Shown here: piece after piece, positions 1 to 45,052 of the stretch | Layout of the letters: the number at the start of each line of letters is the position of its first letter | How positions within the stretch are numbered: the first letter of the stretch is position 1 | Translations under genes and position numbers: made by a program | The notes under the pieces: generated by a model | What the model saw: the letters and a program-made list of their open reading frames with translations, nothing else | Told to the model about the DNA's origin: nothing | Database searches by the model: none | Assembly (NCBI GenBank): GCA_964607485.1 | Contig: CAZSKP010000019.1 | Span: 37,609-82,660 of the forward strand | Direction of reading: 5' to 3' | DNA length: 45,052 bases | From: an uncultured bacterium | GTDB lineage: Bacteria; Abyssobacteria; SURF-5

Positions 1-2
1 AC

Positions 3-2246
3 CCCGGCCACGGCGGTGCGTTCTCGGGGGCGGTCGGACCCAACAACCTCCGCGAGGCCGACGTCAACCTCGGCGTGGGCCTGTACCTGTGGGGGATGCT
101 GAAGGAGGCCGGGGCCGAGGCATATCTCACGAGGATGGACGACTCGAACGTCTATAAGGGCGACGACCTCACCTTGAAGAAGGATTTGCAGGCGCGCGCC
201 GAGTTCGCACGAGACCACGAGGCCGACCTGTTCATATCGCTGCATCACAACGCCGACGTTCTGCCCGACGCGAAGAAGAACTCGCTCGAGACATATTTCA
301 AGATGAGCGACCCGGGGCCGTCGTTCGACGTGGCCAGATGTCTTCACAGACAACTGGCGCTCAGCCTCGGACAGACGGACAACGTCATTCTACCCGGCAA
401 TTTCCACGTGTTGCGCGAGAATCCCGCGACGGCGGTGCTCGGCGAGCCGTCCTACATCTCGCACGCCGACAATGCATTCAGGCTTGGACTCGCGCCGATG
501 CAGCGGATAGAGGCGCAGGCCTATCTTCTGGGCATCGCCGAATATTTCTCAAAAGGCGTGCCGAGAATAGAGGACATGGAGCCAAAGCAAATCGTACACG
601 ATAACCCACGGCTCGTTGTGACGGCGCGCGTGGGCATTGACCGCGGCGTGCCTATCGACCCGGAGTCCATCGTGATGCTGCTTGACGACAAGCCCGTCGA
701 GGCGGAATTTGACCGGGAGGCGTCGCAGGTCACGTACCTGCCCGCGAAACGACTCGGCAACGGAAAACACGTCGTCCGACTTTCTCTTCGCAACGTGAAC
801 GGAAACGCGGCCCGTCCGGCCGAGAGCGAAATCGAGATAGCGATGCCGCCAGCGTATGTATTGTTGGAATCAAATTTCCCCACCGTCCGGCCCTCAAGCG
901 CACAATCTATTCGCCTGTCGGCCCGCGTGTTCGACGCCGACCTGTTGCCTGTCGCAGACGGCACGCCTGTCGAGTTCGAGGCGACCAGCGCCAGCCTTTC
1001 CAGAAAAGTCTCACTCACGTCCGACGGAGAGGCGGTGACATATCTCGTTCCCGACAAAGTTGCGGCGCCCGGGGAGATCGCCGTATCCGCAAACGCGTCA
1101 GGGCTGAAGCACAGCCTGACTCTGAAGGTAACGAAAGACGCGCCGGAAATCCTTGTCGCAAACCTGCGCGATACAAACACGAATCTGCCTGTCACCGCAG
1201 CTCTCGCGACGGTTGATGGACGTCCCCTCAGATACAGCGACGACTCGGGCTACTTCGCCGTCGCAGGCGATGTGGTCGGAAACTCATCCGTGACGTTCTC
1301 GCGCCCGGGATACAAACCTATGAGCGTCAGTCTCTCGGGCTCAACGGGCGCCCAATTCGTTAAGCTCGACCCGATTGCGGGCGGCGTTTTGTTTGGTCAG
1401 AAATTCGCGCTGGACCCACAGTTCGGCGGCGAGGAAAAGGGTGCGACGGGCCCCACGGGAGTGCGTGCGTCGGACCTTAACCTGCTCGTGGCGGATTATC
1501 TCGCCCGGTTCCTCCGTGCTTCGGGCGCGAGCGTTGCACTCACACGGGAATCGGACGAAACCGTGAGCGCGCTCAGAAGAGTCGAACTTGCCGAGAAATT
1601 CGGAGCCCAATGGTTCATAACTATCGGTCACGGCGGCGACGCCAGTGGACAGCCAACGGAACTTGGCGACACTGAAGCGAACGGCAATGTCAGTGCGGCA
1701 AGCGTGAGACACTATCCCGTGAGCGAGGAGGGCAAACGGCTTGCGGCATTGATTGCGGGGGCACTCAGAAACGAGGGCATCGCCGACACAGTGACGATCG
1801 AGCCGAGCGCGGTTTTCGTGCTCACGCATACGTCGAGCCCGGCGGTGATGGTGCTGGCGCCGAGTCCCTCGACACCCGACACGGAAGACAGGCTGCGGCA
1901 TCCGAGCGCGGCGCGAAGGGAGGCTTACGCTATTTACTGCGGCATCCTTGAGAACTTCGGCCTGGACGAAACTAACACCGGAGAGATTTCATTAAGGGTA
2001 GTTGACGATGAGGGAAACGCCGTCGAAAATGCAACGCTCATGCTCGACGGCGTCTTCATGCTTGAAACGGACTCGCGTGGCGAGTTCACCTTTTCCCGAT
2101 TGACGCCGGGCAATCACCACATCGAGGTGTACTCAGGAGGTCTCCGCGTCTGGGCCGGACAGATACCCGTGGAGGCGAGCCGGACCGTTTCGGTTGGCAT
2201 CTCGCTTTCCGGCGAAGCGCTTGTTCTCATCCCGGACATCATGTAG
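3..2246 (+). CDS. N-acetylmuramoyl-L-alanine amidase (Amidase_3), two amidase domains plus Ig-like/carboxypeptidase-regulatory-like segments; 5'-truncated by the window
   Basis: The frame is open from the window edge: PGHGG...READVNL...FISLHHNA...LGEPSYISH gives a full Zn-amidase motif set. A second, degenerate amidase domain starts at ALDPQFGG. Confidence 0.85.
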   Translation, partial: PGHGGAFSGAVGPNNLREADVNLGVGLYLWGMLKEAGAEAYLTRMDDSNVYKGDDLTLKKDLQARAEFARDHEADLFISLHHNADVLPDAKKNSLETYFKMSDPGPSFDVARCLHRQLALSLGQTDNVILPGNFHVLRENPATAVLGEPSYISHADNAFRLGLAPMQRIEAQAYLLGIAEYFSKGVPRIEDMEPKQIVHDNPRLVVTARVGIDRGVPIDPESIVMLLDDKPVEAEFDREASQVTYLPAKRLGNGKHVVRLSLRNVNGNAARPAESEIEIAMPPAYVLLESNFPTVRPSSAQSIRLSARVFDADLLPVADGTPVEFEATSASLSRKVSLTSDGEAVTYLVPDKVAAPGEIAVSANASGLKHSLTLKVTKDAPEILVANLRDTNTNLPVTAALATVDGRPLRYSDDSGYFAVAGDVVGNSSVTFSRPGYKPMSVSLSGSTGAQFVKLDPIAGGVLFGQKFALDPQFGGEEKGATGPTGVRASDLNLLVADYLARFLRASGASVALTRESDETVSALRRVELAEKFGAQWFITIGHGGDASGQPTELGDTEANGNVSAASVRHYPVSEEGKRLAALIAGALRNEGIADTVTIEPSAVFVLTHTSSPAVMVLAPSPSTPDTEDRLRHPSAARREAYAIYCGILENFGLDETNTGEISLRVVDDEGNAVENATLMLDGVFMLETDSRGEFTFSRLTPGNHHIEVYSGGLRVWAGQIPVEASRTVSVGISLSGEALVLIPDIM

Positions 2247-3759
2247 CCGCGCCGCCCTGCTCGCGAAGGACGCGCTTGAGAATCTTCCCCGCCGGATTGC
2301 GCGGCAATGCATCCACGAACCTGACCGATTTCGGAATCTTGTATCCGGCGAGCTTGCTCTTGCAGAACAGTTGAATCTCCTCGACGGTCAGGCTTTGTCC
2401 CGGAAGCGGAACGACAACGGCGCAGACACTTTCGCCCCATTTTTCGTCGGGCACCCCGATGACGCCAACCTCCGCCACCTTCGGATGACCTATTATCGCT
2501 TCCTCCACCTCCGCCGGATAGACGTTTTCGCCGCCGGTTATCAGCATGTCCTTCTTTCTGTCGACCACATAGATGTAGCCTTCCTCGTCCAGCTTCGCCA
2601 GGTCACCGGAGTGAAACCAGCTGTCGGTGAACGAGGCCGCTGTCTCCGCCGGCAGGTTCCAGTACCCCTTCGTCACCACCGGCCCGCGCAGCATCAGCTC
2701 GCCTATTTCGTCGAGTTGCGTGTCGTTCCCTTTCTCGTCCCAGACGCGGGCATCGCAGTAAAACATCGGCTTGCCGCACGAGCCGAACTTGCGCTCGAGG
2801 TCTTCGGTGTCGAGCACAATGCCCGTTCCGCTGGTTTCCGTCATTCCGAAGCCCTGCCTGATGAGCACATTGTGGTCAAGATACGCGCGGAGCACGGGAG
2901 CCGGACACGGGGCTCCCCCGACGAAGAGACAATCGAACGAACTCAGGTCGTATTCATTAAAGCCCGAAACCTGTGACATGAAGAGAAGCATCGCCGGCAC
3001 TATGAGCGCAGTGCGGATTTGCTCCTTCTCGATCAATCGAAGTGCGTGCTCGGGATCGAAATAACGCTGTAGCACAGCCGTCTGGCCGCGGAAGATCGTG
3101 GGAAGCGCCTGTGCAGTGAGTCCGGCCACGTGGAACAGCGGCACGCATATGAGCACCGAGCCCTCGGCGGTTCCAACATGCTGTATTACGTTCAGTGATG
3201 CGAAAAGCGCGTTTCCATGCGTAAGGATAGCGCCCTTCGGCCGGCCGGTCGTGCCGGACGTGTACATGACTATCAGAGGGTCGTCGAGGGTGGTGGGCAA
3301 CATTTCGGGGTTGGAGTCCGATGCCTGGGTCAGCAGGTTTTCGTAATCTTCAACCGGCTTCGCAGCCTCCCCGCCGACGCACACATGCTTTTCGACGCCG
3401 ACATTCTGACTCAACGCCTCACAAATGTGAGAGAATTCGTATCCGTAAACCAGCATCCTCGCGCCGCTGTCGTTCAATATGTATTCGAGTTCGGGTGGAG
3501 CAAGCCTGTAGTTCAGCGGCACAAGCACTGCTCCCAGTTTCGCGAGGGCGAGCACGGTTTCTATGTATTCGCTCGAGTTGAACATCAGTGCGGCCACACG
3601 ATCGCCCGCGTTGATGCCCAACCCGCTCAGCGCGTGCGCGAGGCGGTTCACCCGCGAGTTGAGTTCGGCATAAGACAAACGCTTATCGTCCACCACGACG
3701 GCCGCAGCGCGTGGCCTGAGAGATGAATGCTTGCGCAGCCAATCGCCTACGTTAAGCAA
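2239..3759 (-). CDS. Long-chain fatty-acid--CoA ligase / AMP-dependent synthetase (FadD/MenE-like)
   Basis: Motifs YTSGTTGRPKG, GFGMTET, SGDL, DRKKDMLITGGENVYPAEVE, LPRNPAGKILK. TTG start preceded by SD GGAAGGAGG. Confidence 0.9.
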   Translation of the reverse strand: MLNVGDWLRKHSSLRPRAAAVVVDDKRLSYAELNSRVNRLAHALSGLGINAGDRVAALMFNSSEYIETVLALAKLGAVLVPLNYRLAPPELEYILNDSGARMLVYGYEFSHICEALSQNVGVEKHVCVGGEAAKPVEDYENLLTQASDSNPEMLPTTLDDPLIVMYTSGTTGRPKGAILTHGNALFASLNVIQHVGTAEGSVLICVPLFHVAGLTAQALPTIFRGQTAVLQRYFDPEHALRLIEKEQIRTALIVPAMLLFMSQVSGFNEYDLSSFDCLFVGGAPCPAPVLRAYLDHNVLIRQGFGMTETSGTGIVLDTEDLERKFGSCGKPMFYCDARVWDEKGNDTQLDEIGELMLRGPVVTKGYWNLPAETAASFTDSWFHSGDLAKLDEEGYIYVVDRKKDMLITGGENVYPAEVEEAIIGHPKVAEVGVIGVPDEKWGESVCAVVVPLPGQSLTVEEIQLFCKSKLAGYKIPKSVRFVDALPRNPAGKILKRVLREQGGAAT

Positions 3760-3812
3760 GACGTTTGCCCTCCTTCCCGTAAGCGGTGTTGCAGGATATG
3801 CTGAATAGTCGG

Positions 3813-3908
3813 CGGGAAGGTGCAGGAATCGAACCTACCCAGGACAGCTCTCGCAGCCCCTAACCTGGATTTGAAGTCCAGTGCGCACACCAGCACGCCT
3901 ACCTTCCC
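3813..3908 (-). tRNA. selC: tRNA-Sec (anticodon UCA)
   Basis: The reverse complement folds with an 8-bp acceptor stem (GGGAAGGT/ACCTTCCC), a 6-bp D-stem with TGGT loop, anticodon arm CTGGA-CTTCAAA-TCCAG, a long variable arm, T-arm GTAGG-TTCGATT-CCTGC and discriminator G. The encoded 3' end is CCG, not CCA. Confidence 0.95.
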
Positions 3909-3910
3909 AT
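3870..3910. repeat. att-like direct repeat, left copy (5' half of selC)
   Basis: TTTGAAGTCCAGTGCGCACACCAGCACGCCTACCTTCCCAT matches 15064-15104 at 39/41 positions. Confidence 0.9.
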
Positions 3911-3946
3911 AAGCCTGTAACAGGTTCTGCCACAATATCTTATGTT

Positions 3947-4273
3947 TCATTGGGCAGGCTCCTGTTTCTCGGAGAATTCTAAAATCGTCCTTGTTCTTGT
4001 CCTTGTCGAGCCGTTGTTTCCGGCCAAAAACGCTTCTTGCTTTTCAGCGGCACGTCTCAGGTCGGCATTGTTCACGATGTCACATCTTTGGAGCACGGAC
4101 GCCGTCCGATGCCCGGTTATCTGCATCGCTATTCTCACAGGAACGCCGGAGCGTGTCAAGTTTCTCACACATGTCCGTATCAGGTCGTGGAACAGCTTAC
4201 CTTGAAGCCCTGCCGCTTTGCAAGCCTTATCCCATGCGTGTTCGAAGTCTGCCATAAGACATGCAAAGGGCAT
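3947..4273 (-). pseudogene. Tyrosine integrase, C-terminal remnant (inactive)
   Basis: WDKACKAAGLQGKLFHDLIRTCVRNLTRSGVPVRIAMQITGHRTASVLQRC. The HxxR Arg is replaced by Ile and the catalytic Tyr (RY) by Cys; the N-terminal part is missing. Confidence 0.85.
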
Positions 4274-4590
4274 TACTCATATTTCTTAGAACAAAGAAGG
4301 AGGCATACCAACATGAGCTACAAGCTTCTTGTAGAAAATTGGATTCCTATTCTATGAACCGACGGCAAGACAATCCGCCAGGCGACGCGGGCACAGGCTC
4401 CAGCCACGTATTTACCTCGGGTTGGTTTTCAAGACTAGACAATAATAGAGAATGCTTTAACCTTTTCGGTGAGGGGAAAAGATTCTGTTAATATCACAAG
4501 TCCGGCACCCGCAAGGACAAGAAGCTTTCCGCTGTCCTGCCACCGATAACCGTACCACCCTTCATGTTAGTCCCAAAGCCGTAAGACTCG

Positions 4591-4645
4591 TAGCTGCTCC
4601 CCTATGGGGAGGCCAGGGTACCCTAGCCTCCCTATCAAGCAGCTA
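4591..4645 (-). terminator. Long imperfect hairpin just downstream of the GT-C gene (terminator or REP-like)
   Basis: Outer arms TAGCTGCT/AGCAGCTA; inner arms GGGAGGC/GCCTCCC around palindromic AGGGTACCCT. No clear U-tract. Confidence 0.4.
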
Positions 4646-4657
4646 TGGAAATGGTTT

Positions 4658-6361
4658 TCAGTCTGACTTAATAACTGGTACCGTCGGCGGGGCAGGCCGT
4701 TGCTTCGGCTCAACCACGTAGATTCTTCCCTCACTCGACGAAAAATACAATTGAGCGGGCAGCTCTGCCTTGAGCTTTTCCTCCGGCAAAATAAACGGAA
4801 GGGTTAAGTGCGAATCGAAATAGACGAATATTGCGCCCTTTGTTCTCACATTCTTGGCAAGGTACAACCTGGCAGAATAGTACTCAGTCTTGTGCACATA
4901 ATAATGTGGTCTTAGGGGAAGCCAGTTGGCCCATCTGCCGACCTGTGTGCTGACGGCTTGTTGCGCGTTTGTGTATATCGGCATATCCGAGGGGAATTCT
5001 TTGATTTTTTCCATAATCCTTGGATAATGGTATTCCTCCTTATTTTGACCGATCCCCTCGGAGTGACTCTTGATTACATACTTCGAGGCATAAAAGACAT
5101 ACACACTTGAAAAAGCCATGGCGAAAACCACACACGCAAACTTGACCTTGCGAAATCTGTCCTTGAAGCAAAATAGCTCTTGAGCAGTCAGCAATACAAG
5201 GATAACCGCCGCCACAAATAAAGGTGATAGGTGGCGAACGTTCAGGGTCAGTCTTTGAGCCACGGAGCCTTTTGTTAGCCCGTAAAGCAACGGATAACAA
5301 TAAAGGAAAACAGCCAATACAAGAGCGATTCTGGGGGGATATCGCCCAATGGAGTCCTTCCCGCCAAGCCTGACCGTTCGTTTCTGAATCAGGACTCTTA
5401 TAATGACAAATATTGTGATTGTCGTGAGTACGCAGAGAACTGCAATACCCACGGCGGCTGAATCTTTTGCCGGCCAGCCCCATTTCGAAATAGTCAACAG
5501 GCCATTATACAGAAAACGAGAAGTGATTGGGCGGAATCCACGGTCAAATCCTCCGGCCGTTTTCATACCTCTTTGCTGAAGCCATGCGACCCAAAAAATC
5601 GTCGGCAAACTGCTGAGTATGACAAAGATGGCGGAATCCCGAAGCCTATTCCGGAAAGTCTTTTCCCATTGGCAAAAGATACCCGCCAGTCCCGCGACAA
5701 TCAGCGTTGCACCAGTGTAACGGATGAGAAACGCGAGCGCAGTCGCTGCCCCCGAAAAGACCAGGAACCATTTCTTTTGATTATTGAGATATTCGCTCAG
5801 CAAATAGAATCCCAAGAAACCAAAAAAGACAAATGGCGCTTCGGTCCGCGCGTAGGAATGTATGTGCAGCATGCTTGTTGAACTCAGGATCAGAAAAGAG
5901 CCAAATAGGGGCGTCCAAAAGGATGCAGGAGCGGCCTTTCTTATTATTTGTCCTACGAGCAGGATAGTGGCGCCAAACAGGAGGGCATTGAGCCATCTGG
6001 CGCCCACAAAGAGGTCTATTCCAAAGCTCCCAATTATAAAAAGCAGCGATGGATAGCCGGCAGCGATTCTGCTATCGCTAATCGGATTGTCAAGATCTCC
6101 ATATCTGAATCCGTTGCCACCAAGCAGATTCCAAGCGGTGCCTACGTACTCAATTGCGTCGGTGTCAGTGCCGATACCCCACCTCGTACAGAAGAGAATA
6201 GTTAATACCCCGGCAAGGGACAGCACAATGAGGAGGACTAGCAAATAATCATTTCGCGTCATCCGGCTGATTCGTCTCTCGATCCACGGCAAGCCCAGGC
6301 ACGGCGACGGAAGATGAAATATCGACCCTTTGTTTCCTGATTTCCTCTTTTCCGTTTCCAT
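4658..6361 (-). CDS. Polytopic membrane GT-C glycosyltransferase (ArnT/PMT-like)
   Basis: Many hydrophobic helices, acidic first loop DTDAIEY, GYPSLL, ARTEAPF and LIRYTG motifs typical of lipid-linked-sugar transferases. Confidence 0.7.
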   Translation of the reverse strand: METEKRKSGNKGSIFHLPSPCLGLPWIERRISRMTRNDYLLVLLIVLSLAGVLTILFCTRWGIGTDTDAIEYVGTAWNLLGGNGFRYGDLDNPISDSRIAAGYPSLLFIIGSFGIDLFVGARWLNALLFGATILLVGQIIRKAAPASFWTPLFGSFLILSSTSMLHIHSYARTEAPFVFFGFLGFYLLSEYLNNQKKWFLVFSGAATALAFLIRYTGATLIVAGLAGIFCQWEKTFRNRLRDSAIFVILSSLPTIFWVAWLQQRGMKTAGGFDRGFRPITSRFLYNGLLTISKWGWPAKDSAAVGIAVLCVLTTITIFVIIRVLIQKRTVRLGGKDSIGRYPPRIALVLAVFLYCYPLLYGLTKGSVAQRLTLNVRHLSPLFVAAVILVLLTAQELFCFKDRFRKVKFACVVFAMAFSSVYVFYASKYVIKSHSEGIGQNKEEYHYPRIMEKIKEFPSDMPIYTNAQQAVSTQVGRWANWLPLRPHYYVHKTEYYSARLYLAKNVRTKGAIFVYFDSHLTLPFILPEEKLKAELPAQLYFSSSEGRIYVVEPKQRPAPPTVPVIKSD

Positions 6362-6822
6362 GACTGCAGATTCGAATGTGTAAGGGCGGCTCGCGGGTTA
6401 TCCCTCCGGCGTCGTCCTAATTCCCAGTTGATTTTCAAGGCGACTAATCGCGGAAGTCGTTCTCCGGGACCCAATATGTGACAGCTGTTTGCGGCGTCAT
6501 ACCGTCGCGCGCAACTTTACAGTAGAGTTTCGCAAGAACCGCGAGGGCGCGGGCTCCGAAATAACCGATACGAGAACCGCGCTGTTTTGCTTCATGTTCT
6601 GGCCGGGCAAACACGACATGAAAAGTAGCAGAGATCGGGGAGATTGTCAAGGAGAAACACTACAAATTGGGGACACCGGGGAGATGCTTTATGATAGCCG
6701 TAAATGTGCTTAGGACAGGGGGGGCGCATTGACTGAGTCCTGGAGATGAATTGCCGACTTGACTGCTACAAAGTTTGCCGAAATCCCGTGTCTTAGGAAA
6801 GTGGGCCTCCACCAAGAAATCT

Positions 6823-6851
6823 TTGACAGGATTAGGGGAGTTGTTTAGAAT
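6823..6851 (+). promoter_or_regulatory. sigma70-type promoter for the sqdB cluster
   Basis: TTGACA-17 nt-TAGAAT. Confidence 0.65.
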
Positions 6852-7013
6852 ATTACAATGGAAATCTTACCTACCGAAACGAGATATGACAAACCTTGGC
6901 CTGAACCGTAACTTCGGAGTTGTTGCTGGCCGGTTGTGATAACAATACGCGGCTTTTCAACAAAGAGTCATATCCGAGTTGTCTAAGGGAAATTCTAAGA
7001 TCGGAGTTTCACA

Positions 7014-8201
7014 ATGAAGGTCCTTATCACCGGGGTTGATGGATATTTGGGTTGGGCGCTATCGATTTATCTCGCCGCGCACGGTCACGAGGTCGCGGGC
7101 ATCGATAACTATATGCGTCGCGCGTGGGTGGGCGAAATGGGGTCCCAGTCCGCCATACCGATTGCAAGGATGGACGAGAGACTGCTGGCCTACAGGCGAT
7201 GCCTGGGCCAGAATTTGCGCTTTTATAAAGGTGACCTGACAGACTACGACTTCGTGCTGAACGCATACAAATCCTTCCGACCCGAGGCGGTGGTGTATCT
7301 CGGGGAGATGCCATCCGCCCCCTACAGCATGGTAGACGTGCGTCACGCCGTTTTCACCCAGACGAACAACATCATGGGAACCCTCATTACCCTTTACGCC
7401 ATGCGCGAGGCCGTGCCGGACTGCCACCTGGTCAAGCTGGGCACGATGGGCGAATATGGCACACCGAACGTGGACATCCCGGAAGGATTCTTTGAGATTG
7501 AGTACCGCGGACGCAAGGACCGCCTGATGTTTCCCAGGCGAGCCGGCAGCTGGTATCATCAGTCCAAGGTGCACGACTCGAACAACGTCGAGATGGCATG
7601 CCGCTTCTGGGGGTTGCGGTCGACCGACATCATGCAGGGCGTCGTCTATGGAACCTACATAGACGAAATGGGCGATGACAGCAGGCTGAGAACCCGGTTT
7701 GACTTCGACCAGAGCTTCGGCACCGCGATTAACCGATTCTGTGCGCAGGCGGTGATAAGCCTGCCCATCACCCCCTATGGCAAGGGACACCAGAAGCGCG
7801 GATTCATTCCTCTCAGGGACTCAATGCAGTGCTTGAGACTCGCCGCGGAGAATCCGCCGGAGGCGGGCGAATACAGAGTGTTTAACCAATTCGAGGAGGT
7901 CTACGACGTCACTCAGCTTGCCGAGCGCGTCCAGCGCGTCGGCAACAGGATGGGTCTGGATGTCGAAATCATGCCGCTTGAAAATCCGAGAATTGAGGAA
8001 GAAGAACACTACTACAATCCTGACCACCAGCACCTCCTCGACCTTGGTTACAAGCCCACGCACGACATGGAAAAAGAATTGGAGATAGTGTTCAAAGACC
8101 TCATCCCCCACAAGGAACGCATCGAATCGCGCAAGGAGGCCCAATTCCCCGATATCCGCTGGGACGGAACACGAGAAAAGGTCTCAATTCTGATGATATA
8201 A
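7014..8201 (+). CDS. sqdB: UDP-sulfoquinovose synthase family (SqdB/SQD1/Agl3)
   Basis: GVDGYLGW, SAPYSM, HLVKLGTMGEYGTPNVDIPEG, YHQSKVHDS, TDIMQGVVYG, FGTAINRFCAQAV and NPRIEEEEHYYNP are family signatures. Confidence 0.88.
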   Translation: MKVLITGVDGYLGWALSIYLAAHGHEVAGIDNYMRRAWVGEMGSQSAIPIARMDERLLAYRRCLGQNLRFYKGDLTDYDFVLNAYKSFRPEAVVYLGEMPSAPYSMVDVRHAVFTQTNNIMGTLITLYAMREAVPDCHLVKLGTMGEYGTPNVDIPEGFFEIEYRGRKDRLMFPRRAGSWYHQSKVHDSNNVEMACRFWGLRSTDIMQGVVYGTYIDEMGDDSRLRTRFDFDQSFGTAINRFCAQAVISLPITPYGKGHQKRGFIPLRDSMQCLRLAAENPPEAGEYRVFNQFEEVYDVTQLAERVQRVGNRMGLDVEIMPLENPRIEEEEHYYNPDHQHLLDLGYKPTHDMEKELEIVFKDLIPHKERIESRKEAQFPDIRWDGTREKVSILMI

Positions 8202-8387
8202 TCACTCTTGTCCAAAAAGGTCGTTTCTGAGTTATTTTGGACAGCAGTCTGATATAATATGAGTTGGCATAGACATCCATTATTCGTCTTCTGAGTGTAT
8301 CGGCGCATCAGACCTTGGCATCGCGAATGACCGTCGGCCAGGCAGCGATGACCAAGATAGGCTCATGCCTGCCCGGAGACTTTGCAC

Positions 8388-9434
8388 ATGGGTCCTCTTC
8401 GAATAATAGGCTGTATATTCGGGATTGTGATTTTCCTATTTGGCTTCACTCGCTTTCGCAAGCGTAGCCTGCGTCGACTTGACTTCCTGTTCTCATCGTT
8501 TATAGCCTTTGTGCTGGTAATCGTATCTGCCGCTCCTGACCTCGCTTACATTCTCCTCGAAATGTTTGCCTTCGAGCGTGTCCAATTTGGGCGACTCATT
8601 GCCTTAGCGATAGTTTCCAATTTCCTGCTCTGGTTTGTGGTCATCTATCTGAGGTCAAAGATAAACCAGCAGAGCAACCAGTTTGACGGCGTTGTGCGAG
8701 CCCTCGGCCTGGAGGAGTTTGAGAGCCTGTACGCTGACCGTGCAGTAGTTAAGCCGATTACCGTAATAATTCCTGCACTAAATGAGAAGACAAACCTGCA
8801 AAAATTGTTGCCTTTGATACCGGAGACCATAATTGGCAAGGAAGTGGGTACGCTAATAATCGACGATGGGAGCACAGACGGGACGACCGAGGCTCTAAGG
8901 GCTGAAAGCCATGTTGTCGTGCGAAACAAAACAAATCGGGGCGGTGGTGCAGCTATCAAGCTTGGACGTGACATTGCGCTTAAATACGGAGCTGAAATTA
9001 TCGTCACAATGGATGCTGACGGTCAGCATCGTCCGGAGGAGCTTGCTTCATTGGCGGAGCCTCTGCTATCTCGAGAGGCCGATTTCGTCATCGGCTCCCG
9101 TATCTTGGGACGGAGGGAAAAGGACAGCCTCTTCAGGTATATAGGAGTTATAATTTTCAGTCAGTTGATCAATATCCTATGTGATCTGCACGTTACTGAT
9201 TGCTCAAGCGGATATAGAGGGTTCACGGCCGAAGCGCTCAGGACGTTGGACTTGCGGCAGGATCAGTTTCACACATCCGAATACATAATCGATGCCGCGA
9301 AAAAGGGGCTGCGCATAAAAGAAGTTCCGGTCACGATTCTCAGGCGCACCCATGGTGAAAGCAAGAAGGGCAAGAACTGGAAGTATGGACTCAACTTTGT
9401 CCGAACCATAACAAAGACTTGGTGGCGAGCTTGA
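8388..9434 (+). CDS. GT2 polyprenol-phosphate glycosyltransferase (DPM1-like) with N-terminal membrane (DUF2304-like) domain
   Basis: About three N-terminal TM helices, then IIPALNE, IDDGSTD, NRGGGAA, MDADGQH, VIGSR, TDCSSGYR. ATG 8388 follows GGAG (the ORF track starts at TTG 8382). Confidence 0.85.
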   Translation: MGPLRIIGCIFGIVIFLFGFTRFRKRSLRRLDFLFSSFIAFVLVIVSAAPDLAYILLEMFAFERVQFGRLIALAIVSNFLLWFVVIYLRSKINQQSNQFDGVVRALGLEEFESLYADRAVVKPITVIIPALNEKTNLQKLLPLIPETIIGKEVGTLIIDDGSTDGTTEALRAESHVVVRNKTNRGGGAAIKLGRDIALKYGAEIIVTMDADGQHRPEELASLAEPLLSREADFVIGSRILGRREKDSLFRYIGVIIFSQLINILCDLHVTDCSSGYRGFTAEALRTLDLRQDQFHTSEYIIDAAKKGLRIKEVPVTILRRTHGESKKGKNWKYGLNFVRTITKTWWRA

Positions 9435-9509
9435 GAAGTCCGTTATGCGGTTACCAACTATGGCTTGCATTATATAAGGAAATATCCAGAACGCAGGGAT
9501 AGAATAGCG

Positions 9510-10289
9510 ATGAAAAAGTTCAAACGCGGGTCCCGAATGGAATTGGATTATAAAAAGCTTGAGGTCAAGGGGAGCGGGGCTATTGGCGAAAAGGTTTTGA
9601 ATAGATATGAGAGCAGTCCGGGAATCAGGCATGTTTTCAAGAGACATAACAAGAAAATACTTGAGAATATCTCCCTCACTCCATATGAAAACCTTGCCTC
9701 CACCAGACTGCTTGAGATAGGGTGCGGCTTTGGAGAGTTCTTGGCCGAGGCACAGAAGATAATTGGTCAAGTTTATGGCATTGACCTTGTGCAGGACCAA
9801 TTAAGAGCAGCTAAAACAAGAATATCGGGGAATTCGAGCGTTTTGATGGCGGATGGAGAATATTTGCCATTTGGGGATCATGTTTTTGACTTCATTCTAA
9901 TGAAGGGTGTCGTTCACCACTTGGGGAATCCTCGCCAGGTATTCAAAGAGGCCAGAAGAGTTCTTCTTGACAATGGAAAGCTTATTATCTTCGAGGGGAA
10001 CCCCTCGTCGTGGTATCGAAAGTTTGTATTAGGGATCGCAGACCTTCTTCGCATAGAACATGAGAGCAGTCTTTTCCCTCATCTTTCGTCTGATAAGATT
10101 GAAGCTTTTCTACGAAAGACTGGATTCTCTACAGAACACAAGAGAGTCTCAGGTTTGTTCGCACCGCTTGGATTGGCTGGCATAGGCAACAACATATTGT
10201 GGGAAAAGCTTAATTACCTGGAGGATGTTCTTGAAAACACATTTTCATTTTTTATGTGGTACAACCTGATAATTGCAACCCCGGCCTAA
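9510..10289 (+). CDS. Class I SAM-dependent methyltransferase
   Basis: LLEIGCGFG, ADGEYLPFGDHVFD, VVHHL, EARRVL. Start uncertain (9465, 9510 or 9537). Confidence 0.8.
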   Translation: MKKFKRGSRMELDYKKLEVKGSGAIGEKVLNRYESSPGIRHVFKRHNKKILENISLTPYENLASTRLLEIGCGFGEFLAEAQKIIGQVYGIDLVQDQLRAAKTRISGNSSVLMADGEYLPFGDHVFDFILMKGVVHHLGNPRQVFKEARRVLLDNGKLIIFEGNPSSWYRKFVLGIADLLRIEHESSLFPHLSSDKIEAFLRKTGFSTEHKRVSGLFAPLGLAGIGNNILWEKLNYLEDVLENTFSFFMWYNLIIATPA

Positions 10290-10430
10290 TGCCCATTTCT
10301 GTCTGAAAGGAACTCAGGACTCAAGAGAACCATTATCCCTTTCGGTGCTAGCACGGCAGGATCATCTCGATTTGAAGATTGTCGTTGAATGGAAGTACAC
10401 GATGAAGGCCAATGAGATTGACAGCAACTC

Positions 10431-10649
10431 TTGACGACAAAACAATGGGATTCGTTCTCAACCGACGCGGTTGTGTACCGACATGAGAATCTTACGGCCG
10501 AGCAGATCATGGCGGCAAGAAGGCAGGCGTTCAGACGTTTCTACTTGCGTCCAAAGACCGCAATAAGGATATTGGGGCAGATTTCAAGTCTTTCCGATAT
10601 AAGAAACAACATTAACCTCGGCTGGAAATTCCTGGTCAGGCCGAAATGA
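10431..10649 (+). pseudogene. C-terminal fragment of a B12-binding radical SAM protein
   Basis: WDSFSTDAVVY...LTAEQIMAARRQAFRRFYLRP resembles the C-terminal tail of cobalamin-dependent radical SAM enzymes; no CxxxCxxC-containing ORF upstream. Confidence 0.55.
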
Positions 10650-10761
10650 AGACGGGGGGAAACCGCCCTTCGCCCCTTTTCTCATCCAAAATCAAGTCGA
10701 GTCGGAAATGGGATTGCGGGAAGCGGTAATTGTCAATATCCGAATGGGCATTTGAAAGAAA

Positions 10762-11394
10762 ATGGCCACATTTTCTGAAAGACTCGTCCTTTTAATCAAC
10801 TTCCTGCTTGTTCCCCTCCGTCTGGCAATACCCCAGCCCGTGATAGAAAAGATCCCACTCCTGAAAACCAACCGGGAGGAGAGGTTCGGGCGGGTGCTGG
10901 CGGAGTATCGCGGAAAGGCTCTGGACATAGGTTGCAGGCACAACGTTATCATAAAGAAATACCGGGAGTTGGGAAATTGTGGGGAAGGGGTCGACATTTA
11001 TCATTGGGACGGAGCCGATCTCATCGTGGAGGACACGTCGCGTCTGCCATACGAGTCGGAAACATTCGACACCGTCTCTATTGTGGCCTCATTGAACCAC
11101 ATCCCCAATCGCATCGATGTCCTCAAGGAAGCGCACCGCCTGCTGAGGCGTGACGGCAGGCTCGTGATAACGAACCTGACGCCATTCGTCTCGAAGGTCT
11201 GGCACGTGTTCTGCTTCTGGGATAGAGAGTATGCCGTGCGGGGTGGCCTTCAGGAAGGCGAGGTGTGGGGATTCACGGACAAGCAATTGATGCAGCTTGT
11301 TGAGGCTGCCGGCTTTCGCCTCATAAAGAAAAGCGGTTTCTTGTGGGGCTTGAACCACCTGTATGTTTTCGGACGAAACCGTGTAGCATCGTAA
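10762..11394 (+). CDS. Class I SAM-dependent methyltransferase
   Basis: ALDIGC, LPYESETFDTVSIVASLNHIP, EAHRLLRRDGRLVI. Confidence 0.8.
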   Translation: MATFSERLVLLINFLLVPLRLAIPQPVIEKIPLLKTNREERFGRVLAEYRGKALDIGCRHNVIIKKYRELGNCGEGVDIYHWDGADLIVEDTSRLPYESETFDTVSIVASLNHIPNRIDVLKEAHRLLRRDGRLVITNLTPFVSKVWHVFCFWDREYAVRGGLQEGEVWGFTDKQLMQLVEAAGFRLIKKSGFLWGLNHLYVFGRNRVAS

Positions 11395-11410
11395 CAGAGG
11401 GAATGGCCTC

Positions 11411-13435
11411 ATGTGCGGAATCTTCGGCTTGACGATTAGAGATACCGCGTCCCTTGAGTTCGGACAAGTGAGCAGATATATAAGCGGGCTCTTCAAGCTC
11501 TCCGAATCCAGAGGCAAAGAGGCGGCTGGGTGCGCAATACGCTCCGGGGAGTCGATACATGTGTACAAGCGGCCCGTCTCAGCCTCAGTGATGATCAAGT
11601 CCGATTCCTACCGTCAGTTCTTGGCGAATGCGGTCATCGGCCCCACAAACGGGCGCCAGTCGGCTGTGCCGCCGTTAAGCATGATAGGGCATACGAGGCT
11701 GGTGACGGACGGCGCGCAGGAACGGACCGAGAACAATCAGCCGGTGGTGAAAGAAGGCGCAGTGGGCATTCACAACGGAATTGTCGTGAACGTCGCCAAT
11801 CTCTGGGCCAGATTCCCGCAATTGAAAAGAGAGTCCGAACTGGATTCGGAGATAATCTTCGGCCTAATACGTCTGTATCAGGATGAGAAAAAATCCCTCA
11901 CGGGCGCCGTCTCTGAAATGTTCAGCGACATCCAGGGGTCGGCTTCAATAGCGGCGCTGTTCAACGATCTCGGATACTTGCTCCTGGCCACGAATACCGG
12001 TTCGCTCTACGTCGGCGGCAACGAAGGTCACGATGCACTGATGTTCGCGTCGGAGCTATATATCCTTAGAGACTTCATCAGGATATTCAAGATTGAGAAC
12101 GCGTTCGGGAAGTGCGGGATAGGGCAGGTCAGGCCGGGGCATGGGATGCTCATTGACATAGGCAGTCTCGAGCGAGCGGAGTTCGCGTTCGGAGACGGCC
12201 AGAGAATCGAGCCCGACGAAAGACTGTCTAAGCCCTTGACAGTAAGAATGGCCGGAAACCCGGCCGAAGATAGGGGAAGGACACGGGTTTATCGGGGAGA
12301 AGCGGTAAGGTGGTCGAGGTACGAAAAGGATTTTCAGGAAGCGAGAAGACGCATAAACGCTCTCAGACGATGTGAGAAGTGCGTCTTGCCCGAGACCTTT
12401 CCCTTCATAGAGTTTGACGAGAGCGGCATATGCAACTACTGCAATCATTATCTGAAGATACCATTGAAGAGTAAAGACGAATTTGAGGCGATTGCGGATA
12501 GATACAGGAGAAGGGATGGCGGGCCGGACTGCATCGTCGGGCTAAGCGGCGGGAGGGACAGCAGCTTCGGGCTTCACCACCTGAAGACCGAGCTCGGTCT
12601 GAATCCCATCGCATTTTCGTACGATTGGGGGATGCTCACAGACCTTGGCAGAAGAAACCAGGCGAGGATGTGCGGAAAGCTCGGCGTGGAACACATAATA
12701 GTCTCGGCCGACATTACAAGGAAACGAGACTATATAAGACAGAACGTGGAGGCCTGGCTCAAGAAGCCCGACCTGGGCGTCATTCCGCTTTTCATGGCGG
12801 GTGATAAGCAGTATTTCTACTATGCGAACAAGCTTATGCGGCAATACAATACTGAAATAATGGTGATGGCGGAGAATCCCCTGGAGAGGGCGTATTTCAA
12901 ACATGGATTTTGCGGAATTAAATTCAAGGCCTCTGATAAACCGCCTTATGAATTGGGAATTCTGGACAAAATCAGGATAGCTGCTTACTATGGGAAACAA
13001 TATCTTCTGAATCCTTCATACATCAACGTTTCGATTATCGACACAATAGGGGCGTACTTCTCGTATTATCTGATACCTCACAACTATTTCTCTCTTTTCG
13101 ATTATATGCTGTGGGACGAGGAGGAGATCATCTCCACCCTCAGAGAAGAGTACGACTGGGAACTGGCGGACGACACAGAGTCCACGTGGAGGATAGGAGA
13201 CGGAACGGCGGCCTTCTATAATTACATCTACTATCTTGTCGCCGGCTTTACGGAGATTGACACGTTCAGGAGCAACCAGGTCAGGGAGGGGGCAATCGAT
13301 AGGCAAAGGGCTCTGGAACTTGCACAGCTAGAGAACGCCCCGAGGTGGAAATCCATAGAATGGTACGCGCGCACTATCGGGCTTGACTGCGGCAAGGCGC
13401 TGGAAGTCATCAACACTATTCCGAAGCTCTATTGA
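11411..13435 (+). CDS. Class II glutamine amidotransferase fused to an N-acetyl-sugar amidotransferase (WbuX/WbpG-like PP-loop) domain
   Basis: N-terminal MCGIFG, GHTRL, HNGIVVN, DSE (Ntn GATase); C-terminal CEKCVLP..CNYC and SGGRDSS PP-loop. Confidence 0.75.
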   Translation: MCGIFGLTIRDTASLEFGQVSRYISGLFKLSESRGKEAAGCAIRSGESIHVYKRPVSASVMIKSDSYRQFLANAVIGPTNGRQSAVPPLSMIGHTRLVTDGAQERTENNQPVVKEGAVGIHNGIVVNVANLWARFPQLKRESELDSEIIFGLIRLYQDEKKSLTGAVSEMFSDIQGSASIAALFNDLGYLLLATNTGSLYVGGNEGHDALMFASELYILRDFIRIFKIENAFGKCGIGQVRPGHGMLIDIGSLERAEFAFGDGQRIEPDERLSKPLTVRMAGNPAEDRGRTRVYRGEAVRWSRYEKDFQEARRRINALRRCEKCVLPETFPFIEFDESGICNYCNHYLKIPLKSKDEFEAIADRYRRRDGGPDCIVGLSGGRDSSFGLHHLKTELGLNPIAFSYDWGMLTDLGRRNQARMCGKLGVEHIIVSADITRKRDYIRQNVEAWLKKPDLGVIPLFMAGDKQYFYYANKLMRQYNTEIMVMAENPLERAYFKHGFCGIKFKASDKPPYELGILDKIRIAAYYGKQYLLNPSYINVSIIDTIGAYFSYYLIPHNYFSLFDYMLWDEEEIISTLREEYDWELADDTESTWRIGDGTAAFYNYIYYLVAGFTEIDTFRSNQVREGAIDRQRALELAQLENAPRWKSIEWYARTIGLDCGKALEVINTIPKLY

Positions 13436-13497
13436 GCGCAGTCTCTCCCGCCTGCGAGAAGAAGCTGGGGAGAGCACAGCCTTAATCCCGGGAAAAT

Positions 13498-14793
13498 GTG
13501 GATATAGATGAAATCAAATCTCAGTTATCGCTGAAGCACAAATTCAATCGAGACGTTTCGTTCAACCTTCTCAGTCTTGCGGTGCTGGGTCTGTGCGGGA
13601 TAGTTATAAACATATTCATTGCGAAGTACCGCGGCTCCAGTGCCCTGGGCATCTTCAATCAGGTCTATGCGATATACGTGATCCTGTCACAGATCGCGGG
13701 CGGCGGAATACAGCTTTCCGCATTGAAGCACACCTCGTACAATCAGACTGACAACGCCGCGTGCTCGGAGATCGCATCATCGGCGCTCGTTCTTACCGCG
13801 ATGTGCGCGACGACGGTCTGCATCCCCTCCTTCCTCGCGAGCAATCAGGTGGGCGCAATACTTAACAGCGACAGCGTGGAACTCGGCCTGAAGCTCGCAA
13901 TCCCGGGACTGCTTCCTTTCTCCCTCAACAAAGTCTCCCTCAACGTCCTCAACGGAATGAGGAAGATGGGCGCATTCGCCTTTTTCCAGTCGCTCAGGTT
14001 TGTGCTCATTCTTCTGGGCGTGATACTTATCATCAAGATGGGGCTCCCGGACGCGTACATAGTCTTGTCGCTGTCCGTAACGGAGCTGCTCCTGTTCTTC
14101 GCTCTCGCGTTTTATGTCAACAGGCATGTCAAGCTGAGGTTTTCCTCGGGAATGAGCCGTTGGTTCAGAGAACACCTGTCTTTTGGGGGCAGGGGGATGC
14201 TCAGTGGCATTTTCACCGAAATGAATACAAGAGTGGACGTGCTCATGTTGGGATTCTTCCGCGACGACAAGACGGTTGGGATATACAGCCTTGCAGCAAT
14301 CCTGATCGAGGGCCTCAGCCAGTTGCACTTCGTCATAAGGAAGAACGTGGAGCCCGTTCTCGGAGGCTATTTCGCCGAGGGCGGAAAAGCCAAGATCACA
14401 AGCGCCGCCAGAAAAGTAAGACGGATCTTCCTCCCGCTGATGGTATCGATAGGGCTCGTAAGCGTGGCCCTTTATCCTTATGCCGTGAGGATATTCGTGG
14501 CAGACAAAGCCTTTTCGGCGAGTTTTACGCCGTTCGTCATACTGATTACCGGCCTCGTGCTGAGCTCGGGCTACAGACCCTTTAGCGGCATAATCCTGAT
14601 TGGCGGCAGGCCCGGCCTCTATTCATGCTTTATCCTGTCGCTGGTGCTGGGCAATGCCGCCCTCAATGCGGTCCTCATCCCTCTCTGGGGCATGAATGGC
14701 GCAGCCGCGGCGACAGCGTCTGTTTTCTTGCTTGAGGCATTATTTGTATTTGTTCTGTTGAGATTCAGCGCATTTGGGAAGGACAGTCAGTAG
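13498..14793 (+). CDS. Wzx-like polysaccharide/oligosaccharide flippase (MOP family)
   Basis: Many TM segments; RVDVLMLG...VGIYSLAA and LNAVLIPLWGMNGAAAAT motifs. Confidence 0.85.
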   Translation: MDIDEIKSQLSLKHKFNRDVSFNLLSLAVLGLCGIVINIFIAKYRGSSALGIFNQVYAIYVILSQIAGGGIQLSALKHTSYNQTDNAACSEIASSALVLTAMCATTVCIPSFLASNQVGAILNSDSVELGLKLAIPGLLPFSLNKVSLNVLNGMRKMGAFAFFQSLRFVLILLGVILIIKMGLPDAYIVLSLSVTELLLFFALAFYVNRHVKLRFSSGMSRWFREHLSFGGRGMLSGIFTEMNTRVDVLMLGFFRDDKTVGIYSLAAILIEGLSQLHFVIRKNVEPVLGGYFAEGGKAKITSAARKVRRIFLPLMVSIGLVSVALYPYAVRIFVADKAFSASFTPFVILITGLVLSSGYRPFSGIILIGGRPGLYSCFILSLVLGNAALNAVLIPLWGMNGAAAATASVFLLEALFVFVLLRFSAFGKDSQ

Positions 14794-15063
14794 CGAAGTG
14801 GTTATAGGTGGTGAAGCCTAAAGGGCGCAGCCCGGAACGCTTTACCAACCTCTTCCCAAAACGCTGATTCCCCTCTGCGCCAAGTGTGCTGAACCCCAAC
14901 ACGGGTGGGATACCCCCTTGGCTTCTGGATTGTACTTATTTTGTCCTTGTCTCAATCTAACTTCACCAAACTTAATCCAACTTGCCCCAAAGAAAGAACG
15001 CTGAGAAGCTCGAAACATAAGACATTCTCAGCGTTGCACTAAGACCATTTATCGCCGGTCGGT

Positions 15064-15104
15064 TTTGAAGTCCAGTGCGCCCATCAGCACGCCTACCTTC
15101 CCAT
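15064..15104. repeat. att-like direct repeat, right copy (displaced 5' half of selC)
   Basis: 39/41 identity to 3870-3910. It covers the tRNA 5' end through the 7-nt anticodon loop; both mismatches fall in the D-arm. Confidence 0.9.
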
Positions 15105-15169
15105 TTGTTGCGTCCTACCATTGCTTTCTCAGGCTTGGCATGTTCGGACTATAGTCAATGTTGTGGGCT

Positions 15170-15198
15170 ATTATATCAAGGGCGAGCCTCTGTTTCAA
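15170..15198 (-). promoter_or_regulatory. sigma70-type promoter facing the selC 5' fragment (probable original selC promoter)
   Basis: Minus strand TTGAAA-17 nt-TATAAT, ~65 nt upstream of the tRNA fragment's 5' end. Confidence 0.65.
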
Positions 15199-15225
15199 AG
15201 CAGCGGGTTTTCAAGCACTCGTCTC

Positions 15226-15266
15226 TTGACAAACGGCGGAAAGCCGTGTATACTTACCGGTAAGTA
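15226..15266 (+). promoter_or_regulatory. tetR promoter with overlapping palindromic operator
   Basis: TTGACA-17 nt-TATACT; perfect 16-bp palindrome TACTTACCGGTAAGTA at 15251-15266; SD GGAGG at 15271. Confidence 0.75.
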
Positions 15267-15282
15267 GATAGGAGGCAGCTCG

Positions 15283-15891
15283 ATGAAATCAGCCGAAGGC
15301 AATCGCGACTCAGCGACCTCCTTGTCAACGAAGGAGAGAATTCAGAGGGAAGCCATAACTATTTTTTCTAAAAAAGGTTATGATGCAACTTCAATGAGAG
15401 AAATCGCAGAGGCGTCGACCGTAACCAAGCCGGTGATTTACTACTATTTCAAGAGCAAGGAGAACCTCTGTAACCACCTCATCAGTTCGGCCATGGAAGA
15501 GTTTCGGCAACAGATTCGGGGCGTCTGCGAGGGAAGTTCCGGGGATGTGTTTGAGCAGCTCGTGCGCATGGTGCAGATTCACTTCGACTTCTGCCGGGGC
15601 CATATGGAATTTGTGCGATTCATCTACGCTCTCAACTTCGGTCCCGACAGGAAGAAGATTGACTATGACTTTTACTCGTATGGAATGGAGATTTTTCGGA
15701 TGATTACGGGAGTGATGTGCCGTGCGTCCGAAGCGGGCATGATTCGGGAGGGTAAAGAAGAGACCGCCGCAGATTACTTGCGAGGAATAATAAACATGTA
15801 TGTGATGCTCTACGTCGATGGCCGCTACGATCTCCCTCCGGAACTGGCACGGACGATAGTGACCGACATGGTGAACGGTCTGAAGCCCTAA
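15283..15891 (+). CDS. TetR/AcrR family transcriptional regulator
   Basis: HTH region FSKKGYDATSMREIAEASTVTKPVIYYYFKSKENL. Confidence 0.92.
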   Translation: MKSAEGNRDSATSLSTKERIQREAITIFSKKGYDATSMREIAEASTVTKPVIYYYFKSKENLCNHLISSAMEEFRQQIRGVCEGSSGDVFEQLVRMVQIHFDFCRGHMEFVRFIYALNFGPDRKKIDYDFYSYGMEIFRMITGVMCRASEAGMIREGKEETAADYLRGIINMYVMLYVDGRYDLPPELARTIVTDMVNGLKP

Positions 15892-15934
15892 CACCCCGAG
15901 GCCGACTAACAGAGCACAATCTGGAGCGCTTGCG

Positions 15935-17008
15935 ATGTCGAAGAAAAATATTCTTGGACTGACCCTCATAGTTTCGTTGATTGCGGTTGTGGTGGGGTTG
16001 CTTCTCCTTCCGGGCCCCACGAGGTCCACGGAGCAGCCGCCCGAAGAACGAACCACCGATGTCAGGATCATGGAAGTCAGCTCGGGCCCGCTTCATGAAT
16101 GGACCGAGCTGCCGGCCAGCGTGGAGCCGTTTGTCTTGACTCAGGTTCCAGCGGAAGTCGAGGGTCGCATCGATTGGATAGGCCCTGAAGAGGGTGACGT
16201 CATCAAAAAGCCCGGCGTCCCGATCTTGCGCATCGACGAGCGAACCTTCCGCGCGCAGATGGAAGACGCAAAGGCCGCATACGAGCTGTCGGCCAAGAGC
16301 TGCAAACGAATCGGAGATCTGCACGCGCAAGGACTTGTAAGCGACGAGCAGTTCGACCAGTGCCGGACCAAGCTGGCCAGCAACTCGGCGAGGCTCGACA
16401 TCGCCAAGATAGCGCTCGAAAAGGCCACGGTCACCGCTCCGATTGCGGGAATACTTGACAAGTCGTACTTCGAAGTCGGCGAGTACGTGCGTCAGGGCGA
16501 CCGCGTGGCCGATATCGTGGTGATCGACCCGGTGAAGATAACCTTCATGGTGCCCGAAAAAGACATCCCTTATATTCAACGGGGCGGGAAGGTCGGTGTG
16601 TCATTCGATTTCCTTCACGGAGAGAGTTACGAGGGCACTGTCAGCTACATCAGCGTTGTTGGAGACGAGTCCACCCGCACATATAAGGTCGAGGTAACGG
16701 TGCCGAACCCGGACCATAAGATTCTTCCGTCGATGATAGCCACCGTGAGGATCTTGAGGCGTGAGATTCCCGACGCCATCGCCGTTCCGCTGTTTGCGGT
16801 GATTCCGCGGGGGGACTACTCGGTGGTCTTTGTCGAAAAGGACGGCAGGGCCCACGAGCGCTTGGTCGAACTGGGAATCCTCGAGGGCACTCGTGTGCAG
16901 ATTATAAAAGGACTCGAGCCCGGGGATCGTCTCATCGTGGAGGGAAACCGCGAGCTGTCCGACGGCGAGGCTGTGCTGGTGCGCGATTCGATAGAGGCCT
17001 CGTCATGA
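15935..17008 (+). CDS. RND efflux periplasmic adaptor (membrane fusion protein)
   Basis: N-terminal TM anchor; AEVEGRI..EEGD, APIAG..GEYV..G, TRTYKVEV, GLEPGDRLIVEG. Confidence 0.9.
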   Translation: MSKKNILGLTLIVSLIAVVVGLLLLPGPTRSTEQPPEERTTDVRIMEVSSGPLHEWTELPASVEPFVLTQVPAEVEGRIDWIGPEEGDVIKKPGVPILRIDERTFRAQMEDAKAAYELSAKSCKRIGDLHAQGLVSDEQFDQCRTKLASNSARLDIAKIALEKATVTAPIAGILDKSYFEVGEYVRQGDRVADIVVIDPVKITFMVPEKDIPYIQRGGKVGVSFDFLHGESYEGTVSYISVVGDESTRTYKVEVTVPNPDHKILPSMIATVRILRREIPDAIAVPLFAVIPRGDYSVVFVEKDGRAHERLVELGILEGTRVQIIKGLEPGDRLIVEGNRELSDGEAVLVRDSIEASS

Positions 17009-20000
17009 GAATCACCGACACAGCAATCCGTAAGCGCACGACCGTGTTCGTGCTGCTGTTCATGATAGTCGTTTTTGGGACGTTTCACTATATTACGCTT
17101 CCCCGCGAACTAACTCCCGACATTCCCGTTCCATACATCATCGTCACGACCACTTACACGGGCGTTTCGCCGGCCGACATGGAAAACACGGTGACGGTGC
17201 CCCTCGAGAAGAAGCTGAAGGGCCTCCGTGACATGAAGGAACTCGAATCCTACTCGGCCGAAGGTGTCTCGATTATCGAGATCGAGTTTCTGCCCGATGT
17301 CAACATTGACGACGCACTCCAGAAAGTCAGGGACAAGGTTGACCAGGCGAAACCCGACCTTCCCGACGATGTCGACGAGCCAGTGGTCACAGAGGTCAGC
17401 TTCTCGGATTTTCCCATCATGATTGTCAACATATCGGGCGACCTGGGGCTGATTCGGCTCAAGGCGATTGCGGACGATCTTGAGGAGAAAATCGAGTCGA
17501 TTCCCGGTGTTCTGGATGCCGCCGTGATCGGGGGGCTTGAAAGAGAAATACGGATCGAGCCCGACCCCGACAGGCTGGCGTCCTACCAGATTCCCTTTGC
17601 CGAGTTGGTGGCATTGGTGGATAAAGAAAACGCCGACGTCGCGGCCGGCAACATCGACTTTCCCGACGCAAAATTTCAGGTTCGTGTGCCGGGCGAATTC
17701 TCCGAGCCTCAAGAAGCCCGGAACCTGATCCTCATGATGAAGAACGGCAATCCGGTGTATCTGACCGACGTGGCCCGCATCAGGGACACCTTCAAGGACC
17801 CAGAGAGTTTTTCCCGAATCAACGGACGCCAATGCGTCGCCATCAGCGTGCAGAAGCGCGCCGGCGAAAACGCACTGCGCATCGTCAATCAGATCAAGGT
17901 GATACTCAATGAGGCCAGGAAGACGCTCCCCGCAGGCGCCGAGATCACCGTCACAACGGACACGTCCAAATGGATACGGATAATGTTGTCCGACCTCGAG
18001 AACAATATTCTGTCGGGACTGGTGCTGGTGCTCGCGATCATATTTGTCTCTATGGGATTTGTAAACGCAATATTCGTCGCACTGGCCATTCCCCTCTCCA
18101 TGCTCATTTCCTTCACGACGCTGCGGGTGGTGGAAATAACGCTGAGCAACGTGGTTCTGTTCGGCCTGATCCTCTCCCTCGGGATGCTTGTGGACAACGC
18201 GATTGTCATAGTGGAGAACATCTACCGTCACATGCAGGAGGGCAAAGACCGGCTGACGGCGGCGCGGGAGGGAACCGCCGAGGTTTCGTGGCCGGTCATC
18301 ACCTCAACGCTTACCACCATCTGCGCTTTCTTGCCCATGCTGTTCTGGCCGGATATCATTGGGGAGTTCATGAGCTATTTGCCCAAGACCGTCATCATCA
18401 CGCTCACGGCCTCCCTGTTTGTAGCGATGATTATCAACCCCGCGCTCTGTTCGCGGCTGATGAAAGTCAGGGAGTTTCGTGACATCAGAAAGGCGAAGAG
18501 GAAAAACCGCTTTCTAAATCGCTACGAACAATTCCTCAAACTCTCTCTCGATCACTCGGGCGTTGCGCTGCTTTGCTGCGGGCTCGTGCTCGTGGCCACA
18601 GTTGTCGCGTATGCGAAATTCGGCCACGGCGTCGAATTTTTCCCTAAGTCGGACCCGGACAGCGCGATGATTTACATCCGAGCGCCGGAGGGTACCAGCC
18701 TCGACAAGACGGATGAAATCACACGAACAATTGAACAAAAGCTGAAAAAATACGAAGATATCGAAAGCTATGTCGCCAATGTGGGCACGAGGCCGGGAGG
18801 ATTTTTCGGCGGCAGCTCATCCGGCTCCCACGTGGCGCGCATTTCGATCGAATTCAAAGAGATGGAACAGCGCAAACACCCCTCTCGATGGGTCCTGCAA
18901 CAGATTCGCCAGGACGTCGCCGGACTGCCCGGAGCCGAGATAGAGGTGGAGGAGGAGGATAAAGGCCCTCCGCAGGAACCCCCGATCAACATCGAGATCT
19001 CCGGCGAGGATTTCGACATTCTGGCCCGTGTGACCAAAGACGTTAAGAAACGAATCGAAAGCGTTCCCGGCATTGTGGACCTGAAGGATGATTACGAGCA
19101 TGCGCGGCCGGAGCTACGTTTCCGCGTCGACCGCAGACGCGCCGCGTTGCTCAATGTCAGCACGGTCATGGTGGCCAACTTCATAAAGGCAGCTGTGCTG
19201 GGCCGAAAGGTGGGCACTTTTCGGCAGGGTGAGGACGAATACGACATCACCCTCCGCCTCCGGCCCGAAGATCGCGACGATTTGAGGAAGATATTACGGC
19301 TCAATGTGCCTGGACCGGGAGGAGAACCGATTCCGCTGTCCTCGCTTGCGCGGATGGAATACGCCAGCGGACTCGGCTCGATTACGCGCAAGGACCAGAA
19401 AAGGGTGATTACGGTTCAGTCGGAGGTGGAGGGGAGGCTGCCGAACGATGCGCTGGCGGAAGTAAAGCAGCGGTTGGCAGGTTACCATCCTCCGGCCGGT
19501 TACACCATCGCGTTTACCGGCCAGGACGAGGAACAGAAGGAGTCGAGCGACTTTCTCATCAAGGCGTTTATCGTGGCGCTGTTTCTCATCTCGCTCGTGC
19601 TCATCACGCTATTCAACTCGGTCGCCCTGCCTGCAATTATCATGGTCTCGGTGATTCTTTCGCTCATAGGAGTGTTGATCGGTCTGCTCGTTGCCGGAAT
19701 GCCGTTCGGAATCATCATGACCGGCATCGGGGTCATAAGCCTGGCTGGCGTCGTTGTGAACAATGCCATTGTGCTCATCGACTACATCCAGTTGCTCCGC
19801 CAGAGGGGGCTGGCCCGACGCGAGGCGCTTGTGCAGGCCGGCCTCGTGAGGCTGAGGCCGGTGATGCTCACCGCAATCACGACGATACTCGGCCTCATAC
19901 CGATGGCGACGGGTTACAGCTTCAACTTCCGCGAGTTGCGCTTCGTCGTTGGCAGCTCGAGCAGCCAGTGGTGGGGTCCAATGGCGGTTGCCGTCATATT

Positions 20001-20124
20001 CGGCCTCGCCTTCGCGACGCTGCTCACGCTCGTCGTCGTACCGACGATGTACGAGCTGATCGACTCCGTAGCGGAAAAAATGCGCGTCAAGGCAACGGCC
20101 CCGGCAAGTGCCGCCGTCGAATAG
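17005..20124 (+). CDS. RND efflux permease (AcrB/AcrD/AcrF family)
   Basis: 1039 aa; LGMLVDNAIVIVENIYRH, GVVVNNAIVLID, RLRPVMLTAITTILGLIPM; ATGA overlap with the adaptor gene. Confidence 0.93.
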   Translation: MRITDTAIRKRTTVFVLLFMIVVFGTFHYITLPRELTPDIPVPYIIVTTTYTGVSPADMENTVTVPLEKKLKGLRDMKELESYSAEGVSIIEIEFLPDVNIDDALQKVRDKVDQAKPDLPDDVDEPVVTEVSFSDFPIMIVNISGDLGLIRLKAIADDLEEKIESIPGVLDAAVIGGLEREIRIEPDPDRLASYQIPFAELVALVDKENADVAAGNIDFPDAKFQVRVPGEFSEPQEARNLILMMKNGNPVYLTDVARIRDTFKDPESFSRINGRQCVAISVQKRAGENALRIVNQIKVILNEARKTLPAGAEITVTTDTSKWIRIMLSDLENNILSGLVLVLAIIFVSMGFVNAIFVALAIPLSMLISFTTLRVVEITLSNVVLFGLILSLGMLVDNAIVIVENIYRHMQEGKDRLTAAREGTAEVSWPVITSTLTTICAFLPMLFWPDIIGEFMSYLPKTVIITLTASLFVAMIINPALCSRLMKVREFRDIRKAKRKNRFLNRYEQFLKLSLDHSGVALLCCGLVLVATVVAYAKFGHGVEFFPKSDPDSAMIYIRAPEGTSLDKTDEITRTIEQKLKKYEDIESYVANVGTRPGGFFGGSSSGSHVARISIEFKEMEQRKHPSRWVLQQIRQDVAGLPGAEIEVEEEDKGPPQEPPINIEISGEDFDILARVTKDVKKRIESVPGIVDLKDDYEHARPELRFRVDRRRAALLNVSTVMVANFIKAAVLGRKVGTFRQGEDEYDITLRLRPEDRDDLRKILRLNVPGPGGEPIPLSSLARMEYASGLGSITRKDQKRVITVQSEVEGRLPNDALAEVKQRLAGYHPPAGYTIAFTGQDEEQKESSDFLIKAFIVALFLISLVLITLFNSVALPAIIMVSVILSLIGVLIGLLVAGMPFGIIMTGIGVISLAGVVVNNAIVLIDYIQLLRQRGLARREALVQAGLVRLRPVMLTAITTILGLIPMATGYSFNFRELRFVVGSSSSQWWGPMAVAVIFGLAFATLLTLVVVPTMYELIDSVAEKMRVKATAPASAAVE

Positions 20125-20400
20125 CCGGTTCGCCGGATATGGCGATTGCGGAAACTCGCGTCGCGCAATCCTATCCTCTGCATAATCCCCACGATAGTCA
20201 TTCCCGAGAGGTTTTGAAAACACTTTCCCCTATCGGTCAACAATTTGGCGAACGGTGTGCCGCTGTTTGGAAGATCAAAGGTTTCTCGTTCAAAATTGTG
20301 CAAGAAAAGGCTGGTCCCGGAGTTGGAACGACCATATATAAAACCTGACATCGCAATTGCTTATGACAAATCGGAGTCCACATGACCGAAATTGGCAGGT

Positions 20401-20417
20401 TCGGCATAAAAAATGCC
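20401..20417 (+). promoter_or_regulatory. Possible sigma54 -24/-12 site upstream of the hybrid kinase
   Basis: TCGGCATAAAAAATGC has GG-N10-GC spacing. It is also a short palindrome, so it could instead be a regulator site. Confidence 0.3.
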
Positions 20418-20514
20418 CTCACTTCTCATTTTGTAAGAAATTCTCTGGCCATCTATCGGGCGCCCGGACACGGGCTTCGACGCTTGAGAGTGTCCGGTCT
20501 GGCCACGGGGGCTC

Positions 20515-22914
20515 ATGATGAGCGACTCGAGAAAAACCAAGACTGAGCTGCTCTGCGAATTGGAGAAGTTACGCGGCCGTCTGGCGGACTTCGAAAAATC
20601 TGAAATCGAGCTCAGACGAACCAAGGATGCTCTGAAGAAATCCGAAGATCGCTACCGGACGCTCGTCGACAACTCGCTCACCGGCATCTACCTCATTCAA
20701 GGCAATCATTTACGTTTTGCCAACAAGCGGACGGTCGAAATGTTTGGGTACACACTCGAAGAACTGCTCCAGATGCCGGCCATAAACCTCACACACCCCG
20801 ACGACAGGAAACTTGTTCGAGAAATCGTAGCGCGGCGCTTGGCGGGAGAAGACCCGAAGGAGCATTATCAGTGTCGAGCGCTCACCAAGAATGGAGAGAC
20901 CCTGTGGCTCGAGACGTTCGGGACGCCGGTTGATTATCAAGGCAAACCTGCACTGCTGGTCAACGTGATTGACATCACGGACCGTAAACGCGCCGACGAG
21001 CAGATTCGACGTTCTGAAGACAAATATCGCACGTTGCTCGACAGCATTGAGATCGGGTTTTACGAGACAGATCTTGCCGGCAATTTTTTATCATTCAGCG
21101 GTTCAATAAGCAGTTTCCTGGGTTATTCGGAGACGGAGCTGTTGGGGATGAATTTCCGCCAATACGTTGACGAAGCGAATGCCGGGACAATATTCGGGGC
21201 GTTCAATACCGTCTATAGAACCGGGCGGGCGGACAAGGGGTTTGTCTGCGACACAATCTCAAAAGATGGCAGCAAGAGACCCGTTGAGTTCAGCGTTTCC
21301 CTCATGTGCGACGCTGCCGGCAAGCCCATCGGCTTCCGGGGAGTCGCCCGCGACATCACGGATCGCAGGCAGGCAGAAGAGTTGCTCCGAGCGTCGGAGG
21401 AGAAATACCGTACACTCTTCGAAGAATCAAAGGATGTTATCTACATCACCGCGCCCGATGGACAAGTGCTGGACATCAACCCCGCGGGTGTACGCTTGTT
21501 CGGCGCTTCCTCCAAAGAAGAGTTGTTGAAACTCAACGTCGCCACGGACATCTATGCAAACCCCGCCGACCGGGAAAAGCTCATGAGAGCAATCGCCGAA
21601 CAGGGGTTTGTCAATGAATATGAACTCGTATTAAAGGTAAAAGACGGACGACTGTTGACTTTCCTTGTGACGGCCAACGCAATGCGTGATGAAGAAGGAA
21701 ACATCACGGCGTATCGGGGAATCATGCGGGATGTGACCGAGCGAAAACAGCTCGAGCAACAGCTTTCCCAAGCCCAGAGGATGGAGAGCATCGGCACGTT
21801 GGCCGGAGGCATCGCTCATGATTTCAACAATCTTCTGGGAGGAATTCTGGGATATGCTTCCTTCATGAAGACAAAAATCTCGAAAGGCCATTCGTTCTTC
21901 AACTACGTCGACACCATCGAAAGAAGCGCGATGCGGGCCGCCGAGCTGACCGCCCAACTTCTCGCATTTGCACGGGGCGGAAAATACGAGCCCAATCCTG
22001 TCGATATGAACGACATTGTCGATGAAACCCTGAAGATCATTGACAGAACCTTCGACAAGTCTATTGAAATCGAAGCCCGCCAGAATTCATCATCTCCAGC
22101 CGTCGAGGCTGACGCCGGACAGATACAGCAAGTGTTGATGAACCTGTGCGTGAACGCTCGAGACGCCATGCCCGCCGGGGGAAAGCTGATACTCGAGACC
22201 GACGTTGCGAACCTTACGGAAGAGTATGTCAAGACTCACGCGGGCGCAAACATGGGAACGCACGTGGTGCTGTCGGTGACCGACACTGGGATCGGCATGG
22301 ACAGGGACACGATGCAAAGAATTTTCGAACCCTTTTTCACCACCAAGGGAAAAGGGGAAGGCACGGGACTGGGACTTTCGATGGTTTACGGCGTCGTCAA
22401 GAATCACGGAGGCCATGTGCGTGTTTACAGCGAGCCGGGCGAAGGAACGACGTTCAAGGTCTACCTTCCGGTCAGCGATAAGACAGAAGTGAAGGGACTG
22501 TCAGACATCGAAACACCGTCCACAGGGAACGAACTCATCCTTGTCGTGGACGACGAAGAATCGATACGGGATGTTGCGAAAGATATCCTTGAGACTTACG
22601 GCTATCGCGTAGTATTGGCCCAAAACGGAGTGGAGGCGCTTGAGGTCTACAAAGAGCGGCAGGACGAAATAGGCCTCGTGATACTCGACATGGTCATGCC
22701 AAAAATGGGCGGGCGCGAGACCTTTCAGGAGTTGAAGAAGCTCAACCCGGAAGTGAGGACAGTGCTTTCGACCGGGTACAGTCAAAACGCGAAGGCCAAA
22801 GAAATACTGGACAACGGCGCCATGGGATTTGTCCAAAAGCCCTATTTGGTCAACGCGCTGCTCTCAAAAGTGAGAAGTGCGCTCGACGCAAGCATGCGGG
22901 CCCATAAGAGTTAG
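20515..22914 (+). CDS. Hybrid sensor histidine kinase: three PAS domains, HisKA, HATPase, receiver
   Basis: Three PAS/PAC repeats ending D(I/V)T(D/E)R; H-box GGIAHDFNNLL; NLCVNARDAMP; FEPFFTTK; GTGLGL; receiver VVDDE..DMVMPKMGG. Confidence 0.93.
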   Translation: MMSDSRKTKTELLCELEKLRGRLADFEKSEIELRRTKDALKKSEDRYRTLVDNSLTGIYLIQGNHLRFANKRTVEMFGYTLEELLQMPAINLTHPDDRKLVREIVARRLAGEDPKEHYQCRALTKNGETLWLETFGTPVDYQGKPALLVNVIDITDRKRADEQIRRSEDKYRTLLDSIEIGFYETDLAGNFLSFSGSISSFLGYSETELLGMNFRQYVDEANAGTIFGAFNTVYRTGRADKGFVCDTISKDGSKRPVEFSVSLMCDAAGKPIGFRGVARDITDRRQAEELLRASEEKYRTLFEESKDVIYITAPDGQVLDINPAGVRLFGASSKEELLKLNVATDIYANPADREKLMRAIAEQGFVNEYELVLKVKDGRLLTFLVTANAMRDEEGNITAYRGIMRDVTERKQLEQQLSQAQRMESIGTLAGGIAHDFNNLLGGILGYASFMKTKISKGHSFFNYVDTIERSAMRAAELTAQLLAFARGGKYEPNPVDMNDIVDETLKIIDRTFDKSIEIEARQNSSSPAVEADAGQIQQVLMNLCVNARDAMPAGGKLILETDVANLTEEYVKTHAGANMGTHVVLSVTDTGIGMDRDTMQRIFEPFFTTKGKGEGTGLGLSMVYGVVKNHGGHVRVYSEPGEGTTFKVYLPVSDKTEVKGLSDIETPSTGNELILVVDDEESIRDVAKDILETYGYRVVLAQNGVEALEVYKERQDEIGLVILDMVMPKMGGRETFQELKKLNPEVRTVLSTGYSQNAKAKEILDNGAMGFVQKPYLVNALLSKVRSALDASMRAHKS

Positions 22915-23091
22915 CGAGCGAGTGTGTCAGCGGAACCGTTTCCCTCACATCAGATTCTCCGCCGCGCTCAGAACGATGATTGATATGTGCCCCAGGCGGT
23001 AAGCGCGTCTCCGGCCCAAGATCTTCCCGCATATCCCCGCTGTCGCGATGCAGGAAATCTCTTTCGCACTCTCACATGCCCGACGCCTGTC

Positions 23092-24153
23092 TCATCGTAC
23101 GTATGCATAGATGGGAACTTCGACGAGATTTTCGGCAGGGTCGTTCGTTTTTATGAGAAGCTTCCCCGAGAATGCGCCAATGGGAGGTTTCGCCGTGAGG
23201 GCGACCCTCACCTCATAGCCGTTATTGGCGGCGTCGTTGGTGAATGTTACTGCAATGATGGGATTAGTGGACTCCACCTCGGTTATCTTGAAGTCTTCCT
23301 TGTCGGTTGCATACACATGAATCGTCCGATTTGGGAGGACGTCGTCTTTCACAACTCCCAGGGAAATGGTATCGGGAACCACACGTACCGAACCCACGAC
23401 TTTCCCCCGCAGCCCTACCTCCAGCCTCGGATGGAGAGCATTGTCGGTCACAATCGTCAATGTCTCGTTGAAGTTGCCTACCGGCAGATCTCCGTTGTAT
23501 ACGAGCTCGATGTCATAGCCGGGAAACTCGACATCCGCCTTAGGCTGTACCGAAACACTGAAGGCCGGAGAAGAAAGCTTCAACTCTTTGATGTTCAACT
23601 CGAGGTCCGGCTGATACAAGAGCTCGACCGTCCGCGCCGACGCCTTGTTCCTCTCAGCAACCCAGTACAACATTCGCGGCTTGACCTCGACCGGCACAAC
23701 AACCTTCGCGGTGATGTGAAGCTGCGATTCGGTCTCTCGAGGGTCATTTGAGTAAACAAAGATCGATTTCTTCTTTTTGCCACCCGAGAATCCTGAGCTG
23801 AAGCTTACCTCGATATCGCCCTCTTCTCCCGGCGGAATCTCCTTCTTCGAGAGCAGGGTGCCGGTACAGCCGCAGGTGGTCTTGATGTTTTCAATGACGA
23901 GCGTAGCGTCGCCCTCGTTTTTGAACTTGAAGGTGTGCTTGACCGTTTGTTGTTGACCCACGACGCCAAAGTCATGCTCTGTCTCCTCGAAGACTATATG
24001 CGACATCCCCTTGTTTTCTTCTCCGCCGGCAGTCTCAGAAAAGGCGGGAGCGCCGTTCAACGAGACAAACAGAGCCAGGGCTATTCCAAATGCTATCAAA
24101 GAAGATACAACAGCTTTCCTCATGTGCCGATTCCCCTTTACTCTCTCAGTCAT
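23092..24153 (-). CDS. Secreted DUF1573-domain (Ig-like) protein
   Basis: Signal peptide; HDFG..V.HTFKFKNEG..LVI..IKTTCGCT..IPPGEEG..SND motif. Confidence 0.75.
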   Translation of the reverse strand: MTERVKGNRHMRKAVVSSLIAFGIALALFVSLNGAPAFSETAGGEENKGMSHIVFEETEHDFGVVGQQQTVKHTFKFKNEGDATLVIENIKTTCGCTGTLLSKKEIPPGEEGDIEVSFSSGFSGGKKKKSIFVYSNDPRETESQLHITAKVVVPVEVKPRMLYWVAERNKASARTVELLYQPDLELNIKELKLSSPAFSVSVQPKADVEFPGYDIELVYNGDLPVGNFNETLTIVTDNALHPRLEVGLRGKVVGSVRVVPDTISLGVVKDDVLPNRTIHVYATDKEDFKITEVESTNPIIAVTFTNDAANNGYEVRVALTAKPPIGAFSGKLLIKTNDPAENLVEVPIYAYVR

Positions 24154-24925
24154 TGATGCGGATTCGATTGCTCAGGCTCTGCCTCTGCCGCTCGGCCACG
24201 AACCGCAGAATTCTGTCCACGCTTCGCTTGTATTCAACGTCGGAGTCCAATTCCGTGAACTGCACCCCGAAGAAGACCTCACGCAGCTCCGGCCTGCGAA
24301 GGCTGAAGCAGATTCGGCCGAGCACTTTGATCTGCTCCTCCTCGGCGGGAAGCCGGAATGAGAGCGACAGGCGGGTGCCCACGCCGAGCAGCAGGCTTCT
24401 CCCCTCGGGTATGCGAAAACCCAGCCCACCCCCTCCGAGGTCGGTCAAAAATCCCTTCTCGCGCGAACGAATCCTGCGCGGGCCTTCTTTTTTCTCGGTC
24501 AGGACACCCAAATTGAGTTCTATCGGCGGCGTGTCGGCGACGAATATTCTATAGAAGCTTCTCTTTTCTCCCGATGAGATTTCCTCGGGGACGAGGAGCT
24601 CCAGCGACGGCACAGTGACCGTGGGACTCAGCCTGAACTTGCTGCGTCCCAGGATGTGGCTCTCGAACGAACGGTTCCGACCGTTGTACGAAAATACCAC
24701 CTTCACCCTTCGGTCCGGACGCAGCGGCACCACACTGCCCTTCGATGTGGGCGCTTCGACGAGCAAGACCGGCTTCTTAGGGTTCTCACCGAAGCTGAGG
24801 AAACGACTCCTGTACTCCGCCTTCGACCTATCCCCTATTATGCGCAAGTCGAGGGGCAGATTCAGAGCGCACGCGCCCGAAAGAACCTCCACAACCTCCG
24901 TCATTTTCCCCTTCACCGATTCCAT
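24146..24925 (-). CDS. PilZ-domain c-di-GMP receptor (YcgR-like)
   Basis: EKRSFYR (RxxxR) and DLGGGG (DxSxxG-like) motifs, FGVQF, N-terminal YcgR-like domain. Confidence 0.75.
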   Translation of the reverse strand: MESVKGKMTEVVEVLSGACALNLPLDLRIIGDRSKAEYRSRFLSFGENPKKPVLLVEAPTSKGSVVPLRPDRRVKVVFSYNGRNRSFESHILGRSKFRLSPTVTVPSLELLVPEEISSGEKRSFYRIFVADTPPIELNLGVLTEKKEGPRRIRSREKGFLTDLGGGGLGFRIPEGRSLLLGVGTRLSLSFRLPAEEEQIKVLGRICFSLRRPELREVFFGVQFTELDSDVEYKRSVDRILRFVAERQRQSLSNRIRIND

Positions 24926-24951
24926 AGGATTTCATCTGATTTGTTCACCTA

Positions 24952-24980
24952 ATTATATCCATTTTGGCCGTAATGTTCAA
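24952..24980 (-). promoter_or_regulatory. sigma70-type promoter for the PilZ-DUF1573 pair
   Basis: Minus strand TTGAAC-17 nt-TATAAT. Confidence 0.55.
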
Positions 24981-25109
24981 GGTCGGTGGACGAGGAAATT
25001 TCACGCCTCTTCTGTGGCTGATTGCGGCAAAGAGAGAAACGACTTGGCCATATGACGTGTATGATCGGTAGAAAGAGAGACTCGACGAACCGGAGCCGGC
25101 AGGGTTTTC

Positions 25110-26132
25110 CTAAAAGACGGTCCCTATCTTCGCGAGAGTTTGCTCCATCTGCGAGAGCAGTGTCATCCACGTGATGTTGTAGTATATCGGGCTCAGGAAA
25201 TCGGTGTATCCATAGTCGCAAATCTTCTCGACCATATTTTCGACCGATTCCTTCACGGGCACGGCGGGCTTGAAGCCGAGGACGGTCTCTATCTTCTGAG
25301 CGGAAACCCTGTAGCTGCGGGTCTTGAAGTGCGAGTAATCGACCTCTATCTCGAGCTGCATCCTGTCTTTCAGCGCCTCGCGCACCCAATGGGCGAGCTC
25401 GAGAATGCGATAATTCTTGAACGACAGATTGAAAATCTGGCCCCTGACTTTTTCCTCGGGCGCCTCGACGCAGCAGATCTGGGCCTTGGCGGCATCGGAC
25501 ACATCAACCAGCGGGCGCCACATCTCGCCTCCGCAAAACACCGAAAGCGCGCCTTTCGTCAGGGCGTCTTTCACGAATGTGTTGACAACCAGGTCGTACC
25601 GCATGCGCGGGCTGAACCCATACAACGTCCCCTGACGAAGAATGACGGGACAGAAATTGTCGTCGCAGAGGTCCAGCAGTATCCTCTCCGCCTCGTAGTT
25701 CGACACGGCATACGCCGCGCGGGGCGCAACCTCGCTGTCTTCGCTGTAGAGAATGTCCTCGGCATACAGGCCGCGGTCGTAAATCGAACACGTCGAGGCG
25801 AACACGAACCGCTTGATTCCCCGCTCTTTGCAGGCTCTTGCGAGAGCTCCCGTGGCCACCGTGTTCATCTCGTGATTCGCTTTGGGATTGAACTCGGCCG
25901 TAGGGTCGTTGGAGAGTCCGGCCAGATGGATAACCGAATCCACCCCGTCGAGCACCTTCGGATCGGGATTTCTCACGTCGCCCTGAACGAGGTCGATCTT
26001 GTCGCGACAACTTTCGAGCGCCTTTTCGCCGAAGTAGAGCTTGTCGAAAACCCTCACCGCCTCGCCTTTGGCGAGAAGCTCCGCAACAAGCACGCTGCCT
26101 ATGTATCCCGCGCCACCCGTGACCAGGATCAT
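25110..26132 (-). CDS. NAD-dependent epimerase/dehydratase (extended SDR)
   Basis: TGGAGYIG, IHLAGLSNDP, ASTCSIY, SPRMRYDLVVN. The YxxxK motif reads YAVSN. Confidence 0.88.
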   Translation of the reverse strand: MILVTGGAGYIGSVLVAELLAKGEAVRVFDKLYFGEKALESCRDKIDLVQGDVRNPDPKVLDGVDSVIHLAGLSNDPTAEFNPKANHEMNTVATGALARACKERGIKRFVFASTCSIYDRGLYAEDILYSEDSEVAPRAAYAVSNYEAERILLDLCDDNFCPVILRQGTLYGFSPRMRYDLVVNTFVKDALTKGALSVFCGGEMWRPLVDVSDAAKAQICCVEAPEEKVRGQIFNLSFKNYRILELAHWVREALKDRMQLEIEVDYSHFKTRSYRVSAQKIETVLGFKPAVPVKESVENMVEKICDYGYTDFLSPIYYNITWMTLLSQMEQTLAKIGTVF

Positions 26133-26153
26133 GCGTCTATCCTCTCCCCTTGC

Positions 26154-26603
26154 CTATCTTCCCCGTATCTCCCACCTATAACCGAATGAGTCGGGCGGAA
26201 CCCGCACCTCGTCGGGTTTCTCCCGGTTGTACACCTCGCTCGCCGTGCTTATCATCTGGGTGTCGTCCTCGAGCGACACCCACCCGTGAAACACTCCCGG
26301 CGGCACAACCAGAAGGGACGGATTTCTCTGGGTGATAACGTGCGTTTCCATCTGCTCATACGTCGGGCTGTCGGGTCGGTCATCCCTCAATGCGAACTTG
26401 GCTGAGCCGTGGCTTATGAAAAACCAATCCCAGAGCACCTCGTGCTTGTGAAAGGCCCGAATAACGCCCCGAGCCATGTTGCCTACGAGATAGACCTGCC
26501 CGAACTTCGTGAAATGTTCGTCGGTCGCTCTCAGGATTTCTATCAGGTAACCACGGTCATCCACGTGCGCCACAAGCTTGACGAGCTTGACTCCCTCGAT
26601 CAT
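26154..26603 (-). CDS. dTDP-4-dehydrorhamnose 3,5-epimerase family cupin (RmlC-like)
   Basis: DDRGYL, FGQVY, GVIRAFHKH, DDRPDSPT, VPPGVFHG. Confidence 0.85.
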   Translation of the reverse strand: MIEGVKLVKLVAHVDDRGYLIEILRATDEHFTKFGQVYLVGNMARGVIRAFHKHEVLWDWFFISHGSAKFALRDDRPDSPTYEQMETHVITQRNPSLLVVPPGVFHGWVSLEDDTQMISTASEVYNREKPDEVRVPPDSFGYRWEIRGR

Positions 26604-26751
26604 TTATTCCCTTTCCGACGGATGCCCGATGTCCAGTTTGCTCAGGAGAATTACTTATCATATTAACGGAGGCAAAGTCAACACTGCGAGAGGCGTTCAA
26701 GGCCGTGGCTTCCAAGGAAGGATTCGTAAAGCAACGGGCTGCCAGCCTGCA

Positions 26752-27420
26752 CTATTCCACCTTTCGGAGCATGGCAACCATTTTGAGGGCCTCCTTCAAC
26801 GCGTTCGATGCGCTGTCGGCTGTGCCATCGGCGCCGAATTTGTGCACGATTTCATCCGTAACGGGCGCACCGCCTATCATGATCTTCACGTTGGGATTCT
26901 TCTCGCGAATCATCCTTATGACCCGCTCCATGCCGAGCATCGACGTGGTCATCATGGCCGAGAGGCAAACCAACTCGGCGTTCGTCTTGAGCTGCTCCTC
27001 GACAAACCTTTCGAGCTCGACATCTTTGCCAAGGTCGTGCACTTCGAAGCCGGCCACCTCGAACATCATCTTCACGAGATTTTTCCCTATGTCGTGAACG
27101 TCGCCCTGAACCGTCCCGATGACGACCACGCCCTTGGTCTTCGCGCGGTCCTCGATTTTCACATGGGGCCTGAGGATTCCAAGACCCGCGTAAAGCGCGT
27201 CGGCGCACAGGAGGAGTTCGGACACAAAATACTCTTCCTCCTCCCAAAGCCGGCCCGCCTCATCCATCCCCTTTGCAAGCCCGTTCATGATGGCGTCGTA
27301 CGCGTCCAACCCAAGTTCGAGCACCTCGTTCGCCGCCGTCATGACCTCCTCTTCATTGAAGTTCAGGACACCGTCGGCGAGTCTCTTCAGCAGTTCCTCT
27401 CTCTTCGCCTCATCCGCCAT
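26752..27420 (-). CDS. Methyltransferase-cognate corrinoid protein (MtaC/MttC-like)
   Basis: B12-binding motif GDVHDIGKNLV, LSAMMTTS, IGGAP; N-terminal cap EYFVSELLLCADA. Confidence 0.93.
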   Translation of the reverse strand: MADEAKREELLKRLADGVLNFNEEEVMTAANEVLELGLDAYDAIMNGLAKGMDEAGRLWEEEEYFVSELLLCADALYAGLGILRPHVKIEDRAKTKGVVVIGTVQGDVHDIGKNLVKMMFEVAGFEVHDLGKDVELERFVEEQLKTNAELVCLSAMMTTSMLGMERVIRMIREKNPNVKIMIGGAPVTDEIVHKFGADGTADSASNALKEALKMVAMLRKVE

Positions 27421-27437
27421 TGGTCAGCCTCTCGTTT

Positions 27438-28472
27438 TCATTCCCTTCTCACGCTTTTCACGGCCCGCATCAGGGCCTCCATGTTCTCACGGGGCGCCGT
27501 GGGCCATATATCGCACCCAGGCCACACCGCGTCCACCCCACTTCGAACGCATTCGCCAACCGTCCGCTCCACGTCGTCGGGCGTCCCCTTGACGAGAATG
27601 TTGAACGGGTCGAAGTTGCCCAACAGAATCGGCTCCGGCCCGATGGTCCTCCGCGTCTCGCTCAGGTCGTTCTTCTGGTCAACGCTCAGCGCGCTTGCGC
27701 CGCAGCGGTTCATGGAATCGATGATGTTGTTCGATTTTCCGCATATATGAAGCACCATTGGCCCCCGAGCCTTCTCGAATATGGTCTTCAAATGCGGCTC
27801 AACGAGTTTCCTGAACAACGCCGGCCTGAGGACGTCCGACGTGGCGCCCATCTCGCGGACGGTTATGTAGTCGGCGCCCGACGCAAAGTAAATTTCGGCA
27901 AGCTGGACCACAAGGCCCGCGTAAACCTCGAGTATTTGGTACACGTGCTCCGGGTTCTTCACGCACAGCTTCAACAGGTCGTCCAGCTCCATCGTCTGTC
28001 CGGCGATGGTAAACGGCCCCATGATGTACGTCCCGATCGCCACGCTGCCGCCGATGTCTTCCTTCAGTAATCTCAGGGCTTCGGTGACGATGGGCACTCG
28101 TCCGGCGCGTGAGAGATCTTCCGGCATTCCTATATCGTCCGTGCCGGCGACCACTTTTTCCTTCACGGTCGGATACAGTATCTCCTGAGGGTGAACGTTG
28201 GTGTAGAAATTGATGGGACATCCCACGACCTCGGCCTCGATGGCGACGTCGAACGGAACAACCGCGCACTCGAACCCGAACAGCTTGTACGTCGTCGCCG
28301 AGAGCGCCGCCATCATCGACGCGTCGGAGTGCGACAATGCGAACTTGATGCCCGTCTGCTTCATGCCTTCGGTGGTGACGTTGCCCATGCCGCTGAAACA
28401 CAGGACCTCTCCGTTCCTTTCGCCCTTCAGCAGAGCAAGGACTTTCTCACGAGCGGTTGTGTTCGAACTCAA
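27438..28472 (-). CDS. MtaA/CmuA-family corrinoid methyltransferase (UroD superfamily)
   Basis: VPFDVAIEAEVVGC, GPFT, Zn ligands LHICG and PGCD, GNFDP. Confidence 0.85.
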   Translation of the reverse strand: MSSNTTAREKVLALLKGERNGEVLCFSGMGNVTTEGMKQTGIKFALSHSDASMMAALSATTYKLFGFECAVVPFDVAIEAEVVGCPINFYTNVHPQEILYPTVKEKVVAGTDDIGMPEDLSRAGRVPIVTEALRLLKEDIGGSVAIGTYIMGPFTIAGQTMELDDLLKLCVKNPEHVYQILEVYAGLVVQLAEIYFASGADYITVREMGATSDVLRPALFRKLVEPHLKTIFEKARGPMVLHICGKSNNIIDSMNRCGASALSVDQKNDLSETRRTIGPEPILLGNFDPFNILVKGTPDDVERTVGECVRSGVDAVWPGCDIWPTAPRENMEALMRAVKSVRRE

Positions 28473-28498
28473 TTGTCATCTCCCATCGTGTTCATCGT

Positions 28499-29452
28499 TC
28501 AGTGAGCTTCCGATTCGAGTTGTTCGACAAATTCCGGGAAGAGCCTCCTGACCGGATGCAACCGCGTCGCGGGCAAGCGGCCGGATTCGGCAAAACCGAA
28601 CATCGCCTTCATGGAGTCCGCCGCGGCCGTGGCGGCAAACACACGCTCGGTCCCGCTCATCGGCCCGTAAAAAAGGAAGTCGTTCCACAAAAGGGCGGCG
28701 ATCCCGTGGGCGGCGCCGTCAGCCCCGGCGAAGCCCGCGTGCGAGCCGAGTTGCCGGAGCTCTTTCCACATGTAGGTCCCATTGGCCGGGGAGCATCCTA
28801 CGGGCAGCCCGAAGCGTTTCTTTATCTCAAGGCCGGCCTGTAGAGAGAAAGCCATCGCGGCCACGTTCATGACCGTCGTATCGACGAGGACGCTCTCGAA
28901 CCGGCCCCTCTCAATTACCGGCAACAGCTTTTCAAGTGACTTCATCCTGCCCGTAGGCAATTTGTCCTCGTCATCGAAGACCGCGAGGACAATATGACGG
29001 ACTCCGATGCTCGCTATCTCCTCCACCTCAGCGGCCACGTCCGGGTTCCACGGGTTAAGACTGTTGTATACCAATCTCTCCAACAAGCCCTTGCTTGCCG
29101 CACGCCGGGCGGCCTCGATCCTGACATTGGGCCGCCACGCATCTATGCATATGGGCACATCCGTCTCAGCCGAAACGAAATCGATGTAACTCGAAAACTC
29201 ATCGGCCGTGTTCGCCACTATATCGATCATCGCCGGAACGCCGGTCTGCTCTGAAATTTCCTCGAGCCGCCTCAGTTGCTTGCGGGCGGCCTCTTTGTTG
29301 AATGTTCCTCCCTTGCGGCTCGCGATGAGCTTGTCGCCCTTGTGGAACATCGATCCGATGAGCGCCGTCGGATTCTCGCCCGGCTGTCCGCCCACCTTGA
29401 CGCCACCGATGTCGCAGACGACCTGTTCTTTTCCAAACCGAAAATTCTTCAT
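28499..29452 (-). CDS. MtrH-family methylcobalamin:pterin (probably tetrahydrofolate) methyltransferase
   Basis: FRFGKEQVVCDIGGVKVGGQPGENPTALIGSMFH, YNSLN, GLPVGC, DFLFYGP are MtrH-family signatures; no other mtr subunits are present. Confidence 0.85.
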   Translation of the reverse strand: MKNFRFGKEQVVCDIGGVKVGGQPGENPTALIGSMFHKGDKLIASRKGGTFNKEAARKQLRRLEEISEQTGVPAMIDIVANTADEFSSYIDFVSAETDVPICIDAWRPNVRIEAARRAASKGLLERLVYNSLNPWNPDVAAEVEEIASIGVRHIVLAVFDDEDKLPTGRMKSLEKLLPVIERGRFESVLVDTTVMNVAAMAFSLQAGLEIKKRFGLPVGCSPANGTYMWKELRQLGSHAGFAGADGAAHGIAALLWNDFLFYGPMSGTERVFAATAAADSMKAMFGFAESGRLPATRLHPVRRLFPEFVEQLESEAH

Positions 29453-29493
29453 GCGCCACTCGCAGTTGATATGGTTGCTCTTAGCGTGCCGTT

Positions 29494-31410
29494 TTAACGC
29501 TGCGGCAATAGCTCTTCGATGCTCGGGAACCGGTCGAACATATGCGGGAAGTGCATTGCCTCGACAAACTCGCGCTCGAATTCCTTTTCAAGCGTCAGCT
29601 CCACGTATTCGACGCGCCGGGCCTGCTTTTCCGCCTCGCGCCTCTTGTCCACGTCGAGGAGCGCCATGCGCGCGCCGTCGCCTGCGGCGTTGCCGACGGC
29701 AATTACGTTCTCGAGAGCGCAATCCGGGAACATGCCCATCAGCAATGCGCGCGTGCGGTCGATGTAGGTGCCGAACGCGCCCGCCAGCACAACGCGGTCC
29801 ACTTTCTCTATTCCAAGCCGTCTCATCAATATCTTCGACCCCGCATAGATGGCGCCCTTGGCGAGCTGGACCGCGCGGACATCGCCCGCCGTTATCGTGA
29901 TGTTTTTCGCTATAGCCGTCTCTTCCTTCGGCACGAGAACAAACTCGCGCTTCTTGCCGTCTTGAACAAGCCTGGAGGTGTTGAGCGATTTGGCGAGCCT
30001 GCCGCTTTTCTCGATTACGCCGGCGCGAAACATCTCAGCTATCGCATCGATGATGCCTGAGCCGCAGATGCCGCGGGCAAGCTGGTTTCCTTCGCCGGTA
30101 ATCATGCGGCACTCCACGCCGAAGGTTCCAGGAGCGATGCTCACCCGCTCTATTGCGCCGGGTGCGGCTCGCATTCCGAACTTTATGTGCGCGCCCTCGA
30201 AGGCTGGGCCGGTGGCGCAAGAGGCCGCCAGCAGTTTTTCCCGGTTGCCGACGAGAATCTCTCCGTTCGTGCCGATGTCGATGATGAGCTGCATCTCATC
30301 TTTTTCGTAAGGGGCTTCGGCTATCAGGACTCCCACGTTGTCGGCGCCTACGAATCCGGCCTCTATGGGCAACAGATGCACGTTCGCGGATTCGTTCGCC
30401 TCTATTCCAAGTTCCGACGCCTTCACGTCGATTGACCTCTGGACTGCCGGAACAAAAGGGGAAACGCCGACGCTCACGGGCGATATGTCGAGGAATATGT
30501 GGTGCATCACGGTATTGCCGACAACGCAAAGCTCCAGGATGTCGTCGGGCTCGATACCGGCCTTCGAGCATGCATTGCCGACTATCTCGTTTACCGCGCT
30601 TATCACCTCCCGGTTGAGTTCGGCAAGCCCGTCCTCATTCGTCATTATGTAGGTGACGCGTGACATGACATCCTCGCCGTATGTCACCTGCGGGTTCATG
30701 AGCGAGTGCACGGCGGCGACCTCACCCGTCGCAAGGTCGCACAGGTATCCCGCGACGGTTGTCGTTCCGATGTCCACGGCCAGCCCGAAGCATTTCATCG
30801 AAGTGCCAGGCACGATTCTTACTATCTCTCTGTTCATCCACACGGCGACCGTGACTTCCCAACTTCCTTCGCGAACCGCCTGAGGCAGGCGCGCGAGAAC
30901 CGACCTGCTTGCGGTCAGTCCTTCCAGCCGATGTTGCGAGTGCAAACCGCTCAGCAGCCGCTCGTAGTCGCCCACCGGGTCGGTAAGTGTGGGCTTTTCG
31001 AGTTTGACAGAATACGTCTTCACGCCGGGATTAAGATGTATCTCCCTGAGCGTGACGTCCTTGCGCACAACCTGTTTGCCACCCCGGCTCTCCTCGGGCA
31101 CATTCAGCAAGACGTCTCCCAGAATCTGGGCGGAACAGGCGAGCCGACAGCCCTTTGAAATCTCTTCGTCGGTGAGAAGCTTTGTCTCTTCCTCGGTAAC
31201 GGGCGAGAGATGCTGCGCGCGCGACTGTATCCCGTGCCGCTCGAAGAAGCCCTCCTGAACGCGCACCTTGCATTTGCCGCAGGTTTTCTTGCCTCCGCAG
31301 ACCGACTCGACGTCAACGCCCAGCTCACGCGACACTTCGAGAAGGTTCTTGCCGCTCTCGACGCGTCCGCGACGGCCGGAAGGCTGAAATATCACGAGAT
31401 GCCGTTTCAA
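29494..31410 (-). CDS. ATP-dependent reductive activator of corrinoid proteins (RACo-like, ASKHA/DUF4445) with N-terminal 2Fe-2S domain
   Basis: CGGKKTCGKC..RLAC, DIGTTT, YGEDVMSR, DIGTNGE, CATGPAFEG, GICGSG, LAGAFG, GNAAGDGA. Confidence 0.92.
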   Translation of the reverse strand: MKRHLVIFQPSGRRGRVESGKNLLEVSRELGVDVESVCGGKKTCGKCKVRVQEGFFERHGIQSRAQHLSPVTEEETKLLTDEEISKGCRLACSAQILGDVLLNVPEESRGGKQVVRKDVTLREIHLNPGVKTYSVKLEKPTLTDPVGDYERLLSGLHSQHRLEGLTASRSVLARLPQAVREGSWEVTVAVWMNREIVRIVPGTSMKCFGLAVDIGTTTVAGYLCDLATGEVAAVHSLMNPQVTYGEDVMSRVTYIMTNEDGLAELNREVISAVNEIVGNACSKAGIEPDDILELCVVGNTVMHHIFLDISPVSVGVSPFVPAVQRSIDVKASELGIEANESANVHLLPIEAGFVGADNVGVLIAEAPYEKDEMQLIIDIGTNGEILVGNREKLLAASCATGPAFEGAHIKFGMRAAPGAIERVSIAPGTFGVECRMITGEGNQLARGICGSGIIDAIAEMFRAGVIEKSGRLAKSLNTSRLVQDGKKREFVLVPKEETAIAKNITITAGDVRAVQLAKGAIYAGSKILMRRLGIEKVDRVVLAGAFGTYIDRTRALLMGMFPDCALENVIAVGNAAGDGARMALLDVDKRREAEKQARRVEYVELTLEKEFEREFVEAMHFPHMFDRFPSIEELLPQR

Positions 31411-31429
31411 GAAGGATCTCCTGTCGGCC

Positions 31430-32509
31430 TTAGGCCGCCCTGTATTCCTTTACCGCGTTGATCATCGCCTCGATGTTTTCCATGGGGGTGCCGACGGGAA
31501 GGTCGCAGCCGCTCAGCAAGCCGAAGTTGGGCACACCTTCCATCGCCCTCAACATTTCGACGACGGCCGCCCGCACCTCATGGGGCTTCTTCATCATCAA
31601 TACTTCCACCGGAGCGAGGTTTCCAAGAATGATTATGTCGGGGGGTACGCGGCCTTTCAGTTTCGTGATATCGGTCGGGGAATCGACACTGATGCCCGTC
31701 ACGCCCGTTCTGCACATGAGCTCTATCAAGTGGTTCGCGCGCCCGCAGATGTGCAGCGTTGCCGGGACCGACAGGCCCTTAACCAGACGCTGCAGATAAG
31801 GGAGCGCGAATGTCCCGAACGACTTGGCCGAGAGCAGGCTGCACGTCGGTTCGGCAATTCCGATGACGTCCGCGCCGGCTCTTATCAATTCATCGTTGTA
31901 ACGCTGCGCCACCTGAAGCGCGTATTCCATAAGTTCATGCACAAGCGCCGGTTCTTTTATGACCTTTCGATTTATGATGTCCACGCCCATGAGTTCAGCG
32001 GCAAGCGTGAAGGGACCGGCGCTGGCGGCCGTCTTCGGAAGCGTGAACCGCTTCGAGAACAGGCGCGTCGCCTCGATAAAGACGCGGAGACGCCCGTCCT
32101 TCTGCGGGTCGGGAATGCGCAGGTTCTTCATGTCCTCGTGCGATTGCACAGGGTGTACGGTGACCGAGGGAAGCGCGTTGTCCGGCATTTTTATCTCGCA
32201 GCCGCAAGCCTCGGCCTCGGCGGTCAGGTCGGGGAACGTGCACATGACGAAGTCGGGCTTGAAAGCGGTGACGTATTCCTCCGTCGTCTTGAACATTGTG
32301 TAACCATCGGTCAGGTTCTGTTTAACGGTCGTTCCGGTGAGCGTCGATAAATAGGCGCCCATTATCGGCGCGCCTATCCGCCTGCCCGAGCTCACCGCCA
32401 TCTGAGCGAAGCTCTTGCCTCCCAGGGCGCTTTGGAGGAGCAGTCCGACCGGCCTCAACGCCCGCTTCCTTCCCACCCAGTTAATCACATCGATTGTGCT
32501 CGTGGACAT
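31430..32509 (-). CDS. Second UroD/MtaA-family corrinoid methyltransferase
   Basis: DLTAEAEACGC, GPFTLA, LHICG, GNLAP, SGCDLP. Confidence 0.83.
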   Translation of the reverse strand: MSTSTIDVINWVGRKRALRPVGLLLQSALGGKSFAQMAVSSGRRIGAPIMGAYLSTLTGTTVKQNLTDGYTMFKTTEEYVTAFKPDFVMCTFPDLTAEAEACGCEIKMPDNALPSVTVHPVQSHEDMKNLRIPDPQKDGRLRVFIEATRLFSKRFTLPKTAASAGPFTLAAELMGVDIINRKVIKEPALVHELMEYALQVAQRYNDELIRAGADVIGIAEPTCSLLSAKSFGTFALPYLQRLVKGLSVPATLHICGRANHLIELMCRTGVTGISVDSPTDITKLKGRVPPDIIILGNLAPVEVLMMKKPHEVRAAVVEMLRAMEGVPNFGLLSGCDLPVGTPMENIEAMINAVKEYRAA

Positions 32510-32645
32510 TATCGTGGCTCCTGTACAGGTTGCTCTCCTTCACGTCACCGACACGAGGGCCGCAACGAAAAACGCTTCCTCCGGCTGACAAATGAGGTGG
32601 TCGAAACCCGCCGGCCTGCTGGAAGGAAGCGTTGCTGGGCTGCAC

Positions 32646-32677
32646 ATTATAGTATCAGAACTCGCGTGTAGATTCAA
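32646..32677 (-). promoter_or_regulatory. sigma70-type promoter of the corrinoid operon
   Basis: Minus strand TTGAAT-17 nt-TACTAT, overlapping a TATAAT. Confidence 0.55.
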
Positions 32678-32795
32678 TTCGGCGCCAGGGACGCATCCTA
32701 GCATTCCCGGAGACGAGTGCGCATGGCGACCGAGTTGACTTTGCTTTTGGTTTAGTGATAATTTAATCACTGCTGAGTCACACACTCGTTTCATC

Positions 32796-34040
32796 ATGTC
32801 ACAAGAGGACATTTCAAACATGGATTTTCCAAAGTTGAGAAATTTGGATGCTTTCCCCGTGGCCGTGTCGGGACAGAAAATGATAGGGCTGCGCGACCCG
32901 ATGAACCTCTCAAGCGAGATCATGGCCGTCCCCCAGCAACTGTACCCGATGCTTTGCCTTTTCGACGGGCAACACTCGATAGTAGATATTCAGGCGTTGT
33001 ACATGCGTAAGTTCGGAGAACTGATCTACAGGGAGACGATCGAGGAGCTCTTGAGCAAGTTGGATGAGAGCCTTTTCCTCGATAATGAGAACTACCGGCG
33101 CAGACGCATGGAGATCGAAGACGAATTCAAGAAAGCGAGCGTCCGGCCAGCCGTACTGGCCGGCAAGAGCTACGACGGCTCACCCGATGAGCTCGCTCGG
33201 CAGATAGAGGGATTCTTCACCCATTCGGAGGGGCCAGGGGCGCCGGAGAAGAGAAGCGCGAGCAACAATCTTAAAGGCATAATCGCTCCCCACATAGATT
33301 TTGTCCGGGGAGGCCCGTGCTTCGCCTGGGCTTACAAGGAACTGGCGGAACACACAGACGCCGACGTGTTCCTCATTTTCGGCACGGCGCACGCCTTCAC
33401 AAACGAAACCTTTGTTTTGACCGACAAGGATTTCGAGACTCCTTTCGGAACGCTGCCCTGCAATCGTGATATCGTGAGCGAGATCGAGAGCCGAGTGAGT
33501 CACGACCTTTTTCAGGACGAATTCGCCCACCGAAGCGAGCACTCTATCGAATTTCAGACGATTTTCCTCGGCCACCTGTTTCAGGAACGGAAAGATATCT
33601 CCATCGTCCCGATACTCTGCGGATCGTTTCATCAGATGGTAGCCTCTCGCACCCAGCCGATTGACGACGAGCGCGTGAGTGAGCTTGTCGCCGCGGTCAA
33701 CGACGCCGTCGCCGGCCATCGGGATAGAATCTGCTGCATCGCCGGCGCCGACCTTGCGCACGTGGGACCGAGGTTCGGGGACAGGCATCCGATAAGCGAC
33801 GGCTTCCTTCAGCTTCTGAGAGCGGACGATTTGCGAATGCTCGAGCGGCTGGAGCGGGTGGATGCCGGGGGATTCTTTGCCACCATCGAGGCCGACGGCG
33901 ACCGCCGCAAGATATGCGGGCTGCCTCCGATCTATACGATGCTGAACGTGATGGGAGCAAGCTCGGGAAAACTGCTGAAATATGAGCAATGGCCCGACCC
34001 GAACGGAACGGTCACCTTCGCAAGCATGGCCTTTTATTGA
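32796..34040 (+). CDS. amrB: MEMO1-family protein (AmmeMemoRadiSam system protein B) with N-terminal extension
   Basis: AGKSY, IIAPHID, GTAH, FETPFG, EHSIEFQ, ADLAHVG, ICG motifs. Confidence 0.85.
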   Translation: MSQEDISNMDFPKLRNLDAFPVAVSGQKMIGLRDPMNLSSEIMAVPQQLYPMLCLFDGQHSIVDIQALYMRKFGELIYRETIEELLSKLDESLFLDNENYRRRRMEIEDEFKKASVRPAVLAGKSYDGSPDELARQIEGFFTHSEGPGAPEKRSASNNLKGIIAPHIDFVRGGPCFAWAYKELAEHTDADVFLIFGTAHAFTNETFVLTDKDFETPFGTLPCNRDIVSEIESRVSHDLFQDEFAHRSEHSIEFQTIFLGHLFQERKDISIVPILCGSFHQMVASRTQPIDDERVSELVAAVNDAVAGHRDRICCIAGADLAHVGPRFGDRHPISDGFLQLLRADDLRMLERLERVDAGGFFATIEADGDRRKICGLPPIYTMLNVMGASSGKLLKYEQWPDPNGTVTFASMAFY

Positions 34041-34058
34041 GCCCCGCCGAGCAATAGC

Positions 34059-35807
34059 TCAGAGGCAGTTATCACAGAAACGACAGCCCGGTTGCGGCAT
34101 GGTGTCCGACAGGGCGTTGAGAAGATATTCACGCAGGCAGGAACGAAGGGTCCCGTATTCCACCATCATTTCCAGCCGCCTCATCTTAAAAGCCCGCCGC
34201 TCGGAAACGCTCTCGTCTATCCTCCGCCTCATCGAGTCTGAAATCGACTTGGCGCGAATCTCGTAGCAGATGCCCCGTTCGGTGGGCCGGTATGCGATGA
34301 TGCCGCTGTTGTTCATCCGAAGCAGCGTCTGCTCCAACGCGAAGATATCGACTTCGGGAAAGCATCTCAGCCGAAAGTCATTAAGGTCCACATCCTCGGC
34401 GAAACCTTTTCTGGACAGGCCCAGCCAACCGTCGAGCGCGCTCATGACTCTTCTCTCTTCGGGAGAACAGAGGTCCAGCGCCCTCTCGAATCCGCGCGAG
34501 AGATAGACCGAGGCGTTTGCGCACGTGGCAGTGCGCCGGTTCAGGACGCCGGCTTTCTCCATCTCGAACAACTCTACGTTGCGGCTGTCGTAGAGCTGTC
34601 GGTTCAACAGCACCTCTCCCGAACGTCTCGAACCCTGCACGATGCTCTCGAAGCATTCCTCGACCACGTCGGCGGCCGGAGTCGAGTTGAAAATGAATCG
34701 TTCCTGCACCTTTCGGTCGAATCGCGAAAAGAGGAGTATGCAGTCGCACCTGCGGCCGTCGCGCCCGCCGCGTCCTATCTCCTGATAATAGGCGTCAACG
34801 CTTGCCGGATGAGCGTAGTGGATGATGAAGCGAACGTCGGGCTTGTCGAGTCCCATGCCGAACGCGTTCGTGGCTGCGACGATCTCGACCTCATCCGCCA
34901 GGAATCGTTCATGCACGTCGGCCCTGGCCTCGGCCGAGCGACCTGCATGGTAGTAGTCGCTGCGGCGGCCCAGTTCCTGCAGGAATCTGTTCACATCCTC
35001 GCACTGCCTTCGGGTGGCCGTGTATATGATGCCCGGCCCCGGCCTGCGCACGAGTTCCACGAGCGTCTGCAGCTTGTCGGCTTTCGTGCGCGCCTGGCGG
35101 CATCCGAGATAGAGGTTGGGCCTGTCGAAATTGCCGGTGATTGTCCTGGCCGATTCGCGGCCCATCTGCAAGAGGATATCTTCGCGAACAATCGGCGTGG
35201 CGGTCGCGGTAAACATGACCAACTGCGAGTTCTTTGAGACCAGCTCGATGGCGTCGGGTATGTAGAGATAGTCGGTGCGAAAATCGTGGCCCCATTCGGT
35301 GATGCAGTGCGCCTCGTCCACAACCCAAAGAGGCTGTGGCAGGTTCCTGGCGAGAAGCGCGTTCAGAAAGAAGCCGTCGCGCAACCGCTCGGGCGAAACG
35401 TAAACCATCTTCAAGGAGCCGTCCCGGACTGAGTCGAGCACCCGCTTACTCTCAGACTGCGACAGCGAACTGTTCAGACACTCCACCGGCAGATGGTGCG
35501 CTCGGAGCGCATCTATCTGGTCTTTCATCAGCGCAATCAGCGGAGAGATGACAATGGTGAGACCATCCCGAAGGAGCGCCGGAATCTGAAAGCAGAGCGA
35601 TTTGCCGGAACCGGTCGGCAGGACGACCAGCACATCTTCGCCGTCGAGGATTGCTTCGATGACTTCCCTTTGAAACGGCAGGAAATCATGAAACCCGAAC
35701 AACTCCCGGAGGAGCTTCTCGGCTGCGGAAATCGGAGCCGACCGGCTGGCGGGACCTGCCCCGTCGGGCTTCATCGGTGTGGAGGGATACATAGGCGGTC
35801 TCGTCAT
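34059..35807 (-). CDS. RecQ-family ATP-dependent DNA helicase
   Basis: LPTGSGKS, VDEAHCITEWGHDFR, ATNAFGMGLDKPDVR, QEIGRGGRDG; C-terminal C..CRFCDNC; no HRDC domain evident. Confidence 0.92.
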   Translation of the reverse strand: MTRPPMYPSTPMKPDGAGPASRSAPISAAEKLLRELFGFHDFLPFQREVIEAILDGEDVLVVLPTGSGKSLCFQIPALLRDGLTIVISPLIALMKDQIDALRAHHLPVECLNSSLSQSESKRVLDSVRDGSLKMVYVSPERLRDGFFLNALLARNLPQPLWVVDEAHCITEWGHDFRTDYLYIPDAIELVSKNSQLVMFTATATPIVREDILLQMGRESARTITGNFDRPNLYLGCRQARTKADKLQTLVELVRRPGPGIIYTATRRQCEDVNRFLQELGRRSDYYHAGRSAEARADVHERFLADEVEIVAATNAFGMGLDKPDVRFIIHYAHPASVDAYYQEIGRGGRDGRRCDCILLFSRFDRKVQERFIFNSTPAADVVEECFESIVQGSRRSGEVLLNRQLYDSRNVELFEMEKAGVLNRRTATCANASVYLSRGFERALDLCSPEERRVMSALDGWLGLSRKGFAEDVDLNDFRLRCFPEVDIFALEQTLLRMNNSGIIAYRPTERGICYEIRAKSISDSMRRRIDESVSERRAFKMRRLEMMVEYGTLRSCLREYLLNALSDTMPQPGCRFCDNCL

Positions 35808-36139
35808 CGTCCCGCCCTTTCCCGAGGATCCGTAATCCGGCGCTTCAGCTTCTTGCCGGGCTTGAAGCGGACGGTGAATCTGTCACGAATCGGAACTCGT
35901 TTGCCCGAGGTCGGATGAAGGCCGTCCCACCCCTTGCGAAGCCTTACCTCAAACTTGCCGAAGTCTTCGAGCTTTACTTCCTCGCGCTCACTCAGGCGTC
36001 GAGAAATCGTTCCGAACGTGTGCATGATTATCATGTCTGCCCGGCGCTTAGAGACCTTTGCCTTGCGTGAGACTAGGTCCGAGAGGAGATGGCGAGTCAG
36101 TGTTTCGGCAGACTGCGGAGGGGGCGTTTCGGTCAGGAG
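35804..36139 (-). CDS. HU/IHF-like DNA-binding domain, probably the -1 frame of a frameshifted fusion gene
   Basis: LTRHLLSDLVSRKAKVSKRRADMIIMHTFGTISRRLSEREEVKLEDFGKFEVR..HPTSG..VRFKPGKKLK. The HU-like first helix lies upstream of the first ATG (36034); the frame is open to a TAA near 36180 with no earlier ATG/GTG/TTG. Confidence 0.75.
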   Translation of the reverse strand, partial: LLTETPPPQSAETLTRHLLSDLVSRKAKVSKRRADMIIMHTFGTISRRLSEREEVKLEDFGKFEVRLRKGWDGLHPTSGKRVPIRDRFTVRFKPGKKLKRRITDPRERAGR

Positions 36140-36357
36140 TTTTTTTTTGGGGTCGCTGTCTCCCTCAGAAATCTGCAGTTATGACAGCTCCAGCCGGTGT
36201 ATACCTCTTTGGCCCTGACTCGGCGCGGCAGATTGAACTTGCTCTCGTAATCCACACAGTCGGGAACACAGTATCTGCCTTGCTTGATGCGCGACAGCGA
36301 GCGAGGTGTGACCTCTATCCCTTCAGGGTCATTCGCAATACAATAATAGCACTTCAT
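36133..36357 (-). CDS. Small Cys-rich (putative Zn-binding) protein, 0-frame part of the putative fusion
   Basis: MKCYYC...CVPDC...CHNC; ends CCA AAA AAA AAC TCC TGA. Start chosen at ATG 36357 (the ORF track extends to 36510). Confidence 0.55.
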   Translation of the reverse strand: MKCYYCIANDPEGIEVTPRSLSRIKQGRYCVPDCVDYESKFNLPRRVRAKEVYTGWSCHNCRFLRETATPKKNS

Positions 36358-36702
36358 GGACAAGCCCCAATAGAACATGCAACGACACGATAATGCTATC
36401 ACAAGGGGATACATTTTTTCAAGAGCCCGCCTCTCCGTCGAGCAAGCTGCGCCCGCGGCTTCTATCGGGGGACGATAATGCATCGTCCCATGATAACGAG
36501 GCTCCTTCAATTGTTCCGGAATATGTCGACAAGAAAGGGGCCTTTCCGAACATGCGAATAATTACAGTATCGTAACTGAATGACTGAAAGGGGAACCAGC
36601 AGAGAAGCTCAATCGACGCGCCCCACAACGACAGCATTTTTTGTCAAGTCATAACAACAGCAGTCCCAACGTCTTGCTCCTAATCGTGTGCGATTTCTCG
36701 AA

Positions 36703-36719
36703 TTGGCATCCGCATTGCT
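36703..36719 (+). promoter_or_regulatory. sigma54 (-24/-12) promoter
   Basis: TTGGCATCCGCATTGCT is near-consensus with GG-N10-GC spacing, ~45 nt before the next gene. Confidence 0.65.
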
Positions 36720-36761
36720 TTACCTCAATCCGGCTGAACGAAGGAACCCTATGGCCGAACA

Positions 36762-37331
36762 ATGGAGATGCCGACAATGCTGCTCGAAACGTCTTCTGGA
36801 AAGCTGGCCCTTGATGATGAAGCACAGTTGTCCTACTTTGTCAGAAAGAAGACCCGAAAGCCCCCGCGCGTAGGATACGCCAGGCTCATTGACATCACGG
36901 AAGCGGGCCTGTGCATGGAAATTTCCCCCGTTGATTCCGATCTGTTCATGGAATCGGAGAAGACGACTTACATTCTCAGTAAAGACATAGAGGTCCAGAT
37001 ATTCTGCCGCTCTCACCCGATCAATGTATCCGTCGCGGGCTGCATAAAATGGTTCAAGCGCAAGGACGAAATCCACAAGGCCGAGAACTCCGAAAATATA
37101 TACATCGGCCTCATGTTCACGTTCTTCGACGGCGCTCAGAGGCAGGAGATAGCAGAGTTGGTCAGACATTTGAAGAACGACTCGGTTCGCTGCAACGCAT
37201 GCGGCGCCAGCATCTCCGCCGACTCCGTGCTGTGCTATAGCTGCGGCGAAAGGCAAGTCCGGAAAAGGGCCTTCCTGAAGAAAATGCTCTTCGGCTTCCT
37301 GGCCAACGACGAGACCACCGAGTCCATTTGA
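36762..37331 (+). CDS. PilZ-like domain protein with C-terminal zinc ribbon
   Basis: RKPPR and DITEAG (RxxxR and DxSxxG-like), IKW..YIGLMF, then CNACG..CYSCG. Confidence 0.65.
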   Translation: MEMPTMLLETSSGKLALDDEAQLSYFVRKKTRKPPRVGYARLIDITEAGLCMEISPVDSDLFMESEKTTYILSKDIEVQIFCRSHPINVSVAGCIKWFKRKDEIHKAENSENIYIGLMFTFFDGAQRQEIAELVRHLKNDSVRCNACGASISADSVLCYSCGERQVRKRAFLKKMLFGFLANDETTESI

Positions 37332-37433
37332 ATGGAGGCTCGGTCTCGCGTTCCCTCGACTACCCCGGCGCATAATCCCTCGCGCTGATTCAGACGATTC
37401 TTCCCCGCCTGTCCAGAGCACATGTTCGACCGG

Positions 37434-37462
37434 TTGATTTTTGACGCACGCCTTTCTATAAT
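37434..37462 (+). promoter_or_regulatory. sigma70-type promoter of efp
   Basis: TTGATT-17 nt-TATAAT. Confidence 0.55.
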
Positions 37463-37516
37463 AGTAAGGGACTCCGCGACGTTCAAACCTGGGAATACAA
37501 CGAGGGAAAAAGAAGA

Positions 37517-38080
37517 ATGTTGCCTGCAACACAGCTCAAGAACGGCATGATAATCCTGCACAATGAAGAACTCTACCGCGTAAGCGGACTGACGCATATC
37601 ACGCCCGGAAACAAACGAGGGATAGTACAGGCAAAACTGTACAGCTTGAAAAGCAGCAGCTACTATGACGTCAGGTTCCGTTCGGACGATTCTATTGAAA
37701 CCGTGCAGTTGGACCGCAAGAACATGGAGTATCTTTATCATACCGACAATCTGTACACGTTCATGGACACGCAAACCTACGAACAAGTCGATATCCCGAC
37801 CGGCGTTCTGGGCGAAACGGTCAAGTACCTGTTGCCCAACAACGAGCTTAAGGTCGAGTTCCACGATGGAGTGCCGGTCGGGGTCGAACTCCCCATCACT
37901 GTTGACCTCAAAATCGTGGAAACCGACCCTCCCCTCAAGGGGGCAACCGCCTCGGCTTCGCCCAAGACCGCCGAGCTCGAAACGGGCATCGTTGTGAAGG
38001 TGCCCCAATTCCTGCAGGTGGGCGACGTGGTTCGAATCGATACGCGGGACAATTCATTCGTTGAGCGCGTGAAAAAATAA
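37517..38080 (+). CDS. efp: Elongation factor P
   Basis: 187 aa; YLY..YTFMDTQTYEQ, ELPITVDLKIVETDP, KTAELETGIVVKVPQFL..GD..RIDTR. Confidence 0.95.
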   Translation: MLPATQLKNGMIILHNEELYRVSGLTHITPGNKRGIVQAKLYSLKSSSYYDVRFRSDDSIETVQLDRKNMEYLYHTDNLYTFMDTQTYEQVDIPTGVLGETVKYLLPNNELKVEFHDGVPVGVELPITVDLKIVETDPPLKGATASASPKTAELETGIVVKVPQFLQVGDVVRIDTRDNSFVERVKK

Positions 38081-38093
38081 GACCACAGCCGCC

Positions 38094-38122
38094 TTGACAA
38101 ACGAAGCCGCGACGGATATATT
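38094..38122 (+). promoter_or_regulatory. sigma70-type promoter of the DUF1015 gene
   Basis: TTGACA-17 nt-TATATT. Confidence 0.6.
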
Positions 38123-38225
38123 AGCGTCGTTTTCCGGACCACTTTCGAACGCATCACCCCTGCGAGTATTCGTTTCAAGCATTGGGCTGACCCGCGGTGC
38201 GCTGAGAGAAAGCTAAGAACACGTT

Positions 38226-39557
38226 ATGGCGAAGATTATTCCTTTCAAAGGATTACGATACGACCCGGCCAAGGTGGCCCTCAAGGATGTCGTCGCGCCC
38301 CCCTTCGATGTAATAAGTGATGAGCAGCGCGATTTCCTTTACGAACGTCACCCAAATAATGTCGTACGGCTGGAAAGGGGTAAGCAAATGCCGGGCGACG
38401 GGCCCGGGGAAAACCAATATACACGCGCCCGCCAATGGCTGGAACAATGGACGACGACCGGAATTCTGCGCCGGGACGAGCACCCGAGCGTTTACGTGTA
38501 TGAGCAGGAGTATCGATACTCTGATAACAAGCCCAGAATCCGAAGGGGATTCATGGCGCTGGCGCGTCTTGAAGAGCAGGACTCCGGCGTCATTCTCGGC
38601 CACGAACACACGCTGATGTCGCCGAAATACGACCGCCTGAATCTTCTCAAAGAATGCAAAGCCAACCTCAGCCCCATTTTCTCGCTGTTTTCCCAGCCCG
38701 ACGGCTCTATTGACAGCATACTGGTGGAGGAGGCCTTCACTCCTCCCGTCTACGATTTCACCGACGACAATAACATTCGCAACAGGCTCTGGGTCGTGAG
38801 CGACCCGGCCATCATCGAGTCGCTCAGCCGGCAGATGCAGGACAAGGCGATCATCATAGCCGACGGCCACCACAGATACGAGACCGCGCTCATCTACAGG
38901 CACATCCGGCGCAGCGAAAAGAAGCCGAACTCCGAGGACGCCCCGTATAACTACGTGATGATGATGTTCGTCAACCTCGACGGCGAGGGCGTCTCAATCT
39001 ATCCCGTCCACAGACTCATTTACGGGCTTCCCGATTTCGACCCCGCCCGGTTTAGGCGCGAACTCGAAAAATACTTCGAGATAAGGCCGTCCTCGTTCGA
39101 CTGCTCCAATTGCGAGGCGACGGCGCGAAACCTCTTGAGTGACATGACGCGCGTCGGCGAGACGAGACACACCTTCGGCCTGTACCTGGGCGGCGACACG
39201 TTGGAGCTTCTGAGCTCGAGGGACGACATCAAGCTTCGTGAGCTGGTCGAGAAAGACCATTGCGAAAGCTGGAAGACGCTCGACGTGTCGATAGCGCAGG
39301 CGGTCATCCTGCAGAGCATCCTCGGCATAGACACAAAGAACATCTCCAAAGAGGAACACGTGCGATACACCCCGTCGGCCGAGGCGGCCCTCGTGGCCGT
39401 CCGACGCGAGGAGGCCCAGATGGCGCTCCTGCTCAATCCCACCAAACCGCAACAAGTCAAGGCAGTGACCTACGAGGGCGAAAAGATGCCCCAAAAATCC
39501 ACCTTCTTCTATCCCAAGCTCCTCTCCGGCCTAGTCATCAACCCCCTCGACCCCTGA
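38226..39557 (+). CDS. DUF1015-family protein
   Basis: IIPFKGLRY, APPFDVIS, HEHT, IADGHHRYETAL, MPQKSTFFYPKLLSGLV. Confidence 0.88.
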   Translation: MAKIIPFKGLRYDPAKVALKDVVAPPFDVISDEQRDFLYERHPNNVVRLERGKQMPGDGPGENQYTRARQWLEQWTTTGILRRDEHPSVYVYEQEYRYSDNKPRIRRGFMALARLEEQDSGVILGHEHTLMSPKYDRLNLLKECKANLSPIFSLFSQPDGSIDSILVEEAFTPPVYDFTDDNNIRNRLWVVSDPAIIESLSRQMQDKAIIIADGHHRYETALIYRHIRRSEKKPNSEDAPYNYVMMMFVNLDGEGVSIYPVHRLIYGLPDFDPARFRRELEKYFEIRPSSFDCSNCEATARNLLSDMTRVGETRHTFGLYLGGDTLELLSSRDDIKLRELVEKDHCESWKTLDVSIAQAVILQSILGIDTKNISKEEHVRYTPSAEAALVAVRREEAQMALLLNPTKPQQVKAVTYEGEKMPQKSTFFYPKLLSGLVINPLDP

Positions 39558-39786
39558 CCCGGCCTTCATCTCCCCAAATTGCCTTGAACCGACTCTCCCA
39601 CTTTTCTTGACTCCTGCGATTTACCGCCACAAATTTTTTGGCAAAATATGAAGCAGTGTAATAATATAAGACCTGACGCCCGCCTCTTCGATATAACCCG
39701 GCAACGAATCAACCGCCCTCGGAGAGCACAAAGCGTTCGAGCCAATTCCGGCTCTGCGCATCTCCTTCAAGGCAAAAGCGATACCC

Positions 39787-39815
39787 TTGACTTTAATGAT
39801 TCGACATAATAGAAT
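39787..39815 (+). promoter_or_regulatory. sigma70-type promoter
   Basis: TTGACT-17 nt-TAGAAT upstream of the 39925 ORF. Confidence 0.55.
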
Positions 39816-39924
39816 TAACAGTAAACTTGCTTTAGGCAGTAGAAAGAGGTAGCCTCAAGGAAGGAACATAAAGTGATTTTCATGACCTAATGTTGCAGCA
39901 TAGAGGGAGGATTAAACGGAAACT

Positions 39925-40392
39925 ATGAATTGGCTTCAGGTCTTAGGTCCAACTCTGTTGATGGTTGTCGGTGGGATCATAACATGGTTTATCAAATCAC
40001 GTGTAGAAGAACTACGTGCCACAGAAGAAAGACTAATGGAAGAACGCCGCAAGGTTTATCTCGAAATCCTCGCCCCCTTCATCCGTATCTTCGCAGGAGC
40101 AAAAAACAAAGGTACGGCGGAAGCGATCAAGACGATTACCTCCTACGAATACAGGAAGACAGCTTTCGAATTGAATCTGTTTGGTTCTGATGAGGTGGTT
40201 CGCGCATACAACGCGCTCTTGAAGCATGGATATGACGCAGAATTAACGAACCGCCAAGACCCAAAAGAAATGATGCATTTATTGGGTGGGTTTATACTTG
40301 AAGTTCGCAAAAGCCTTGGAAACAAGAAGACCAAGCTCGACAACATTGACATGCTTCGAGCAATGGTTAAAGATATTGACAGTTTCTTATAA
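39925..40392 (+). CDS. Hypothetical protein with N-terminal TM anchor
   Basis: SD GAGGGAGG upstream; one hydrophobic helix followed by a helical domain; more AT-rich than its neighbours. Confidence 0.7.
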   Translation: MNWLQVLGPTLLMVVGGIITWFIKSRVEELRATEERLMEERRKVYLEILAPFIRIFAGAKNKGTAEAIKTITSYEYRKTAFELNLFGSDEVVRAYNALLKHGYDAELTNRQDPKEMMHLLGGFILEVRKSLGNKKTKLDNIDMLRAMVKDIDSFL

Positions 40393-40407
40393 AACAATCT
40401 GGAATGA

Positions 40408-40494
40408 ACCACGGGGAGCACGGGGCGTCACGGGGAAAAACTTTCTTAAAATCTTTTGCTTTGAATCCCCGTGTGTCCTCGTGCTCCCCGTGGT
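40408..40494. repeat. Inverted repeat of tripartite (CACGGGG)x3 units
   Basis: 40408-40436 and 40466-40494 are reverse complements at 25/29 positions, with a 29-nt spacer. Confidence 0.85.
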
Positions 40495-40520
40495 GAAAGA
40501 AAAGGTTTGGAGGACCTCTA

Positions 40521-40904
40521 ATGGAGTTGAGGGATTGTGACGAGAGCCTGATCGATAAGGTGCTGACAGCCGCAACCGTGGTTCACCGGGAATTGGGACC
40601 CGGACTGCTTGAATCCGTCTACGAACTCGCGTTAATGGTTGAACTGAAAGAGGCAGGTATCGCTGCGCAAAGACAGGTTGAGATACCGGCGCTATACCGC
40701 GGACATCAACTCGACGTGGGTTTCCGGGCCGATATCATCGTTGCCGATTCTCTGCTGCTGGAAATTAAAGCTGTAAATGAACTTACCGACCTGCATGTGG
40801 CACAGGTAATCACCTATCTGAAACTGCTCGGCTTCAAGCGAGGCTATCTCCTCAATTTCAACAAGAAACTTCTTAAAGATGGTATAAGACGCATTTCCAT
40901 CTAA
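40521..40904 (+). CDS. GxxExxY protein (PD-(D/E)xK nuclease-like)
   Basis: VHRELGPGLLESVYE, FRADIIV, LLEIKAV, AQVITYLKL, GYLLNF. Confidence 0.92.
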   Translation: MELRDCDESLIDKVLTAATVVHRELGPGLLESVYELALMVELKEAGIAAQRQVEIPALYRGHQLDVGFRADIIVADSLLLEIKAVNELTDLHVAQVITYLKLLGFKRGYLLNFNKKLLKDGIRRISI

Positions 40905-40905
40905 T

Positions 40906-40939
40906 TCCCCGTGCTCTCCGTGTCCCCCGTGGTGAAAGA
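40906..40939. repeat. Third copy of the tripartite repeat, directly after the GxxExxY stop
   Basis: TCCCCGTGCTCTCCGTGTCCCCCGTGGTGAAAGA resembles 40466-40500 in direct orientation. Confidence 0.8.
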
Positions 40940-41100
40940 ACTATTCGCGATTGTGAATTAGGGCTAGACCTTTACGGCGTGTTGCACAAATAGTTTTCCC
41001 GATTGCCCAGGTCGAGAGCATGGCATAGCGTCAGGTTTCTGAGGGGCGGTTTGCAGACTGTTCTCCTAGGAGTCAGCATTACCCGTTTGCTCATCATTTT

Positions 41101-41131
41101 CCTTTGCGCTCTTCGCGCCTTTGCGGTGAAA
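41101..41131. repeat. Related tripartite repeat with a different unit sequence
   Basis: CCTTTGCG-CTCTTCGCG-CCTTTGCG-GTGAAA has the same 3-unit + GTGAAA layout. Confidence 0.6.
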
Positions 41132-41179
41132 TCTCCGCCTGCGGCGACTCTTTCCGATCCGCCTTAATCTCTCATGTCA

Positions 41180-41208
41180 TTGCAAAATTCGGTTTTAACC
41201 CGTATAAT
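41180..41208 (+). promoter_or_regulatory. sigma70-type promoter of the hflX operon
   Basis: TTGCAA-17 nt-TATAAT. Confidence 0.65.
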
Positions 41209-41244
41209 TTCAAAAGGGAAAGAGCAAAGAGGAGTTGAGCGCAG

Positions 41245-42522
41245 ATTCGCGAAACTGAACAATCGAGCGCCGAAGAAAAGGCGGTGCTGGTCGGCGTGCA
41301 GACCGCCCACGACGCCCCGTGGGAAGTGGAGGAATCGCTGGCCGAGCTGGCCGAGCTCACGCGGACTGCCGGCGCTCGGATAGTCAAATCCGTCATCCAG
41401 CACAGGGCGGTCCCCGACAGCGCCACTTTCATAGGCAGGGGAAAAGCCGCCTCGGTAGCCTCACTCGTCGAAGAGCTCGAGGCCGACATCGTTATATTCG
41501 ACTGCGAGCTCAGCCCCGCCCAACAAAGAAACCTCGAGGACCTGACAGACTGCAAGGTCGTCGACCGCACCCAGTTGATCCTTGACATCTTCGCTCAGCG
41601 CGCCGAGACCAAGGAGGGGAAAATCCAGGTCGAGCTGGCGCAGTTGGACTACCTGATGCCGCGCCTCACGGGCAAGGGAGTCATGATGTCGAGGCTGGGC
41701 GGCGGGATCGGCACTCGCGGCCCCGGCGAGATGAAGCTGGAAGTCGAGCGCCGCCGCATCAAGGACAGGATAACGAAGCTCAAACGAGAGCTCGACTCTA
41801 TCAGGCTCCACCGCGACGTTCAGCGCAAGCGCAGGGTCGGCCGCGAAGTTGCTAACGCCGCAATCGTCGGTTACACCAATGCCGGTAAATCGTCACTGTT
41901 GAACGCTATCGCCGACGCGCACGCGTTTGTCGAGGACAAGCTGTTCGCCACGCTCGACCCGCGCTCCCGGAGCGCGAAACTGCCCAACGAACAGGTCGTC
42001 GTGTTTACCGACACCGTCGGTTTCATACGCAAGCTCCCTCATTCACTCGTCGCAGCCTTTCGCGCAACCCTCGAAGAGACGACACACGCCGACCTCATCA
42101 TCCTGGTCGTCGATTCGGCCAACCAGTATTTCGAGGAACACATGGCGGTGGCGAAACAGGTTCTGATTGAACTGGGCGCCGCCGACAAACCCACCATCAC
42201 TGTGTTCAACAAGATAGACCTATTGCCCGACCCCGTCATCGCCAGGAAACTGGTGGAGCGAACCGCCGCTAGCGTCGCCGTCTCGGCGAGAACGGGCGAG
42301 AACATCGACGGGCTGCTCCGTCTGGTCGCGGAGACTCTTTCGTCACGACGCGAAGTCGTCGAGCTCATGATTCCCCAGAGCCGGGGCGAGATAGCGGCCC
42401 TGGTCGAGGAGAAGGGCCACGTGCTCGAGAGGAAATACGAAGACGGATCCATCGTTCTCACGGCCGAGCTGGACCGGCCCGTGGCCGCGAGGCTTCGCGA
42501 TTTCGTAAAGGAGCGCAAATGA
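41245..42522 (+). CDS. hflX: GTPase HflX
   Basis: ELSPAQQRNLE, DRTQLILDIFAQRA, GIGTRGPGE, GYTNAGKSS, LFATLD, DTVGF, NKID. Start is either ATT 41245 or GTG 41284. Confidence 0.95.
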   Translation: MRETEQSSAEEKAVLVGVQTAHDAPWEVEESLAELAELTRTAGARIVKSVIQHRAVPDSATFIGRGKAASVASLVEELEADIVIFDCELSPAQQRNLEDLTDCKVVDRTQLILDIFAQRAETKEGKIQVELAQLDYLMPRLTGKGVMMSRLGGGIGTRGPGEMKLEVERRRIKDRITKLKRELDSIRLHRDVQRKRRVGREVANAAIVGYTNAGKSSLLNAIADAHAFVEDKLFATLDPRSRSAKLPNEQVVVFTDTVGFIRKLPHSLVAAFRATLEETTHADLIILVVDSANQYFEEHMAVAKQVLIELGAADKPTITVFNKIDLLPDPVIARKLVERTAASVAVSARTGENIDGLLRLVAETLSSRREVVELMIPQSRGEIAALVEEKGHVLERKYEDGSIVLTAELDRPVAARLRDFVKERK

Positions 42523-42959
42523 CCTCGCTGCGGATTCGCGTCGGCGCCGTCTGCCACGAGGACGACTCCCTCTTGCTCGTCGAGCATGAAAAGCTCAACG
42601 AGCGATACTGGCTGCTGCCGGGCGGCGGGATGCGCGTCGGCGAGACGGCCGAGGATGCTCTCGCGCGAGAAGTGGCCGAGGAAACATCGGTGAGGGTCGA
42701 CGTCGGTCGACTGCTCTGCATCTGCGAGAGCATCTCGTCTGACCGCACGCGTCACATCGTGCATTTCGTGTACGAAGCCAGCCGCATCTCCGGCACGACG
42801 GGAAAGTCGCGAGACCCCCGCGTCAGGCGCTCGGCGTTCGCCCCTGTTGACTCTCTGTGCGGGCTCACGCTCTATCCTCCGATTCAGAACTGGCTTACTA
42901 AGGGGCTGTCTGATGGTTTTGCGGAGGCTCCGGAGTATCTCGGGTCGATGTGGGTTTGA
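42519..42959 (+). CDS. NUDIX hydrolase
   Basis: Nudix box LPGGGMRVGETAEDALAREVAEET; ATGA overlap with hflX. Confidence 0.9.
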   Translation: MTSLRIRVGAVCHEDDSLLLVEHEKLNERYWLLPGGGMRVGETAEDALAREVAEETSVRVDVGRLLCICESISSDRTRHIVHFVYEASRISGTTGKSRDPRVRRSAFAPVDSLCGLTLYPPIQNWLTKGLSDGFAEAPEYLGSMWV

Positions 42960-42998
42960 ACGCGGATGCGAAAATCATGAAAAGGACTTCGCCGGGCG

Positions 42999-43658
42999 AT
43001 GCTGATTGACCTTCACTGTCACACCAAGTATTCGGGCGACAACGTTCTCGAACCTCTCGAACTCATACAGGCCGCCCGCGGCAGAGGGCTCGACGCGGTC
43101 TGTATTACTGAGCACGACTCGTTCTGCGCCTCGGAGCCCGTCGAAGAGATCGCACGAAGGGAGGATTTCCTTGTGTTCAGAGGCGTCGAGATCAACACCG
43201 ACAAGGGCCACATGCTCGCGTTCGGCGTAAGCGACGACTCATGGAAAGACAGCTTCGGATACTACTCGCGTGTCGAATCGGTAAGACCGAGGGTTGAAGC
43301 CTGCGGCGGAATTCTGATACCGGCGCACCCATTCAGAATCGTCGGGGCGGCTTCCGCCTCGAACGGCCTGTTCGAGATGGACTACATCGCCGCGCTGGAG
43401 GTGCTGAACGGCGAGAATACCGAGCGCGAGAACGACTGTGCGATTGAGGCATGGGGCAAACTCAACATCCCCGGCACTGCCGGCAGCGATTGCCATTTCG
43501 CCCGCGAGGCCGGCAGTTGTGCGACATGGTTCGAGAAGAACGTGTCCACGCTCGCAGAGCTTATCGAGGAGATACGCGCGGGAAGAGTCGCCCCCGCGCG
43601 CCTGCAACCCGATGGGGCGTACAAACGGATGCGAATGCCAAACCAGGCGGGAAGGTAG
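42999..43658 (+). CDS. PHP-domain phosphoesterase
   Basis: DLHCHT..SGD, ITEHD, GVEI..GH, AHPF, GSDCH. Confidence 0.88.
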   Translation: MLIDLHCHTKYSGDNVLEPLELIQAARGRGLDAVCITEHDSFCASEPVEEIARREDFLVFRGVEINTDKGHMLAFGVSDDSWKDSFGYYSRVESVRPRVEACGGILIPAHPFRIVGAASASNGLFEMDYIAALEVLNGENTERENDCAIEAWGKLNIPGTAGSDCHFAREAGSCATWFEKNVSTLAELIEEIRAGRVAPARLQPDGAYKRMRMPNQAGR

Positions 43659-43664
43659 CCCACA

Positions 43665-44996
43665 GTGGACCTGAAAGAACTGCGTGAGGCGGCGAAATCC
43701 ATTGCATGCTCCGCCATTCAGGCGGTGGACCCGGAGGGACTTATCCGCAAAGCCGTCAAGCGTGAATGCAACCGACTCATGATCGGCGAAAGCACCGTTG
43801 ACCTGACTCAGTTCAAACGAATCCTTGTCGTCGGCGCTGGCAAGGCGAGCGCCTCGATGGCAAAAGCGCTGGAAGACATCCTCGGAGACCGAATCTCCGA
43901 CGGCGTGATTGTCGTCAAGGACGGACATGCGAAACCGCTGAAGCGATTGAAAGTACTCGAGGCGGGCCATCCCGTCCCCGACGAGCGCGGCGTCGAAGGA
44001 GCGCGCCATATCCTCTCGCTGGTCGAGAAGAACGCTCGGGCCGATACGCTGGTACTTTGCGTAATCTCCGGTGGAGGCTCGGCACTCATGCCGCTTCCGG
44101 TCGAGGGGATAACGCTTCGGCACAAGCAGGAAGCAACGAAACTACTTCTCGAATGCGGCGCTTCCATCGACGAAGTCAACGCCGTCCGCAAACACATCTC
44201 GAAAATCAAGGGTGGGCGGCTGGCCAGAGCGGCCGCCCCGGCGAGGCTGTTCTCACTCCTTCTTTCGGATGTTGTCGGCGACTCGCTGGACGTCATCGCC
44301 TCCGGGCCGACGGTCGGAGACCCATCGACGTTCGCTCAAGCCAGGGACGTCATGGAGAAATACAAAATCTGGAACCGTGCGCCAAAATCTGTCCGCAACG
44401 CCATCGAAAAGGGACTCAAGGGCGATGGCGAGGAGACGCCCAAGCCCAACGACAAGATCTTCGAGCGAGTATCCAACGTAATCATAGGCAACAATCGCAG
44501 TGCACTGGAGGCCGCATCGGCCAAGGCGGCCTCCCTCGGCTTTCATCCGCTCATCCTCACCACATGCGTGAGCGGCGAGGCCAGAGAGGTTGGCGTGGTT
44601 TTTGCATCTATCGCTATCGAGGCCGAAAGATCGCACAATCCGGTCCGGCCACCGGCCTGCATCCTCGCCGGGGGCGAGACGACCGTCACGATTCGAGGGA
44701 GCGGAAAGGGAGGGCGAAACCAGGAGCTCGCCCTCTCGGCCGCCCTTAAACTGGCAGGGGCGAACAACATCGTCGTTGCAAGCATCGGCACCGACGGCAC
44801 CGATGGGCCCACCGACGCCGCTGGAGCCATCGTGGACGCCGCGAGCGTGGAGCGTGCCCGGCAGGAGGGTCTCGACCCGCTGGATTTCCTGAGCCGAAAC
44901 GACTCATATCCTCTACTCCAGAAGACCGGCGACCTGCTTGTAACTGGGCCGACCGGGACGAATGTCATGGACCTGCTCATCGCGCTGGTCGGATAA
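43665..44996 (+). CDS. Glycerate 2-kinase (MOFRL/DUF4147 family)
   Basis: GAGKAS, AGHPVPD, ISGGGSAL, SDVVGD..IASGPT, GGETTV, GGRNQELAL, GTDGTDGPT, TGPTGTNVMD. Confidence 0.92.
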   Translation: MDLKELREAAKSIACSAIQAVDPEGLIRKAVKRECNRLMIGESTVDLTQFKRILVVGAGKASASMAKALEDILGDRISDGVIVVKDGHAKPLKRLKVLEAGHPVPDERGVEGARHILSLVEKNARADTLVLCVISGGGSALMPLPVEGITLRHKQEATKLLLECGASIDEVNAVRKHISKIKGGRLARAAAPARLFSLLLSDVVGDSLDVIASGPTVGDPSTFAQARDVMEKYKIWNRAPKSVRNAIEKGLKGDGEETPKPNDKIFERVSNVIIGNNRSALEAASAKAASLGFHPLILTTCVSGEAREVGVVFASIAIEAERSHNPVRPPACILAGGETTVTIRGSGKGGRNQELALSAALKLAGANNIVVASIGTDGTDGPTDAAGAIVDAASVERARQEGLDPLDFLSRNDSYPLLQKTGDLLVTGPTGTNVMDLLIALVG

Positions 44997-45024
44997 GTGG
45001 TAAACCAGGAGCCCGATTAAGAAA

Positions 45025-45052
45025 TTGACACCAGACAATCTACATGGTAAAC
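45025..45052 (+). promoter_or_regulatory. Probable promoter for the next gene, cut off by the window end
   Basis: TTGACA-17 nt-TAAAC(edge), with TG at the extended -10 position. Confidence 0.45.

Follow-up and report, generated by a model that had tools for sequence, protein, structure and literature searches.

The pathogenicity islands residing at selC in enterobacteria are classical selC-associated islands, located on the 3' side of the gene. Insertion at the other side of a tRNA gene is uncommon and already catalogued: according to the accessible part of the Islander paper, 159 of 3919 tDNA islands have a 5' fragment (Hudson, Lau & Williams 2015, PMC4383910), and the novelty of 5' polarity implied in the original prediction for the locus described below was therefore overstated. 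In that accessible part, no account was found of how a rebuilt tRNA is transcribed, and the question of how 5'-side islands provide a promoter seems to receive little attention in the available portions of the literature found with searches unable to use prime-sign terms. As stated in the accessible part of another report (bioRxiv 10.1101/2020.11.02.365908), the arg2A-VII / clade I.d islands of Klebsiella pneumoniae integrate upstream of tRNA-Arg, with a D-loop sublocation. In the tRNA-dependent lysogeny of actinobacteriophages, as presented in the available sections of its description (PMC10865867), there is no rebuilding of the host tRNA, which is complemented by a tRNA that the phage encodes.

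The locus analyzed in this work lies within a 45-kb stretch of DNA (the window) of a 4.7-Mb draft genome of 93 contigs, and both copies of the repeat that bounds the insert are placed on a single contig, C19. The tRNA gene, the repeat and the chromosomal flanks are as follows:

2239..3759, minus strand: acyl-CoA/AMP ligase gene, left chromosomal flank, syntenic with selC in 6/6 family relatives (Pfam, tblastn)
3811..3908, minus strand: intact, presumably rebuilt tRNA-Sec gene (selC), anticodon TCA (ARAGORN tRNA-SeC (tca); RF01852)
3867..3910, no strand assigned: direct-repeat copy next to the integrase, covering tRNA nt -2 to ~42 (repeat comparison)
3870..3876, minus strand: anticodon loop CTTCAAA, the probable crossover/overlap region (the identity block ends here)
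15061..15104, no strand assigned: tRNA-Sec 5' fragment, displaced; its +1 is 15102 and its D-arm carries two changes (repeat comparison)
15283..15891, plus strand: tetR, right chromosomal flank, followed by MFP and RND efflux genes (Pfam)

This selC is the sole tRNA-Sec gene of the genome, and its RF01852 match (3814-3908) reaches 67.1 bits against a cut-off of 47, the selC genes of the relatives scoring similarly. The two repeat copies (3867-3910 and 15061-15104) are identical at 41/44 positions, with a spacing of 11,194 bp; they are the only ones in the 4.7-Mb genome, and the chance expectation is 0 matches (100 shuffles). The block of identity starts 2 nt upstream of the tRNA +1 and takes in the 7-nt anticodon loop up to its 3' end, past which there are one mismatch, two matches and divergence thereafter. 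The D-arm reads GCGTGC-TGGT-GTGCGC in the intact gene and GCGTGC-TGAT-GGGCGC in the fragment, giving a G.G mismatch in the latter, and the TGGT D-loop is present in the tRNA-Sec of 6/6 family relatives. The GC content is 0.45-0.57 across the interval vs ~0.60 in the flanks. The original prediction had described a flanking repeat (3870-3910 and 15064-15104, 39/41) reaching the end of the anticodon loop, two D-arm changes in the fragment (TGGT to TGAT and a G.G mismatch) and an island lying 5' of intact selC; all of these were confirmed, the D-arm changes against the intact gene and the loop change also against six relatives, and the fragment is located 11.2 kb upstream in the sense of the tRNA.

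Traces of the integration machinery, in part putative, were recognized at both ends of the interval:

3947..4273, minus strand: tyrosine-integrase remnant, the last ~100 residues (PF00589, alignment, tblastn)
3985..4006, minus strand: ACAAGGAC-type repeats, three in tandem, putative arm-type sites for integrase binding on the integrase side (repeat scan, analogy)
14941..14950, minus strand: distal ACAAGGACAA repeat, putative far-side arm-type site, ~115 nt from the core (repeat scan)

The remnant adjoins the 5' end of tRNA-Sec in the same orientation. In tblastn searches with six full-length relatives it aligned to their residues ~262-403 only (E-values from 1e-22 to 3e-27), and integrase residues 1 to ~260 are absent from it. 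Moreover, the catalytic Tyr, retained in 12/12 homologs, is changed to Cys and the box-II Arg (R32) to Ile; the remnant thus lacks what characterizes an active tyrosine recombinase, i.e., the Arg-His-Arg-Tyr set and the N-terminal core-binding domain. With ~260 N-terminal residues of the integrase lost and two of its catalytic positions altered, the arrangement at selC is considered fixed. The closest integrase relatives within a set of 5.8 billion proteins show 51-58% identity, and in the integrase tree the remnant, whose end branch measures 1.1-1.2, has no supported position. As for the arm-type repeat, 8 matches were found, vs 2.06 expected, and its two exact copies in the 45-kb window are distributed one per island end, on the same strand; by analogy with the placing of the GGGCACAAT repeats in 5'-side tRNA-Arg elements (described below), the ACAAGGAC repeats at 3985-4006 and 14941-14950 look like arm sites of the integrase.

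When set against the definition of a tDNA island applied in Islander, the interval has, on one replicon, a full tRNA gene together with an identically oriented fragment of it, the fragment being an end (not internal) one, namely a 5' fragment upstream of the tRNA gene, and its length (11,194 bp) falls within 2-200 kb. The integrase that it holds is the 108-aa C-terminal remnant (PF00589, 26.9 bits vs a cut-off of 27.1). The remaining genes of the interval are:

4658..6361, minus strand: membrane glycosyltransferase, PMT / PMT_2, GT-C type (Pfam)
7014..8201, plus strand: UDP-sulfoquinovose synthase-like epimerase/dehydratase (NF041015, 559.7 bits with a cut-off of 575; PF01370)
8382..9434, plus strand: DUF2304 and GT2, polyprenyl-phosphate glycosyltransferase-like (AglJ/PpgS-like) (profile match)
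9465..10289, plus strand: SAM-dependent methyltransferase (profile match)
10762..11394, plus strand: SAM-dependent methyltransferase (profile match)
11411..13435, plus strand: glutamine amidotransferase and WbuX-like N-acetyl-sugar amidotransferase (profile match)
13498..14793, plus strand: Wzx-like polysaccharide flippase (profile match)

The insert is a decayed integrative island with a surface-glycan modification cassette. Very probably, a tyrosine-integrase island of the anticodon-centred tRNA-gene class was inserted in a reversed manner in selC, rebuilt the front half of this gene and then died. In the proposed history, the attP site would have borne, immediately downstream of the integrase gene, a copy of the 5' half of tRNA-Sec (from nt 1 to the anticodon loop), and a crossover in the 7-nt anticodon loop would have joined this copy with the native 3' half into the intact gene (3811-3908). 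We infer that positions 3877-3908, the 5' part of the present tRNA, are island-derived, while the 3' part is native. The native 5' half with its promoter would have been displaced by 11.2 kb, to 15061-15198. The element would later have died, leaving the glycan-modification cassette.

The candidate transcription signals around the two copies, found by matching to consensus sequences and by fold prediction, are the following:

15170..15198, minus strand: promoter-like TTGAAA-17-TATAAT with TG before the -10, 11/12, probable native selC promoter (consensus match)
3976..4003, minus strand: promoter-like AGGACA-16-TAGAAT, 9/12, candidate island-borne selC promoter (consensus match)
4131..4159, minus strand: promoter-like TTGACA-17-GAGAAT with TG, 10/12, located 222 nt upstream of selC in the remnant of the integrase gene (consensus match)
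14987..15035, minus strand: terminator-like hairpin with an 11-bp stem, then UUCUUUCUUU, just downstream of the fragment (fold prediction, z-score -1.54)

The TTGAAA-17-TATAAT element upstream of the fragment, already pointed out in the original prediction, was found again (11/12, running from 15198 to 15170 on the minus strand), with the end of its -10 located 67 nt ahead of the fragment's +1. The -10 of AGGACA-16-TAGAAT likewise ends 67 nt before the +1 of selC; this equal spacing is treated as a coincidence, since the two upstream regions are dissimilar in sequence (by eye). In 5/6 relatives, a selC promoter of at least 10/12 is present within 114 nt upstream. Judging from these motifs, a promoter swap at selC by integration is plausible, and the native promoter probably now drives the fragment only, its transcription probably being stopped by the element-borne hairpin. 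The rebuilt selC would be transcribed from island DNA, either from a promoter in or beside the remnant or by read-through from the glycosyltransferase gene. No terminator was found in a scan between the latter gene and selC, and the hairpin at 4606-4631 has no T-run, hence read-through from 6361 into selC may still occur.

The comparison of 80 loci of related integrases revealed a convergent tRNA gene (3'-side polarity) at 61 of them, including five with tRNA-Sec, which are the classical 3'-side selC loci of this family (L071, L095, L106, L125, and L129). Seven loci (L069, L083, L084, L085, L104, L107, and L133) show 5'-side polarity, with a co-directional tRNA-Arg, eight have no tRNA nearby, and four end at a contig edge. 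The search for displaced halves covered five of the seven genomes with co-directional tRNA-Arg: in three of them, 5' halves of 39-47 nt that stop at the anticodon loop are displaced, the fourth has a 28-nt 5' piece on the same strand at a distance of 72 kb upstream, and in the fifth no displaced 5' half was found. The displaced 5' halves are on different contigs from the integrases, their presumed linkage to them being based on shared arm repeats, the GGGCACAAT repeats occurring at the integrase end and 110-140 nt beyond the fragment. In addition, in the same genome as the selC island, a classical island at tRNA-Arg(CCT) goes back to a full-length paralog of the integrase (43% identity); it has a 55-nt 3' fragment starting from tRNA nt 30, in which identity begins at the anticodon stem. 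None of the five genomes whose integrases are of the classical selC-side type yielded a clear 3' fragment. A single 87-nt selC-like piece is present at a contig end in G069.

The original prediction had suggested testing whether intact homologs of the integrase also sit 5' of selC with a distal 5' fragment. Among the related loci, 7/80 have the reversed anatomy; those are at tRNA-Arg, and the five tRNA-Sec loci are 3'-side. The further claims, that attP carried the 5' half and that the crossover occurred in the anticodon loop, are well supported: given the reversed elements of the same family and the mirror-image island in the same genome, an attP with a tRNA 5' half is the best reading. A tentative, rather doubtful generalization would be that the polarity of anticodon-loop integration flipped more than once in this integrase family, with selC and tRNA-Arg(CCT) used from both sides, that 5'-side elements supply the tRNA promoter in or beside the 3' end of the integrase gene, overlapping the arm repeats, and that the tRNA stays element-dependent after the death of the element. 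If this is true, the only tRNA-Sec, needed by the Sec-containing SelD of the cell, depends on the DNA of a dead element.

A counterpoint to the anticodon-loop crossover is that the D-arm defects sit in the supposedly native fragment, which implies either that two substitutions arose afterwards within 34 nt or that the crossover was closer to the 5' end. The latter would mean that the same island recombined near the 5' end of the tRNA, that intact selC is essentially all native, and that the distal 41-nt copy is the imperfect tRNA-like attP of the element. The defects of the distal copy (TGAT loop, G.G), the exact match of the intact D-arm to that of relatives G002 and G006, and the position of the longest perfect run of the repeat (20 nt, 3891-3910) at the tRNA 5' end, the run at the loop being 17 nt, all fit such a course. 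We nevertheless regard it as unlikely, as in either polarity the identity blocks of the family have one boundary at the anticodon stem-loop, and an unused attP copy of the 5' half has no obvious reason to persist. The promoter is displaced under a 5'-end crossover too, and the practical outcome is the same.

Returning to the preferred reading, i.e., insertion through the anticodon loop, the empty site was sought in six family-level relatives, represented by stretches of up to 18 kb around selC; the genome collection comprised 11 genomes of the phylum, none of the same genus. Using tblastn, the amidase and ligase genes were detected around the relatives' selC, and tetR, MFP, RND and cargo genes were not found there in any of the six, nor were selC fragments at these selC loci. 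The prediction that relatives would have tetR beside selC was thus borne out in 0/6, which is not decisive, as the upstream flanks all differ: the genes upstream of selC are different in each of the six relatives, and two relatives of one genus share no DNA similarity there. No close relative was found among metagenome contigs scanned with the ligase (80 loci returned); 79/80 loci had 37-50% identity, and the one at 77% begins inside the ligase, without selC.

The genome possesses the Sec machinery, i.e., selA (577 bits), selB (386 bits), and selD (392 bits), the last with one in-frame TGA placing Sec at the GGUACK site. The original prediction went further and proposed a recombinational control point over Sec decoding, in which excision and integration would toggle selC between the native and the island promoter. 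Such an active switch would agree with the different quality of the promoters preceding the two copies and with the full-length paralogous integrase elsewhere in the genome; however, this paralog shares only 43% identity and acts at tRNA-Arg, the resident integrase lacks ~260 residues, the catalytic Tyr and a catalytic Arg, no excisionase-like ORF was recognized (three small ORFs were scanned without a Pfam match), and the repeat copies have diverged (3/44). Regulated gene integrity would call for a working recombinase and for joined as well as split forms of the gene; the recombinase here is dead, and none of the contigs of four runs (X1-X4) showed the joined (empty-site) form, the cover of X2-X4 being partial and rare forms being able to escape contigs. 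With the integrase dead, no excised form seen and the Sec machinery intact, the control point is unsupported, and we consider it extremely improbable.

Just as improbable is the absence of any insertion, with the second copy arising by chance duplication or chimeric assembly: the assembly is a draft in 93 contigs, and the supporting run may be its own source, yet 0 matches are expected by chance, the integrase remnant, arm repeats and GC shift fit an island, and, in line with the check originally suggested, both junctions are spanned by contigs of a second assembler (Logan contigs of run X1, possibly the source sample, covering 2500-5583 and 7583-16500 with 0 differences), which, together with the lack of a shared exact run longer than 20 nt, makes an assembly artefact unlikely.

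The established view of island integration and of selenocysteine-decoding control is left unchanged by this locus, which is a clean, well-bounded case of the minority (~4%) polarity of tRNA-gene islands at a needed, single-copy tRNA. As in the 5'-fragment islands described in the accessible part of the Islander paper (PMC4383910), a full tRNA gene is accompanied by a co-oriented upstream 5' fragment, integrase sequence (here a remnant) lies between them, identity ends at the anticodon loop, and the length is within 2-200 kb; what sets this island apart is that tRNA-Sec was targeted and that only a dead stump of the integrase is left. The arg2A-VII / clade I.d islands, judging from the available part of their description (bioRxiv 10.1101/2020.11.02.365908), are also tyrosine-integrase islands located upstream of the target tRNA, unlike their relatives, whereas here the block ends at the anticodon loop, and the phylum and the tRNA differ.

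Close counterparts are the co-directional tRNA-Arg elements of the same integrase family, in which displaced 5' halves likewise end at the anticodon loop, short direct repeats flank the core, and the 3' end of the integrase gene is 9-44 nt from the 5' end of the tRNA. Their integrases are truncated in 4/7 cases, as here, and full-length in 3/7, unlike here; moreover, they target tRNA-Arg (CCT or TCT) and have the arm repeat GGGCACAAT in place of ACAAGGAC. An integrase family using the same tRNA genes from either side offers a natural set for studying attP polarity switching and the location of tRNA promoters in 5'-side elements. Classical selC islands share with this one the target gene and an adjacent tyrosine integrase, but there the integrase gene points towards the 3' end of the tRNA in convergent orientation, and neither the native promoter nor the native 5' half is displaced. 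Finally, as in the actinobacteriophages (according to the available sections of PMC10865867), integration in the anticodon region alters the host's source of functional tRNA; here, in contrast, the gene is rebuilt in place, and a host may in this way come to transcribe a needed tRNA permanently from foreign DNA.

An 11.2-kb island separates the intact tRNA-Sec gene (selC), the sole tRNA gene of the window, from a displaced copy of its own 5' half. The gene scored 67.1 bits against the Rfam model RF01852 (gathering score, 47), and the end of an integrase gene adjoins it:

3811-3908, minus strand: tRNA-Sec gene (ARAGORN; RF01852)
3947-4273, same direction as the tRNA and directly upstream of the intact gene: integrase remnant, 108-codon frame (PF00589)

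A 44-nt block (3867-3910) is repeated at 15061-15104 with three mismatches; no such match arose by chance in 100 shuffles, and no third copy was found in the 4.7-Mb, 93-contig genome. Read in the tRNA sense, the repeat starts 2 nt before +1 and ends with the final nucleotide of the anticodon loop (CTTCAAA). The original observation of a 41-nt repeat reaching from the tRNA 5' end through the anticodon loop holds (39/41). The two D-arm changes ascribed to the distal copy were confirmed as well, i.e., a TGAT D-loop instead of the TGGT present in all six relatives compared from the same family, and a T to G substitution which turns a D-stem G-U pair into G.G.

The GC content is 0.45-0.57 across the 11.2 kb between the copies and about 0.60 outside. 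The longest exact run common to both copies does not exceed 20 nt, and Logan contigs of the sequencing run X1, which include both copies, match the window with 0 differences over 2500-5583 and 7583-16500; the duplication is therefore real and no product of an assembler confusing repeats. It should be noted that X1 may be the source sample of this genome, so its contigs check the assembly and are not independent biological support.

Judged by its sequence, the resident integrase is a dead stump. The PF00589 match (26.9 bits, just below the cut-off of 27.1) corresponds to the C-terminal end of tyrosine integrases; six full-length relatives align to the remnant only by residues ~262-403, and nothing similar to the missing ~260 residues was found elsewhere in the island. 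In the alignment with 12 homologs, the catalytic Tyr of the R-Y-(D/N)-I-V motif, present in all 12, is replaced by Cys, and the Arg of the H-x-x-R box by Ile. Exact matches to the 10-mer ACAAGGACAA occur only twice in the 45-kb window: one some 120 nt in from either end of the island, in each case on the minus strand. Two more copies, each with one mismatch, stand in tandem at the integrase end (at up to one mismatch, 8 matches vs. 2.06 expected). These repeats are putative arm-type integrase-binding sites.

The alignment of the remnant with its homologs was used to search one genome per species, which yielded 80 loci; Desulfobacterota-like, Nitrospirota and NC10/Rokubacteria MAGs account for most of these, and all 80 were analyzed with ARAGORN. 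At 61 loci a convergent tRNA gene is no more than 500 nt from the integrase stop, the classical 3'-side polarity (Leu 34, Arg 9, SeC 5, Phe 5, Gln 2, Pro 2, Lys 2, Met 1, and Thr 1). Seven loci have a co-directional tRNA-Arg gene, with the integrase stop 9-44 nt before the tRNA 5' end, as in the window; eight have no nearby tRNA gene and four reach a contig edge. Displaced tRNA-Arg pieces were sought in the genomes of five of the seven co-directional loci (L083, L084, L085, L104, and L133). In three, displaced 5' halves (42 nt, 100%; 39 nt, 100%; 47 nt, 83%) extend as far as the anticodon loop or its 3' stem; a fourth has a 5' piece of 28 nt on the same strand, 72 kb upstream, and in the fifth no piece was found. 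GGGCACA-type direct repeats occur 110-140 nt beyond each of the three halves and again in the 3' end of the matching integrase gene. None of these halves shares a contig with its integrase, and their linkage rests on the shared repeats. Apart from the repeat word, these three are arranged as in the window.

Four of the seven integrases 5' of tRNA-Arg are truncated N-terminally (L083, L085, L104, and L133; 69-269 aa), and the integrase frames of L085 and L107 contain no stop before the tRNA gene and extend into it. One tRNA-Arg(CCT) gene with a 5'-side integrase (G061, contig C84, 219-286 vs. 5560-5695) is also accompanied by a 68-nt 3' fragment (87%) 5.3 kb downstream, and may carry islands on both sides.

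A second island, of classical polarity, is present in the genome of the window itself (contig C24, 34870-43787). Its integrase, a full-length family member with 43% identity to the remnant, and the tRNA-Arg(CCT) gene are convergent; 8.8 kb away lies a 55-nt 3' fragment (54/55), which begins at tRNA nt 30 and extends 9 nt past the gene. The integrase family is thus centred on the anticodon, with the selC island as the mirror image of the classical form. In quick trees of 51 and then 67 rows, several of them truncated (the latter omitting 16 rows below 150 residues and L095, with a masked stretch), the 5'-side rows were scattered. An AU test on the 67-row tree, run after the first tree had been seen, rejected a single clade of the six tRNA-Arg 5'-side rows (p 0.0165). 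The remnant has a long branch (1.1-1.2) and no supported neighbours within the family.

The family anatomy and the repeat ending at the anticodon loop bear out the proposed mechanism of insertion. The attP would have comprised the following, in this order: the 3' end of the integrase gene together with arm sites, about 40 nt, a 5' half of tRNA-Sec, the anticodon loop (serving as overlap region), a hairpin plus U-tract, and finally the far arm site. On integration, the 5' half from the element would have been linked to the 3' half of the native gene, and the native 5' half would have stayed behind its own promoter. The candidate signals, the promoters being consensus matches, are as follows:

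15170-15198, minus strand: promoter-like TTGAAA-17-TATAAT with upstream TG, 11/12, its -10 ending 67 nt before the fragment's +1
3976-4003: promoter-like AGGACA-16-TAGAAT, 9/12, its -10 ending 67 nt upstream of rebuilt selC; overlaps the ACAAGGAC repeats
222 nt upstream of rebuilt selC, inside the remnant: promoter-like TTGACA-17-GAGAAT, 10/12
14997-15035: hairpin, then UUCUUUCUUU, predicted terminator (fold z -1.54, only modestly better than shuffles)

The claim that the native promoter was stranded with the fragment is probably right, as far as consensus matching goes: the 11/12 candidate stands at the fragment, vs. only two candidates, of 9/12 and 10/12, for the rebuilt gene. A promoter of at least 10/12 lies within 114 nt upstream of selC in five of the six family relatives (11/12 in four). 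Transcription starting at the stranded promoter would be halted by the hairpin and UUCUUUCUUU before it could read antisense into the cargo genes. Rebuilt selC may also be transcribed by read-through from the co-oriented upstream glycosyltransferase gene, since our scan found no terminator-like site between them. The 67-nt spacing is identical for the 3976-4003 and 15170-15198 candidates, whose upstream regions have no evident sequence similarity. Moreover, back-to-back near-consensus promoters (minus, TTGAAA-17-TATAAT; plus, TTGACA-17-TATACT) occupy an 85-bp stretch (15170-15254) between the selC fragment and tetR; the stranded promoter and the tetR-MFP-RND operon may have an operator region in common.

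Were the crossover near the tRNA 5' end and the distal copy not native, its D-arm defects would be explained without decay, but this fits the pattern of the integrase family less well. Crossover in the anticodon loop, with the distal copy as the probable native half, requires two later substitutions, as the defects fall in the copy called native.

Neither the genome collection nor the metagenome scan yielded a closer relative, and no empty site was found. None of the six family relatives has tetR beside selC, and the DNA upstream of selC is different in each of them, including those that share a genus. This variability is illustrated by G003 (9151-15117), in which roughly 1 kb separates selC from an upstream gene for a 1988-aa RHS-repeat/SpvB/TcdB-middle-domain protein. 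In G004 (2878-8045), about 5 kb, including a YfhO-like membrane protein gene, separate selC from the ligase gene, adjacent to it in the other five; this may be a 3'-side insertion.

The genes selA and selB are intact and the single in-frame TGA of selD falls in the GGUACK active-site motif, from which we infer that selC is expressed. The suggestion that the island is a recombinational switch over Sec decoding is unsupported: the integrase is dead, its paralog serves another tRNA, and the repeat copies have diverged. Furthermore, no excisionase-like ORF was recognised, the three small ORFs scanned giving no Pfam match, and no joined form was found among the contigs of four runs.

The remaining island genes are cargo for surface-glycan modification:

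4658-6361, upstream of and co-oriented with selC: GT-C-type membrane glycosyltransferase
within 7014-9434: UDP-sulfoquinovose-synthase-like enzyme (559.7 bits vs. the NCBIfam cut-off of 575)
within 7014-9434: DUF2304 and GT2 fusion, polyprenyl-phosphate glycosyltransferase
elsewhere in the cargo: two methyltransferases, a WbuX-like amidotransferase, and a Wzx-like flippase

The first three resemble a three-part, lipid-carrier-based glycan-modification set, similar to the phage-borne gtr clusters, which adjoin int/attP.

Our literature search, with terms lacking the prime sign, found no published 5'-side island at selC. The configuration itself is provided for and counted in Islander, with 159 of 3919 islands having a 5' tDNA fragment and 2083 having anticodon-centred sites (PMC4383910). 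In a Klebsiella survey, one integrase clade is reported to insert, like the selC island, upstream of its target tRNA, there tRNA-Arg (bioRxiv 10.1101/2020.11.02.365908). The selC island belongs to a known, minority kind of tRNA-gene island.
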